DNA from: Octopus vulgaris
Lineage: Eukaryota
DNA length: 64,000 nt
Assembly (NCBI GenBank): GCA_951406725.2
Contig: OX597821.1
Location: forward strand, 31,000,001-31,064,000
Direction: 5' to 3'
Below, piece by piece: positions 1 through 64,000 of the stretch. The number at the start of each line of letters is the position of its first letter. The first letter of the stretch is position 1. The notes beneath the pieces are model-generated. The model was given only the letters and a program-made list of their open reading frames with translations. It was not told the origin of the DNA and did no database searches. Both the position numbers and the translations under genes were made by a program.

Positions 1-1534
1 GGTACAATTCTAAAATCACACCAAAGAAAATAAATTTGAAACATTTATTTCTCTCATATCTTGCTTATATTTATAGCACTTTTGTTACTTTGAGAGACGG
101 GATATAAATCTAAGTAACATTATTGAAATTCTAAACTGCATTTTCGGCATAATGTATATGGAACGACTTAAACAGTAAGTTTAGACTTGCAATGTCAAAT
201 TCACTGATCTGCAGAATAATGTCTATTTTAGATAATGCTAAATATATATTGGAGTTAATTGTAAATTTGAGAGTGATCAATGATGATACATACATCACAA
301 TTCACACAAACAATTGTTTTATCAAACTTCTAGACATTGTAGCTCAGTTTACATATATATTACTTTTACATGTATACGACTGAATTGTTATTAAGAACAA
401 GGCGACATAATTTTCTTCCAGACAGCAGGAAGATATATGAAAATAGTAGCTTTTTGACGAGAGTGAAATCGCATAAATTCGTCCACGTTAGTAATTCCAT
501 TATATTTGTCTCACTAAATGCAGATAAAATCACCATTTCAAAACGTTCATAGTGTATAGCACAATCAAATAAATGATAAGTGGTGCTTATCGTACAATCG
601 AAATTGCTTTATATCATTCTTATTACTATTATTACGTAAATCTAAATTGTAGTTTATAACAGCTGTAAGATTTAAATTTGGCTAATTCGTTATGGTGAAC
701 TGTTGTGTTTGAGCAATCAGTAAGAATACAGTCAACGATATTATTTTTCGTTAGGTCTTCGTTATCTGGATTGAACAAGACAAAATAATCTCTTTAGAAT
801 TTGATCTGCACACAAAAATGATTTAAATGCTTTTGACATCAGTTTTGCTTGAAAAGAAAATTCGTGCTGCATATATTTTAGCTAGCGGTATATTAACAGG
901 ATACGTGATGGATATATTTCAAGAAAAAATAAGACCAAAACCACAGGAACTACCGTACCGACAATCCACTGAAAGACACCAGCCAAACACTGGCTGAATA
1001 ATGAAAACTACATATGAGTATATACTCTTTTTATGCACTATTTTTTGCACCCCAAAAGTTATATCTTCTCTGCATTTTCTCTTTTCCCTCCTCCCTTTGT
1101 AACTCGCTTTCTCTATGTGGGTTTATGCATGTATATTTGTATGTATGTTTAGGTGTGTATATATATATATGTTTGTGTATGTGTCTATACTTAGAAATTT
1201 ATATAGGAATACATGTTTGTTTGGATGTACAACCCACATGTGTATATGTGTGTACATGTGTGTTTGTCTGTATGTCTGTCTGTGTTTCCCTAAAACTTCA
1301 AAACTACACAACCAATTTCATTCAAATTTTACACATGCCTTACTTAGGGTCCCTGTAGTTTCATGGGCAAAAAAACTTCTAGCCTAGAGCGAGCCCATAG
1401 GAATATCATATCTTCTCCACTATTTCAGTATTACGTGTTGAAAGTGAAACAAAAACATTTCTCTATTTTACGTCAGATACTTTCACTTTAACAATAAAAA
1501 TAATAATAACAATTGAATTATATGTAGTAAGTAA

Positions 1535-2700
1535 TTTCTTTCATTGGCCTCAGTTGTGACTTTTATACTTTTGTCGGTGTTCTGGCATCTTACAAGATGT
1601 TTTCTGAAGGAAGTAGCTCTCGTGTTCAGATGTTCTTTGATGCGGACGTGTAACGGTCTTGTTGTGCTACCCACATATAACTTGTTGCATTTGTTACATT
1701 GTATTCTATACACAACATTTACCCGTTGGCATACATCTGTGTCACGGATGGAACAGCTTGTTACTGTGCATTGATTGTCATCCATTGTTCGTTCCTTAGT
1801 GAGATGTCCTCTCAGAGAGGGGCCGGAGTGGGCTAATTGTATGTCTAGCCCTTCTCTTCTTATGGCTCTCCAGATGGATGTAGTTATTCTCTCGCGAAAA
1901 TGGGGTATTTTAAAGAAGCATGTGTTCCTGGGTTTTCTATGTGTTCGGCGTGTTGGTCGTCTTTACATGAATCTAGGGTACCCGTTGGTTTTTAATATAC
2001 GTAGGAAGCGTGTAGTGTGGGTTACTTGTACTCCGTTCTGCTTCACTTACAATGGATGCGTGCAAGTACATTTCTGGCGTATCCTATTTTGGCACCGAGT
2101 GGAAGTGCTGAATTGTACTGGACAAACATATCTCTACCGGCCGCTTTCCTGTAGAACTCGGTGTGGATCTCCCCTTCTTTCGTTATATTCAGTTTGAAGT
2201 CAAGTAGTGATAGTGATCCAGTGATGTCGGGATGTTCTATAGTGAACTTTACTTTCGTGTCTATGTTATTGAATCTCGTGAATATTCTGTCAGCCTCTTC
2301 ACGGGAGGATGTGGGTATGAGGATGTCATCTACGTATCTAGTGAAGAAGGTGCATGAGCGGCAGATGTTGAGTGCACGACGTTCCAGATGGTCCATATAA
2401 GTGATGGCTAGTAGACCTGAGAGACAGGATCCCGTGGGGAGACCCGTTGTCTACTTGTATATGTGGTCCTAGAAATAGAAGTAGGTGATGTCCACGATGA
2501 TGGACAAAAGTTGATGTATATCAGCTGCGGTAAGTTCGAAGCATTGGATGTTGGACGTTATTATGCAGTCGGTCAATAGGTTGACCGCCGAGTGTGCTGG
2601 CACCGTTGTGTACATTGAGACAACGTCAGCACTAAAGGCATATCTGTTTTGCCTGAGATGGCAAATTCTTTCTGGGTTTAATTCTCGTAAAACCATCGCC
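1535..2700 (-). mobile_element. Penelope-like retroelement remnant (RT + GIY-YIG endonuclease), frameshifted
   Basis: ORF 2469-2696 has SADVVSMYT (RT motif A), ORF 2043-2396 has TRYVDDI plus the thumb region, ORF 1483-1785 has VVYRIQCNKCNKLYVGSTTRPLHVRIKEH (GIY-YIG). Confidence 0.92.
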
Positions 2701-3579
2701 TTTCTTCACCATATATCTTGGATATATTACTCTTGGAGATAATACACTATATTAACATACCACCTATCAATGACTATATCAAGAGTTAAAAATCAATAAT
2801 GACATTTTTTCTCATACTTATATTAATTAAGAAACAGTTGTGTATTTAGGAGCAAATCCACGCGAATAATATTAGCTTTCAATTATAGTATTATTTTATG
2901 TTGTTAATTATTGTTATTCTAAATATTCAATTATCAGTTTCCTAAGTATGCCAATCAAATTTATTTTTCACACTTTCTATTCTAACGTTAATTCGTACAC
3001 CAGCCATCGTTTATACAACTTACGATTTGGTTATCAGTTTGGTTATTCGTTTATATAATTATGAGGAATAGTTTAGACCTCATTTAGTTGCCACCTGTAA
3101 ATTTTCTACACGTTTCTCAGCAAGAACTAAAGTTGCATTTCTACAAAGAAGTATTGAAAATAAAAATTTCTTTACAATATTAATTGGATTCTACTATCTC
3201 TCATAGAGTCAAAGGGAGTGCCACAGTAATAATTAAATTACATACAAAGAGTATAAGATATTAAGGATTTTCGCAGATACGCTTTCTTGCGAATGTTTGA
3301 ACTTCCATGTTCTGCACATAATCTAATTATCAAGGTTTTTAATGTCAGAATTCGCCCACGTCTCATATACCTCCCATACATTCGGAAATTGTCTTACTAT
3401 ATGCACTATTTCGCCCATTCCTAAATATTATATAACTTTAATTTAGTGGTCATTACTGTGAAACATATAATGCAGTTATTGCATAAGAAATATTTGTCAA
3501 AATTACTATTACATTCTATTCTAGTTTCTTATCAGAAAGAAAAATTTATTTTTATTTTTCCAAACACTCTACAAATATC

Positions 3580-3729
3580 CCTGTAGTAAGAAACTTGCTT
3601 CCAAACCACCTGGTTTCGGATTCAGTCCCACTGCGGTGTACCTTCACTAAGTGTTCCCTAATATAACTTCGGGCCGAGCGAAGCCTTGCGAACGGATTCG
3701 GTAGACGTAAATTGAAAGAATCCCGTCGC

Positions 3730-3769
<40 letters not shown>

Positions 3770-3995
3770 GGAGAGGGAGAAAGAGAGAGATAGGTAGATA
3801 GATAGACAGATAGATAACTATGTGTATATACATATATACTTATATGTATACATTTGTGAGTGTCTGCTACGTTTCCGGAAATTAGCGGTTCGGCAAAAGA
3901 GACCGAATATATACTAGGCTTACAGAGAATATATACTGGGGGTCGATTTTTTCGACTAGATGAGGTGCTCCAGCATGGCTGCAGTCAAATGACTC
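3580..3995 (+). mobile_element. tRNA-derived SINE (family with 'ggtagacggaaactgaaagaa' body), interrupted by microsatellite
   Basis: ttcagtcccactgcgg...gccttgcgaacggattcggtagacg...cagcatggctgcagtcaaatgact; similar to copies at 5641, 47190, 54213. Confidence 0.75.
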
Positions 3996-4559
3996 TGTGT
4001 GGGGGGTGCGTGTGTATACAAGTAATGATTGTAGAAATGGAAACTAATTTTTAATACTCGCTACAATCAACACGTCAATCAAACACCGAAATGTCTTCTT
4101 TCTTGTTAGATTTAAATTTGAAGAATTCGTCATCTTAAACGGTTGAGTTTGACAATTCTGAAGGTCATGGCAAAAATACTGATATATTGGTACAACTATC
4201 TTCTATTTCCCAGTACAAAATTTTCTGCATAAGCTGAGAAGGTTACTGAGAGGAATCTAAGTTATAAAAGACGCGTCACAAGCGACAAGGAAATAGAGAT
4301 TTTGAGGTTTTGATTGGCGCGTTCCCCACTATATAGGATGATATAATGACAACTGCAACACCTCCAACATATTAATCAACGGAACGTCACATTGGGTTTT
4401 TACAGCAACATATTCCAATTTTCCTTATAATGCTATGTATATCACGCCTTTCCGTTTTGTTCAAAGGTCTCCATAAATAATATCAGTCTCTCCAATCCCT
4501 TTGAAAACAATGCCGTTCATTTTTCCTATGTTTCTATATTTTAAAATCCCGTGCACTAA

Positions 4560-4830
4560 AACTTCCACAATATCTCACTTCGGCAATCTTCGTCTGTTAT
4601 GGTGCACGAACTAGAACACCAAATTCCAAATCTGCAAAATATTCACTGCGTCTTTGGCGTAGAGTCAGGTCGATCGTTTGTGGATAATGGTTACAAGTAT
4701 GCCCAAACCATGAACATTGTCACAATTGTTTTAAACTCTATACTTACTTTTAAATGCTGGAAACTACTCTCCATCCTCCACAAAACATTTTCCCAATACA
4801 TTTTCAAGCACGAGGCTGCAAAGTCTAATG
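4560..4830 (-). mobile_element. possible highly decayed Tc1-like transposase fragment
   Basis: Reverse strand reads YWENVLW... and ...MVWA, resembling the Tc1 WxxVLWSDES and SVMVWG motifs; otherwise broken. Confidence 0.3.
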
Positions 4831-5033
4831 TCTAGTATTTTACTACTAACAGTTGTGATATTTGCTGCATTATCTCGATCGTTTACCTTGTTCTTTATTT
4901 AGGCTGTTATAAACACGACACAATTGTTACTTTATATATTCTGAATACTTCAGTTCGTTCGAATATTCTTTCTTAACATTGACACCTAAGTCATAAAGCC
5001 TAGTGATACAGCAATCAATAGCTTGATATATTA

Positions 5034-6690
5034 CACTGTGGATCATGGTTTTTATTGTCTGGTGTTGGAGATATTTAGGGGTGCTGATTTGAAAAATTAA
5101 GTCCATTTTGGTCTGTCACATCATGGTTTTACATAAACTGGAATGTATACTTTTCAACAATCCCGGTAGGATAAATTTCGTTCCACCAATTGCATGCCCA
5201 TGTGTGGAAATTGACATCACAATTTTTTTTTAATATCATTTAAAATTCAACCTCGAAAAGGAAAACAAGAGTTATGTTTGAAGTATCTTCAGTAAATGAC
5301 AAGAATCACACTTGAGTAACTTTCGCTATTTTCAATCTAACCAGTTTTAAATTTCATGATGATGTCAGAGGAGTCCTTCATAGAATTTGATGTTAATAAA
5401 CAACACATATACGTGGTCCTAAACATTTATACATGTCTCATATTTGTGAAATTTCTCTCAGATTTGCCACGCTAAGTATGATTGCAAATCAGATGAGTCA
5501 TGATTTGTTGAACCTTTACGTATTTATTACGAAAATTTGTATTTTGAATGCATCTTTAATATTTTAATTCTGAGGTCACACGAGTATTGATCAGTGTTTG
5601 TCAAGCATGATAAAAGACTTGTAGAAAGAGCTTCATAAAGTACTCTTTTACTTGTTTCAATCATTTGACTGCGCCCATGCTTGAGCACCACATTTAGTCG
5701 AGCAAATCGACACCAGGACTTATTCTTTGTAAGCCTAATACTTATTCTATTGGTCCCTGAGGCCGAACCGCTAGGTCACGGGGACGTAAACCCACCAGCG
5801 TCGGTTGTCAAGCGATATTGAGGGATGGAAGAAAGCACAGACACACAAACATACATACACACATACACACGTATATATACATATATACGACGGGCTTCTT
5901 TCAGTTCTCAAAACGAAGGCTGGGCAACCCATATAGTGTTTAAAACATGTGGTGAAACACTGACACAGTGGCAGCTTCAAATATCTAAGCAGACAATTTC
6001 AAGATTACATCTAGTGTATCTGACGTGTCACAGATTACATGGCTATGGCCAGACGTGCATTTTTTGGAGACCATGTCTGGCGTTGTAAAAGAGGCAAGGA
6101 ATGCGTTTAATGCGCATGTCCCTGATTTCTTGGAAAGTAATCAAAATATCAAGAACTTGTGCAGGCCCAGTGAAACAGGTTTCGAGGTCTGGGGTGCAAC
6201 ATGTGTATAAAAGTGCATTTCTTGCTCAGTCATCTGAACTACTTCCCTGAAATTCCAGTGCAATGTGTGATGAGCAAGGGGAAAGATTTCACCTAGACAT
6301 CAAGAACATGGAGATTAGGTATCAAGACAGAAGTGGATGGCTGAGTACTACTGGTGTTTGAAACAGACTCGTGATGCAAGTTGTCACACTTCTTACACAG
6401 CTAAAACTCTAGTTTTGGGAGAGAAATTTCTATCCCAAGATGGTTCATTCAATATTTTGAGTAACATGTGTTTTAAACAATAAAATGTCTTATTTGGTTT
6501 GTGCTTGTTTCTTATTTCAGGATAGCATTTGACGGCTAAATTGACATTTTTCGGTAAAAGTATAACGCATTGCTTCAGAAAATAAACTTGACGTAAAAGA
6601 AATTGTTGAAAACATCACCGTCAAATTAGATAGGACTAATTGCAAAACACAACATAGCTAATTTTGTTTCTAAAAATGTTCCCCAGTATT
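5034..6690 (+). mobile_element. Chapaev3-like (CMC superfamily) DNA transposon relic with internal deletion
   Basis: Starts cactg, ends tgttccccagta; translated pieces WATHIVFKTCGETLTQW, DVHFLETMSGVVKEARNAF, GCNMCIKVHFLLSHLNYFPE, DEQGERFHLDIKNMEIRYQ, MAEYYWCLK match Chapaev3 transposase motifs as I recall them. Confidence 0.8.
5641..5905 (-). mobile_element. SINE 3' portion inserted into the Chapaev3 relic
   Basis: tactcttttacttgtttcaatcatttgactgcg...cgacgggcttctttcagtt, same family as 3580-3995. Confidence 0.8.
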
Positions 6691-8844
6691 ATAAATAAAA
6701 TTTTAAAGACAGCTGGCCAGCCCTATTACTTACGTACAAATAATACAAAAAACTTAGGTGGAAGAAAAAAATTGACTGCAGTTTTGAAATCAACATACCT
6801 ATTTTAATTTAAATGGAGAGAAAGAAGCAAGCACAACAGAAATTATGTTCAAAAGTAGTTCCTCTATGCTTCATAATACAAATTCAAAAATATCATTCTG
6901 AGAACAATTGAAATCCCCTCACGGAAGTTTAAATATATTCATATTATTTGCACACCAACTGAGCAAGTATATCTATGCATATGTAGATTTTCAGTCTATT
7001 CTTGGAATAAAATTAAGGATACTATGACTTAAAGTATCGGCTAAATCAAACAAGTGAGAAGAATATGTGAAACGCATTGAGTGGTATATTAGCCAATTTA
7101 TAAACTTTCAAGATCAAATAACGCTAGAGCCATTAAAATTCATACCACCTCCGAATTTATTTTGGTAGCTACACGTTTCGTGGTTGCAAATTTGCGTATC
7201 TAGAATTTTCATCAAATTAACGTTTAAGTAAATCTTTTCAATTACTGGTAGCTATGATTAATCTACAAATTGATTGGAAGATAACAAGTATATATGTCCT
7301 AGTAAAGAAAGGTTTTGATCGTAATTACGTTCCCAACAGGAACCACTGTACGTAATCTAATATTTATTGATTTATTAATTAGATGCAAAGACACAACTTT
7401 GAAGAACAATAAAATTAGATTGCATGAATTTCATAACATTCTGAAAGCCATTAATGGGCATAGCAAAAGTAATTGGTTATATCTATGATATAAAACACTT
7501 AAATATATATGTATGTATATGTATGTATGCATGTATGTATTATGTATGTATGTATGTGTATGTATGTATGTATGTATGTAATTATGTATGTATGTGTGTA
7601 TGTATGTTTGTATATGTTTGTGTATGTATACTAATTTTTTTCGGTAATCTTGGTTCTAAGTAGTTGCTGTTTGGTATACATGAATTTATATACTACAATT
7701 CTCATTGCAAGGATATTAAAAATATATTAAATATTATTCGTTTATAACCACCACAAGTATTTTTCAGATTTGTCAGTGCCCATTTCTTGCTAAGCAGCCA
7801 CAATTGAGACATCATGTGGTTTCATGAAAATGAAGCACTCAACATTTACAATGTACATATACACGCTTTTATAGATATATGTCTGTGATTTTATATGCCT
7901 GTGTATGTGTATGAGTACGCGCTCGTTTGTGTGTGTGTATGTGTGCGCGTGAATATATATGTGCGCATGTCTGTGTTTGCCTCTGTGTATGTTTGGACAT
8001 ATGTGTATGTATTGCTGTAGGTATCACGTCGACTCATATCATCCGAGAGCGAGGGAACTTATGGAGAGTTTCTTTTGCGGCAAAGAAATCATTATATATC
8101 AGAGAGTTAAATTTATGACCATGCCCTCAAGCAGGAAGAATATTAAGAACACCTGGACTAGGAACCTGCAAATAAATAATCAAAATATTTAGATTTTACT
8201 GAAAATATACATTGACCGTAGAAAACAGAATTCTAAAGGTCCAACAAAGGAAACCTTTTCTCTAGATTTTTGAAATGTTGATACAGTCTATTGGTCGCAA
8301 CTCCTGACCGGAGTGTGACGGGTTTTCAGTAAAGGATTGGAATATGAACTCAAAGGGGAGAGAATCAGAACAGATACCGCAAGTTTTCCCAACCGATGCG
8401 TTAACAATTTTGTAAACCATCAATTCTGGACTGCTCCTTCTTGTCTTTCAATAGATGAAGAACGAAGTTTACCTGACCAGGATTAGAACACATAATGCTG
8501 AGATTAGTATAAATACTTTTAGGAATTTTATTCAATACTCAAACGATCCTACCATTGAAGGTTAGATTTTCCGTACAGGAACAAAACATAGTGACATATT
8601 ATCTTCATTCTCATCATCTCATTTATATGAACATACGCATTTTGAGACTAAATGCCAATGCTAATTTATCAGGAAAACGATCTTAAATAGCTAATATGTC
8701 GTATAACGTTATATAGGTGGCTATGTTTGGAAACATTATTGTTTGAAGAAGGACTATGACCTAGGTACAATACTAGTTTTCTCTGAAGGGACTATTTAAT
8801 TCCCGTACGAGATTTGTCCATAAACCTAATTAGGGAATATCAAT

Positions 8845-9185
8845 ATTAATTTCAAATTTCGACTCAAGGTTAGCAATTTCAGGAGAGAGGGTAAAGACGA
8901 TTAGATCGACCCAACTGATCAATTGGTACTTATTGTATCGACCCCGAAATGATGAAACGTAAAGTCAATCTCTGCGAAATTTGAAATCATAAGTAAAGAC
9001 GGACGAAATACCGCTAAGCATCATGACAACCATTCTGCCAGTTCATTGCTTTAATTATGAAATTAATATTTGTTTCAAATGCGAAGTCGACTTTGCCGAA
9101 AATTGAACTCAGATTCTAAATAGGGACGAAATACCGCTAAACATTGTTTTTTGGTGTGCTAACGATTCTGCCAGATTACCGCCTT
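8845..9185 (-). mobile_element. Two decayed Nin-domain-like SINE copies
   Basis: atcgaccccgaaatgatgaaacgtaaagtc...gacgaaataccgctaa, present twice. Confidence 0.75.
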
Positions 9186-10949
9186 AATTAAGAAATTAAT
9201 ATTAATATTCACAAAAGGTAACTTAAATGGCTTGTCTGTGAAAATCTTGATTTCATTTTTCTTTTTTTGGTCAATTCAAGTTATATCCTTAAAGTTGCTG
9301 ATCTATAAATTTGAGAATTGAAAGGAAGATGTCATTTCATTAGATATAACGATCTTTTTTTCAGGAAACTGGATTTTAATAGGCATAGAACACAGGAAAC
9401 GTGTTCCAAATATTATAACAATATATTTAAACAGAAAATGATGTTGAATGCATTGTTATACTTCGTTTATAATTTTAAATTAATAATGATACATGACCCG
9501 ATATTTTGCATTCTGTCCTAACGTAAACGAACAGTAAATTGCTAATATATTTTAATAGACCATATTAGAATAGAGAACCGCTGAAATAAAACATGCAAAT
9601 CATTTTCTTCGGCATAATCATTATATTTATATTTTCCCTATAAATTATCCATTAGGATTAATGTGGGTAATATAGTCAATATATCTCTGTAATAGTGTCT
9701 TCATCACATCCTTCGTTTCATTCTAAGAGTAATAAGCGAAGTTAACGAAATTCAGTGAGGCCGTTAAAAGAGATCCTAATTAATATTGTATCAAAGCAAA
9801 TTCCAATAATAAGAGTATAGCTATTCAGTTGTTATTAATAATCAAAAAAATAAACTCTGCAAAACCTTTGATGAATAGCAATTAGATTAATTAGATTAAT
9901 TGTAGAATATTTTGTTGAATCGCTATAAAATTACAGGAACGGCATTTTGTACGCTATATTTGAATAATTGTATCACTTTAAGAGAATATTTAAAATCCCA
10001 AGCAGGATTTAATATGTTAAGGAAACCTGAATAAAATGTTAAAATAAAAAACTAGTCTGTATATATTTAAAACAGGGACGATTAATAAACTAATTAGAAA
10101 AAAATGTTTTGAAGAAAAACATATTAAACAACGACTTAATATAATTTAACCATGATCATATTAATGAGGCATTTACCTCGCCATAGATATCGTAGTGATA
10201 GCAGTAACTGGAAGTGATGAATTCTAGAATTACGTAGTGAAATAGTTTAAAGACTAATTAATCAGAAGCTGTACCGAATGAAAATGACAATATTAAATTT
10301 TGTGCACACATTTTAATTGAAGAACATTGAAAATCTAACTAAAAATATTGCATTTTATTTGTCAGGGATGCAAAAGTGGTTAGCAAAAAGCATGTGTTGA
10401 TAACCAGTGACATAGATCTTGGTTATACTATACCTATTAATATTAATGAAATAATTAACCAATAAGCCGATTAAACTGCTAGTTGCATGATTAATAGCTG
10501 GATGTAAAATTGGTAACACACGTGCATCTTTAGCTTGCTTGCACACATTGCAATCACTCAGCAGTAAAATCATGTGCCGAGACACAGCCTTTGCTTTCTG
10601 TTATGTCAGATGAACTGCTAATCATCCTAAAGAAAATACCTACAGATAGGTCGAGAAGATGCGTCAACGAAAATGCAACATGGCGTGTGTATTTAATAAT
10701 TTTGTATCGATATCGAAACTTGAAAATCATTCTTTTTATTTTTATAAAATGGCTAGCAAAACCTTGATTCTGATGATATACAGAATCAGAAAAACATTAT
10801 GGAAACAAATCATCTTCACATGTCCAAAACTTGGATTAACATTCTTTTCCTGACCCATCACAGAACCATAGAAATTACGCCAGATATCTTGATATTCCAT
10901 CCAGTTTGCTAAAATGACAATGCCCAGTATATTACCACTTTTTACCAAC

Positions 10950-11712
10950 AATTACCACTCAGTAAGTATCAGTCAATTCCATAACCAAAAATTAATTCAC
11001 AACGAGCTTGACGTTAATTATGCTATCCACTATCCACCAAATCAGCTGACATTTTGAAGACTCTATGAGGCATTTCCGTACATTCACATAGCCAGTAACT
11101 ACAGAACGGATACTCATTTTGCTACAGCAATACTTAGATAAACTATAACTCCCTCGTAGTAGAAAACACATATAACCCGTAAATTACATTATGATAGGTA
11201 TTGAGAAAGAAAACTTTTTCACACTTCATGCTAGTTCTCATCGCATGTATAGCTGCATGTTTAGTTTATCGCAACACTATCTTTCTAAGAAATGCGAGAT
11301 TCAGGAAGATTACTGCAATATTGTATGAGTTGTTTTTCTTACGACCGGTTCTACGTTCCATTGTCATGTAATGGAGGAAGCAGACATTTTTACTACGATG
11401 CTCCAAACTGCCGGACAATAAGATTCTCTTCATGAATAAAAAATAAACATGTCTGTTATAATTACTTCTTTTTAATGCACTGAATCATGAATGACAAGGT
11501 GACATACAAACTAAGATGTTACTATTTTCTTAACACGCAAATTAAAGTATTCAATATTCAGTATATTACAACAATTACCCCTCAGTAAGTATCAGTCAAA
11601 TCAATAACGAAAAAAATTAATTCACAACGTGCTTGACGTTAATTATGCTATCCACTATCCAACAAATCAGCTGAAAATTTGAAGGCTCCATGAGGTATTT
11701 CTGTACATTATC
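10950..11712. repeat. ~140 bp direct repeat pair (10950-11090, 11572-11712)
   Basis: caattacc(a/c)ctcagtaagtatcagtcaa...gcttgacgttaattatgctatccactatcca occurs twice. Confidence 0.85.
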
Positions 11713-11815
11713 AAATGTCTCACACAAATTATGCATCTATAAAAATCATTAAAACATTGAAATTTAGATTCATACATGCTTTAGAAGAAAGATACTTAAA
11801 TACAGTAAACGGAAA

Positions 11816-12381
11816 GTAATATTGTTTGCTAAAGAAATTCGAAACCATTGATATAACCGTTAAATAACAAGGTAAAAGTTTTTATTTTTCATTTACTTCG
11901 AAATTCGCCATTAAACTGTGGTTTTGGTCGTGTTGGCTGCTATTTCTAGCATGTAAAAATTACCTGTTAAAGGGTAATTTTCTATTTTAAAATATGAATA
12001 TGTTGTCTATTGACTATATATACATGCTGGGACACGGGTGGTGATATATATAACGAATATTCGCTACCCTATATATGTGTCTTATGAATATGTTCTTAGC
12101 ATTCTCGAAGATTCAGCTCAGCATCGTATTTATTGCTGACTGTAAATGCGCCTGCGCGCGATATTTGAAAAATTATAACATATAATGATGGGACAAGTGT
12201 TATCGTGTCTCTGAATTATAAGTTAGTTATTGACGCCGGTTACTGACTAGAATTCGCCTGGTGGATAATATTGTCTTGCTAAATTATCTATTAAATGTTT
12301 GCAAGTAATACTGTTTGCTAAAGAAATTCGAAACCATGGTATGACCGTTAAATAACAAGGTAAAAGTTTTTATTTTTCATT
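11816..12381. repeat. ~75 bp direct repeat pair (11816-11893, 12305-12381)
   Basis: gtttgctaaagaaattcgaaaccat...aaataacaaggtaaaagtttttatttttcatt occurs twice. Confidence 0.85.
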
Positions 12382-12399
12382 AACAATTTACCAAAGGTT

Positions 12400-12950
12400 T
12401 CAAGTAGTGCCTTCTCCTGTGACACAAAATGACAATACTATCCTTAGAATGCGAGATGTACCAAACAAGGCTGTCTTCTGGATCACTTCGAGCCTGACCG
12501 CAGCTCCAATATTTTTGATATGTTTTTCAAAGCTCTTGGAAAATGTTCCTAATGCTCCAATTACCACCGGTATCGTCAGTACTTTCCTCATGCCCCATAA
12601 CTTTCCTGTTTCTTCCAGTAGTGGCTGCTATTTCTCACTCTTTTCTGTTTCCTTACATTTCACCCTCGTATTGCCTGGTATTGCAAATTTTATTATATTT
12701 GCTTCCTTTTCATCATTATGGATGAGCACGATATCTGGTCCCATCTTTATTCTTCAAGATCTGACTTTGCGTTTTCTTGTCCTACCAAATTTTCTTCATC
12801 TGCTCTCTCTGGTCTTTCTTAAATCGTGTTGGATCTACGGCTTCCTTCACTTTTAAGGATCCCCGCATTTTCACTGCTTCAATCATTTCATCTTTACTGC
12901 CTTTGACATACCAAGCCAGGCTATTCTCCACTTCCCCGAATTATGAATTA
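12400..12950 (-). mobile_element. R4/Dong-like (RLE-type) non-LTR retrotransposon 3' fragment
   Basis: TIPVVIGALG...LEVIQKTALFGTSRILRIVL C-terminus, with an upstream PDIV restriction-like endonuclease motif. Confidence 0.85.
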
Positions 12951-13139
12951 ACAGCAAGTTAATTGCGATCTCTAATATGAATTAATAGCACCAATTAAAT
13001 AGTGTGGAGGGACTGCTTAAAATTGCAATTCAATTGCGATCTTTAATAGTAATTAACCATATGAATTGTTTCGTGTAGAGGGGCTGCTCAATATCTTTGA
13101 ATTGTCTTAGGTCAGCATCGTTTAGAAAAACTGGTGAAG

Positions 13140-13560
13140 GAATTCAGGTTCCAGGTGAGCAATAGAGGTACATCGGTTGTTGACACACGATTAGATGGAA
13201 TAACTATAGAAGCACGCTCTGATTTCTAAAACGATTGAAACAAATGGCAACAGGTTTATTTTGCTTTTCGATGAGAGGTGATGAAATGGGTCCGTATGTT
13301 CATGATCTGGAAACTAAATATCAGTCAATGCAAATTGTCACTCTCCTCCAAAGCCTAAAAGGTTTTCAAGAATCGATATTCAACACATATCGTATGATGA
13401 TTAATTTTGAGACTTACAATACTGTACATTTCCTTGATTATTTTGATGCGTACGTGTGTGTGTGGTCGATAAATCAATTGAAAAAAAACAATATTTATAA
13501 GAACATATTTTTAGGAATATATTACAATGCATCCACATTTTGACCATAGATCATAGTGTG
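13140..13560 (+). mobile_element. decayed mariner transposase fragment
   Basis: GDEMGPYVHDLETKYQSMQ resembles mariner GDETWVHHYDPETKxQSMQW. Confidence 0.55.
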
Positions 13561-14594
13561 AAAAGACCGTCCTTTGGTAAAAAATTACGTAGTCGGTAAA
13601 GTTGACTTGTAAGTTGTGTCTCATTTGCACCACTACATGGAACACCCTGATTTCTGGTTTTTCTCTCTTACGGCAGTCTATCTGCACGTACAACGTATTG
13701 ATAGCACACTGAACGCTAGAGTGGCCGCAAAACAATATCAAAACAATGGATTAAAAACCGTTGTGAAGGAATCGCATGAGTATGGAGGCAGTGGTGATCT
13801 ATTATCTCGTGTAATTGAAACAACATATCAGATAATAAAATGTTAAGCCTGAATTTCCATCCCTTTCAATATAAATTTCAAATATAAATGAATAAACGTG
13901 GGATTGCATCTAAAAAGTCCCCATCCGCGGCAAAAGTGTAAGTTTCTTTGTGGAAGACCAGCCTTTACCTATGCATACCACCGTTATCTCTCCATGCCAC
14001 CGATGCTATCCAAGTGATATGCAAAACGAATGATGTAGCTTCGCGCCAATGACATCGCAACTTATTTTTACAAGCCGCTCCGATAACCTACACACTACCT
14101 CGTGATTGTGAGTCCGACATTCAAACATCTGAGCCATGCGCCTGTGTGTGTGCGCTTGTGTGTGTCTGTGAGTGTGTGTATGTAGGTGTACCTGTTTTCT
14201 AATTGTTTTGGTCATTTGAGAGTGGCTATACTGGATTTTTAATCGAATGAGTCGATTCAAGCATTTATTCAAGTCTGTTATCTTAAGCTATCGGATTCTT
14301 TATCCGTAACTACGAAACTACAGAATGTAAATATTCCAGCACTAAGTAATGGGGGAGAAATACCAATGTAAAGACACATGGTGCGGTCTGATAGATTCTA
14401 TCTGCCACTTTCAGACACAAAACAACATTTCGCCCGGTCCTGTAGTATATAATATTTGCCCCAATTGAAAAGGAGTCGGACGCTTTTTGTCAGAAAACGC
14501 CTGACTGCAAAGTGAGATTGTTAACTGCACTGATGTGTCGATATGTGTGTGTTTGTGTATATATGTATGTATGTGTATATATATATGCATATAT

Positions 14595-14666
<72 letters not shown>

Positions 14667-16025
14667 ATATATAAAAGAGAGAGAGAGAGAGGGAGATAGA
14701 TATATAGATGGATATAGATATAGTTATAGGTATAGATATATTTATAACACAGACTGATATCCGGCAAACACACAAATTAAAGGCACACAGGCACATACGC
14801 ACACATACACACATATTTATTCCACATTTGAATTTTTCTGTGCACACTCTGATTATATTCTTATTATAACTTTCTAAATAGCCTTTAGCGTAGATTTCAT
14901 CCAAATATATCTACCTATTTATAATGGAATGAAAAATCCTTGAATTAAAGATTTTTTCTTTATCCATATGAACGCTCGAAGGCAAATTCCGACGGCGTCT
15001 AATCATTGTTAATTGAATAAGCACTTTCCTTCGTTTGATATTTCCGAAGTATAATTTAATCAAGATTTCCAATAATATTGATAAATTCTTTAAGAGATTG
15101 TTAATTCAATGATTTTTTTTTCTTCTCTTTCTGTTCTTCGGTAACATGATTAAGCATTCCAATCTTTGAATTCTCTTGTAGAGATTACAGTATTTACATC
15201 AGTTAAATTTTCAATGTCTGTGTACTATTCGTTAACATCAAAGCCTTGTCTTTGAAGATGCGCTTTTGTTTTCCGAATACATTACATTAACTATTCTATT
15301 GAGGTTTTCAAAGAAGAACCATTAAGAAATGTTTAGATCTTTAGGTACACTCTTTTATGGTCTTGATTTTATATTCTACTTATAGGAATTGAAAATCTTC
15401 CACACCGTAAACATTTCTCAGAAAGAATTTTAACCCAAGGGTCATCAATCAAAGATGATTTTTAACACTTTCTTTCTTGTGTACAATAACTTCCACAATC
15501 ATATGAAATGCAGTTTGAACTCTAGGAAGTTCTGGAAAACTATTATTCTTTAATAACATATAACGATGCCGTTTATTTCGCTTTCGTTCATAGACAATAC
15601 TATCTAAAGTAATTACGCTATATTTAGTCCCTAAAGTGTATTAATATTGATATGATTGTTTCTAAAATTGAAATAGTTAGTCTGACATCTATTAATGCTA
15701 ACAAACAACTCTGTGCGTGTTATGAAATAAGTAAGGTCATCTTCTGTGGAACGAGCAAGAGATTTCATTACGTTGGTATATGATTGTTTGTTTTACTAAA
15801 ATGTTATAGTGGATGTGGGAAATATACAGCATTATTGCCTGCAAGACAATTCAAGAATGTACTGCCGACTGAATATTCAGTGATTGTCGAAAAAAAAAAG
15901 TATAAACGCTTTGACGTGCAGCTTTCGGTCAAAGAAATTTTGCGAAACGAGAAATGTAGAGAAAGCTAGTGTTTCATACATTCCTGTGTGATGTGTGTGT
16001 ATGTGTGTGTGTATGTGTTTATATC

Positions 16026-16255
16026 TATTTCTTTACTACTCACAAGGAGCTAAAGGCAGAGGGGACAAACAAAGATAGACAAAGGGATTAAGTCGATTAT
16101 ATCGACCCCAGTGCGTAACTGGTACTTAATTTATCGACCCCGAAAGGATGAAAGGCAAAGTCGACCTCGGCGGGATTTGAACTCAGAACGTAGCGGCAGA
16201 CGGAATACCGCTAAGCATTTCGCCCGGCTTGCTAACGATTCTGCCAGCTCGCGGC
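16026..16255 (-). mobile_element. Nin-domain-like tRNA-derived SINE, full length
   Basis: Reverse strand: gagctggcagaatcgttagc (A box-like), gagttcaaatccc (B box), gcctttcatcctttcggggtcgataaattaagtaccag (Nin-type core). Confidence 0.85.
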
Positions 16256-16865
16256 ATTTGTGTGTGTTTATATCGGTAGTGATCTACTTGCTCCGAGCAA
16301 TTAGCTCAGTAGCACTCCGGCGAGATATTGGCTGGGAAGGTAGTCAAAGGAATATCAATGATACTCGCTATCCACTTACCAGTCAATGAAATAAACAATG
16401 CAACATTCACTGATTAATTTATGACATTACGCACTAAAACTGTAGTAATTTAGGAATAGAAAGTGTAAGAAAGCACCGTCTATCAATTTTTATTGAAAAT
16501 TATTTAAAACTATAAAACGTCTTAGCTCTAACTCTAGAATTTAACACCGGGCAGGTTCATCTATATCATAAACATATCGTGCTCTCGGATGAATCGAAAC
16601 CGAATCATCTTAATAAATCCCGTTGTCATATTGTCATTAACAGAATTGCTAGAACATCTGACAGTGTGAAATTTTCTAAGAAGCTGATTATTATAAAAAC
16701 AGAAGTGTTTAGCAGAGCAGGGTATAATGCGAGAAGCAAGTATGTCTCAGACAAAAGTAGCTTATTCATATAAGCTAGTATCGGTGTTGATAGAAACACA
16801 GTTTATCACCAATATTAAAATATTAGTGACGAACTTAAAGATATTAACACATCCATATATAATTC

Positions 16866-17327
16866 GGATCTTTTCGGTTTGAACGGCAGTTTTTTCTAGC
16901 GGTGTCATATGAAAGTGTCACCCATAATTATGACCCTAGTATTTCAATTTTCTTTATTGTTAGGGTTAGTTAAGGTTTGTTAGGGTTAGTTAGGGTTAGT
17001 TAGGGTTAGGTTTAGGTTTAGGTTTAGGGTTAGGGTTAAGGGTGGGGGAAGGGTATCTTTTTTTCTTCAGAAATATAAATAAACCCAATCTGTTTCTTAA
17101 ACGAGGGACATATTCATACGGCAGAGAATGTTTTCACCTCAAATAGACGTCAGTGTTTGGTTTAAATTGCAGAAAAAGAAGAAAAATATTACTACAATCT
17201 ACAGAATTTTATCAATAAATCCAAGAGAAAAAGATGGTTTATAAACACATTCTACCAGTATTCGAAGTTTAAATTTTTTTAGTTACCTAGAAATTGTTAA
17301 AAACTATCGTTCAAACCGAAATGGTCC
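16866..17327. mobile_element. MITE with GG...CC terminal inverted repeats and internal TTAGGG-like tract (Merlin-like)
   Basis: TIR ggatcttttcggtttgaacg / cgttcaaaccgaaatggtcc; flanks tataattc / tataatag (degenerate 8-bp TSD). Confidence 0.75.
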
Positions 17328-17730
17328 TATAATAGCAACTAATAAAAATGTGAATATCTAGTCGAGCGTCTTCACAGAATACCTAAAATTAATATCAATA
17401 ATGGGAATGCAAAACATGAAGAAAAACATAAAACTTATAAAAACGACGTGAATAACGAAATTAAACAACAACAAAAAAAATAATAAACGGGAAGGAATGT
17501 GGAGTAAATTTAAATGCTAGAGTACTGAAATCGGGAACCAAGATTATGATGCATTAAAACTGAATGTAATCGAAGAATCAAAATTCATAGACGAATTTAG
17601 TTTGGTTCACCGACTATACCTCCCGCAATTTAGACTTATAATAAGAGAGCAACAACTATAATGAAGAATGGAGATAGAAGTAAAAATCAATATGACAAAG
17701 AAGGCTGAATAACATGATATATAAGGCAGC

Positions 17731-18367
17731 GGATCTTTTCGCTTTGACAGGCAGATTTTTAAAATAATTTCTTTGTAACTAAACACTTTTAAACTTCGTA
17801 TACTGGTAGAATGTATTGCATAAAACATTTTTTTCTCTTGGCTTTCTTGAGAAAATTCTGTAGTTTGTAAGCGATTTGTTGTTTAATTTCTTGCATTTCA
17901 GCAATTTCAACAAATCAATGACTCTATTGAGGTGAATACACTTTCTCCGGTTCTTTGTCAACAACATTTTTTGACGGTGTCATATCAATCTGTCACTGTT
18001 ATTAAACCTGCATACGTTGTGAACTTAGAATATGTGTTTATTAATAAAAGTTTAATAATGATAATCTTTTATTCATACGAACGTAACTGATATGAAATAT
18101 GTCGTAAATAACAGTAACAAACTGATATGACAGCGCATTGACAAACAACCGCAGAAATTGTATTCACCTAAAGAGACGTCATTGATTGGTTGAAATGAAC
18201 GAAATGCAAAAAATTTAACAAGAAAAAGCTTACAAACTACAGAATTTTCTCAAGAAAGCCAAGAGAAAAAGATGTTTTATGTAACACACTACCAGTATAC
18301 GAAGTTTAAAAGTGTTTAGTTACAAATAAATTATTTTAAAAATCTGCCGGTCAAAGCGAAAGGGTCC
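17731..18367. mobile_element. Foldback MITE with long TIRs, 8-bp TSD (Merlin-like)
   Basis: ggatcttttcgctttgac...gtcaaagcgaaagggtcc; inverted arms extend >200 bp; TSD aaggcagc / aaggctgc. Confidence 0.85.
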
Positions 18368-18559
18368 AAGGCTGCTTCTGGGACTCCAAAGGAAAGTGCA
18401 TACTACCTCAAATCCACCAGAATGCGAGTATCGAAGCAGAACTATGGAAAATTAATATCCAAAATAAGATAGAAATTCACAGAAAGGGCCTAACAATTCT
18501 TGATGGAATTATTCACCAAACAACACTACTAAACAAAAAGAATGGGTTACAACGAAAGT

Positions 18560-19000
18560 AATCGCAGTTGTTACAAGATCCATAGTACTGTCACCAACAG
18601 ATTTTCCGGTTACCTTCAGAGTGGTGTAACTACGATAGTTGCGTTTATTCAAATATCCTGTGAGGAGGAGGTCGAGATTTTAAGAAAGGCTCTCGATAAC
18701 TAAACGAAACTGCTTGCAACAGGGTATCAACGATATTGAATTCGCATGTAAAGCATTCGGGCACACCATGAATAATGATTACTTGTTGGAGTAACTAAGA
18801 TTAATTTGAGAGAAGAACATACTCAGAAATCTGCTTTATTGGGGGGCAACGAAGATTTTGAGATTGGTGCTTGGATGTTAAGTATCGTGGAAAAAGACAC
18901 TGTGAGTCTTCACAACAGGTCGTTGTCCGCTCTTACATCATTAGCCAGAGCAATTGAAATCGAGGAATTTTAGAGGTGAAATGACAACATCAAAAACACC

Positions 19001-19055
<55 letters not shown>
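18560..19055 (+). mobile_element. R4/Dong-like LINE 3' end with (AAT)n tail
   Basis: QKSALLG..TKILRLVLGC* near 18825-18880, followed by (AAT)n at ~19000-19055. Confidence 0.65.
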
Positions 19056-19279
19056 TGAACAACAAGAACAGCTATGATAACAACAACAATAAGAATAAGA
19101 TTAAAAATATGAATTCAATAAAAGGCGCATGGACACTAACAGGAGTTCATTCATGTATGGAATAATAGACCAAATACTCTCCATATATCATTATAAGAAT
19201 GCTCAACAGCCATGAAAGGAGAACATACAAATAATAACAAAGCAGGATGGGTTTCTATAATCAGAAAATATCCAACATA

Positions 19280-19492
19280 CTGGTTTCAAATATTGGTACA
19301 ACGTCATCAATTTCGTGAGAGGAGGTAAGTTGATTACATCGAACTTAATTATCAAATGGTGTTTATTTAACGACCTCGAATAGAGTAAAAGGCAAAGTCG
19401 GCCTTGGCGGAATTTGACCCATTGTACACAGACATTCAAAATGCCACTAAGCATTTTGACTGGCGTGCTGATGATTCTCCCAGCTCGCCGTC
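19280..19492 (-). mobile_element. decayed Nin-like SINE
   Basis: aaaggcaaagtcggccttggcggaatttgacc...tgattctcccagctcgccg. Confidence 0.65.
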
Positions 19493-19691
19493 TTATGAAT
19501 GCTTGGGCAGCACATGCATTTAAAAGCTTTTGGATAAAGCTCCAAATCTTTAAACCATAGGTATAGCGCAACGTTATATAATAGTGGAATATATAACTCA
19601 TAATTACCATCTGAATTATATAAGGGAAGGGGAAACGCTACGCCAATCAACACAATACAAAACAGAAGATTCACAGGAAAAAATACATATA

Positions 19692-20248
19692 GTGGGTTGT
19701 CCCGAAAGTTCATGCCGATATATTGTAGCTTACCTTTCGACTTATTTTAGAACATGGTGAGTCCATAAAATAGAATTTGAGTACACTTCCATTTAGGGCA
19801 CAGTTTAAGCTATCTTTTCGTGGAAGAAGGTTTATGTTCCTTTAACCTATGTTAATTCTGTAACCCTTTAAAATGGAAGATAAGAAAGTTCATTTTCGGC
19901 ACTTGATGCTTTGGGAACCAGACAAAAATGGCTGCAGTTCGGCTGGGATGTGTTACCCCCCCCCCACTTCATATTCACCAGATATTGCTTCTTCGGTTCT
20001 CCCCTTATTTGGGTCTCTGCAGTGGTAAAAATTTCAATTCCTTGGATTACGTATAAAGATACCTTGATGAATTCTTTGTTATGAAACGATCTCAATTCTG
20101 GGAAGACGGTAGTTTCAGATTAAAGGAAAGATGGAGACCCATTGTGCAACAAAATGGTTTATATTTGGTTGATTAAAATGTAATGGCAAGTATTTATTGA
20201 CCTTTTTCTTTCCTTTAAATATCGGCATGAATTTTCCGGACAACCCAA
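19692..20248 (+). mobile_element. Internally deleted mariner element
   Basis: TA-flanked TIRs tgggttgtcccgaaagttcatgccgat / atcggcatgaattttccggacaaccca; C-terminal ERWRPIVQQNGLYLVD*. Confidence 0.85.
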
Positions 20249-22794
20249 TACTTATAGCGTGATGGTGGTGTTCTGGTTTGTTTACTTTTATGCTCTTGAT
20301 TAAAATGTTATCAGCGCTAACATTACCATTCATCATTCTGGATACCGTAAATACGTCTACTATACAAGACGTAGAATTGATATGATGCAATATTTTCTTC
20401 ACTTAAATTCCTTACAATGTGCCAATATTACAAACAATTAAATATCGGTAGATTGGGAGAGACATTACCGTTAGCACCAAATTAAGCACGCGAATTGTAA
20501 AAGCAACGAGAGCAATCACTCAGCCTAACTAATTGCGAAATTTACCCCAGTATTGACCGGTGACTGACTCAGGGAAAAATTTCACAAGTCAGTCAGTGAC
20601 CGGCTGACACTCGATGACGATACGTCGAAGAGGCCGAGGAACAGAAGAAAGAAGAAAGAAGTCATGCACCCAACACCAGAGCTGAAGACACCTCAGAAAG
20701 GAGGGAGGGCACCATGTTACAACGGTAGAGGAGTAAGGGCCGAGACCGGACGTGGTTCCTCCTGATGATGTCTTGAGCTAACAGGATCCTATAAACGAGC
20801 TGCTGTGGTAGCAGACCACGAAACGCGGTTGTAATTCCCCACGACTCTTAGGAAATGAGAGGACATATGACATGAATGATACAAACCTTGGAGTGACTGC
20901 ATTGTCATGTTTGAAATCTTTTCGATCACAAGAGCTCGACTTGAAACATTGAAAATCTTTAGACATCCTCAAGAAGAAAATAGAAAAGACAAGCAGAACC
21001 ATTACTTATGGATGTGTAAGCAGAAAAATCAGATTTGTTAATCCTGTACCACGCAACCTCAGCAAACATAATTACAGCAGTGTCCATATTTGTGTGAAAG
21101 GTGTATGTGAACGTTGTGCATGTGCTTATATCAGGGAAGTCTCAAATTATGTTCAAGAAAGAAGTAATGTGAAATTGAAGTCATTCAACTTTACGCCGGT
21201 TTGTTTATATAGTTCACTTGATTTGCTTTGTAGTCTTCTAAAGTATTAATCTCTCCAGGCGATTGCATTTTAAGTGCTTTAACGTTGAGTTAGTCACTCT
21301 TTAGCTTCGTGTTTAAAAGCTGGTACTTTGAATATTTATGAAGTCTTTTAAGTGTTTTAGTAACTTTTAAGTATATATATTCTATAAGTATTCGTATTAT
21401 TTTAAGTATTTGTATAGGCATTTATTTTTATTAGTAGATACTAATTATCGCGAAGGAGTATTCTCATGTTGGTTATAAGTCCTTTATGCTGCACACTTTT
21501 CAAATACAGTTCAAAAATATCTTTCAAATTTCATATTAGATGTTTAAACGGTTTCTTACCATACACAAACACATCCTATATATTTTTCGTTCCAATATCT
21601 TTTGTTGTTATTGAATGACAGAAATCATTTCTGTATAGTATATATAAAGTTATTGAGATATTGATTGGGGTTTGTAAGCTTCAGTGCCAAGGACTCCAAA
21701 TTTGCTATCAAGATGTCTAAACTGTGAAATTCTTCGGTCGAAATACTATGGTCGCTGTGGATTCACAGGTCAATCAATAAACAGTCATTATTATTAAAAT
21801 ATCAGGCAAATTATTTCTAATGCTTCTGACTGTACGTATTTGAAAATCACAAACTAGAGTTACATTTTCTTCTTCAGTTAATGTTTCAATGTGATGTTTA
21901 CTCATCTTTCAACAATTTTGATTTTAAATTGCCGACACACTAACCAGTGTAGTTATTGGTCAACTCTGGCATGTCTTGATTCATACTCGACGGTTATCAC
22001 TATTTTTATTGCATGTGTGAGCAAAGCTTGCCATCACGTTGACACTGTGTTACAAATATACTAAATATATATACCCGTCTGCCACGCAAATCCATTAGTA
22101 ACATATGCGCGCGATATGGTGATCTGGTACAAAGATACGCGCATGACAATGTTGGTGGGTCCCAGTTAAATTTTCTTCTGGTTGTTTAGCCCATCCCACT
22201 CAAAAGCTCCCTGAATAAGATTTGCTTAAGGATGATGAACGAAACACCCATGTTTCCAGAGGTGAATTATTTAAACTCTAAGGAATTCGTCTCAGCACAT
22301 GGCTAGGATTCTCCCCAACTACTATTGCCCGTGATCAGAGATGGACATATCGTCAACCACCATATTATGAGTCACTACGGGAGATGCTCAACTGGCCAAG
22401 GAAATGCTCACTATTGTAAAGTTCAGTACAGAATCGTGATAGTAAGAATATATGTTGATGCACTTGAGATTGACATGAGTTTTAACAAACGGAAATAGAA
22501 ATCGAAACTTCGAAAATAATAGAGACTGAAATTGGAGAATAATCCAGGTAAGGACGTCTTAGTTCGTTCCAGTCTTGCTGGACAAATATTGTGGGTGGTC
22601 TCTGATAGAGGAGACCCACAATATTCAGAAAATATAAGTTGATGAAATCGGAATAACCAACAAATTTAACAACTTAAAGGTGAGGCCGATGTTCCATAGT
22701 TCATTCAAAACATTCACTATTCAGGGTTCTACAATATGTTGCTGAAGGAAATGGGATTTTGAAGTAAATCAGGAGTCTTAAGATATTAAGCTAG

Positions 22795-23010
22795 AAGGTG
22801 GCGACCTCCCAGAATCGTTCGCATACCCGTCAAACTTTTTTTTTAGCGTCTGTCTTTCCGTTTTGGGTTCAAATTCGGCTGATGTCAACTTCACGTTTGA
22901 CATTTCAAGATCGATAAAATAAACACCATTTGAGCACTGGTATAGATGTAATCGACTTACACCACCACTAAAACTTACTGGCCTTGTGTCAAATTTTGAA
23001 ACCAACATTA
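22795..23010 (+). mobile_element. decayed Nin-like SINE
   Basis: ggtggcgacctcccagaatcgttcgc...gggttcaaattcggctgatgtcaact...tcgataaaat. Confidence 0.65.
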
Positions 23011-23529
23011 ATTCCAAGGACAGAGATGTGAGAGTATCTTAGCGAAGGTGTTATTTCTGCACCCAATTATCCGACAAGTTCGCTTTCCTGGTGATTTATT
23101 TTTCAAAGAATTCACCCATTCATATTTTCATAGAATGTGTTTTTTTTATTTCATACCATGTTTCATATTTCTTATCCTGCATTTTACGATTAGCTTCTAT
23201 AGTATTGTTTTCATATTTCCCAAAGTACCATTCAGATACTTTTACCCATCTGAACTAGGTGAGAAACTAGAAAAGAGTTCTCTGGTATTCGTGACTCTCA
23301 CTTTTAATATTAGAATGTGAAGTTTCAGGAAGGATCCTTATCTAACAATGAAAAATGTTTGGAAATACTCGCTTCCTGATTTCACTTCCTTTTCTCTCTT
23401 ATATATATATATATATAATATATAATAAGGGCAAAATTAATTAATCAATTAATTAATTAATAATTAATAATTCCACCAAGTAGTGATTCGGTATGTAAAA
23501 GACCATTATCGGTAAATTTAAACAATATT

Positions 23530-23990
23530 TATTATAATAAGAGTTAGGCAAAAGAATTTGCTTCACCACACACCGAACTTTAGAAATAGCAGTAAAAAAA
23601 AAACTAGCTAAAAATCTAACTAGCAAAAAAACTAGCTACTGTAAGAAACAACTCCCAGACAATATATGCTCAAAAACGTATCACGTAGGCAGAGAAAGAA
23701 AACAATGAAGTTCACCTGGCATTAGATTAACTGTGTACGCGTTTCGAAATTAGTTAGATATGAAAAATGCAAGAATCGCATTTTCATTCTCACCACTTTT
23801 CCCATCAGCACAGTTAATCTAATGCCGGGTGAATTACGTCGTTTTCCTTCTCTGCCTACGCGATACGTTTTTCAGCATATATTTTCTGGGAGTTCTTTCT
23901 TACAGTAGAAAAAATAGTTTTCTTTTGGCTGCTATTTCTAAAGATCGGTTTGTGGGAAAGCAATTTCTTTTGCTTAACCCTTATTATAAT
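23530..23990. repeat. Foldback (inverted-repeat) element, ~180-200 bp arms, with a hammerhead motif at the centre
   Basis: Arms e.g. ggcattagattaactgtg / cacagttaatctaatgcc and tagaaatagcag / ctgctatttcta. Confidence 0.85.
23730..23814 (-). ncRNA. Type I hammerhead-like motif with long stem II insertion (A9>G)
   Basis: Reverse strand: actgtg CTGATGG gaaa...tttc GAAA cgcg TA cacagt. Confidence 0.65.
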
Positions 23991-24070
23991 AGGGCAGCGG
24001 ACTCGCGGTCGTAGGGTCGCGGTTTCGATTCCCAGACCGGGCGTTGTGAGTGTTTATTGAGCGAAAACAA
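23990..24070 (+). mobile_element. tRNA-like SINE head fragment
   Basis: agggcagcggactcgcggtcgtagggtcgcggtttcgattcccagaccgggcg (B box-like). Confidence 0.6.
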
Positions 24071-24354
24071 GATGATATACGAAATACAACACGGAATATG
24101 AACTTTTTGGGCGAACAACGAAAGAAACAAACGGAAAAAAGACAAGCAACACGAAAAAATGACCCTTCATCAGTTGTTGGCTATTTTTCTACTTTGTATT
24201 TGGAACATTTCACAGCCGTCCTCAAAATTATTCATTCAATAGGTTTACAGCGCCATATATCTTTCTTTAATTGTCAATACTTTATTGTACTTCTCATCAG
24301 AGGCGTCCACATCACTTTTACAATAAACTTACTTACATACATACACACACACAT

Positions 24355-24432
<78 letters not shown>

Positions 24433-24617
24433 AATATTAGGGAATAAATCCAAATTTACAGGGAAAAATCAGATTGAGGATTGAATCCAATTTTATAGTA
24501 AAATATTATATTATATTAAATTAGAGACAAAACCACTATTATGCAAATCAAACAAAGAAAGACTTAAGCCAATACATAAATTATTTATATAAATTTAGAA
24601 ATTTAACAATTATAAAT

Positions 24618-24678
24618 AACCACCACGATCGTTTCATGTCTTATTTCAGCACATCTTTGAAACATTCTTCAGGTGGTT
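24618..24678 (-). ncRNA. Type I minimal hammerhead ribozyme, cleavage triplet mutated to GUG
   Basis: aaccac CTGAAGA atgttt..agacat GAAA cgatcg TG gtggtt. Confidence 0.7.
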
Positions 24679-25590
24679 TCAAAACCTAAAATATAATCAA
24701 TATTTTAAGATATAAATAATCTATATAATCAAATAAAATTTACTTATAATAAACTCTATTGTTAAATATGATTATATCGAAATCGACTATAATGTTAATA
24801 GAAATATAGGGCTGCTTTATAAAATATCCGTGTCTATATGTATTTGTGTATGTATAGATATATATATGTGTGTGTGTGTGTGTTTACGTATTTATATATG
24901 TTTATTACATACATATAGTATATAGTATTTATTTAATACTATTTTACTAAGAATAATTATTTCTATAAGTATGTGGTTGAGTATCTGCGGCTATTGGATG
25001 TTATTTCTCCTCTGTGTTAGTGTCTTGCTGAGCGTATATGTTTATGAATGAGTGATTGTATGTATGTGTTTGTGAGTATGCATAAGTAATGTGTAGGGCT
25101 GCATTATAAAATATATCCGTGTCTATATGTATATGTGTATGTATAGATATATATATGTGTGTGTGGGTTTGTGTACGTATTTAGATATGTTTATATACAT
25201 ACATGTATATATGAGCATGAGCATGTGTATATATATTTTTTGTATTTTGAAATTAGCTATTTCATCATTAAATATGAGAAATTAAATATATTAGGTTTTC
25301 ATTATATACAATCGTTTATAGAGATTATTTTAGATCTTGATTATAATATTTCTATATATTTTCATTGATAATTTATATATATTAGTCATTTCAAATATCT
25401 ATTTAAGTAGATATAGACTAAAATGGATATAAGAATATGGATTTTCTACCTTATAAATTAAAGTTAATATTTAACATTATAGTCGATTTCGATATAATCA
25501 TATTTAACAATAGAGTTTATTATAAGTAAATTTTATTTCATTATATAGATTATTTATATCTTAAAATATTGATTATATTTTAGGTTTTGA

Positions 25591-25651
25591 AACCACCTGA
25601 AGAATGTCTCAAAGATGTGCTGAAATAAGACATGAAACGATCGTAGTGGTT
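25591..25651 (+). ncRNA. Type I minimal hammerhead ribozyme, canonical core
   Basis: Stem I aaccac/gtggtt, CTGAAGA, stem II atgtct/agacat, GAAA, palindromic stem III ACGATCGT, GUA cleavage after 25645. Confidence 0.88.
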
Positions 25652-25752
25652 ATTTATAATTGTTAAATTTCTAAATTTGTATAAATAATTTATGTATTGG
25701 CTTAAGTCTTTCTTTGTTTGATTTGCATAATAGTGGTTTTGTCTCTAATTTA

Positions 25753-25806
<54 letters not shown>

Positions 25807-25889
25807 TATGTATATAAACTTACTTGGAGAAAAGAAACGAAACGACGCGAAGGCGCTCAGTCATATAATAATTTAATAAATAAAATATA

Positions 25890-25994
<105 letters not shown>

Positions 25995-26019
25995 ACGAGA
26001 ACGGGCCTCAAATATGAGA

Positions 26020-27200
26020 ACGGGATCGTTGGCTACGTTGGGGACCAAATATTTTCACAATTCGCTGGTCTCCCTCCTGAACTATAAGGTCATTATATTG
26101 ATGATTGTATCGATGCCACCTCATTCTCCTGCGAACAACTAGACTCTTTCTTCTCTTTTGTCCAATCCTTCCATCTTGCTCTCTAATTCTCCAGCATTAT
26201 TTCTAACAATACCGTCACATTTATCGACATTTCAATCAACATATACTACTTCACTCTCACTACCTCTATCCACTACAAACACACCAACTCACACTCATAC
26301 CATGACTTCTCCCCCCACCTTACCAACACTAAGCTCTCCATCCCCTACTCCCACTTCCTCTGTCTGCGCAGGCTCTGCAGTGAAAACCATTACATTGGGA
26401 CTCAGTTTCAACTCATGGCGCTCCACTTCCTCCATCGTATATCCTCTCAGAACTATCCACACAGCTCTTGGCAGAGCACTTCAATGGGCCGTACCTCAGC
26501 TCTGTCTCTCCGCACCCACTCTGTCGTTGCCCGTCTCCTGTTTCCACTCACCTACCACCCCTCGAACATACAATTCTCCGAGCCTTCCGGCGACATCCGT
26601 CCTACACTTACACCTCGCAAATCTTCCCCAACTTACTCTTTCCTTTTTTCAAACGAGCCCACCACATGCGTGACTTCCTGGTCCACACTTTCTTCCCTAG
26701 CACCACCTCCAGCCTGGCTCGTTCACCCACTCCCGCCCACATTGCAGCAGTTGTCCCTATCTCTCCAACACCACCATCCTCACAGGCATCAAACATTGAC
26801 CCTATCACTTTAACGACTCATTTACCAGCACTTCTAGCAACGCCATTTACTACATCTCCTGCTCTGTCTGCCCTTCTCTGTACATCGGTCAAACGGGACG
26901 CCGCTTGGCTGACCTATTCGCAGAGCAGCTCCGAAACATCGAACTCGGCAATGACACCCAAGCTTCGCGCCATTTCCGCTCTACCGGCTCATTCCTTATA
27001 AAACCTGTCTGTGTTCGGATTGTCTTTTCACAGGGGCCATCCGGACTCCCGCCTTCACCGTGAACTGGAATTAATCTTCTCTCTTCGCTTCTTTGCGCCA
27101 TATGGGCTCAACTCCCCACCTCTCTTCATCTGACTCTCCTACTCTGCTCTCTTCCTCTCTTCACTCCTACCCCACCTTCTCGCTTCCTTCCACTCTCACC
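26020..27200 (+). mobile_element. Penelope-like element remnant (C-rich family), RT end + GIY-YIG
   Basis: HYIDDCI near 26090; NAIYYISCSVCPSLYIGQTGRRLADLFAEQLRNI near 26840-26940. Confidence 0.88.
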
Positions 27201-27229
27201 CCAAACTCCAATTTGTGGTGTTTTTTTTA

Positions 27230-29700
27230 CTGATTAATATAATGACAATGATGAATCCTTGGCGAAAAATAGATAAAACTTTAACCCACCAAAAGACGAA
27301 GTACATATGTAGATCACGTCATTGATAGCCTCTCCCGATTTTGACTGAGGCTTAACGTGAACCTCAGACCGACCATTTCAACGAGAAAGGTCTGCACTTA
27401 TATGTTTTAAAAGTGAAAACAGAATTTTCATGAAACAAGCGGATAACGGGGGTGCCAATATAATAATGGATACGGAATATTACCGGGATCTAGCTGAAGA
27501 TAATCTTAAGGATACAAGGTTCTACCATGAAATCCCTTCAAATATTGATTTCCGCTTCATGAAAAGTTTCAGTTATTTGGTGTCAAAACATTATAACTCC
27601 CTCACTTGTAATGAAAGGGACTATATTACTAATTTTGAGTCGAAATCCAGTAACTTCTATGGCTTACCTAAAATACATAATTCAAAAGAAATACAAGACG
27701 CTACAAAGGCACACGGTAGTGAATACATAAAGCTACTACACCTAAAATACCTCAAATTTAGACCCATTATAGCTGGTCCAGCCTGTCCTACATATCACAC
27801 TGAGCAATCACACTGATTGTATTCTCAACTTATTATATGGTCACATACCCAGTTTCATTCCGGATGACATCTATTTCCTGTTATATCTGTCCAAAACAAC
27901 AGAATCCAATTCGCTGCTAGTTTTGACGTAACAAATGTATATACGAACAATCCATATGACTTGGAAATTACTGTCATAAAATATAGGGTCAATAAACAGA
28001 GAAACTACACACAGTAGATTTATTGTAACCTTCATGCTAGACGCAGTCAACCTCATCCTCGAAAACATCACATTCCCTGTCAATAGGGGAAAAAAACTGC
28101 CTTCAAATTCGAGGCACAGCTAGGAGGATGCGATTTGCTCCAGTTTTCGTGAACTCAGTATTGGAATACTTGGAACAAAACCTACATTTAAAAATTGAAG
28201 CAAAGTACGGCTTGATATTTAGAAGACATACAGAGGACACATGGAAAAGATACCTCGATGGTTGTTTCCTAATTTGGACCAACACCCGAGAAATTATGGA
28301 ATAATTCAGCACTCTCCTCAACAATCTACACCCTACTACCAAAATCATGAGGGAAATGAGCAACACACAATTACCATTTCTTGACAAAATTGCAATTAAA
28401 ATCAACACCACAATCACAACTGATATCTATTATAAAAGCACAGATACACATCAGTAACAATATTTCAAATCATGCCACCCAGCACATACAAAATGTTGTA
28501 CTGTCTAGCCAGGAAAATCAGTACTATAGTAGTTGATCCAAATACCTGGAACATACAACTTGTAGAACTCAAAGGATTTCTACTCAAGCAAAATTACCCT
28601 CTTCTACTAGCGTGCAACGAGCAAAGTAGATACCAATAAAACAACTTAGGGCAACACGTGAAGGCCGAACCCTTCACCACAATATCATTTCTAGTAACAC
28701 ACAATCCACATCGCCAAAACATTTTTAACAACATCAAAACAAATTTGCCAATGAAACATTCCTCTTAACCAAAATGCTATCACTTAAACTTTACAAAATA
28801 TTAACAAAAGCAAAATTCAACGTGAACAAACAGGATAAAACATTGAGAAAATCTAAGTGTAATGATAACAGAACCTGTCAATACATGCATGCTGGTAGAT
28901 CTATTAGAATAAAGAATGGACAGATATGAGCTGCAAAAGCAGACATTTTATCTGCTACATTAAGTGCCCGAATTGCAAGGAACTATATATTGGCGGGACA
29001 GTGAATGCATCACGGGACAGTGAATGCATCACGAGTTCACAGACAACACATACGGAACACTAATGTTCCCAAAATTCCATCAAGCGATCATATAGAAACG
29101 CGCGGTCAGAAGATGTTTCTAATTTTTCCTTTTTACAAACTACATGTCACAAGTGAGGTTGGAGGAAAGATAAAGAAAAACAACAAAAATGGTTTAATAA
29201 AATGTTCAAACCTCTTCTGAACGGAAATAACAACCAATTATTGATGTAGATTAAAAAGTACCTTTAACATATGAACATAAATAAACAAATTACAGAAGAC
29301 TCCAACCATTTCAAATAAAGACGATCGAAGCCAACTAGGTTTGCTCACTCATAAAACTATTATACCTAAAACGAAAAGCTAATTGGTTAAAATAAAGGTG
29401 GGATGTAATCCAGTAAAATCGGTAAGCCTGACAAACCGTGACGTTTAAGCTCAATGCGGATTGGGCAAAAAACGTATTCCAAAAATTACTACATTTGTGA
29501 AGAACTCAAACTGTCAATTAAATACATTTTGAAATCTGACGATTACTACGAACGTATAAAAGCGCTAACTGAGCTTTATGAACATTAAGAAATATATTTT
29601 TTAATGTTTAACACTTCAACATAGAAAAATCTTTTATATAAAAACTGAGAACCAAATCATGTTTTAACTTTATTTAACTTATATATCATTCTATACAGGT
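27230..29700 (+). mobile_element. Penelope-like element, near full-length but degenerate (RT, GIY-YIG, 3' pLTR)
   Basis: KQADNGGANIIMD, FYGLPKIH, FRPIIAGP, WKRYLDGCFLIW, CYIKCPNCKELYIG. Confidence 0.92.
29530..29572 (+). ncRNA. Degenerate hammerhead motif in the Penelope 3' region
   Basis: CTGACGA ttac..gtat AAAA gcgc TA (G12>A; palindrome AGCGCT); stem I poor. Confidence 0.5.
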
Positions 29701-29758
29701 CTAGACTAATTCGGAATATATATACGACGTATATTTATACAAACACACGCACACACAT

Positions 29759-29815
<57 letters not shown>

Positions 29816-29843
29816 CATACATACATAGACACATACATACATA

Positions 29844-29902
<59 letters not shown>

Positions 29903-30345
29903 TGTTTGAATCTGTGAAAAAAAACATTCTAACATTTATAGTTGGTATTTCTTAGTGACTATATTCTCCAATGTTAGAAAATGTAAATTTGAATATAGCT
30001 TGGAGTTATATATCCCTATTTCTAATAGACTTTGTCAATTCTTTTTGACAATTGTCTGCTCTTATGCAGTTATATTGATCTATACATTTTGATGAAATGT
30101 ATTTTAAGAAAGTAATCACCTAAACTATTTCTATGCAGTTTCGAAATTCTAGGCTATAAATCTAAATTCTAGTGATATCGTGATCTGAAGAATGATATTT
30201 CCTTTAATCTTAGTTATATTTCTCTCGTTTGCCATTTTGTAACATACCGTGCTAAATGCAGATGTACATACAACATACGCAATGAACTAGTATTACAACG
30301 TCAATAAAATCATCAAAGAATGTTATGCAATATATAATGCATAAT

Positions 30346-30380
<35 letters not shown>

Positions 30381-30659
30381 ATACTACTAATGCTGCTGCT
30401 GCTGTGGGTGCTGCACATGATGGTGGTGTTTCACCTCCTATATTTATTACTACGAATAATAACAATAATATTAATAACAACAGCAATATCATTATCAGCA
30501 TCAACAAAAACAACACTAATAACAACTACAAAAATATTAATAACAACAGCAACTTTAATAGTAATAGCCGAACTATATCGAATAACCGCTACAGCCCATT
30601 ATCTGATAGTGATAATCAATATCTTCCTATTCAATACCTTTTTCAGTTGCAGTTGTGAT

Positions 30660-31640
30660 CAGTTTAGATAGCCTTCCTTCACATTACATTTCATCTTCTC
30701 CTTTAGTACTTTTTTCTGCTCCGCAATGCCCAGATATTTGTACCGACTATCCTCAGAGCCATCATGTGACTCTCTATGAGATGAATAAATCCCACTACTA
30801 CATACACACCTGCCGCTCTTCAGAGTCAGTTTAAAACACGTTGCAACACCACAATCCATTCCAATGTTTTTTTACAGCACCAGTGATCAGTTCTGACTTG
30901 TGAATCAATCTGTGTTTCAATCTTACTAAAAGAGCGTCAGCTCATCCATAAAAATTAAATAGTTAATTTCGGTACACTGTTTTGATTCTGATGGTCAACA
31001 CCTTCTCCCGTAGTTTCATCGATAATGGGACCATGGAGATGACAAAGAGCAATAGTGAGAAATAATTTGCTTTTTTATAATGATCCCACGTAGTTATTTC
31101 TTTCGTAAATATAGATTTGTGTTCCACAAAGGCATGCTAGATTACATTGCATTCATACCGCAGTCTGCTATACTAAACATTTTCAAACATATCTATACCC
31201 ACAGGTATGGGACCTTGTCAGAAGCTTTCTGTGACTTTACCTAAGCCATGCAATACATAATGTAGTCTTCCTCGAACATTCATAATCATAAGCAAGTCGG
31301 TCCATTGTTCTCATAGTTCCCTTAGAACCTTCACTACATCTCTTCGTCTCGAGAGATAGCATCTCATTCTGAATCAAGTAATCATACATTTTTGCTGTAT
31401 TTATGCTTGTTGACAGCTTCTGAAGCACATTCAACTGGTACTTGCAACAAACGTATATTTCATTTGACCCTTCATTATGTAAGCTGTCTTCCCTTCAACC
31501 ATCCAACTGGAAATTCCCCTTCCACTACAAAAGTATTTAGGTGTATCCCTAATCTTCAATCTACACTTTTAATGCTCTTCAACAGGAATCCACGGATGCT
31601 AACCGGTCCAGGAGTTTTCCAGTTTGCCATTTCCCTAACT
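30660..31640 (-). mobile_element. R4/Dong-like LINE reverse transcriptase fragment
   Basis: NWKTPGPVSIRGFLLK, FMDEL (YMDD-like), YKYLGI. Confidence 0.8.
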
Positions 31641-31709
31641 TGCTATTTTGTCAGGGAACTGGAATACCAAAAGCACAAACATCGAAATCAGTTGAGAAAG
31701 GATAGTGGT

Positions 31710-32330
31710 ATAAGTATTTAAGAATATCGAAGGTATTTTAAATAAATCATGAAAAGATGAAGCAAAATTACAAGTAAAGAGTATGCAAGGATAGTGCTGG
31801 AAATATTACAGCCAAAGTTGAATTCAACAAATGTTATTGAAACGATTAATTCAAAAACGATGCCTGTTATTCCAACATGGAGTTAATATTGTGGACTGGG
31901 CAGAAAGCGAAATGCAAAATCTTGAAAGGAAAACTAGAAAACTGTTGATTAAGTATGGAACTCATCATTCAGAAGATAGTATTAACCGGTTTTACATGAA
32001 AGGAGACCAATTTCGAAGGGATTTAATTGATGTAGAACGCTATGCGCAGATGGGATGAAACAGCTTTCTACCTAATTTGCAGAAAAGCTCAGAAATGTTA
32101 TTAAAGGTAGTGAATGCAGAACATGTGATCAAGGCTCGAAAATGGGAAAAAAGCATATGAATGAAATTCATAGAGAACACGTTAAACCTTTGTATGCACA
32201 GCTTTGGAAAGCCAATGACGATGTATGTAAAACTAAACCCAGGACTCCTTTGAAAGATGAACAATTGAAATGAGAATAATGTAGTCTTATTATAGCTGTT
32301 CAACATCTAAAACTGCAAACAACAAAAAAT
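31710..32330 (+). mobile_element. R4/Dong-like LINE fragment (post-RT)
   Basis: IVDWAESEMQNLERKTRKLLIKYGTHH. Confidence 0.75.
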
Positions 32331-32349
32331 ATGTATAAGTTGAAAATTA

Positions 32350-32720
32350 TGAAATTTTCCATGCATTCTTTTCTTCATCCACCTATTTTCAGTTTCATAC
32401 ATTCTCAAGTGCTTGTGCAGTGCTTTATGATTGCAATCTTCCATTGTACACAAGCCTTCTTACTTCCAATAATAGCGTTCTGTGGCATTTTTTTACATTC
32501 CATGATATGTTGTTTTATTATGTTCTAATTCTGTGTTCGCTTCCAGTCACTCCTCTTCCCTCTGTTTTTCTTGGTACATACAGACTTTCTGTGTCACTTT
32601 TTGTGGGGTGTATCCCACATCTAGTCAGAAACTCCCATTTCATTCTGTTTAAGCTGTTTGGTTTGTCTACTGTCCATGCGATTGTCTCTGATCTATATCG
32701 AAGTAGTGATTTCAACCGAA
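32350..32720 (-). mobile_element. R4/Dong-like LINE fragment (post-RT)
   Basis: LLRY...GIHPTKSDTESLYVPRKTEGRG. Confidence 0.8.
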
Positions 32721-32849
32721 GGAAACAGTCTCAGTCTGCACAAGTGCGCCACCTTAAATTTTTCTGTCATTTCTTTCTCCTAAAAGTTAGCTATTTCCAA
32801 GATAAGAAAGAGACAAAATGTCAATCGGTGACTAAAAGTGATTCAAAAT

Positions 32850-33440
32850 AAGAAACGTAGCTCTAATCTGTGCTGCTTAAGAGCAGGCATTAAGAACGAA
32901 TTACGTCAAATACAAAATACACAACTCATCAGAAAGTGATCACTACAGAATTTGAAGACAATATGGCGAACGCCTATGGCATATTAACAGCCAATGTACG
33001 CCACTAGCCCAGAAAGAATATAGGAGACGACATGACAATATAGCAAGGATTGTCCATTTGACACTTTGCAACAAGTATGGATTTCACAGAGCAGAAAAGT
33101 TGTACGAAAATAAACCCGAAAGCATCAGCAATAATGATAATGCAAAATGCTATGGGGTTTTATGATTCAGTTCGAGCTTCAGATAGAGAATAGATAACCT
33201 GACATAGTGTTAATTGAGAAAGAAAGCAAACGACGCTGCATCATAGATATAGCATGCCCAGCTGACAACAAGTTATGCGATAAGGAAGAATGAAAAGTCG
33301 GCAGATATGACCGTTTAGCATGGGAGGTTAAGCAGTTGTGCTCTCTGAAAAAGCCCTGGAAACTGAGTAAAAAATTTGAGAAGCACATGGAAAAATACGA
33401 AGACAGAAATAAAGTTTTCGGGTATACTTTACCCCGGGGT
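32850..33440 (+). mobile_element. R4/Dong-like LINE C-terminal fragment (knuckle + RLE)
   Basis: EYRRRHDNIARIVH; PDIVLIEKESKRRCIIDIACPAD. Confidence 0.8.
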
Positions 33441-33759
33441 CATTTTGATGGCATTCACTGCTCTCTGACTCAATTATAATAATAATATATATATATATAT
33501 AATATATATTGAAAATTAAAGGAGGAAGAGTTGAAAGAACCCAGGGAGTCGAAATGCCGATTAGACAAACAATGCAAGAGGTTGGGAAAAGACAGTGATA
33601 TACGTGCATGGAAATACCAGAAGCAGGGGGCATAAAAAATGAAGAAATGTATCAAATTACCTATAAGGATTACATAGGGAGAATAAGAAAATTATATTAG
33701 TCAAAGGTGAATCCCAAAACCTTATTGAAGCAATACATTCAAGAGCAGTGCCATAATTA

Positions 33760-33888
33760 CGTATGGGGAGGCTGGTATGCAAGGGCGACTGCTGGTCTTC
33801 CATAAGCAATCTTGCCCGGACTTGTACCACGGATGGTAACTTTCTAGGTGCAATCCCATGGGCTTTCATAACCGAAGGGGGACTCCGC

Positions 33889-33890
<2 letters not shown>
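33760..33890 (-). mobile_element. short interspersed repeat fragment ('catgggattgcacctagaaagttacc' family)
   Basis: Similar to 50690-50795 and 13895-14010. Confidence 0.6.
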
Positions 33891-33920
<30 letters not shown>

Positions 33921-33986
33921 TGTTATATTTCGGAATGGTCATATTGCCAGTTTAGCCAATAAATCTTGCACAACAAATATTTAAAC

Positions 33987-34492
<506 letters not shown>

Positions 34493-35402
34493 ATATATAT
34501 ATATATATATGGAGAGGTATATTTATATCTTCCCATTCAAGTAATTTTCCATAGTCAGTTTAATGATAATTCATATTCGTCTTGAGATTTTAGCGAGTAT
34601 TTTATTCTGGTATAATTACCATTGTAAACTATGTGACAAATATTGAACAGACGAGTACGTCGACGAATTTTAATGTACATTTGTTTTGCGTTTTAGAATT
34701 GTGACCCTTCCAAAACAAGAAAAAGCTTAATTTATAAGCCTTGAACACTTGGGCAATAATGTCTTGATTTCCAGTTTTCTTACGTCCACAAGTTATACAT
34801 GATAGCATTTTTCCGTATGTACTTTGTGGAGAGTTGCCCTGAATAACATACTCTGTAAATATTATTATTTGCATACTCCAAAATGCGATTTTCGTTGGCG
34901 AGGATAATTACAGCCTTCGCACAAACTGCTTTCTTTTTACGCTTCGGAGTTCAAATATGGATAAGGAAAACGTTATTTTCATCCCCTTAATGGTTGACAA
35001 ATTCAGTCACCAATTGAACAGAGGCGACGATATAATCCAAACGCCTGTCGCAAAATCTCTGAATTGTGTATATAACATCAGTTACTTACATACCTCCTAT
35101 GGTCGATATTGCTATCAAAATATTAGTAACAATATTAAATATGTATATAGCTCGTGATAGGCAAAGTTATATCTAATGAGAATTGCACTTGAATTTAGAC
35201 ATCTGTACGTACATACTCATGCATGAATATATGATTATATATAAGTACATATAGATGTGTGTGTGTGAGTGCGTGTGTATTTTCAAAGCTATGCATTAAT
35301 GATATAAAACTTTATTTGATCCGAATTGCGTATATATTTGCACATGCATATACATACATGTACACGCATGCATCTTTCTCTGTCAGTCTGTCTCTGTCTC
35401 TG

Positions 35403-35448
<46 letters not shown>

Positions 35449-36183
35449 CGTGTGTAAATGTGTGTGTATATTTTTATATATAAATGTCTGAGTTTGTGTG
35501 GTGTGTGAGAGAGAGAGAGAGAGAGAGAAGGAGCATGAGAACAAATATCGTGTTAGTTTATATGAATATTTTAGCTAGCAAGAGAAACAGCTATCGGCAT
35601 ATGTAAATCTTTCTCTATTTACATCTTTTCGTGTTTATTCGTCGCTTTCGATTTCTATACACATCTGGCTATGTATCGAATCTACCTATCTATGTGTATC
35701 CATATATTTCAGTCTATTTATATATCTGATTATCATACTAACCATCCTTTCATTTTCACTATATATTCTTCTAGTTCAATATTTGAAAGACAGCTAAGCA
35801 AGAAGCAATTTCTTAAGTGGGTTGCTGAAAGCAAAACGGGGCTGACAGGAAATTGGATTCCAGTATGTAAGTAATATCTAGATATTTAAGTAACTGAAGT
35901 GTAAGGGACAAGATATATTTGCACCGGCCAATATGAATAAAATAAACTAATGGTGAAACAAACGCTACAATATCATTCTTTTAAGTTTGACATGAGAAGT
36001 TTGGTATGTATAGGATGGTTGATAAAATAAGTCTGACGTAATATAGAAACTCGTTAAACAATATATATATATATATATAATTAATCAATATAGGGTGGCA
36101 AAAAAAATTTTGTAGAATTCTTTTGCCACCAGCGGCCTAGTAGGAAAAAATTAAAATAGTCATAGACCATTTTTAAGTTCAAC

Positions 36184-36484
36184 ATCAACAATAAAGGAAC
36201 GGCCATAATAGGCCATTCACCCACTAGAAATAACAGCCAAAGCTTCAACCGCAAATAAAAGTTAATTCAGTAAACCAAGAGAAAATTTAAAAACATTTAC
36301 CCTTTAATTTCTTATACGATATACCGTTTCATCAGCAGATGAAACGGTATATCGTATAAGAAATTACAGGGTAAATGTTTTTTAAATTTTCTCCTGGTTT
36401 ACTGAATTAACTTTTATTTGCGGTTGAAGCTTTGGCTGTTATTTCTAGTGGGTGAATGGCCTATTATGGCCGTTCCTTTATTGT

Positions 36485-36488
<4 letters not shown>
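36184..36488. repeat. Near-perfect palindrome with ~150 bp arms and 4-nt loop
   Basis: Centre tacgatataccgtttcatc-agca-gatgaaacggtatatcgta; arms match out to atcaacaataaagg / cctttattgttgat. Confidence 0.95.
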
Positions 36489-36545
<57 letters not shown>

Positions 36546-37139
36546 CATACATATATATGTATATATATAGAGAGAGAGAGAGAAAGAAGGATAGAAAAAT
36601 AGATAGATATATACATACATAAATACATACATATTTGTCTGTGTGCGCGCGTATGTACTTATAAATGTAGAATAGCATGTATATATGTATGTATATATAG
36701 TTGTAAATTTTCCCATCATTACTTATATTTTCCTTCGACATTTTGGCGTCCATTTTATTACATGTCTAGTAATATATATTTACTTTATTACCGATATTTA
36801 AACATATACGTACAGTCATATATATATATATGTATAAATATATGTTTATGCTTAATTGAATGTGTAAATAAATATAAAGTTAGATATACATATATCGTAA
36901 ACTAAAAAAGTCATTACATACATACAAGCGCGTGAACGCGCACACAAACATACACACACATTATTTTAATCTTTTATTCTTTTCTATGTCTCAGCCCTAA
37001 AGCTGTGTCCATGCTGGGCACAGCCAGTGTAATAACCTTATAATTGGCCAATTCCATGAGATTGACTTTTGATGAAGGCGGGTGTTCGAAACTGCTACCC
37101 TTCTTCGTGTTTCATGCCTAGATATTGGTACATTTGGTA

Positions 37140-37350
37140 TCTTGGATTGCAAGTGATCAAGATGTGTCTTGAAGCAATCTACCCGCTACTCCATGAGAAT
37201 ACCTCAGATATTTTAGCAAGGCATTAAGTAGCTGTGGAGCTTTGAATCTCAGGCTATATATAGTTCTCATTTTAGTTGGGGCAGCTGGGACTTTTGTAAT
37301 AGTGCCTTGATATCCAGTTCGAGGTCTTGTATAAGTTTCAATTCCAAAGT
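37140..37350 (-). mobile_element. CR1/L2-like LINE C-terminal fragment
   Basis: SLRFKAPQLLNALLKYLR resembles the tail of CR1-group ORF2. Confidence 0.5.
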
Positions 37351-37645
37351 TTGGCTCCACCCCTTCCAGTATCTTTCAAAGAAAGAGAGAGAGAAATTGG
37401 GGTGAGAGATATAAATGTACATATGACTAAGTTGACTATTAGTATATGCCTAATAGTATATCTATTAAAGCATATTCGCTGTTTCGGTATCCAGAGTAAC
37501 GATATCATTTTCATTGGATCTACGTCAGGATATCTGCTGAGTTTGTTGAGTTTGTAGTTGATAAAAGAAACGGAAGATGAATTACGTACAAATTTTTATA
37601 AGGATTCGTACACTATCCATCTTCCGTTTCCTTTATCAATTATAC

Positions 37646-37780
<135 letters not shown>

Positions 37781-37794
37781 TGGGTAGATGTGTT

Positions 37795-39000
37795 ACTCAA
37801 AGAAATTCCAACTTTGATTTTCACGTTTTATTTATAATCTTATAATAACATAGTATAGTATATGATAATATAATATAATGAAATGATAGAATATTAAATG
37901 TCCATTCTGATTGAACTAGTACTTTCATGAATTAAAACTATGCAATCTTCAGGTTCATGTAGTTGAGATGACAGTTATGTTTTATAATTTACAGCTGTGA
38001 TGAGATTGCTAAAATACATTTCATGGCCTTAAATACATTTGTATTGGCTCCAGAGTGTTAATTTTTGCTAACTGTCTTCTGACCAATCCGTGTGTGATTT
38101 TATTAAATTACTTCAGTTGATTGGTGTTTGGTTTAAGCATCACGGTTTGTTGAACATGTCAAGAGATCCGTGTTCTGAACCTGGCCAAAGCAGTATTTGT
38201 CAGGCTATTGTTAGAAATGTTGTGAAACATTTCTCTGGAATTTTTACATTTCACCTATCATCATCATCATCATCATCATCATTATCATCTCCTTTATTAC
38301 TGTTGTCGTTGTTGTTAGTGGTGGTGGTATGAGTAGCTCTTGTAATAGAACTTTAAAACCCAATATATAATTGTTACTGACTTTTCTCTTGACTTAGCTA
38401 GTATTTTTCTGCTATTACCATAATGACCAGCTTTAGTATTGTTGTTGTTAGTGGTAGTGGTCGTAGCAGTAGATATATTACTTGTAAGTATTAGTATTAT
38501 TGTTTATTTAGCTTGGGTTTGAACTTATTAATAAAGTTCTTTTCTCTAATGTTTTCCATTCAATTTCACTTGAACTGTGTAATTTGTAGAATCGATATAT
38601 AGATATTTTCCGACCGCATGTTGCTAGATGGTTACTCAAAGGTATCTGACAGACATCTGGCTCTTTAATTTGCTGTTGGTGCACACCGTAATGTTCTGAG
38701 ATTGCATTTCCAGTCTGACCTACGTACAGTATTTCACAATTTGGGCATTTGATGCAGTAAATTAAATTTCGGCTTTTGCAGTTCATATTTGCATTTGTGA
38801 ATATTTTTCCGATTTTCGTTTTCATATATGGGCCGGTATGTATCAATTGGCATGTGCTACAGCGGCTATCATTGCATTTACATAGAATGAATGATTAATC
38901 TTTGTTGCCATGGTCAAACTTTGCCTTTGTTAATATTTTATTCAAGTTTTTAGTCTCTCTTCTACTAAGAACCATGGTTACATCTGTAATTATATATTTT
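37795..39000 (-). mobile_element. Penelope-like element 3' end: GIY-YIG domain plus pLTR
   Basis: ORF 38508-38846 NCKSRNLIYCIKCPNCEILYVGQTGN; downstream region is homologous to 48070-48490. Confidence 0.88.
37912..37957 (-). ncRNA. Type I minimal hammerhead ribozyme in Penelope pLTR
   Basis: tgaac CTGAAGA ttgca..ttcat GAAA gtac TA gttca; palindrome AGTACT; stem II has a mismatch. Confidence 0.75.
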
Positions 39001-39190
39001 TATTCATTACTTTGAGCAATGGTTGGTACATTTGCTTTGGCAATGTTGAAGATATTCTGGTGATACAACCCGTGTCATTGCTCAATCATTGCTCACTTAA
39101 TGAATTAAAATATATATCATACAATCAGCTGTGCCCGTGTATCTATCTATCCATCTATCTTCTATCTCTGTATCTCTCTCGCTCTCTCTC

Positions 39191-39299
<109 letters not shown>

Positions 39300-40414
39300 T
39301 ATTATCCACAAATCTTATCAATACAGTTCTCTAGTAAAATGAATGAGAAATATTTCATGATAATAAAACCTTAGAAAACAAATTTAAGTGCACGAGCAAA
39401 AACTAAAGGAGATTACTCGTTATTACACTTATACTTTACAAAAATGTGACGGTTTATAAAAACTTCCTCACACTGTAAAACATATTTTTTTTCGCATAAA
39501 CATGTAAATTCCTCTCAGAAGTAAATGCACTATAAATTTAAATACCTAACAATTTTTCTCTGAATATTAGATAGTACGATTCAATGCATTGAAATGTTAA
39601 ATAATAATAGTTATTATAACGTTTCTCTGCAATACATTCTAAAATAATATCGTAGGATACAATATAAAACAACGTTTCTCTTTTCTCTCTATTATTTCTT
39701 AATATTTTTTCTATCATATAACCCACATAAAATATTACGTGTGTTTCTTCTTCCACTTTTCTCCAATTTTGTCACATTTCGTTATATTTCCCACCTCAAA
39801 AAAAGTGTTTCGCGTAAATATTTAAATTCCACTCCAAAGTATGTAAACTATAATTTTTCTCTGAATAATGGAATTATACGTTAGTGCATTGAAATGCTAA
39901 ATAATTAATAGTTATAATGTTTTTTTTCGAAATACATTCAAAATTAGTATTTTAATATATAGTATCGAAGTATATTTCTCTTTTATATTCCAAATCATTT
40001 ATGTTTATTTTTCGTCCTTCAACAATTTATTTCATCTCTCAATCTGTCTTCAATACCCTTATCAACCTATAACAGCCCTTATTCTAATTAAACGACTACT
40101 TTATGCCACATAACACTTATAAGTCTATTTTTCAAATATATTACAATATTTTAGCAGGATTTCTTTAGATAATATCTCTCCACACGATCTCGGCTTCCTA
40201 ACAAATTATTGTTTACGTTATTTGAATATTTGAAACTACGGTCCTCATCTTACTTATTTCGTTGCTCACCACTAGAATGTAAACATCCACCATGATGATA
40301 TCCGGTCATAATTTGGGGTTATTTCAGATCTAACATCGCTTGAATTGCACAGATGTTATTGGATTAAGTTTGTTTTGTGGTGAGATCGCTTTAGTGTATG
40401 TCCATTATTATTAT

Positions 40415-40790
40415 TAGCAAGCCGGACGAAATGCTTAGAAGTATTTTGTCAGCCGTTACGTTCTGAGTTCAAATTCCACAGAGGTCGTCTTTGCCTTTCA
40501 TCCTTTCAGTGCTGATAAATTAAGTACCAGTTACGCGCTGGGGTCGATGTTATCGACTTAATCCATTTGTCTGTCCTTGTTTGTCCCCTCTGTGTTTAGC
40601 CCCTTGTAGGTAGTAAAGAAATAGGTATTTCGTCTACCTTTACTTTCTGAGTTCAAATTCCGCTGAGATCGTCTCTGCCTTTCATTATTTCGGAGTCGAT
40701 AATTTAAGTACCAGTTGCGTACTGGGGTCAATCTAATCGTCTTGCACCTTCCTCCAAAATTTCGGGCTTTTGCCTAGAGAAGCAAATATC
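40415..40790 (+). mobile_element. Tandem Nin-like SINE copies
   Basis: ctgagttcaaattcc...gcctttcatcctttc...aagtaccag occurs twice. Confidence 0.8.
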
Positions 40791-40852
40791 ATTATTATGA
40801 TAAGTAGCATTAGTATTACCACCAACACCACCATCACTACTGCTGCTGCCAT

Positions 40853-40891
<39 letters not shown>

Positions 40892-41335
40892 AACTACTAC
40901 TACTACTACTACTACTACTACTGTTCCTGCGATTAACTTTCCAAATTGATTTAAACATAATAATCGTCCCGCTTTGTGCAACTAAAATTTTACACTTGCT
41001 GAAATACTGCCGGTTGCATGTAATCCCTGTTTTTTTTTAACGATGATGCTATTGTAGCAGCCTTTGAATTCACATCTGATTTAATTCTATAACAAATTAT
41101 GTCATTATCTTCATTTTATTGAAAATCACCCATTTAATTCTTCACAGAATGGATCGAGTGGAATAAGCCGCAAAAGTAACTTTCACCTACAAAACTGTAA
41201 CCTATGAAGAAAACGGGAAAGTTCTGAAGAAATTAAATATGTGCCCAAATTTTATTATTCGAGGTGCCTGAATTATTCAAATATATTCCCTTCCTCACTC
41301 TTAGAAATAATTTTTAGAGCTATTTACAAAATATT

Positions 41336-41712
41336 TATTTCTTTACTACCCACATGGGGCTAAACACAGAGGGGACAATCAAGGACAGACAAAGGGATTA
41401 AGTCGATTACATCGACCCCAGTGCGAAACTGGTACTTTATTTATCGACCCCGAAAGGATGAAAGGCAAAGTCGACCTCGGCGAAATTTGAACTCAGAATG
41501 TAATGACAGATGAAATACCTATTTCTTTACTACCCACAGAGGGCTAAATACAAAGAGGTTAAACAAGGACAGACAAATAGATTAAGTCGATTATACCGAC
41601 TCCAGTGCGTAACTGGTACTTAATTCATCGACCCCGAAAGGATGAAAAGCAAAGTTGACCTCAGCGGAATTTGAACTCAGAACGTGACGGCAGTCGAAAT
41701 ACGGCTGCGCAT
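41336..41712 (-). mobile_element. Tandem dimer of Nin-like SINE
   Basis: tatttctttactacccaca...gaaaggatgaaa..caaag occurs twice (41336, 41520). Confidence 0.85.
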
Positions 41713-42393
41713 TTTTAATGTAGACTTATCTGAAACGTATTTGTAGAAAGGTTCTTTAAAATTGATGCATTTTCCAGAACTTTACGAAGAAGTGAATAAG
41801 TGGGAAATATGTTAGTTGACAGAAAATAAGATAAGTTTATGTCAGGTTCAATTAATGCCATTTTGCTTTTTCAGCTTATTTCTACAACTGCGCTTTATAA
41901 ATATGAAAGAATATTGAAATCAAGATAATTTGGCTGAGGCTAGAGTGAAAATATGATATGCAGGGATGATGTTTTTTCTCTGGTACCCCTGTAGAAGATA
42001 GCCTTTCACATGACTGGGCAATTAATATATTTCCAACATTCGATAGCCACCTGGATATAGTGATCTATACGTATGAATGCATGCGTGTGCTTAGAGTATT
42101 TTCATTGTAAATGTGTGCAAAAAATGTCTGTATGTTTGCATAACAAAATTTATTTTGCATAAACTTTATTATAAATAGTGATTAAGTATGCCGCTTTTCA
42201 TGAATGAGATTCGATAAATAAAAGAAAATCGTAATAATTCTCCCGCTCTTTCTCTTTTTCTTTCTCTCTTTCCATTTCACTCTATATCTTTTTTCTCTCT
42301 GCTTTTCATTCTCTCTCTATCTATCTATAGATTATATATGCATATACATAAACATCCATCCATCCATACATATATACATATATATATATATAC

Positions 42394-42549
<156 letters not shown>

Positions 42550-43819
42550 CGGGATTGGCTTCAAGAATATATATCAGTATTGAAATGAGGGAAGTGATAA
42601 GAAAAATTGAAAGCACACTGTACTTTTAACTGATATGGCAATGTGTTTGAACGTCTAGTATCATTGGGATCTTGGAAGTACTTAAAATGAAATAAAACTA
42701 ACTAAACTACGTACACACTGACACATAATTCTAAACATATATGCGCTTATATATATGTATAATGTTTATGTGTATATATCATATGTGCGCTTTTGATTGT
42801 CAGTGTAAATGTGTACGCATCTGTAAATATTCATTAATGCTTGTGTGTGGGACACTGTGCACATACTTATACTGAAAAATCTCATATTCACGTTAACTCA
42901 GTGTTTTTCCACCTATATTATTGAATATATGGCAAAATAAATATCGATTGGTGCATTAAGCAATTTCTCGTTTTGTTCATATTTTTATGCGTTTATTTGT
43001 GAAATTGGTTCAGGTTAGCTCTTTGGATTGGTGTATGATTTCAATTAATGCTTGACTCAACAAAATGTATGATACCATACAGTATTCTTAGGTAAATCGG
43101 AATCCAATAGTAAAAAAGTATTATTCCATAGACTTCATATGAAGTGTGCTATTTGTATAAACTCATATTTGCTGAAGACTAAACATGTGACAGGACTTTC
43201 CTTAATATAGATATGAATATGCCGAATATGTGTTAATCTTATATTTTATTAATATTCTGCAACGATTGATTGCAATAACCACAGCATCACTACTTTTTAG
43301 TCTCGGAGGATTTGAGAAAAGTGACACAGTGCTTACCCTTCTCTTTTGACTAAGCCATAAAAACGGCAATCTCTTGAGACAAGTTATGTACTGCGCTGGT
43401 AGATTCTGAAAAATATTCATAGAAAATATATTAATTACAGTTAATTCATTTGGTGTGACGATTGAAAAAAATCCATGTTCTTTCAAAAATGTTTATAGGT
43501 ATCTTGGAACTTAAAGATTTCAATTTTCCCCATCTCATAGCAATACTGCATTTTGTGATCATTTCTCCCTACAGATAGTCACATGTTTTCATAGAAGTGC
43601 TATTATTGAACCCATTCATATCAATCTTGTTCATTCTTCTTTTATCTTTAACCAATATACGGCATTAATAAATTTTATTTTAAAAAGAACCCAACATTTC
43701 CCTAGAAACAGTAATTAAAAAAAAAATATTAAATCAAGTTTTGGTTGCCTCTTACGGTATTCGAAGAAAATATTACTTCTATTTCATAGAGCGGAAAGAG
43801 TTACTTATATGGCCATAAT

Positions 43820-44240
43820 ATTGATTTCAAATTTTGGCACAACACCAGCAAGTCCGGGAGAAGAGCATTTGTTTTATGGACTCCGTAAGGAAAAACTCAA
43901 AATCGAACCCATGGGAATTTGAACCAAGAATATTAAGACGGCCGAAATGCTACTAAGCATTTGGCTTTACGTCCTACTGATTCTGTCAGTTCACTGCCTT
44001 TATCAATCGCTATATAATAATAACGAATATTTCATGTATATGAAAGCTGGCAGAATAATTCGCATATCTCGCAAAACACCTGTGAGCATTTTGTTTACGT
44101 AGAATCCTGCCGAGCGCTAGTTTGATATTCATCATTTCACTGTCGATAAAACCAGTATAATTGAACAAAGATGGTCGACGTATTTCAGTTATCCCTCTCC
44201 AAATTAATGGTCTTCTGCCAAAAATTGGAACCAATATTAT
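43820..44240. mobile_element. Two decayed Nin-like SINEs in opposite orientation
   Basis: ttcaaattttggcacaa...gattctgtcagttcactgcc and aagctggcagaataattcgc...ccaaaaattggaacc. Confidence 0.55.
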
Positions 44241-44574
44241 TACCAGTATTCCTTTACAGTTTAGGATGTTGAAAATGTTCACCTGCATGTTTAACAAGAT
44301 TATGCTGACCAGGTTCATTTCCTGTAAATCAAAAGTCTATTCACAATATTGCTTACAGCCTATATATTTTGAATCAGTTATACTAAATTTCTGTATGTTC
44401 TGATTTCACAAATTATATTTATGCTATTTGTAAAGCCTTTATTTTTGTATTACAAATAACTGCGACATAAAACTCATTTCAGTCAACTTTACGCGAACGC
44501 AATATGCCGGGTGACAGTAGGTTATTCATACGTGAAAACGCACTAACATAGGTTACTCATTAGTGAAAAAATTA

Positions 44575-44627
<53 letters not shown>

Positions 44628-44735
44628 AAGTACTACGCATACAAGGAAAATGTCCTAGGTTCGATTTGTTCGACTGAAAGCTGTGCTACAAGATGGTCGC
44701 AGTCAAATGACTGAAACACATAACAGAATAATAGA

Positions 44736-44780
<45 letters not shown>

Positions 44781-44825
44781 TATACATTTATTCTATATAT
44801 GTATATATATATTAATATATATATG

Positions 44826-44857
<32 letters not shown>

Positions 44858-45036
44858 TATAAATATATATAAATTTTAAGAATTGGACAGCCATGAAACG
44901 ATCGTGGTGTTATACTAATTATCTTTTTTTAATAATTTTGATATATATTTAAAATAATATATATTAATTAATCTTATGTATTGGCTTAAGTTGTTCATTG
45001 TATGATTTGCCTAATAGTGGTTTTATATCTAATATA

Positions 45037-45083
<47 letters not shown>

Positions 45084-45309
45084 GAAATATTAAAATTACT
45101 AAGTCTCTCTAAAAGAGAACAGCGGCAGCGTTCCCGGAAAATAATAGTTATCGCCATACTAATATGGCATTCTTATAAAAATAAGAATAATGCTGAACGC
45201 TTATTAGCTCCATGAGGCCATCGCCTTAAGTTAGCTATTTGATACACAAACTGTATCCATATAACCTTCGAACAAGGGAGGTCAGTCGCTCCACACTACT
45301 TGACCGGCA

Positions 45310-45351
45310 GCTACAGACGCGTTTCGGGGTATTGCCCCTTTTCAATGCAGC
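45310..45351 (-). ncRNA. Type I minimal hammerhead ribozyme, U3-A8 variant (copy 1)
   Basis: gctgca TTGAAAA gggg caata cccc GAAA cgcg TC tgtagc. Confidence 0.82.
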
Positions 45352-45671
45352 GTAGCCAGCCAGTAGGTGTCGCCTCCGACAATCTCTGTTCGATGGTTTT
45401 ATTTACCTAGTTTCGGTGGAATACATCCACTTGTTTTCAATAATAGAAATATTAAAATTACTAAGTCTCTCTAAAAGTGAACAGCGGCAGCGTTCCCGGA
45501 AAATAATAGTTATCGCCATACTAATATGGCATTCTTATAAAAATAAGAATAATGCTGACCGCTTATTAGCTCCATGAGGCCATCGCCTTAAGTTAGCTAT
45601 TTGATACACAAACTGTATCCATATAACCTTCGAACAAGGGAGGTCAGTCACTCCACACTACTTGACCGGCA

Positions 45672-45713
45672 GCTACAGACGCGTTTCGGGGTATTGCCCC
45701 TTTTCAATGCAGC
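45672..45713 (-). ncRNA. Type I minimal hammerhead ribozyme, U3-A8 variant (copy 2)
   Basis: Identical to copy 1. Confidence 0.82.
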
Positions 45714-46033
45714 GTAGCCAGCCAGTAGGTGTCGCTTCCGACAATTTCTGTTCGATGGTTTTATATTACCTAGTTTCGGTGGAATACATCCACTTGTTTT
45801 CAATAATAGAAATATTAAAATTACTAAGTCTCTCTAAAAGAGAACAGCGGCAGCGTTCCCGGAAAATAATAGTTATCGCCATACTAATATGGCATTCTTA
45901 TAAAAATAAGAATAATGCTGAACGCTTATTAGCTCCATGAGGCCATCGCCTTAAGTTAGCTATTTGATACACAAACTGTATCCATATAACCTTCGAACAA
46001 GGAGGTCAGTCGCTCCACACTACTTGACCGGCA

Positions 46034-46075
46034 GCTACAGACGCGTTTCGGGGTATTGCCCCTTTTCAATGCAGC
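46034..46075 (-). ncRNA. Type I minimal hammerhead ribozyme, U3-A8 variant (copy 3)
   Basis: Identical to copy 1. Confidence 0.82.
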
Positions 46076-46395
46076 GTAGCCAGCCAGTAGGTGTCGCTTC
46101 CGACAATTTCTGTTCGATGGTTTTATTTACCTAGTTTCGGTGGAATACATCCACTTGTTTTCAATAATAGAAATATTAAAATTACTAAGTCTCTCTAAAA
46201 GAGAACAGCGGCAGCGTTCCCGGAAAATAATAGTTATCGCCATACTAATATGGCATTCTTATAAAAATAAGAATAATGCTGAACGCTTATTAGCTCCATG
46301 AGGCCATCGCCTTAAGTTAGCTATTTGATACACAAACTGTATCCATATAACCTTCGAACAAGGGAGGTCAGTCGCTCCACACTACTTGACCGGAA

Positions 46396-46437
46396 GCTAC
46401 AGACGCGTTTCGGGGTATTGCCCCTTTTCAATGCAGC
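46396..46437 (-). ncRNA. Type I minimal hammerhead ribozyme, U3-A8 variant (copy 4)
   Basis: Identical core to copy 1. Confidence 0.82.
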
Positions 46438-46757
46438 GTAGCCAGCCAGTAGGTGTCGCCTCCGACAATCTCTTTTCGATGGTTTTATTTACCTAGTTTC
46501 GGTGGAATACATCCACTTGTTTTTAATAATAGAAATATTAAAATTACTAAGTCTCTCTAAAAGAGAACAGCGGCAGCGTTCCCGGAAAATAATAGTTATC
46601 GCCATACTAATATGGCATTCTTATAAAAATAAGAATAATACTGACCGCTTATTAGCTCCATGAGGCCATCGCCTTAAGTTAACTATTTGATACACAAACT
46701 GTATCCATATAACCTTCGAACAAGGGAGGTCAGTCGCTCCACACTACTTGACCGGCA

Positions 46758-46799
46758 GCTACAGACGCGTTTCGGGGTATAGCCCCATTTCAATGCAGC
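46758..46799 (-). ncRNA. Hammerhead copy 5, A9>U and loop II change (probably impaired)
   Basis: gctgca TTGAAAT gggg ctata cccc GAAA cgcg TC tgtagc. Confidence 0.7.
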
Positions 46800-47134
46800 G
46801 TAGCCAGCCAGTAGGTGTCGCTTCCGACAATCTCTGTTCGATGGTTTTATTTACCTAGTTTCGGTGGAATACATCCACTTGTTTTCAATAATAGAAATAA
46901 TAAAATTACTAAGTCTCTCTAAAAGAGAACAGCGGCAGCGTTCCCGGAAAATAATAGTTATCGCCATACTAATATGACATTCTTATAAAAATAAGAATAA
47001 TGCTGACCGCAGGTTATATGGATACAGTTTGTGTATCAAATAGCTAACTTAAGGCGATGGCCTCATGGAGCTAATAAGCGGTCAGCATCATTCTTATTTT
47101 TATAAGAATGCCATATTAGTATGCCGATAACTAT

Positions 47135-47190
<56 letters not shown>

Positions 47191-47192
<2 letters not shown>

Positions 47193-47433
47193 TTATTCTA
47201 TTATTCAGTTATGTGTTTCAGTCATTTGACAAAGGCCATGTTGCAGCACAACCCTTAGTCGAAGAAATCGACCCCAGGACTTATTCTTTGTAAGTGTAGT
47301 ACTTTATAGGACTCTTTGCGAAGTTATGGGGACACAAACACAATAATATCGTTTGTGGAAGGGACGAACACCGACATTCAAACATATACATACATACATA
47401 CATACATACATACATACATACATACATACATAC

Positions 47434-47498
<65 letters not shown>

Positions 47499-47734
47499 GC
47501 ACGGAATTTTGCCAGTGAAGAGGTCGCGGTCTCAGAGCGACGAAGATGTTTTGAAATATTAAATTTAAATTTTGAAGTGAATTTAACGGCTTTTATGTGT
47601 TTCTTAAATGGTTTATAAACACCTTCCATGCTGCAATTGTTTTCGTTCCAGCACACGATCTCAGCTCAGATTTCCGTAATATATACATACATACACACAC
47701 ACACATGTGCATATATATATATGTGTGTATATAC

Positions 47735-47778
<44 letters not shown>

Positions 47779-47970
47779 ATGTGTGTGTGCGTGTGTGTGC
47801 GTGTGTATGTATACGATGTATTTCTTTCAGTTTCTGCCTAACTAATACACTCACAAGACTTTGGTTGGGCAGAGGCTATATCAGAAGACGCTTGACCAAG
47901 ATATTCCACGCAGTGGGACGGACTGAACGACGAGGCTAGAAAGCGAGCTTCTTACCATACAGCTACGCTT
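47191..47970 (-). mobile_element. tRNA-derived SINE split by microsatellites and an insertion
   Basis: 3' part gtttcagtcatttgac...gaccccaggacttattctttgtaag (47191-47390); 5' part ttctttcagtttctgcc...cagtgggac (47815-47970). Confidence 0.7.
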
Positions 47971-48010
47971 TAGCCCCCTCTCTCTATATATATATGTGTG
48001 TGAGTATATA

Positions 48011-48066
<56 letters not shown>

Positions 48067-48067
48067 C

Positions 48068-48492
48068 AACAATTGCTGCTTCGGCCAGGGTCAAGATACA
48101 GGACACTTGACCTGTCCAACAAAGCGTGATGCCTAAACCAATCAGCTCAACCAACCAATCAGCTTAAGTAATTGAGTGATACTACACGCTGATTGGTCAG
48201 AATACAGTTTGCAAAACCTAGCACTCTGGAGCCTACCCAGCTGTATTTATAGCACAGAATCACTCATCTTGCTACAGTCAAAAATTGTGAAGCATGACTG
48301 TCAACACTACTACATGAACCCGAAGATTGCAGAATTCAATGCATGAAAGTACTAGTTCAATCAGAATGAATATTTAACATTCTACTATTTCATTTTATTT
48401 TATTCAATTATAATATATTATCTTATAATATATCATTATAAGATTGTAAATAAAACGTGAAAATCAGACAAGGTTGGAATTCTTTTTATTAA
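48068..48492 (+). mobile_element. Solo Penelope pLTR-like segment
   Basis: Homologous to the reverse complement of 37795-38200; flanked by (TA)n. Confidence 0.75.
48315..48359 (+). ncRNA. Type I minimal hammerhead motif (U4>C)
   Basis: tgaac CCGAAGA ttgca gaattcaa tgcat GAAA gtac TA gttca. Confidence 0.7.
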
Positions 48493-48521
48493 TATATTCT
48501 TCTATACACAATCACACACAC

Positions 48522-48580
<59 letters not shown>

Positions 48581-48796
48581 TATATACTCACACACATATA
48601 TATATATATTTATATATACATACACACACACATATATATAATACGTAAATAGATGAGTGTATTTTTCCCTTGTTAACAATTAACACGGAAAAAAATTAAA
48701 TAGTTACCAGGGCAGCAAAAATCTCACAAGTAAAGGTGTTGTAACTACTTGTTTATAAAGGTAGAAACTTCGTGTTTACGTTGAATATTTTGAATA

Positions 48797-48997
48797 ATAT
48801 GAATAAAAAATGGACTTAACGCAGGTGTAATGAAATATTTTTACTTTCGACACATGTTTCGAAAATTCTCCTGAGGAGAAGATTGCATTGTTTATACCAT
48901 TTATTCTTTTGAATAGTATCAGTGGAATTTTCGAAACATGTGTCGAAAGTACAAATATTTGATTACACCTGCGTTAACTCCATTTTTTTATTCATAT
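48797..48997. repeat. Imperfect palindrome with hammerhead-like relic (second copy ~55888-56088)
   Basis: actttcgacacatgtttcgaaaattc / gaattttcgaaacatgtgtcgaaagt arms; CTGAGGA at 48871. Confidence 0.75.
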
Positions 48998-49000
48998 ATA

Positions 49001-49046
<46 letters not shown>

Positions 49047-50289
49047 TCACACACACACATATGTATATACATATATATGTATATATATATATATATATAA
49101 TATATATATACTTAAATATATATTATGTATATATATATCTCTTATTATAAAAGGCAGATTTTATCTGCCTCCCTTTGACTCTTATAGAAATCCACAATAT
49201 AGGATTTCTTCAATTACAATTTACCTAGCATTTTTAAGAGTAGAATACATAGGGTCGTGCCAGGTCCAGTTTTTCAAATTTCAACCCTAATTAAGCAAAA
49301 TTTAAAGAAAACTCACCATTGTGGTGTGTAAGTCAAGTGCTTTTCTTAGTGTGGGCTACAGCACACACACACACGCACACACACACAAACGGAGCGAACT
49401 GCTTCACTGATGCTATCACCCTAATTTCTCCCACATTCTCTTTGCAAATGTACCTTAAAACACTACTCAAAAAAAAACACAGCAAACAGAAACAAATAAA
49501 TACATAACGATTTACTCCTCACACAATTTCTTCAATTAGAGTTTACCTATGATTTTTCAAAGTACGTCCATTCGGTCATGGCATACAAAATTTCTTTCAA
49601 TTTCACCCCCATTTCAGAAAAAATTCGAGAAAACTAAATATTTTACCATTTCACTCTTTCACTCTGCATTCCCACTTCCTGTTTACACACATAGACACGC
49701 AAATATATAAATAAAATTGTAAGCTAACGTGTGTGTGTGCGTGTGTGTGAGTGTGGTGTGTGTGTGCGTGTGCGTGTGTGTGAGGGTGCATGTGTGTGTG
49801 TGTGTGTGCGTGTGTGACATGCGAACTTCAAAAGAACTTCGCGCGCTATATATCTGGTTTACCATTCCTCACACACACGCATACACATACATATATGACA
49901 GTGACAAACACAAACGTTTCAAACAACTACATACAAACACTCAAACACACACACACGTGTGTGTTTGTTATTAGTAAAAAAGGTGCCAAACACAACTCAC
50001 TTCTCATTCGAACACATTTGCAAAAACACACCGACGGTCGGATTGCCATAACAATACAGAAAAGGTAAATTGGTTTTTAATTTACTTTCTGTCGTTAAAT
50101 TTTGGTAGTATTAATTGGCGAGCGTACTTCTGTTGTCAATTGTTGACAGAAAGAAATTGTAAGCTAATAAGGTGTGTGTGGGTAGGAAGTGAAGGATAAA
50201 AATATTGCAAGAAGTGGACAGATGTACATATATACATCCATACATACATGTGTGTGTGTCTATGTATGTGTATTAATGTGTGTGTGTTA

Positions 50290-50646
50290 TCTCTATATAA
50301 AGCTGAAGTTGTCTGTGTGCGCCACGTTTGGTAACCTTCAACTAACACTATCTCCTCCGAGACCCTGCGGCGCATGTTGACCAAAATTGAGAGTATGATA
50401 GAAGAAGGGTTGCTCCTCCTTCCGTAGAACATAAAATTCAAATCGGACCATGTTAACATGAAAAATTATTTACTTCAAAAAGCTGCTTTTTTCTATGAAA
50501 ATCCCTATTTTTTACGATTTTTTCCCTGCTGTGTCGCCACTTTTCGGTATATTTCGACCCGAAAAATGTTCACAAAATTTTGGCTTTTCAAAATTACAAT
50601 TCCAGCGGGTCGGAACAAACCCGAGCAACGCCGGGCAATACTGCTA

Positions 50647-50647
<1 letters not shown>
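50290..50647 (+). mobile_element. Non-autonomous Helitron-like element (second copy 57372-57730)
   Basis: 5' A|TC tctatataaa; 3' hairpin cccg-agcaacgc-cggg, then CTAG|T. Confidence 0.75.
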
Positions 50648-50690
<43 letters not shown>

Positions 50691-50794
50691 GAGGAAACAC
50701 CCTTCGATCATGAATGACCATGGGATTGCACCTACAAAACTACCCTCCGAGGCACAACCTAGGGGAAGTTTGTTTATGGATGGCCAGTAGTCAC

Positions 50795-50883
50795 CCTGCT
50801 CAAGAACACAACACTCAGACCGGTCCTGGCATCGAACTCGCAACCTCACGATGGTAAGCTCCACGCTCTAACCACTGAGCCAT
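50795..50883 (-). mobile_element. tRNA-derived SINE head
   Basis: Reverse strand tggctcagtggttagagcg (A box) ... gagttcgatgcc (B box) ... gtgttcttgagcagg; no intact cloverleaf. Confidence 0.7.
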
Positions 50884-51102
50884 ATATACAGAGAGAGATA
50901 GGGAGAGAATTGTGAAATGCGTGTAAGTATAATAGCAGGACTAGATGAAGTTATTTTATATTATCCAGTAACCTATTTTATGTTTTTATTTAGCTAAACC
51001 CATTTGTATTATTTCCATTGTCTGTTGAGATCCCCCCAGTTCTAGCACTCTATATTTAATGGTGTAAGTTTATACGTAGCCCAGTTCAGTTTTGTTCATA
51101 TA

Positions 51103-51347
51103 CAGTGTTGGCCAAAAAACAACTGACCGTAAATCAAAATCATTCATTTCCAAGATGAAAACAAAAACAAAAAAATAGTTATCTTTTGAGACCCATAATA
51201 AATAGACAAATGCTGAAAAAAACCAAAACGGTGATTTTAACTCATATCATTCAATTATTAAACTTTCATGATTAGAAATAATAAATAAAATTAAATAAGT
51301 ATTTATGGAATTTATATTTACCGTTGGGCGAATTTTGGCCAACGCTG
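51103..51347. mobile_element. Tc1/mariner-type MITE (second copy 58187-58432)
   Basis: TA|cagtgttggccaaaa ... ttttggccaacgctg|TA. Confidence 0.85.
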
Positions 51348-53534
51348 TATATCTAAGGTAAGTGAGTTGCAAGTCACGTGCACAATGATATACGATGTGT
51401 TCCTAAGGATGACAAAAGTTATTCCTTTCTCTATAAACGACGTTAGTCTACGACGTGAATATTTTTGACTGTTCTTTCTCCTATGCAGGCTAACTTAATA
51501 GACATCCCTCTATCTTTTCGTAAGAGTCCATACATCTTATGAATAATGTAAGCCTTTGTATTATTCATTGCATGGATAATGTTACATTATTTGGGAACGT
51601 TCCAAGATTTTTCTTTTGTTCTCTTGAGTTTTTGTTTATATGAAATATTTTACGCACACAAAAACATATATACATTCAAAATACATACCGACAACCGCAA
51701 AGCGATATTCCAGAAAATGTATAGTATCTCAAGAGTCTGTTGTACATTACATAATTATATTCGTAAATGTTGTAATAATTAGATTTATCTTCAGTAATAT
51801 CATGCAGGAATATACAATATAAAATATGGTTTTGGTTTTTAACTTAGCATATCGATGAGAAACAAATCTACAATATGGTACAATGTATAGTGGAATTTTC
51901 TGGTTGGTTTGTTTACTGTTAGTGTAATATGTTTCCCGTTTGGAAATGGATAAATATATTTAACTTTTGAAGTATGGATATATATATTGATACACCCGTC
52001 ACTTATAACTTACTTTTAAGTTTTATCATTATACATAATCCCTGACTCCAGGTACATAAACGCCATAGCGAGAAATATATTTTCTGAAACGGTAACGGAC
52101 ATTTTATGCGAGCATGTATGTTGAATATAAATAATTTCGTGTTCTTTTAACCGCAATAAAAATACAGATTCATAATTACAGAAACACATTTCATTAATAA
52201 ATTGAAGAACGTGAAGAAAGAGAAAATAATTACTACATTATTCTATGTATGTACGTTTAGCATTATTAATATTCATAATACAATTTGAAGTAATGTAATT
52301 TTGTCGTAGAGAAATACGACTTAAAATTTACGCTAAATAATTCTTCATACTAACTATATTGATCTTACATAGATTAAAACAAAGTCTTGTTGGATTCTTC
52401 ATAGAAATGGCATAAAAACATAACCAATGTCTCAAAGAAGTGAATGTCATGGAGTTTAGTAGCATCCCACAAACACTAAAGTTTTCTCCATAATCCAGGG
52501 TTTTTATAACTGCTAAACTTCACTTTAAAGAATTGAAATCACATAAAAATATTCTTTAACAAAGTTAACTAATTTTCAGAATTCCTGTATGAGCAGTTAT
52601 TTCAACCAATGGGAAAACGACAATCATATTTCTTCGGCAATATGACATTACGTCATATTGCCAGCTACCACACATTGGCGGTACTATTTGAAAATGACTA
52701 CACGCTACAAATGTAAAAAGAATTTTTAAATAGCGCAGTGCATTTCATTTGACATTTCATATATCATAATAACAATTAATATTTTTGAATTATGGGATAC
52801 GAATGTTTAGATAAATATAGTTTACAAACACAATTTTTCTTGCAGTATATAATTAGTATATTCTCTATATATTTGATTATGACACACTGCTGATTATAAC
52901 AGATTACACAATAAAAGGCATCCTTGACGCTTTTTGGGTCTCAGCAGAAATATTGAAGTATTGATTGATGTTTCAATTATATTTACGAACACATTATCAT
53001 ATACTGAATTAAATTAACTGAAAGTTCTATATATTTCAAAATAAAGTGCTTAAAGAAACTGATAGAGCAGATCAAAGTTTGGTGTGATGAATTAAATCAG
53101 AAAAAAAAATCAATTCCAATGAATTGCTTAAATCAGCGATCCCATGAAGCGAAAAAGGTTTGCTGCTAGGAATTACATTCGTAAATCGGTAAACCTTTTA
53201 TTTAGTCTTATAGGCAATAGTTATTACCTCTCCTAACATGAGTACCTTTTAGCTAACATCTGTTTTGAGAGAATCGCACACACTGTCAGTAATGGTAGAA
53301 TTTATATAAGTATCAATTTCGTTCTCAGGATATTCGTAGAATATTTAAAACTTATCTTCCTGTAAAATTATATAGAATCTTTCGTATTTGTTGGCTTTCA
53401 ATAGGGAACATAAATATGAATGATAAATTTATACTGGATTAAGACACTCAAAAATTACATGCAACATCAGGGAAATGTTTATATATATGTGTGTATGTAT
53501 GTGTGCACGTCTGTGTATGTGTTTATGTGTATAC

Positions 53535-53645
<111 letters not shown>

Positions 53646-54111
53646 TACATACATACATTCACACATATATATATATACATACATATATATGTGTCAGCGT
53701 TTTTTGTTTGTACGTGTATAGATCTCAATCTAATTGCTTTAATGAAAGCTCTAATTATTGGGCCATTTCTAACCAAATGTATCTATAGTTGTAATTTCGC
53801 AAATTATAAACATAATCTTCTAATTTGCTGTATTCTCTGAAAACATTGCTGCATGCATTCAGTTGTAATTATTCACTCGAAGCAGCACCAACTTGCTCTA
53901 ATTGTTACTTGAAGAAGCGGCAGCCAATTTATTATCGATAAACGTATCCAAAAGGAAAACAGGAAACTACATGTAACGAGGAGAAATCTAATAAAAAGGA
54001 TTTCTTGGACGAAAATGGATATAATATTAATTCCACGAAAGTACACGTGGTCACATAATAATGCAGATACATACAACTCTATGTATATTGTGCAAGCATA
54101 TGCACACATAC

Positions 54112-54154
<43 letters not shown>

Positions 54155-55032
54155 TGTGTGTGATTATCTTTGCATTCATCTGTTGATGTGATGTGTATTA
54201 GAATTTTTATGAATACTCTTTTACTCTTTTACTTGTTTCAGTCATTTGACTGCGGCCATGCTGGAGCATACCCATTAATGTGGATATAAAATATACGAAT
54301 CAGAGAATAGGATGAAATTACTCCACGTCCAAACACATACACACACTTGCACGCACGCACATAAGTATAAAACGTATAAAATCTACAATATCGGCTTCCT
54401 ATTCAGGCGATTCATTCCACAATTGGAATCCTATAACTTTTATGCAATTCATTGATCTATGTATCTGTCTATCAAGTAATATATCGAACTACTAACGTCT
54501 CTCTATACATGTATACTCATGTATAATATTATTATTCACCACCATTCCATAATAATTACGATGAAGGGTTTATATATCATTATACTTCATATCCGACCTA
54601 CGCATAACAAACATTCCTTCTTGTTGCTCATTATTCTAATAACGTTTAGAAAGACAGTAACATCAAAGTACCATTTATTACAATGTTAAGTAGCTAAACT
54701 TTTCCTGCATCTTATAATTAACCATTTTTATAGATTGTGTTTTTAGAAGATATTTATTAAGTTTGCGCTATATTATGTTAAAGTAAGATTAATATTTTGC
54801 TATTCAATAGCCATAATAAAACCTTGAAAGGGTTCCATTAAGTAAAAGCAATCCATTCACCACTTAACAATTGCTGTAAGTTTTATTACCTTAGCGCTTT
54901 CTTAGTGCTATGAACCTCTCTGAATTAAAATATTTACAAGCAATTTAATATTTTTAAACAACATTGAAACTACCAACTGTTTAAGACTTAGTGAGCATTC
55001 ATTTTTGATTAAAATAATTATTATCGTGACAA

Positions 55033-55263
55033 GGCGGCTAGCTGGCAGAAACGTTAGCACGCCGGGTTAAATGCGTAGCCGTATTTCGTCTGTCGTTACG
55101 TTCCGAGGTCAAATTCCGCCGAGGTGGACTTTGCCTTTCATCCTTTCGGGGTCGAAAAATTAAGTACCAGTTATGCACTGAGGTCGATGTAATCTATTTA
55201 ATCTCTTTGTCTGTCCTTGTTTGTCCCCTCTGTGTTTAGCCCCTTGTGGGTAATAAAGAAATA
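55033..55263 (+). mobile_element. Full-length Nin-like SINE with 13-bp TSD (second copy ~62365-62596)
   Basis: ggcggctagctggcagaaacgttagc...gcctttcatcctttcggggtcg; TSD tattatcgtgaca at 55019-55031 and 55264-55276. Confidence 0.9.
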
Positions 55264-55313
55264 TATTATCGTGACATGTGTATTCATGAATACAAAAAGA
55301 CGCATCACTATTC

Positions 55314-55413
55314 NNNNNNNNNNNNNNNNNNNNNNNNNNNNNNNNNNNNNNNNNNNNNNNNNNNNNNNNNNNNNNNNNNNNNNNNNNNNNNNNNNNNNNN
55401 NNNNNNNNNNNNN
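55314..55413. other. Assembly gap (100 N)
   Basis: Run of n. Confidence 1.
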
Positions 55414-55614
55414 GAAGATTGCAGAATTCAATGCATGAAAGTACTAGTTCAATCAGAATGAATATTTAACATTCTACTATTTCATTTTATTTTATTCAAT
55501 TATAATATATTATCTTATAATATATCATTATAAGATTGTAAATAAAACGTGAAAATCAGACAAGGTTGGAATTCTTTTTATTAATATATTCTTCTATACA
55601 CAATCCACACACAC

Positions 55615-55678
<64 letters not shown>

Positions 55679-56091
55679 TCACACACATATATATATATAT
55701 TTATATATACATACACACACACATATATATAATACGTAAATAGATGAGTGTATTTTTCCCTTGTTAACAATTAACACGGAAAAAAATTAAATAGTTACCA
55801 GGGCAGCAAAAATCTCACAAGTAAAGGTGTTGTAACTACTTGTTTATAAAGGTAGAAACTTCGTGTTTACGTTGAATATTTTGAATAATATGAATAAAAA
55901 ATGGACTTAACGCAGGTGTAATGAAATATTTTTACTTTCGACACATGTTTCGAAAATTCTCCTGAGGAGAAGATTGCATTGTTTATACCATTTATTCTTT
56001 TGAATAGTATCAGTGGAATTTTCGAAACATGTGTCGAAAGTACAAATATTTGATTACACCTGCGTTAACTCCATTTTTTTATTCATATATA

Positions 56092-56137
<46 letters not shown>

Positions 56138-57729
56138 TCACACACACACATATGTATATACATATATATGTATATATATATATATATATAATATATATAT
56201 ACTTAAATATATATTATGTATATATATATCTCTTATTATAAAAGGCAGATTTTATCTGCCTCCCTTTGACTCTTATAGAAATCCACAATATAGGATTTCT
56301 TCAATTACAATTTACCTAGCATTTTTAAGAGTAGAATACATAGGGTCGTGCCAGGTCCAGTTTTTCAAATTTCAACCCTAATTAAGCAAAATTTAAAGAA
56401 AACTCACATTGTGGTGTGTAAGTCAAGTGCTTTTCTTAGTGTGGGCTACAGCACACACACACACGCACACACACACAAACGGAGCGAACTGCTTCACTGA
56501 TGCTATCACCCTAATTTCTCCCACATTCTCTTTGCAAATGTACCTTAAAACACTACTCAAAAAAACACAGCAAACAGAAACAAATAAATACATAACGATT
56601 TACTCCTCACACAATTTCTTCAATTAGAGTTTACCTATGATTTTTCAAAGTACGTCCATTCGGTCATGGCATACAAAATTTCTTTCAATTTCACCCCCAT
56701 TTCAGAAAAAATTCGAGAAAACTAAATATTTTACCATTTCACTCTTTCACTCTGCATTCCCACTTCCTGTTTACACACATAGACACGCAAATATATAAAT
56801 AAAATTGTAAGCTAACGTGTGTGTGTGCGTGTGTGTGAGTGTGGTGTGTGTGTGCGTGTGTGTGTGTGAGGGTGCATGTGTGTGTGTGTGTGCGTGTGTG
56901 ACATGCGAACTTCAAAAGAACTTCGCGCGCTATATATCTGGTTTACCATTCCTCACACACACGCATACACATACATATATGACAGTGACAAACACAAACG
57001 TTTCAAACAACTACATACAAACACTCAAACACACACACACGTGTGTGTTTGTTATTAGTAAAAAAGGTGCCAAACACAACTCACTTCTCATTCGAACACA
57101 TTTGCAAAAACACACCGACGGTCGGATTGCCATAACAATACAGAAAAGGTAAATTGGTTTTTAATTTACTTTCTGTCGTTAAATTTTGGTAGTATTAATT
57201 GGCGAGCGTACTTCTGTTGTCAATTGTTGACAGAAAGAAATTGTAAGCTAATAAGGTGTGTGTGGGTAGGAAGTGAAGGATAAAAATATTGCAAGAAGTG
57301 GACAGATGTACATATATACATCCATACATACATGTGTGTGTCTATGTATGTGTATTAATGTGTGTGTGTTATCTCTATATAAAGCTGAAGTTGTCTGTGT
57401 GCGCCACGTTTGGTAACCTTCAACTAACACTATCTCCTCCGAGACCCTGCGGCGCATGTTGACCAAAATTGAGAGTATGATAGAAGAAGGGTTGCTCCTC
57501 CTTCCGTAGAACATAAAATTCAAATCGGACCATGTTAACATGAAAAATTATTTACTTCAAAAAGCTGCTTTTTTCTATGAAAATCCCTATTTTTTACGAT
57601 TTTTTCCCTGCTGTGTCGCCACTTTTCGGTATATTTCGACCCGAAAAATGTTCACAAAATTTTGGCTTTTCAAAATTACAATTCCAGCGTGGTCGGAACA
57701 AACCCGAGCAACGCCGGGCAATACTGCTA

Positions 57730-57772
<43 letters not shown>

Positions 57773-60612
57773 AGGAGGAAACACCCTTCGATCATGAATG
57801 ACCATGGGATTGCACCTACAAAACTACCCTCCGAGGCACAACCTAGGGGAAGTTTGTTTATGGATGGCCAGTAGTCACCCTGCTCAAGAACACAACACTC
57901 AGACCGGTCCTGGCATCGAACTCGCAACCTCACGATGGTAAGCTCCACGCTCTAACCACTGAGCCATATATACAGAGAGAGATAGGGAGAGAATTGTGAA
58001 ATGTGTGTAAGTATAATAGCAGGACTAGATGAAGTTATTTTATATTATCCAGTAACCTATTTTATGTTTTTATTTAGCTAAACCCATTTGTATTATTTCC
58101 ATTGTCTGTTGAGATCCCCCCAGTTCTAGCACTCTATATTTAATGGTGTAAGTTTATACGTAGCCCAGTTCAGTTTTGTTCATATACAGTGTTGGCCAAA
58201 AAACAACTGACCGTAAATCAAAATCATTCATTTCCAAGATGAAAACAAAAACAAAAAAATAGTTATCTTTTGAGACCCATAATAAATAGACAAATGCTGA
58301 AAAAAAACCAAAACGGTGATTTTAACTCATATCATTCAATTATTAAACTTTCATGATTAGAAATAATAAATAAAATTAAATAAGTATTTATGGAATTTAT
58401 ATTTACCGTTGGGCGAATTTTGGCCAACGCTGTATATCTAAGGTAAGTGAGTTGCAAGTCACGTGCACAATGATATACGATGTGTTCCTAAGGATGACAA
58501 AAGTTATTCCTTTCTCTATAAACGACGTTAGTCTACGACGTGAATATTTTTGACTGTTCTTTCTCCTATGCAGGCTAACTTAATAGACATCCCTCTATCT
58601 TTTCGTAAGAGTCCATACATCTTATGAATAATGTAAGCCTTTGTATTATTCATTGCATGGATAATGTTACATTATTTGGGAACGTTCCAAGATTTTTCTT
58701 TTGTTCTCTTGAGTTTTTGTTTATATGAAATATTTTACGCACACAAAAACATATATACATTCAAAATACATACCGACAACCGCAAAGCGATATTCCAGAA
58801 AATGTATAGTATCTCAAGAGTCTGTTGTACATTACATAATTATATTCGTAAATGTTGTAATAATTAGATTTATCTTCAGTAATATCATGCAGGAATATAC
58901 AATATAAAATATGGTTTTGGTTTTTAACTTAGCATATCGATGAGAAACAAATCTACAATATGGTACAATGTATAGTGGAATTTTCTGGTTGGTTTGTTTA
59001 CTGTTAGTGTAATATGTTTCCCGTTTGGAAATGGATAAATATATTTAACTTTTGAAGTATGGATATATATATTGATACACCCGTCACTTATAACTTACTT
59101 TTAAGTTTTATCATTATACATAATCCCTGACTCCAGGTACATAAACGCCATAGCGAGAAATATATTTTCTGAAACGGTAACGGACATTTTATGCGAGCAT
59201 GTATGTTGAATATAAATAATTTCGTGTTCTTTTAACCGCAATAAAAATACAGATTCATAATTACAGAAACACATTTCATTAATAAATTGAAGAACGTGAA
59301 GAAAGAGAAAATAATTACTACATTATTCTATGTATGTACGTTTAGCATTATTAATATTCATAATACAATTTGAAGTAATGTAATTTTGTCGTAGAGAAAT
59401 ACGACTTAAAATTTACGCTAAATAATTCTTCATACTAACTATATTGATCTTACATAGATTAAAACAAAGTCTTGTTGGATTCTTCATAGAAATGGCATAA
59501 AAACATAACCAATGTCTCAAAGAAGTGAATGTCATGGAGTTTAGTAGCATCCCACAAACACTAAAGTTTTCTCCATAATCCAGGGTTTTTATAACTGCTA
59601 AACTTCACTTTAAAGAATTGAAATCACATAAAAATATTCTTTAACAAAGTTAACTAATTTTCAGAATTCCTGTATGAGCAGTTATTTCAACCAATGGGAA
59701 AACGACAATCATATTTCTTCGGCAATATGACATTACGTCATATTGCCAGCTACCACACATTGGCGGTACTATTTGAAAATGACTACACGCTACAAATGTA
59801 AAAAGAATTTTTAAATAGCGCAGTGCATTTCATTTGACATTTCATATATCATAATAACAATTAATATTTTTGAATTATGGGATACGAATGTTTAGATAAA
59901 TATAGTTTACAAACACAATTTTTCTTGCAGTATATAATTAGTATATTCTCTATATATTTGATTATGACACACTGCTGATTATAACAGATTACACAATAAA
60001 AGGCATCCTTGACGCTTTTTGGGTCTCAGCAGAAATATTGAAGTATTGATTGATGTTTCAATTATATTTACGAACACATTATCATATACTGAATTAAATT
60101 AACTGAAAGTTCTATATATTTCAAAATAAAGTGCTTAAAGAAACTGATAGAGCAGATCAAAGTTTGGTGTGATGAATTAAATCAGAAAAAAAAATCAATT
60201 CCAATGAATTGCTTAAATCAGCGATCCCATGAAGCGAAAAAGGTTTGCTGCTAGGAATTACATTCGTAAATCGGTAAACCTTTTATTTAGTCTTATAGGC
60301 AATAGTTATTACCTCTCCTAACATGAGTACCTTTTAGCTAACATCTGTTTTGAGAGAATCGCACACACTGTCAGTAATGGTAGAATTTATATAAGTATCA
60401 ATTTCGTTCTCAGGATATTCGTAGAATATTTAAAACTTATCTTCCTGTAAAATTATATAGAATCTTTCGTATTTGTTGGCTTTCAATAGGGAACATAAAT
60501 ATGAATGATAAATTTATACTGGATTAAGACACTCAAAAATTACATGCAACATCAGGGAAATGTTTATATATATGTGTGTATGTATGTGTGCACGTCTGTG
60601 CGTGTTTATGTG

Positions 60613-60683
<71 letters not shown>

Positions 60684-60883
60684 GTGTGTACATATATGTG
60701 TAATATATAAACATATGTATACATACATATATGCATAATAATATATATGCATATGTATATATAAATATATATATATATGTATCAATTGATAAATACATAC
60801 ATATATACGTATATATATGTATACATATGTATATCAATACGTATATATACGTATATATATGTATACATATGTAATTATCAATC

Positions 60884-60987
<104 letters not shown>

Positions 60988-61447
60988 CATACATTCACAC
61001 ATATATATATATACATACATATATATGTGTCAGCGTTTTTTGTTTGTACGTGTATAGATCTCAATCTAATTGCTTTAATGAAAGCTCTAATTATTGGGCC
61101 ATTTCTAACCAAATGTATCTATAGTTGTAATTTCGCAAATTATAAACATAATCTTCTAATTTGCTGTATTCTCTGAAAACATTGCTGCATGCATTCAGTT
61201 GTAATTATTCACTCGAAGCAGCACCAACTTGCTCTAATTGTTACTTGAAGAAGCGGCAGCCAATTTATTATCGATAAACGTATCCAAAAGGAAAACAGGA
61301 AACTACATGTAACGAGGAGAAATCTAATAAAAAGGATTTCTTGGACGAAAATGGATATAATATTAATTCCACGAAAGTACACGTGGTCACATAATAATGC
61401 AGATACATACAACTCTATGTATATTGTGCAAGCATATGCACACATAC

Positions 61448-61488
<41 letters not shown>

Positions 61489-64000
61489 TGTGTGTGATTA
61501 TCTTTGCATTCATCTGTTGATGTGATGTGTATTAGAATTTTTATGAATACTCTTTTACTCTTTTACTTGTTTCAGTCATTTGACTGCGGCCATGCTGGAG
61601 CATACCCATTAATGTGGATATAAAATATACGAATCAGAGAATAGGATGAAATTACTCCACGTCCAAACACATACACACACTTGCACGCACGCACATAAGT
61701 ATAAAACGTATAAAATCTACAATATCGGCTTCCTATTCAGGCGATTCATTCCACAATTGGAATCCTATAACTTTTATGCAATTCATTGATCTATGTATCT
61801 GTCTATCAAGTAATATATCGAACTACTAACGTCTCTCTATACATGTATACTCATGTATAATATTATTATTCACCACCATTCCATAATAATTACGATGAAG
61901 GGTTTATATATCATTATACTTCATATCCGACCTACGCATAACAAACATTCCTTCTTGTTGCTCATTATTCTAATAACGTTTAGAAAGACAGTAACATCAA
62001 AGTACCATTTATTACAATGTTAAGTAGCTAAACTTTTCCTGCATCTTATAATTAACCATTTTTATAGATTGTGTTTTAGAAGATATTTATTAAGTTTGCG
62101 CTATATTATGTTAAAGTAAGATTAATATTTTGCTATTCAATAGCCATAATAAAACCTTGAAAGGGTTCCATTAAGTAAAAGCAATCCATTCACCACTTAA
62201 CAATTGCTGTAAGTTTTATTACCTTAGCGCTTTCTTAGTGCTATGAACCTCTCTGAATTAAAATATTTACAAGCAATTTAATATTTTTAAACAACATTGA
62301 AACTACCAACTGTTTAAGACTTAGTGAGCATTCATTTTTGATTAAAATAATTATTATCGTGACAAGGCGGCTAGCTGGCAGAAACGTTAGCACGCCGGGT
62401 TAAATGCGTAGCCGTATTTCGTCTGTCGTTACGTTCCGAGGTCAAATTCCGCCGAGGTGGACTTTGCCTTTCATCCTTTCGGGGTCGAAAAATTAAGTAC
62501 CAGTTATGCACTGAGGTCGATGTAATCTATTTAATCTCTTTGTCTGTCCTTGTTTGTCCCCTCTGTGTTTAGCCCCTTGTGGGTAATAAAGAAATATATT
62601 ATCGTGACATGTGTATTCATGAATACAAAAAGACGCATCACTATTCTACCGTACAAATATTTTAGAAGTTTAACAGATGAAAAAAAAAGACAAATTGTCT
62701 ACTGGTAGACAAGTGCCACCTCGGTGACTTGTTATACTTATGGTGAATTTGAGAAATCAAAATGTTGGATAATACCTCCCATGAAATTTGATTTTCATTA
62801 TATATTCTTCACTCAGTTATTTCCCTTTGATAACGTCTAAAGTGCTAAAAACATCGATATCTGGGAATCTGACAGGGTGTGACACTGGAGAGGTAGAGGG
62901 TTTTTACACCTTTTACCACAAGAGGCATTTCTTCTCCACGCTAACAGCGGTGAATTTGGTTTTTAGTAGTTGAAATATGATACAAATATTTTTAACTAAC
63001 CTAAAGTTCACTTATGAGTAAATAGTGTTTGCCACTGATATTACGATAATTTCCGCGACCTCGGCGGTCTACTGGCGCATATCAGTCAATGTTATTTTTT
63101 TAACTATATTTTATATAACGCCATGGTTTTAATAAGATCCGTCCAGAGTTGGTACTCTTAGGTATAACCCATTGATCTTGGCTAAAGTGCTAGAAAGCAT
63201 CGGTGTCTGGGACTCCGACACAGAGCGACACTGGAGAGATATAGCACTTTTCCAACATTTTACCATTAGAGAGAAATTATCTCTACGCTACCTGCCATGA
63301 AGTTACCTTTTAGCTGTTGAATTATGTCACAAACATATTTTAACTAACCTCGCTTGTACCTAAACACTGCTTGGCGCTGACATTACGGTAATATGTATAT
63401 ACCTCGTTACAACCGATTATTACACCACCACATATATTTTTTTTAAGGATGTAACTAATATGCAACTCTTTTTATCTCTACACGACTTTCTGGCCCTCAA
63501 ACATTTCTTTATAGAAATCATTTGAATAAACTACACACAAACACAAACGTTTGGTTTAACATATATATGTTTTTTTTTTGTTGTTATTACAGAAATATCT
63601 TAATGTGAATACTGAAAAGTCGAAGAAAACCTTGGATGTTTCACCTCTTTTGTGAAATCTACGAATAAAAACATGATGATCAACATTACACTTGTATGGG
63701 AGAATAATTTTAAAATCTAATTAAATTATATACCTTCATGAAAGAGTAAGCTATTGCATATTTTTGTATGGAGCTGTTGTTTATCCAAAGGTCTGATATC
63801 CATAAAAATATACAATTACGTGATAACTTGATCAGAGGAAATCTAAGATAGAAGTCCTCTTAATATTAAGTCGTAGACTAGAAAGGCTGAAACACAGGAG
63901 TACTAAAACTATATGCAACACAAGTCCGCTCGATTTTCTTTGAATAAGATCATCCATGATTGCTCAACGAAACAAAATTATCACTAAAAACATGAGGTTA

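Follow-up and report, generated by a model that had tools for sequence, protein, structure and literature searches.

An inverted pair of 3'-end fragments of a Hydra-clade PLE, bearing dimer-type hammerhead motifs, in the genome of Octopus vulgaris

The window analysed here is a stretch of 64,000 nucleotides of Octopus vulgaris DNA (contig OX597821.1, positions 31,000,001 to 31,064,000 of the forward strand). Between positions 24430 and 25765 it contains two inverted arms, each with a hammerhead ribozyme (HHR) motif. The initial annotation regarded this DNA as a non-autonomous element dependent on a Penelope-like element (PLE) and as the best candidate in the window for an active, fully canonical ribozyme. 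This raises the question of what kind of element left the two arms, and whether their HHRs are likely to be functional.

The arms (24507-24798 and 25471-25762; Table 1) are 292 nt long, 99% complementary, and arranged head to head, pointing apart. They differ at four positions: 25539, 25608, 25645, and 25679. The left arm is really 369 nt long, bearing a tail of ~73 nt that is missing from the right arm. In four other copies (L004, L011, L014, and L020), this tail is placed after the position equivalent to 25762. Inverted arms of ~295 bp, (TA)n on both sides, and the absence of coding sequence had been described on first inspection, and all three are borne out: (TA)n lies at both ends of the element, and the longest stop-free frame within it is 73 aa. 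Two older 3' stubs of the same PLE family, with 82-85% identity, are located at 34097-34174 and 44890-45053 of the window; the latter begins within the HHR and also reads GUG.

Table 1. Features of the inverted pair, in window coordinates
Feature	Position	Strand	Basis or remark
Left (TA)n target microsatellite	24364-24430	.	Sequence; family copies likewise end in (TA)n
PLE "tail", ~73 nt, left arm only	24430-24502	-	Tail behind 29 of 82 sampled HHRs
Inverted 369-nt copy of element 3' end (intron end, exon 2, and tail)	24430-24798	-	96.8% identity to L031 5618-5990
Type I HHR motif, GUG triplet, one G-U in stem II, likely decayed	24618-24678	-	Motif scan; GUG in 4 of 3600 pattern matches
Mirror copy of the acceptor	24686-24687	-	Counterpart of AG at 25582-25583
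Retained 3' part of GT-AG intron	24799-25583	+	Maps to L031 from 5221; starts ~430 nt below internal donor
Direct repeat inside retained intron	24807-24923 and 25094-25212		91% identity
3' splice acceptor AG, 7 nt upstream of HHR stem I	25582-25583	+	Precisely spliced genomic copies join there
pLTR exon 2, without tail	25584-25762	+	Comparison with family copies
HHR motif of type I, dimer-type; cut predicted at 25645|25646	25591-25651	+	Layout of published Hydra HHRs
Right (TA)n target microsatellite	25757-25815	.	Sequence

A search of the 2.8-Gb genome with the arm gave 43 matches (best 40 of 2026 candidates scored) with 88-100% identity, many of them as inverted pairs. In L031, a GIY-YIG frame of 205 aa (E 2e-4 with Pfam PF01541, a score slightly below the curated cut-off) lies ~2.1 kb upstream of the HHR, and the 3' end of L031 is 96-97% identical to that of the window copy. 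L080 contains a 422-aa, 5'-truncated frame together with a 3' end 91-93% identical to that of the window, and in L035 a shorter GIY-YIG coding piece is joined to the same 3' end. The copies attached to a PLE ORF, for which a genome-wide search had been suggested, are thus present. In addition, the window copy shares its whole interior, colinearly and with 85-97% identity, with the intron found in ORF-bearing copies, and the copies of the family are nested 5' truncations of a single long unit. These colinear GIY-YIG and RT-EN copies support the earlier view that the DNA is PLE-derived and was mobilised by PLE enzymes.

Full-length ORFs were found outside the window's own subfamily. A protein search of the genome gave 154 matches (best 150 of 19108 candidates scored), some with open frames of 820-860 aa. 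Among 20 regions selected by EN similarity, L086, L088, L089, L090, and L091 contain frames of 838-841 aa with Met as the second residue, and L092 and L074 contain frames of 852 and 821 aa, respectively. The full ORFs belong to sister subfamilies: their EN is 86-91% identical, and their pLTR is ~77-79% identical to that of L031. No intact ORF of the window's subfamily was found in these 20 regions or in 20 others taken from the HHR and arm hits.

According to the accessible text of PMC8557442, the Hydra clade consists of PLEs with a C-terminal EN and is characterized by RWK, DKT, CxCX5C, CxxC, and CxH, with no CCHH. The sister ORFs contain RIKWK (with K, not R, before WK), QSDKT, LYRDD, CTCRDKSxC, and CYLC..E..N..CRH, and CCHH was not seen in them by eye. 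The sister copies, not the window, have a single ORF with RT and, at its C-terminus, a GIY-YIG EN; the RWK-like motif, the change of DKG to DKT, the CxCX5C linker, CxxC and CxH, insertion into (TA)n, and an HHR near the 3' end are likewise those of the clade, as are the inverted, 5'-truncated copies and the one-sided tail (PMC8557442, in the part available). The RT call and the Hydra-clade assignment rest on these motifs as read by eye against the published alignment, and Pfam gave no RT match on two full ORFs. As far as genomic comparison goes, the inverted pair comes from an autonomous PLE of the Hydra clade, whose 3' end (pLTR) it contains in 5'-truncated, inverted form. The family is new, and both its clade and its type of ribozyme have been described before.

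Several differences from the clade as described in PMC8557442 should be mentioned. The unspliced element is ~5-7 kb, compared with generally <3 kb, owing to a 3' intron of 1.9-3.9 kb; splicing from donor 1 reduces it to ~3 kb. The tail has ~73 nt instead of 30-40 nt, an Asn-rich insert is present in the ORF, and no intron is reported in the Hydra section of that paper. Hydra-1_Obim, an octopus element of 2507 bp, is unlike the present family in its N-terminus, HHR, and length (same source, in part). The insert, an Asn/Lys-rich low-complexity region of variable length, lies between RT and EN (approximately residues 495-600 of the L086 ORF; also in L073, L080, L083, and L092). It resembles the N-rich inserts described in Adineta vaga Penelopes (PMC3846280, available portion).

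A PLE remnant at 26143-27001 of the window was considered as part of the element and rejected: it matched just the window's own loci among the 42 loci compared. Broken RT or GIY-YIG pieces of other PLE families are found in the window at 1483-2450 and 38508-38894 on the minus strand, and at 26143-27001 and 27361-27816 on the plus strand. Two of these pieces resemble a nearly complete element in L040.

The letters of the plus-strand HHR are as the initial annotation gave them: a perfect stem I (AACCAC/GTGGTT), CTGAAGA, a 6-bp stem II, GAAA, the palindrome ACGATCGT, and a GTA site. The loop of stem II has 18 nt. Scanning of the whole window for type I HHRs gave exactly two matches, this motif (GUA) and the one on the minus strand (GUG), and a looser core scan picks up a second, different hammerhead family. 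The Rfam scan gave 125 matches, none of them to a hammerhead family; all were to miRNA models, mainly on simple repeats. In the genome, the HHR pattern was matched at 3600 places, whereas the reversed pattern, used as a control, gave no match genome-wide; therefore, the motif is not due to chance. A tighter, window-like pattern gave 356 matches. The pattern fixes the core and leaves N7, loop II, and the inner stem III free, which means that its matches reveal tolerated variation, not core conservation. In the copies selected by the arm, core changes in the HHR are only sporadic.

The cut-site triplet is GUA at 3551 of the 3600 places, GUU at 42, GUC at 3, and GUG at 4 (those other than GUA sorted by hand). 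GUU is typical of one subfamily, and one of the four GUG places is the minus arm of the window. Because GUG occurs at just 4 of the 3600 places, it is, on this count, a sporadic decay and not a feature of the family. Under the NUH rule, GUG is a poor hammerhead cut site: the plus copy (GUA) obeys the rule and the minus copy does not. The GUG of the minus copy had been recognized correctly, and this copy is probably dead.

Variation was counted in 82 of the first 90 places listed; the eight excluded include three spliced and three unspliced copies examined earlier. N7 is A in 63, U in 11, and C in 8, the span between the core boxes is 14-37 nt, and TGTC/GACA is retained in 75. The letters at 10.1 and 11.1 are paired in 49 and mismatched in 33, and are G-C in none; in the plus copy of the window, the pair is A-U, not G-C. 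At the inner stem III, 49 places have a perfect palindrome, 24 have one with G-U pairing, and 9 have another form. Covariation of this palindrome was considered as proof of selection for dimers and was dropped, since the exchange of ACGATCGT and ACAATTGT is equally explained by CpG decay.

Folding was predicted for the 61-nt plus copy. Stem I forms, the pair probability of stem II is ~0.05, and that of stem III, which has 2 bp in the monomer, is 0. The hammerhead fold lies 4.1 kcal/mol above the predicted minimum: the minimum-energy fold of the monomer is not a hammerhead. For the palindrome ACGAUCGU, a self-duplex of -10.0 kcal/mol is predicted, and it is present in the dimer co-fold. For read-through RNA that spans the complete element, the prediction places the HHR in a 292-bp hairpin with the opposite arm. 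Thus, two features of a canonical monomer-active HHR, G10.1-C11.1 (0 of 82) and a stable stem III (probability 0), are missing, whereas the core, stems I and II, the NUH site of the plus copy, and the palindromic stem III are those of a dimer-type type I HHR. Judged by its letters, the HHR is a dimer-type Hydra variant; "fully canonical" was an overstatement in view of the A-U pair, the 2-bp stem III, and the predicted misfolding of the monomer. It is predicted to cut weakly or slowly, and as a dimer only. That the plus copy is the best candidate in the window for an active ribozyme is doubtful as well, considering the lack of exon 1 and of the likely start site, the predicted misfold, and the pairing with the other arm in read-through RNA.

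Minimal type I HHRs of metazoan PLEs (PMC4209133; File S2 of PMC8557442) have the same CUGANGA/GAAA core and a short palindromic stem III. By inspection, no loop-loop contact is evident in the metazoan PLE HHRs presented in the accessible part of PMC4209133 or in the octopus HHR. In several published Hydra HHRs, too, the 4-bp stem II is flanked by one additional pair of letters (PMC8557442). In contrast, G10.1-C11.1 is highly conserved in the HHRs of PMC4209133 and missing here, and loop II is long in the window subfamily. In the available text of PMC4209133 and PMC6765202, monomers of metazoan PLE HHRs are inactive and dimers are weak.

The window also contains a 362-nt direct tandem repeat in five copies (45078-47010), four units of which bear a minimal hammerhead on the minus strand (45308-45353, 45670-45715, 46032-46077, and 46394-46439). 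This retrozyme-like hammerhead has a UUGAAAA core (U3-A8 covariant), G10.1-C11.1, the palindrome ACGCGU, and a GUC site. For dimer formation, the GUC array (45308-46439) seems to be in a more favourable position than the two inverted arms.

The 5' ends of genomic copies bear on cleavage in vivo. The largest sister subfamily has 931 matches, of which 16 start at most three positions from the cut site (18 hits less two small deletions), compared with 24-28 of 4428 (sorted by eye) at a control site 38 nt downstream that has the same three preceding letters. Fisher's test gives p 0.0006-0.002, or 0.012 when two possible duplicates are merged, for an eye-sorted, unreplicated comparison of one subfamily with a single control of broader subfamily mix. 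An upstream control gave nine hits, five or six of them truncations by eye, and provides no rate, since its denominator pattern left out intact copies. In L103, poly(A) lies immediately upstream of the cut site, and both arms of the L098/L099 pair begin at the cut site. This excess of 5' ends may be taken as a weak hint of cleavage in vivo. The HHR is uncut nearly everywhere: G at -3 above the cut site is kept in 913 of the 931 matches, and the HHR in nearly all of the 100 listed.

Such retention would also be expected if the HHR were a non-cleaving relic or a protein-binding structure, kept, for example, for splicing or RT binding. The lack of G10.1-C11.1 in all 82 sampled copies and the predicted misfolding agree with this explanation, as does part of the work on the anole PLE: mutation of the HHR left insertion in vitro unaffected, and RNA-seq showed no ends where the HHR would be cut (PMC11167929). 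However, the anole HHR cleaves in vitro in the same work. In the octopus copies, moreover, variation sits where catalysis permits it, namely at N7, in loop II, and at the cut base, which is A, U, or C in 3596 of the 3600 places and hardly ever G. With the weak surplus of 5' ends added, a purely non-cleaving role seems rather unlikely.

A GT-AG intron terminates 7 nt 5' of HHR stem I. Many copies match the arm only from 25582-25586 on, where the window reads TTTTAG followed, across the junction, by GTTTTGAAACCAC. Two donors feed this one acceptor: donor 1 lies ~200-225 nt past the ORF stop, and donor 2 lies within the donor-1 intron. Behind 36 distinct ORF ends, the sequence passes exactly into exon 2 in 6 cases, shows the GT donor in 26, and escaped the pattern in 4. 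The donor-1 intron is 2.6-3.9 kb long in seven sister copies, 2.9 kb in L125, and 1.9 kb in L031; the distance from donor 2 to the acceptor ranges from 0.95 kb (L031, 4788 to 5733) up to 1.85 kb.

Both spliced and unspliced DNA copies are present. The intron end is kept at 18 of the 82 sampled HHR places, 56 are joined to exon 1 by a loose rule, and 8 are of other types (L177 was reassigned to unspliced by eye and by an 11-letter donor check). The donor was verified in 31 of the 56 (33 hits, of which two were discounted as chance): their 11 letters recur in an unspliced copy, where they precede a GT donor. As judged from these junctions, most sampled sister copies are precisely spliced and so were likely copied from processed sense RNA. 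Both arms were donor-verified as spliced in seven head-to-head loci (L153, L161, L167, L169, L181, L182, and L199). An antisense template was proposed in 2013 for head-to-head pairs and intron retention (PMC3846280, available portion); spliced arms in head-to-head pairs therefore favour a sense RNA template in the octopus family.

When the 5' ends of 16 copies were compared with one reference, 12 started 17-23 nt above donor 2, three closer, and one further. Near these clustered ends lies a motif that we take to be initiator-like, and from the clustering alone we infer a transcription start site near donor 2. The donor-2 motif is absent in window positions 24400-25800: the window copy is unspliced, starts downstream of donor 2, and has no exon 1.

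This arrangement resembles the pLTR of D. virilis Penelope, in which the start site and a 5'-UTR intron lie in the pLTR, the exon is short, and HHR stem I starts at the intron's 3' end (PMC2377424, accessible part). The Penelope intron has 75 bp, against 0.95-1.85 kb here, where a second donor lies upstream, behind the ORF stop. Furthermore, Penelope is known for intron retention, whereas spliced copies are the majority in the octopus genomic sample. In the literature searched, which included few subscription papers, neither PLE families with mostly spliced copies nor introns in Hydra elements are described. Contigs of runs whose RNA origin is a guess cover parts of the pLTR and are uninformative on strand, ends, and level. 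A junction within the HHR core recurs in 7-8 of 33 rows; it could reflect the use of another acceptor, or slippage from one 9-nt repeat to another.

In L111, a 175-nt host exon with AG/GT borders (2640-2814; G000:C2:57205639-57205813) is 98% identical to a segment of L132 (G000:C4:139949733-139949907). It is joined at both exact borders, on the donor side to the acceptor of the PLE family, and L111 appears to be a chimera of host and PLE that was processed and then retroposed in trans. The host-PLE junction is crossed without differences by one contig from run X8, a run whose RNA status is a guess. A pLTR of the same subfamily was not found in 100 kb around the L111 host exon (80 kb downstream).

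The term "non-autonomous element" of the initial annotation would correspond to a separate SINE-like or retrozyme-like family that borrows PLE enzymes. The window copy has no ORF, the 40 regions mentioned above contain no intact ORF of its exact subfamily, and non-coding, spliced solo pLTRs of ~300 nt form the majority of the sampled copies. Non-LTR retrozymes are similarly non-coding, PLE-related, and provided with a type I HHR (10.64898/2026.07.22.740005, in part). However, retrozymes are defined there by direct tandem arrays, whereas the sampled octopus copies, with few exceptions, stand alone or in head-to-head inverted pairs, and they are colinear with an ORF parent. The colinearity of the whole interior and the nesting of copies in one long unit also argue against a separate family, which is improbable. 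The term can be kept for the short spliced solo-pLTR retrocopies, the commonest in the sample; it fails for a family of its own, as the 3' end adjoins GIY-YIG coding sequence in L031, L035, and L080. The near-perfect inverted arms, the lack of an ORF, and the TA flanks might suggest a DNA transposon of the MITE or foldback type whose terminal inverted repeats measure 292 bp. This reading can practically be dismissed: arm lengths and junctions vary among copies, many copies are solo, the tail is on one arm, and the precise intron loss of the spliced copies needs an RNA step.

The preferred reading, to which we give a probability of about 0.88, is that a high-copy PLE of the Hydra clade left two fragments of its 3' end (pLTR) head to head at this locus, likely by reverse transcription of unspliced sense RNA and insertion into (TA)n, with HHRs predicted to be slow and to act only as dimers. 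In the proposed cycle, a promoter inside the long 3' region would start RNA ~23-30 nt above donor 2, and splicing would join the short exon 1 to exon 2, which contains the HHR and the tail. In tandem copies, the following ORF would have exon 2 as its 5' UTR; in L086, the ATG lies 239 nt past the cut site. The RT/EN of the element would then copy spliced or unspliced, mostly uncut RNA, and two 3' start points, with or without the tail, would lead to unequal arms. Such points have a parallel in vitro: the anole PLE RT starts at two sites bounding the tail, with uncut RNA as the dominant substrate (PMC11167929, as far as accessible). The HHR would be kept functional in master elements and would probably cut a minority of RNAs via the stem III palindrome. 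The window copy itself lacks exon 1 and is most likely a fossil without activity.

By itself, the window locus carries little weight: the copy is ordinary, and there are thousands of such fragments. What makes the family interesting is its spliced retrocopies and the possible cleavage footprint. We put forward, tentatively, that the genomic copies of the family record how the PLE RNA cycle runs in vivo, in which a pLTR promoter gives a ~300-nt spliced RNA with the HHR that is retroposed in a SINE-like manner and accounts for most sampled copies; pairs spliced in both arms would speak against an antisense template, ~1% of copies would start at the cut site, and the acceptor would capture host exons that are then retroposed. 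If this is true, the ~1% of copies beginning at the cut site would be a fossil footprint of cleavage by a PLE hammerhead in the germ line. The occurrence of spliced and unspliced copies together suggests that processed sense RNA with an uncut ribozyme was copied in vivo, which fits the in vitro work (PMC11167929, available text). The family might therefore serve as a test bed for the role of PLE hammerheads, the keeping of introns, and the strand that templates head-to-head insertions (PMC8557442 and PMC3846280, in the parts available).

Two further repeats of the window should be mentioned. The segment ~48900-54200 is near-identical to 56000-61500, at a distance of ~7.1-7.3 kb, with identical frames at 48913 and 56004; it is a local duplication or an assembly repeat. 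Another dispersed repeat family of ~200-300 nt occurs at 16021-16258, 40414-40743, 41326-41714, 55031-55266, and 62364-62599, and includes a 184-nt tandem unit and an inverted pair.

Follow-up and report, generated by a model that had tools for sequence, protein, structure and literature searches.

Non-LTR retrozymes of metazoans are described from corals, Mytilus (350-390 bp) and the axolotl as tandem, non-coding units measuring some hundreds of base pairs with a G+C content under 50%, each with a type I hammerhead ribozyme whose helix III is short and palindromic (PMC7229834). In that account they reach thousands of copies, share their genomes with Penelope-like elements (PLEs) and keep the ribozyme folded in the predicted circle; both the agent that mobilises animal retrozymes and the role of their circles as templates are stated there as a hypothesis. 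Vertebrate retrozymes are likewise non-autonomous tandem hammerhead elements tied to Neptune and Poseidon PLEs, most families having up to seven units per array (Li, Clavereau, Pollet 2026, 10.64898/2026.07.22.740005). As set out in that study, the backing for PLE mobilisation consists solely of co-occurrence and terminal (pseudo-LTR) homology, and the sample as presented includes no mollusc.

Endonuclease-bearing PLEs (Neptune/Nematis; Anolis Poseidon) leave recognisable insertions, marked by 5' truncation, partial tandems, an inverted 5'-truncated second copy, a tail at one end and a bias towards AT-rich or microsatellite targets, with a hammerhead upstream of the tail (PMC11167929; 10.1101/2021.04.23.441226). 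In the Anolis element, the tail is reported to be the stretch between two internal reverse transcriptase (RT) start sites, and the PLE protein to cut and extend both target strands (PMC11167929). Non-autonomous Chlamys PLEs such as MRC1 generally resemble the 3' end of their partner, and Chlamys elements are described as mostly lacking hammerheads (10.1101/2021.04.23.441226). Hammerheads in which the 3-8 tertiary pair has covaried to U3-A8 occur naturally and are stated to be active in vitro (Perreault 2011, PMC3088659); about 1,300 PLE-related motifs of Schistosoma, where the variant is known from the Cercyon PLE, carry the same pair in minimal, mostly single motifs (PMC4209133). Cephalopod hammerheads are already on record, with 235 Rfam hammerhead-1 loci in the giant squid genome (PMC6962438).

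The locus considered here lies in a window of 64,000 nucleotides of Octopus vulgaris (OX597821.1, positions 31,000,001 to 31,064,000). By DNA-level criteria, its element is a metazoan non-LTR retrozyme. The unit measures 362 bp, within the 150-450 bp of retrozymes, and four consecutive units hold an intact type I hammerhead motif where at least two are expected; the unit is non-coding, its G+C content is 151/362, and dispersed, mobile copies are found. As in the elements described before, the ribozyme stays folded in the predicted circle. Its lineage is U3-A8 throughout and is known here from DNA alone, and it occurs as head-to-head two-arm insertions in (TA)n with a 63-nt tail, an arrangement outside the description given for the PMC7229834 elements. 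The element does not qualify as an autonomous PLE, nor does its ribozyme belong to the PLE minimal type. Compared with endonuclease-bearing PLEs as reported, the octopus unit lacks an ORF, its tail has 63 nt instead of 30-40, and its hammerhead is canonical; unlike Schistosoma, it holds U3-A8 in a canonical fold and in tandem units. The PLE link also differs from that of vertebrate retrozymes, since it comes from insertion anatomy, and homology to the ends of the two PLE families compared was not found. In contrast to the Chlamys elements, it carries a hammerhead and has no detected similarity to a partner's 3' end.

Mollusc retrozymes of similar size and U3-A8 cores were thus already known separately, and the preliminary description of the window, which could not confirm that its candidate retrozyme was undescribed, is corrected as to the U3-A8 pair by PMC3088659 and PMC4209133. 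A literature search returned no report of a cephalopod retrozyme, of a U3-A8 retrozyme or of a two-ended PLE footprint on a retrozyme; supplements or repeat databases may list one.

Positions within the unit are numbered along the ribozyme (minus) strand, with q1 at 45439, the hammerhead motif at q89-130 and the predicted cut at q124/125. The features of the locus are as follows.

45024-45080, no strand: (TA)n microsatellite flanking the insertion on the left, part of its target (TRF)
45078-47010, minus: long arm, 5.34 units of 362 nt, with the RNA 3' end at 45078 (long end, q362) and 5' truncation at 47010 (q240)
45078-45140, minus: PLE-type tail of 63 nt, q300-362, separating the short 3' end from the long one (from the 3' ends of 166 arms)
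45264-45397, minus: long rod, q43-176, tipped by the ribozyme (predicted fold and truncation counts)
45296-45368, minus: hammerhead 1, helix I extended; the motif itself spans 45310-45351, with core U3 U4 G5 A6 A7 A8 A9, helix II GGGG/CCCC, palindrome ACGCGU
45416-45475, minus: 60-nt unit-junction block, q327-q24, identical in subfamilies A and E
45672-45713, minus: hammerhead 2, core intact
46034-46075, minus: hammerhead 3, core intact
46396-46437, minus: hammerhead 4, core intact
46758-46799, minus: hammerhead 5, A9U core and altered loop 2
47008-47138, plus: short inverted arm, q170-300, head-to-head with the long arm, stopping at the short 3' end and lacking the ribozyme
47138-47189, no strand: (TA)n microsatellite flanking the insertion on the right, part of its target (TRF)

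The tandem array at 45078-47010, which the preliminary description had delimited with a 362-bp unit, was recovered by TRF with period 362, 5.3 copies and 98% matches. Its minus-strand motifs lie where they had been placed, with the predicted cuts between plus-strand 45316/45315 (the one named earlier), 45678/45677, 46040/46039, 46402/46401 and 46764/46763. The motif had been taken as identical in all five full units; this holds for four, and the unit at 46758 has the core TTGAAAT (A9 to U) and the loop CTATA, so that hammerhead 5 is probably impaired, judging from known core chemistry. Nor does the repeat end at 47010 as first described: at about 47008-47011, the long arm meets an inverted 131-bp piece of the unit that continues to 47138, and (TA)n flanks both ends. 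The insertion ends sit in (TA)n, which would mask a target-site duplication, longer than 4 bp in retrozymes that have one. Two plus-strand frames overlap the array and match nothing in Pfam, the array has no minus-strand frame of at least 100 aa, and no RT + GIY-YIG frame was found in the unit or continuing the arms at loci L031-L049.

The 362-nt unit folds at -120.7 kcal/mol (z = -6.84), and none of 100 shuffles folds as well. In the predicted fold, the ribozyme at the tip of the rod comprises a 6-bp helix I, an internal loop, a distal extension, a 4-bp helix II and a palindromic helix III. The core shows the Watson-Crick 3-8 pair, GAAA and UH of hammerheads, in the U3-A8 variant and with a GUC triplet. 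Canonical type I hammerheads, as characterised in PMC4209133, have a helix I of 6 bp, a helix II of 4 bp and a helix III of 1-2 bp with a palindromic loop, as does the octopus model; the minimal PLE type, with a helix II of 7-8 bp, an unpaired base after A9 and a helix I of 4-5 bp, does not match, given that the 4-bp helix II follows straight after A9 and helix I has 6 bp plus an extension. The modelled ribozyme fits the canonical and not the minimal type, so that the earlier label of a minimal type I hammerhead stands as to type I only. The internal loop past helix I (UAC opposite U) is largely kept, and loop 2 reads CAAUA, CAAAUA or CAACAA. These loops, the candidate partners of a loop 1-loop 2 tertiary contact, may resemble those of the Schistosoma hammerheads. 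The palindrome of helix III, ACGCGU or ACAUGU in the family, had been proposed to let the ribozyme work as a dimer; in computation, the double-hammerhead fold of two neighbouring copies (-174.0 kcal/mol) is the unconstrained minimum and two monomer folds reach -166.6 kcal/mol, which supports a dimeric fold as the favoured one in the model.

Selection on this structure is supported by sequence covariation. Across 23 domains from six subfamilies, 95.9% of 434 cells are paired, 5 of 19 pairs have two-sided changes, and slid controls are 29-43% paired. The covariation score was reached by 0 of 500 shuffles, a control that related sequences such as these are able to beat, and the rows were hand-picked through a pattern that fixes the core and loosely constrains helices II and III. 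The 10.1-11.1 pair is AU in 12 domains, GC in 7 and GU in 4; the palindrome centre is AU in 12 and GC in 11; and one helix I pair is GC in 12, GU in 6 and AU in 5. Subfamily E, first met by chance and then fetched by DNA similarity, offers a cleaner comparison. A and E differ at 60 positions, including the free position N7 and none of the 12 core positions, and both 10.1/11.1 and the palindrome centre are altered as pairs; core invariance alone is not significant here, with about 2 changes expected and 0 seen (P ~0.13). All 12 core positions are kept in 35 of 37 E copies. It is the paired changes, and not core invariance, that carry the evidential weight for selection as read from these sequences. 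Private changes, which arose after insertion, are as frequent in the core (7/2,163 sites) as in the rest of the unit (180/72,162 sites), which indicates that inserted copies decay neutrally and that selection acts on transmitting lineages.

From sequence and predicted structure, the ribozyme likely cleaves in vivo; weighing against activity, only one of nine predicted Xenopus retrozyme dimers is reported to have been cleaved in vitro (10.64898/2026.07.22.740005). At the unit junction (q362-q36), another hammerhead-like string was ruled out, as its GAAA is GTAA in subfamily E and its helix I is poor. The preliminary description foresaw that CUGANGA pattern searches would miss the motif. The Rfam scan it proposed, run on 44500-47600 to E = 10, returned only (TA)n artefacts and no hammerhead; in a genome search with RF00163, 73 candidates were scored and 6 matched, with no match inside the window.

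Sequence searches support the window locus as a single insertion of a young tandem family that is dispersed and non-coding, much as first proposed. In the 2.8-Gb genome, a unit search gave 1,071 candidates, of which 40 were scored and yielded 155 matches, on 15 contigs among the matches listed; full units among the scored candidates are 93-100% identical, mostly 98-99%. The motif far exceeds chance, with 1,812 genome matches to the core pattern TTGANAA-N9-18-GAAACGCGT against 23 for the reversed control. In this pattern helix III is ACGCGT, and 97 of the first 100 matches listed belonged, by eye, to the retrozyme family; with ACATGT instead there were 2,828 matches against 203 in the control, and among the first 100 listed 28 were retrozyme-type and most others came from a PLE. 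A junction motif had 1,533 genome matches and none in its control. Extrapolated from these counts, the family would hold some 2,500 copies of the ribozyme.

Subfamily A copies lie on average 1.1% off their majority; B differs from A at 43 positions and E, as noted, at 60; and subfamilies diverge by up to about 17%, all with U3-A8. Conservation of core and helices in other genomic copies, one of the points on which the preliminary description had staked its reading, is seen in subfamily E and in the covarying helices. A C3-G8 version of the pattern matched 80 times, against 12 in the control, and by eye no match had the helix II of the family; nine of these loci, when fetched, yielded no family copy. 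The lineage as sampled is therefore U3-A8. An A>G excess of the kind that signals retro-editing was not found in genomic copies (18 A>G and 20 T>C). The unit also occurs in assembled contigs from four runs that bear four organism labels; these contigs show presence and not strand, ends or level; a joint going back 362 nt in such contigs is equally expected from tandem DNA and from a circle.

Insertion anatomy links this family directly to PLEs. From 110 fetched loci, 7 duplicates and 11 without a copy were removed, leaving 92 loci with 166 arms, whose lengths are biased upward because loci were picked for full units or the core pattern. Arms stop near q299 (72) or q362 (79), two defined 3' end sites 63 nt apart that account for 151 of the 166, and 15 end elsewhere; (TA)n follows 134 of the 151 defined ends. 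Among 68 head-to-head pairs, 56 join a long and a short end and 12 have one undefined end, and neither long+long nor short+short pairs occur. The 42 loci of the E/F subfamilies hold 23 pairs: 14 are long+short, the other 9 include an undefined end, and two ends of a kind never meet, so that all 70 pairs with both ends defined, in the two sets pooled, are one long plus one short. Junction overlaps between the arms peak at 2-4 bases (30/68). The family thus has the features of PLE insertions, namely truncated 5' ends, a second arm in inverted orientation, a tail on one side and a microsatellite as target, and mobilisation by PLEs, already proposed in the preliminary description, is very likely.

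Measured from the predicted ribozyme cut, the two 3' ends are 175 and 238 nt farther downstream, which argues that priming is internal and not at the cleaved end. The 5' ends cluster at q162-176, the 3' foot of the rod (38/166 arms). Twelve further 5' ends fall in q124-134, near the cut site, against 2 in q99-123, a modest enrichment; 25 of 362 such windows reach twelve. These truncations were dropped as proof of cleavage, because stops on the 3' strands of helices account for them equally well.

The genome holds two young Neptune-type PLE families with intact RT + GIY-YIG frames and TA-flanked, two-ended insertions. One, of 775 aa, was traced from a PLE fragment in the window and has an open frame in many copies, a tandem period of 4,271 bp and a long+short pair in 3 of 4 complete two-armed loci, the fourth being ambiguous. 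The other, of 781 aa, was traced through a GIY-YIG search; 8 of its 10 loci are 98.5-99.1% identical to L163, and about 70 nt before the short end it carries the motif TTGATAA-GGTTC..GAACC-GAAACATGT. This hammerhead is of the minimal type, with the U3-A8 core and ACAUGU palindrome of retrozyme subfamilies E/F, a match of only 16 letters that suggests common descent of the two ribozymes. Local similarity between the unit and the ends of both families does not exceed that of shuffles (scores 23 and 24; null means 27 and 26), so a 3' end in common with an autonomous partner was not found in the two young families compared. As neither resembles the unit outside the 16 letters, the partner is not identified by these comparisons; the 781-aa family is a possible candidate, and the 775-aa family and some further family are each less convincing ones.

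The PLE fragment at window 1483-2450 is itself an unlikely partner, belonging to an old family: among the matches listed, the 149 others share 45-84% identity and many contain stops. In L149, where an old retrozyme copy lies next to a Neptune copy, the proximity was read as a common choice of target, because the 29 other E loci are free-standing arms.

A conserved part of the unit is a candidate recognition site for a PLE protein. The junction block q327-q24, with boundaries chosen post hoc on data already seen, spans the long end and holds none of the 60 A-vs-E differences, making it the most conserved part of the unit; q332-q45 holds 1 of the 43 A-vs-B differences.

How the family is copied is addressed by arm length and haplotype. 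Arms exceed one unit in 97 of 166 cases and two units in 32, the longest reaching 9.8 units, and 130 of the 166 cross the cut site; a cut linear monomer could be no template for such arms without scarless jumps. C17 deviates in 1 of 164 aligned units. At family-polymorphic sites, copies in one arm diverge by 1.2%, those in opposite arms of a locus by 2.2% and those from separate loci by 18.8%. Such a predominance of one haplotype among the units of an insertion is predicted by repeated copying round one monomer circle. Homogeneity is incomplete: in 97 cases, a polymorphic allele is in all copies 74 times and in only some 23 times, and rare variants are fixed in all copies 7 times (5/58 loci) and in only some 9 times. 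The window's own array is mixed, its units counted from the cut site reading Z X Y Y X Y, an order that fits a mixed multimer or later exchange. On balance, a monomer circle is probably the usual template.

The closest competitor keeps the same PLE-mobilised element and replaces the circle by uncut linear multimeric RNA, the hammerhead being slow or serving only for 5' trimming, circles being by-products, and arrays being re-expanded and homogenised after insertion by unequal exchange or conversion. It draws on the reported behaviour of ribozyme-dead Anolis PLE RNA, which inserted normally in vitro, unprocessed RNA being the main substrate (PMC11167929), a result that weighs against a circular template. 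The many arms that cross the cut site suit it, as do the mixed haplotypes of some arrays, the window's included, and a variant common to non-adjacent units in L002 and L098; a homogeneous source array would likewise give homogeneous daughters. Linear copying, however, only shortens arrays, and multi-unit arms are found in every sampled subfamily; one haplotype is common to both inverted arms of a locus; and the compensatory changes in all three helices imply that the fold matters to transmission. We regard a linear template as rather unlikely and prefer the circle.

Two other readings are very improbable. The unit might be the pseudo-LTR of an undiscovered autonomous PLE, with the loci as its 5'-truncated copies, given the PLE footprint on the insertions, the hammerheads reported in PLE pseudo-LTRs (PMC4209133) and the reported homology of Xenopus retrozymes to PLE termini (10.64898/2026.07.22.740005). 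Against this, the unit stands head-to-tail on itself without intervening coding sequence and its hammerhead is canonical; in small shares of all loci, L031-L049 show no frame of at least 130 aa continuing an arm and ten of ten extra junction-motif loci are plain arms again. An equally slender chance attaches to an ordinary satellite or minisatellite with a chance or long-dead hammerhead-like motif. The Rfam result and the unconstrained core of inserted copies agree with it, the latter being normal for retrocopies, which decay neutrally once inserted; short arrays with fixed 3' ends at very many dispersed loci, covarying helices, and between-subfamily changes that strike N7 and spare the other core positions all oppose it.

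With moderate confidence, the best explanation is therefore a young non-autonomous non-LTR retrozyme that takes its RT and GIY-YIG endonuclease from a Neptune-type PLE. Multi-unit copies would be transcribed on the ribozyme strand; the ACGCGU palindrome would bring two neighbouring hammerheads together, as in the computed fold, and their cleavage after GUC would release monomers of about 362 nt that, by analogy with other retrozymes, a host ligase may circularise. A PLE protein, probably a dimer, would bind the conserved junction block and nick both (TA)n strands. Priming would be internal, on one strand at q299 and on the other at q362, the ends and their pairing being observed and the enzymology modelled on the Anolis protein as reported (PMC11167929). 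Each RT would then circle its template until it fell away, in many cases where the long rod has its foot; in line with the anatomy observed, microhomology of a few bases would serve to join the two cDNA ends head-to-head. Copies once inserted would decay neutrally, with the ribozyme under selection in the transmitting lineage. More tentatively, a U3-A8 lineage may be common to an autonomous Neptune-type PLE and the retrozyme, and the insertions may reflect coupled two-strand priming at two fixed sites of one circular RNA with rolling-circle reverse transcription. If so, the family would be a genome-scale record of a PLE integrating retrozyme circles, with RNA and intact candidate enzymes available for reconstitution.

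The value of the family lies in insertion-level evidence for PLE mobilisation, as it carries the integration footprint on the retrozyme itself and at scale. The two young, intact PLE families, the start sites q299 and q362 and the 60-nt candidate block would make this mobilisation testable in vitro. The strict pairing of one long with one short end constrains the PLE mechanism and suggests one asymmetric two-strand event. Hammerhead censuses are also affected: a CUGANGA pattern misses the roughly 2,500 (extrapolated) retrozyme hammerheads and the motifs of one PLE family, and Rfam missed the window copies, so that such censuses undercount. One A-to-I editing lead, which either retrozyme RNA or host transcripts may carry, was also noted. 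By eye, the unit contains several T4-T5 runs, which speak against Pol III read-through.

Two young Neptune-type families of Penelope-like elements (PLEs), distinguished by RT frames of 775 and 781 aa, share a second frame of 454-479 aa upstream of the RT frame. The two frames together span the following intervals in representative fetched loci:

L117:524-4164, upstream frame and RT frame, 775-aa family
L163:787-4184, upstream frame and RT frame, 781-aa family

In both families the frames overlap by about 80-90 nt, and the overlap contains CCATTTTTT, a sequence arrangement that possibly reflects a programmed frameshift. A Pfam search of the L117 upstream frame returned no match.

Both families also carry hammerhead-like sequences. 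Some 500-545 nt past the end of the RT frame in L117, a minimal motif was recognized by eye, with a U4C core (CCGAAGA), a TGCA/TGCA helix II and the palindrome AGTACT. The 781-aa family (loci L138-L169 and L219-L224) has a minimal hammerhead with the U3-A8 core variant, to which over half of the first 100 matches listed for the core pattern with helix III ACATGT in the genome belong; helix I of this hammerhead is U-rich and appears weak in the family's youngest subfamily. Six matches to Rfam Hammerhead_1 lie elsewhere in the genome (L111-L116), the highest scoring 45.5 bits. The window itself holds three decayed PLE fragments:

1483-2450, minus strand, RT and GIY-YIG, old family
27361-27816, plus strand, and 38508-38894, minus strand, RT and endonuclease pieces like the 775-aa family

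The retrozyme unit recurs in contigs of other runs. From window position 45475 onward, the tail segment in runs X1, X10 and X16 is mostly unlike that of the window, while the remaining unit resembles subfamily A; this pattern points to another dominant subfamily in other lineages or individuals. One run X10 contig (record 14, depth 7.7) differs from window 45206-45393 at 23 positions, and all 11 of those listed are T>C on the plus strand. Read on the ribozyme strand these are A>G changes, and the core positions A6, A9 and A15.1 are among them. This cluster resembles A-to-I hyper-editing, as a lead only, from a single contig of guessed RNA origin. The putative editing would perhaps arise from a duplex of two inverted arms within a host transcript.

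The retrozyme insertion is flanked by a short interspersed repeat, a putative octopus SINE, present as an inverted pair at 85% (44628-44791 and 47141-47304); neither copy is part of the insertion. Elsewhere in the window, a 5.4-kb duplication at 99% (48322-53694 and 55414-60780), accompanied by a further 1.8-kb repeat, surrounds an N gap near 55314-55413 and is possibly an assembly artefact. Self-inverted, MITE-like elements occupy 17731-18367 (~640 bp) and 23530-23991 (~460 bp), and a near-perfect palindrome of 306 bp occurs at 36184-36488.
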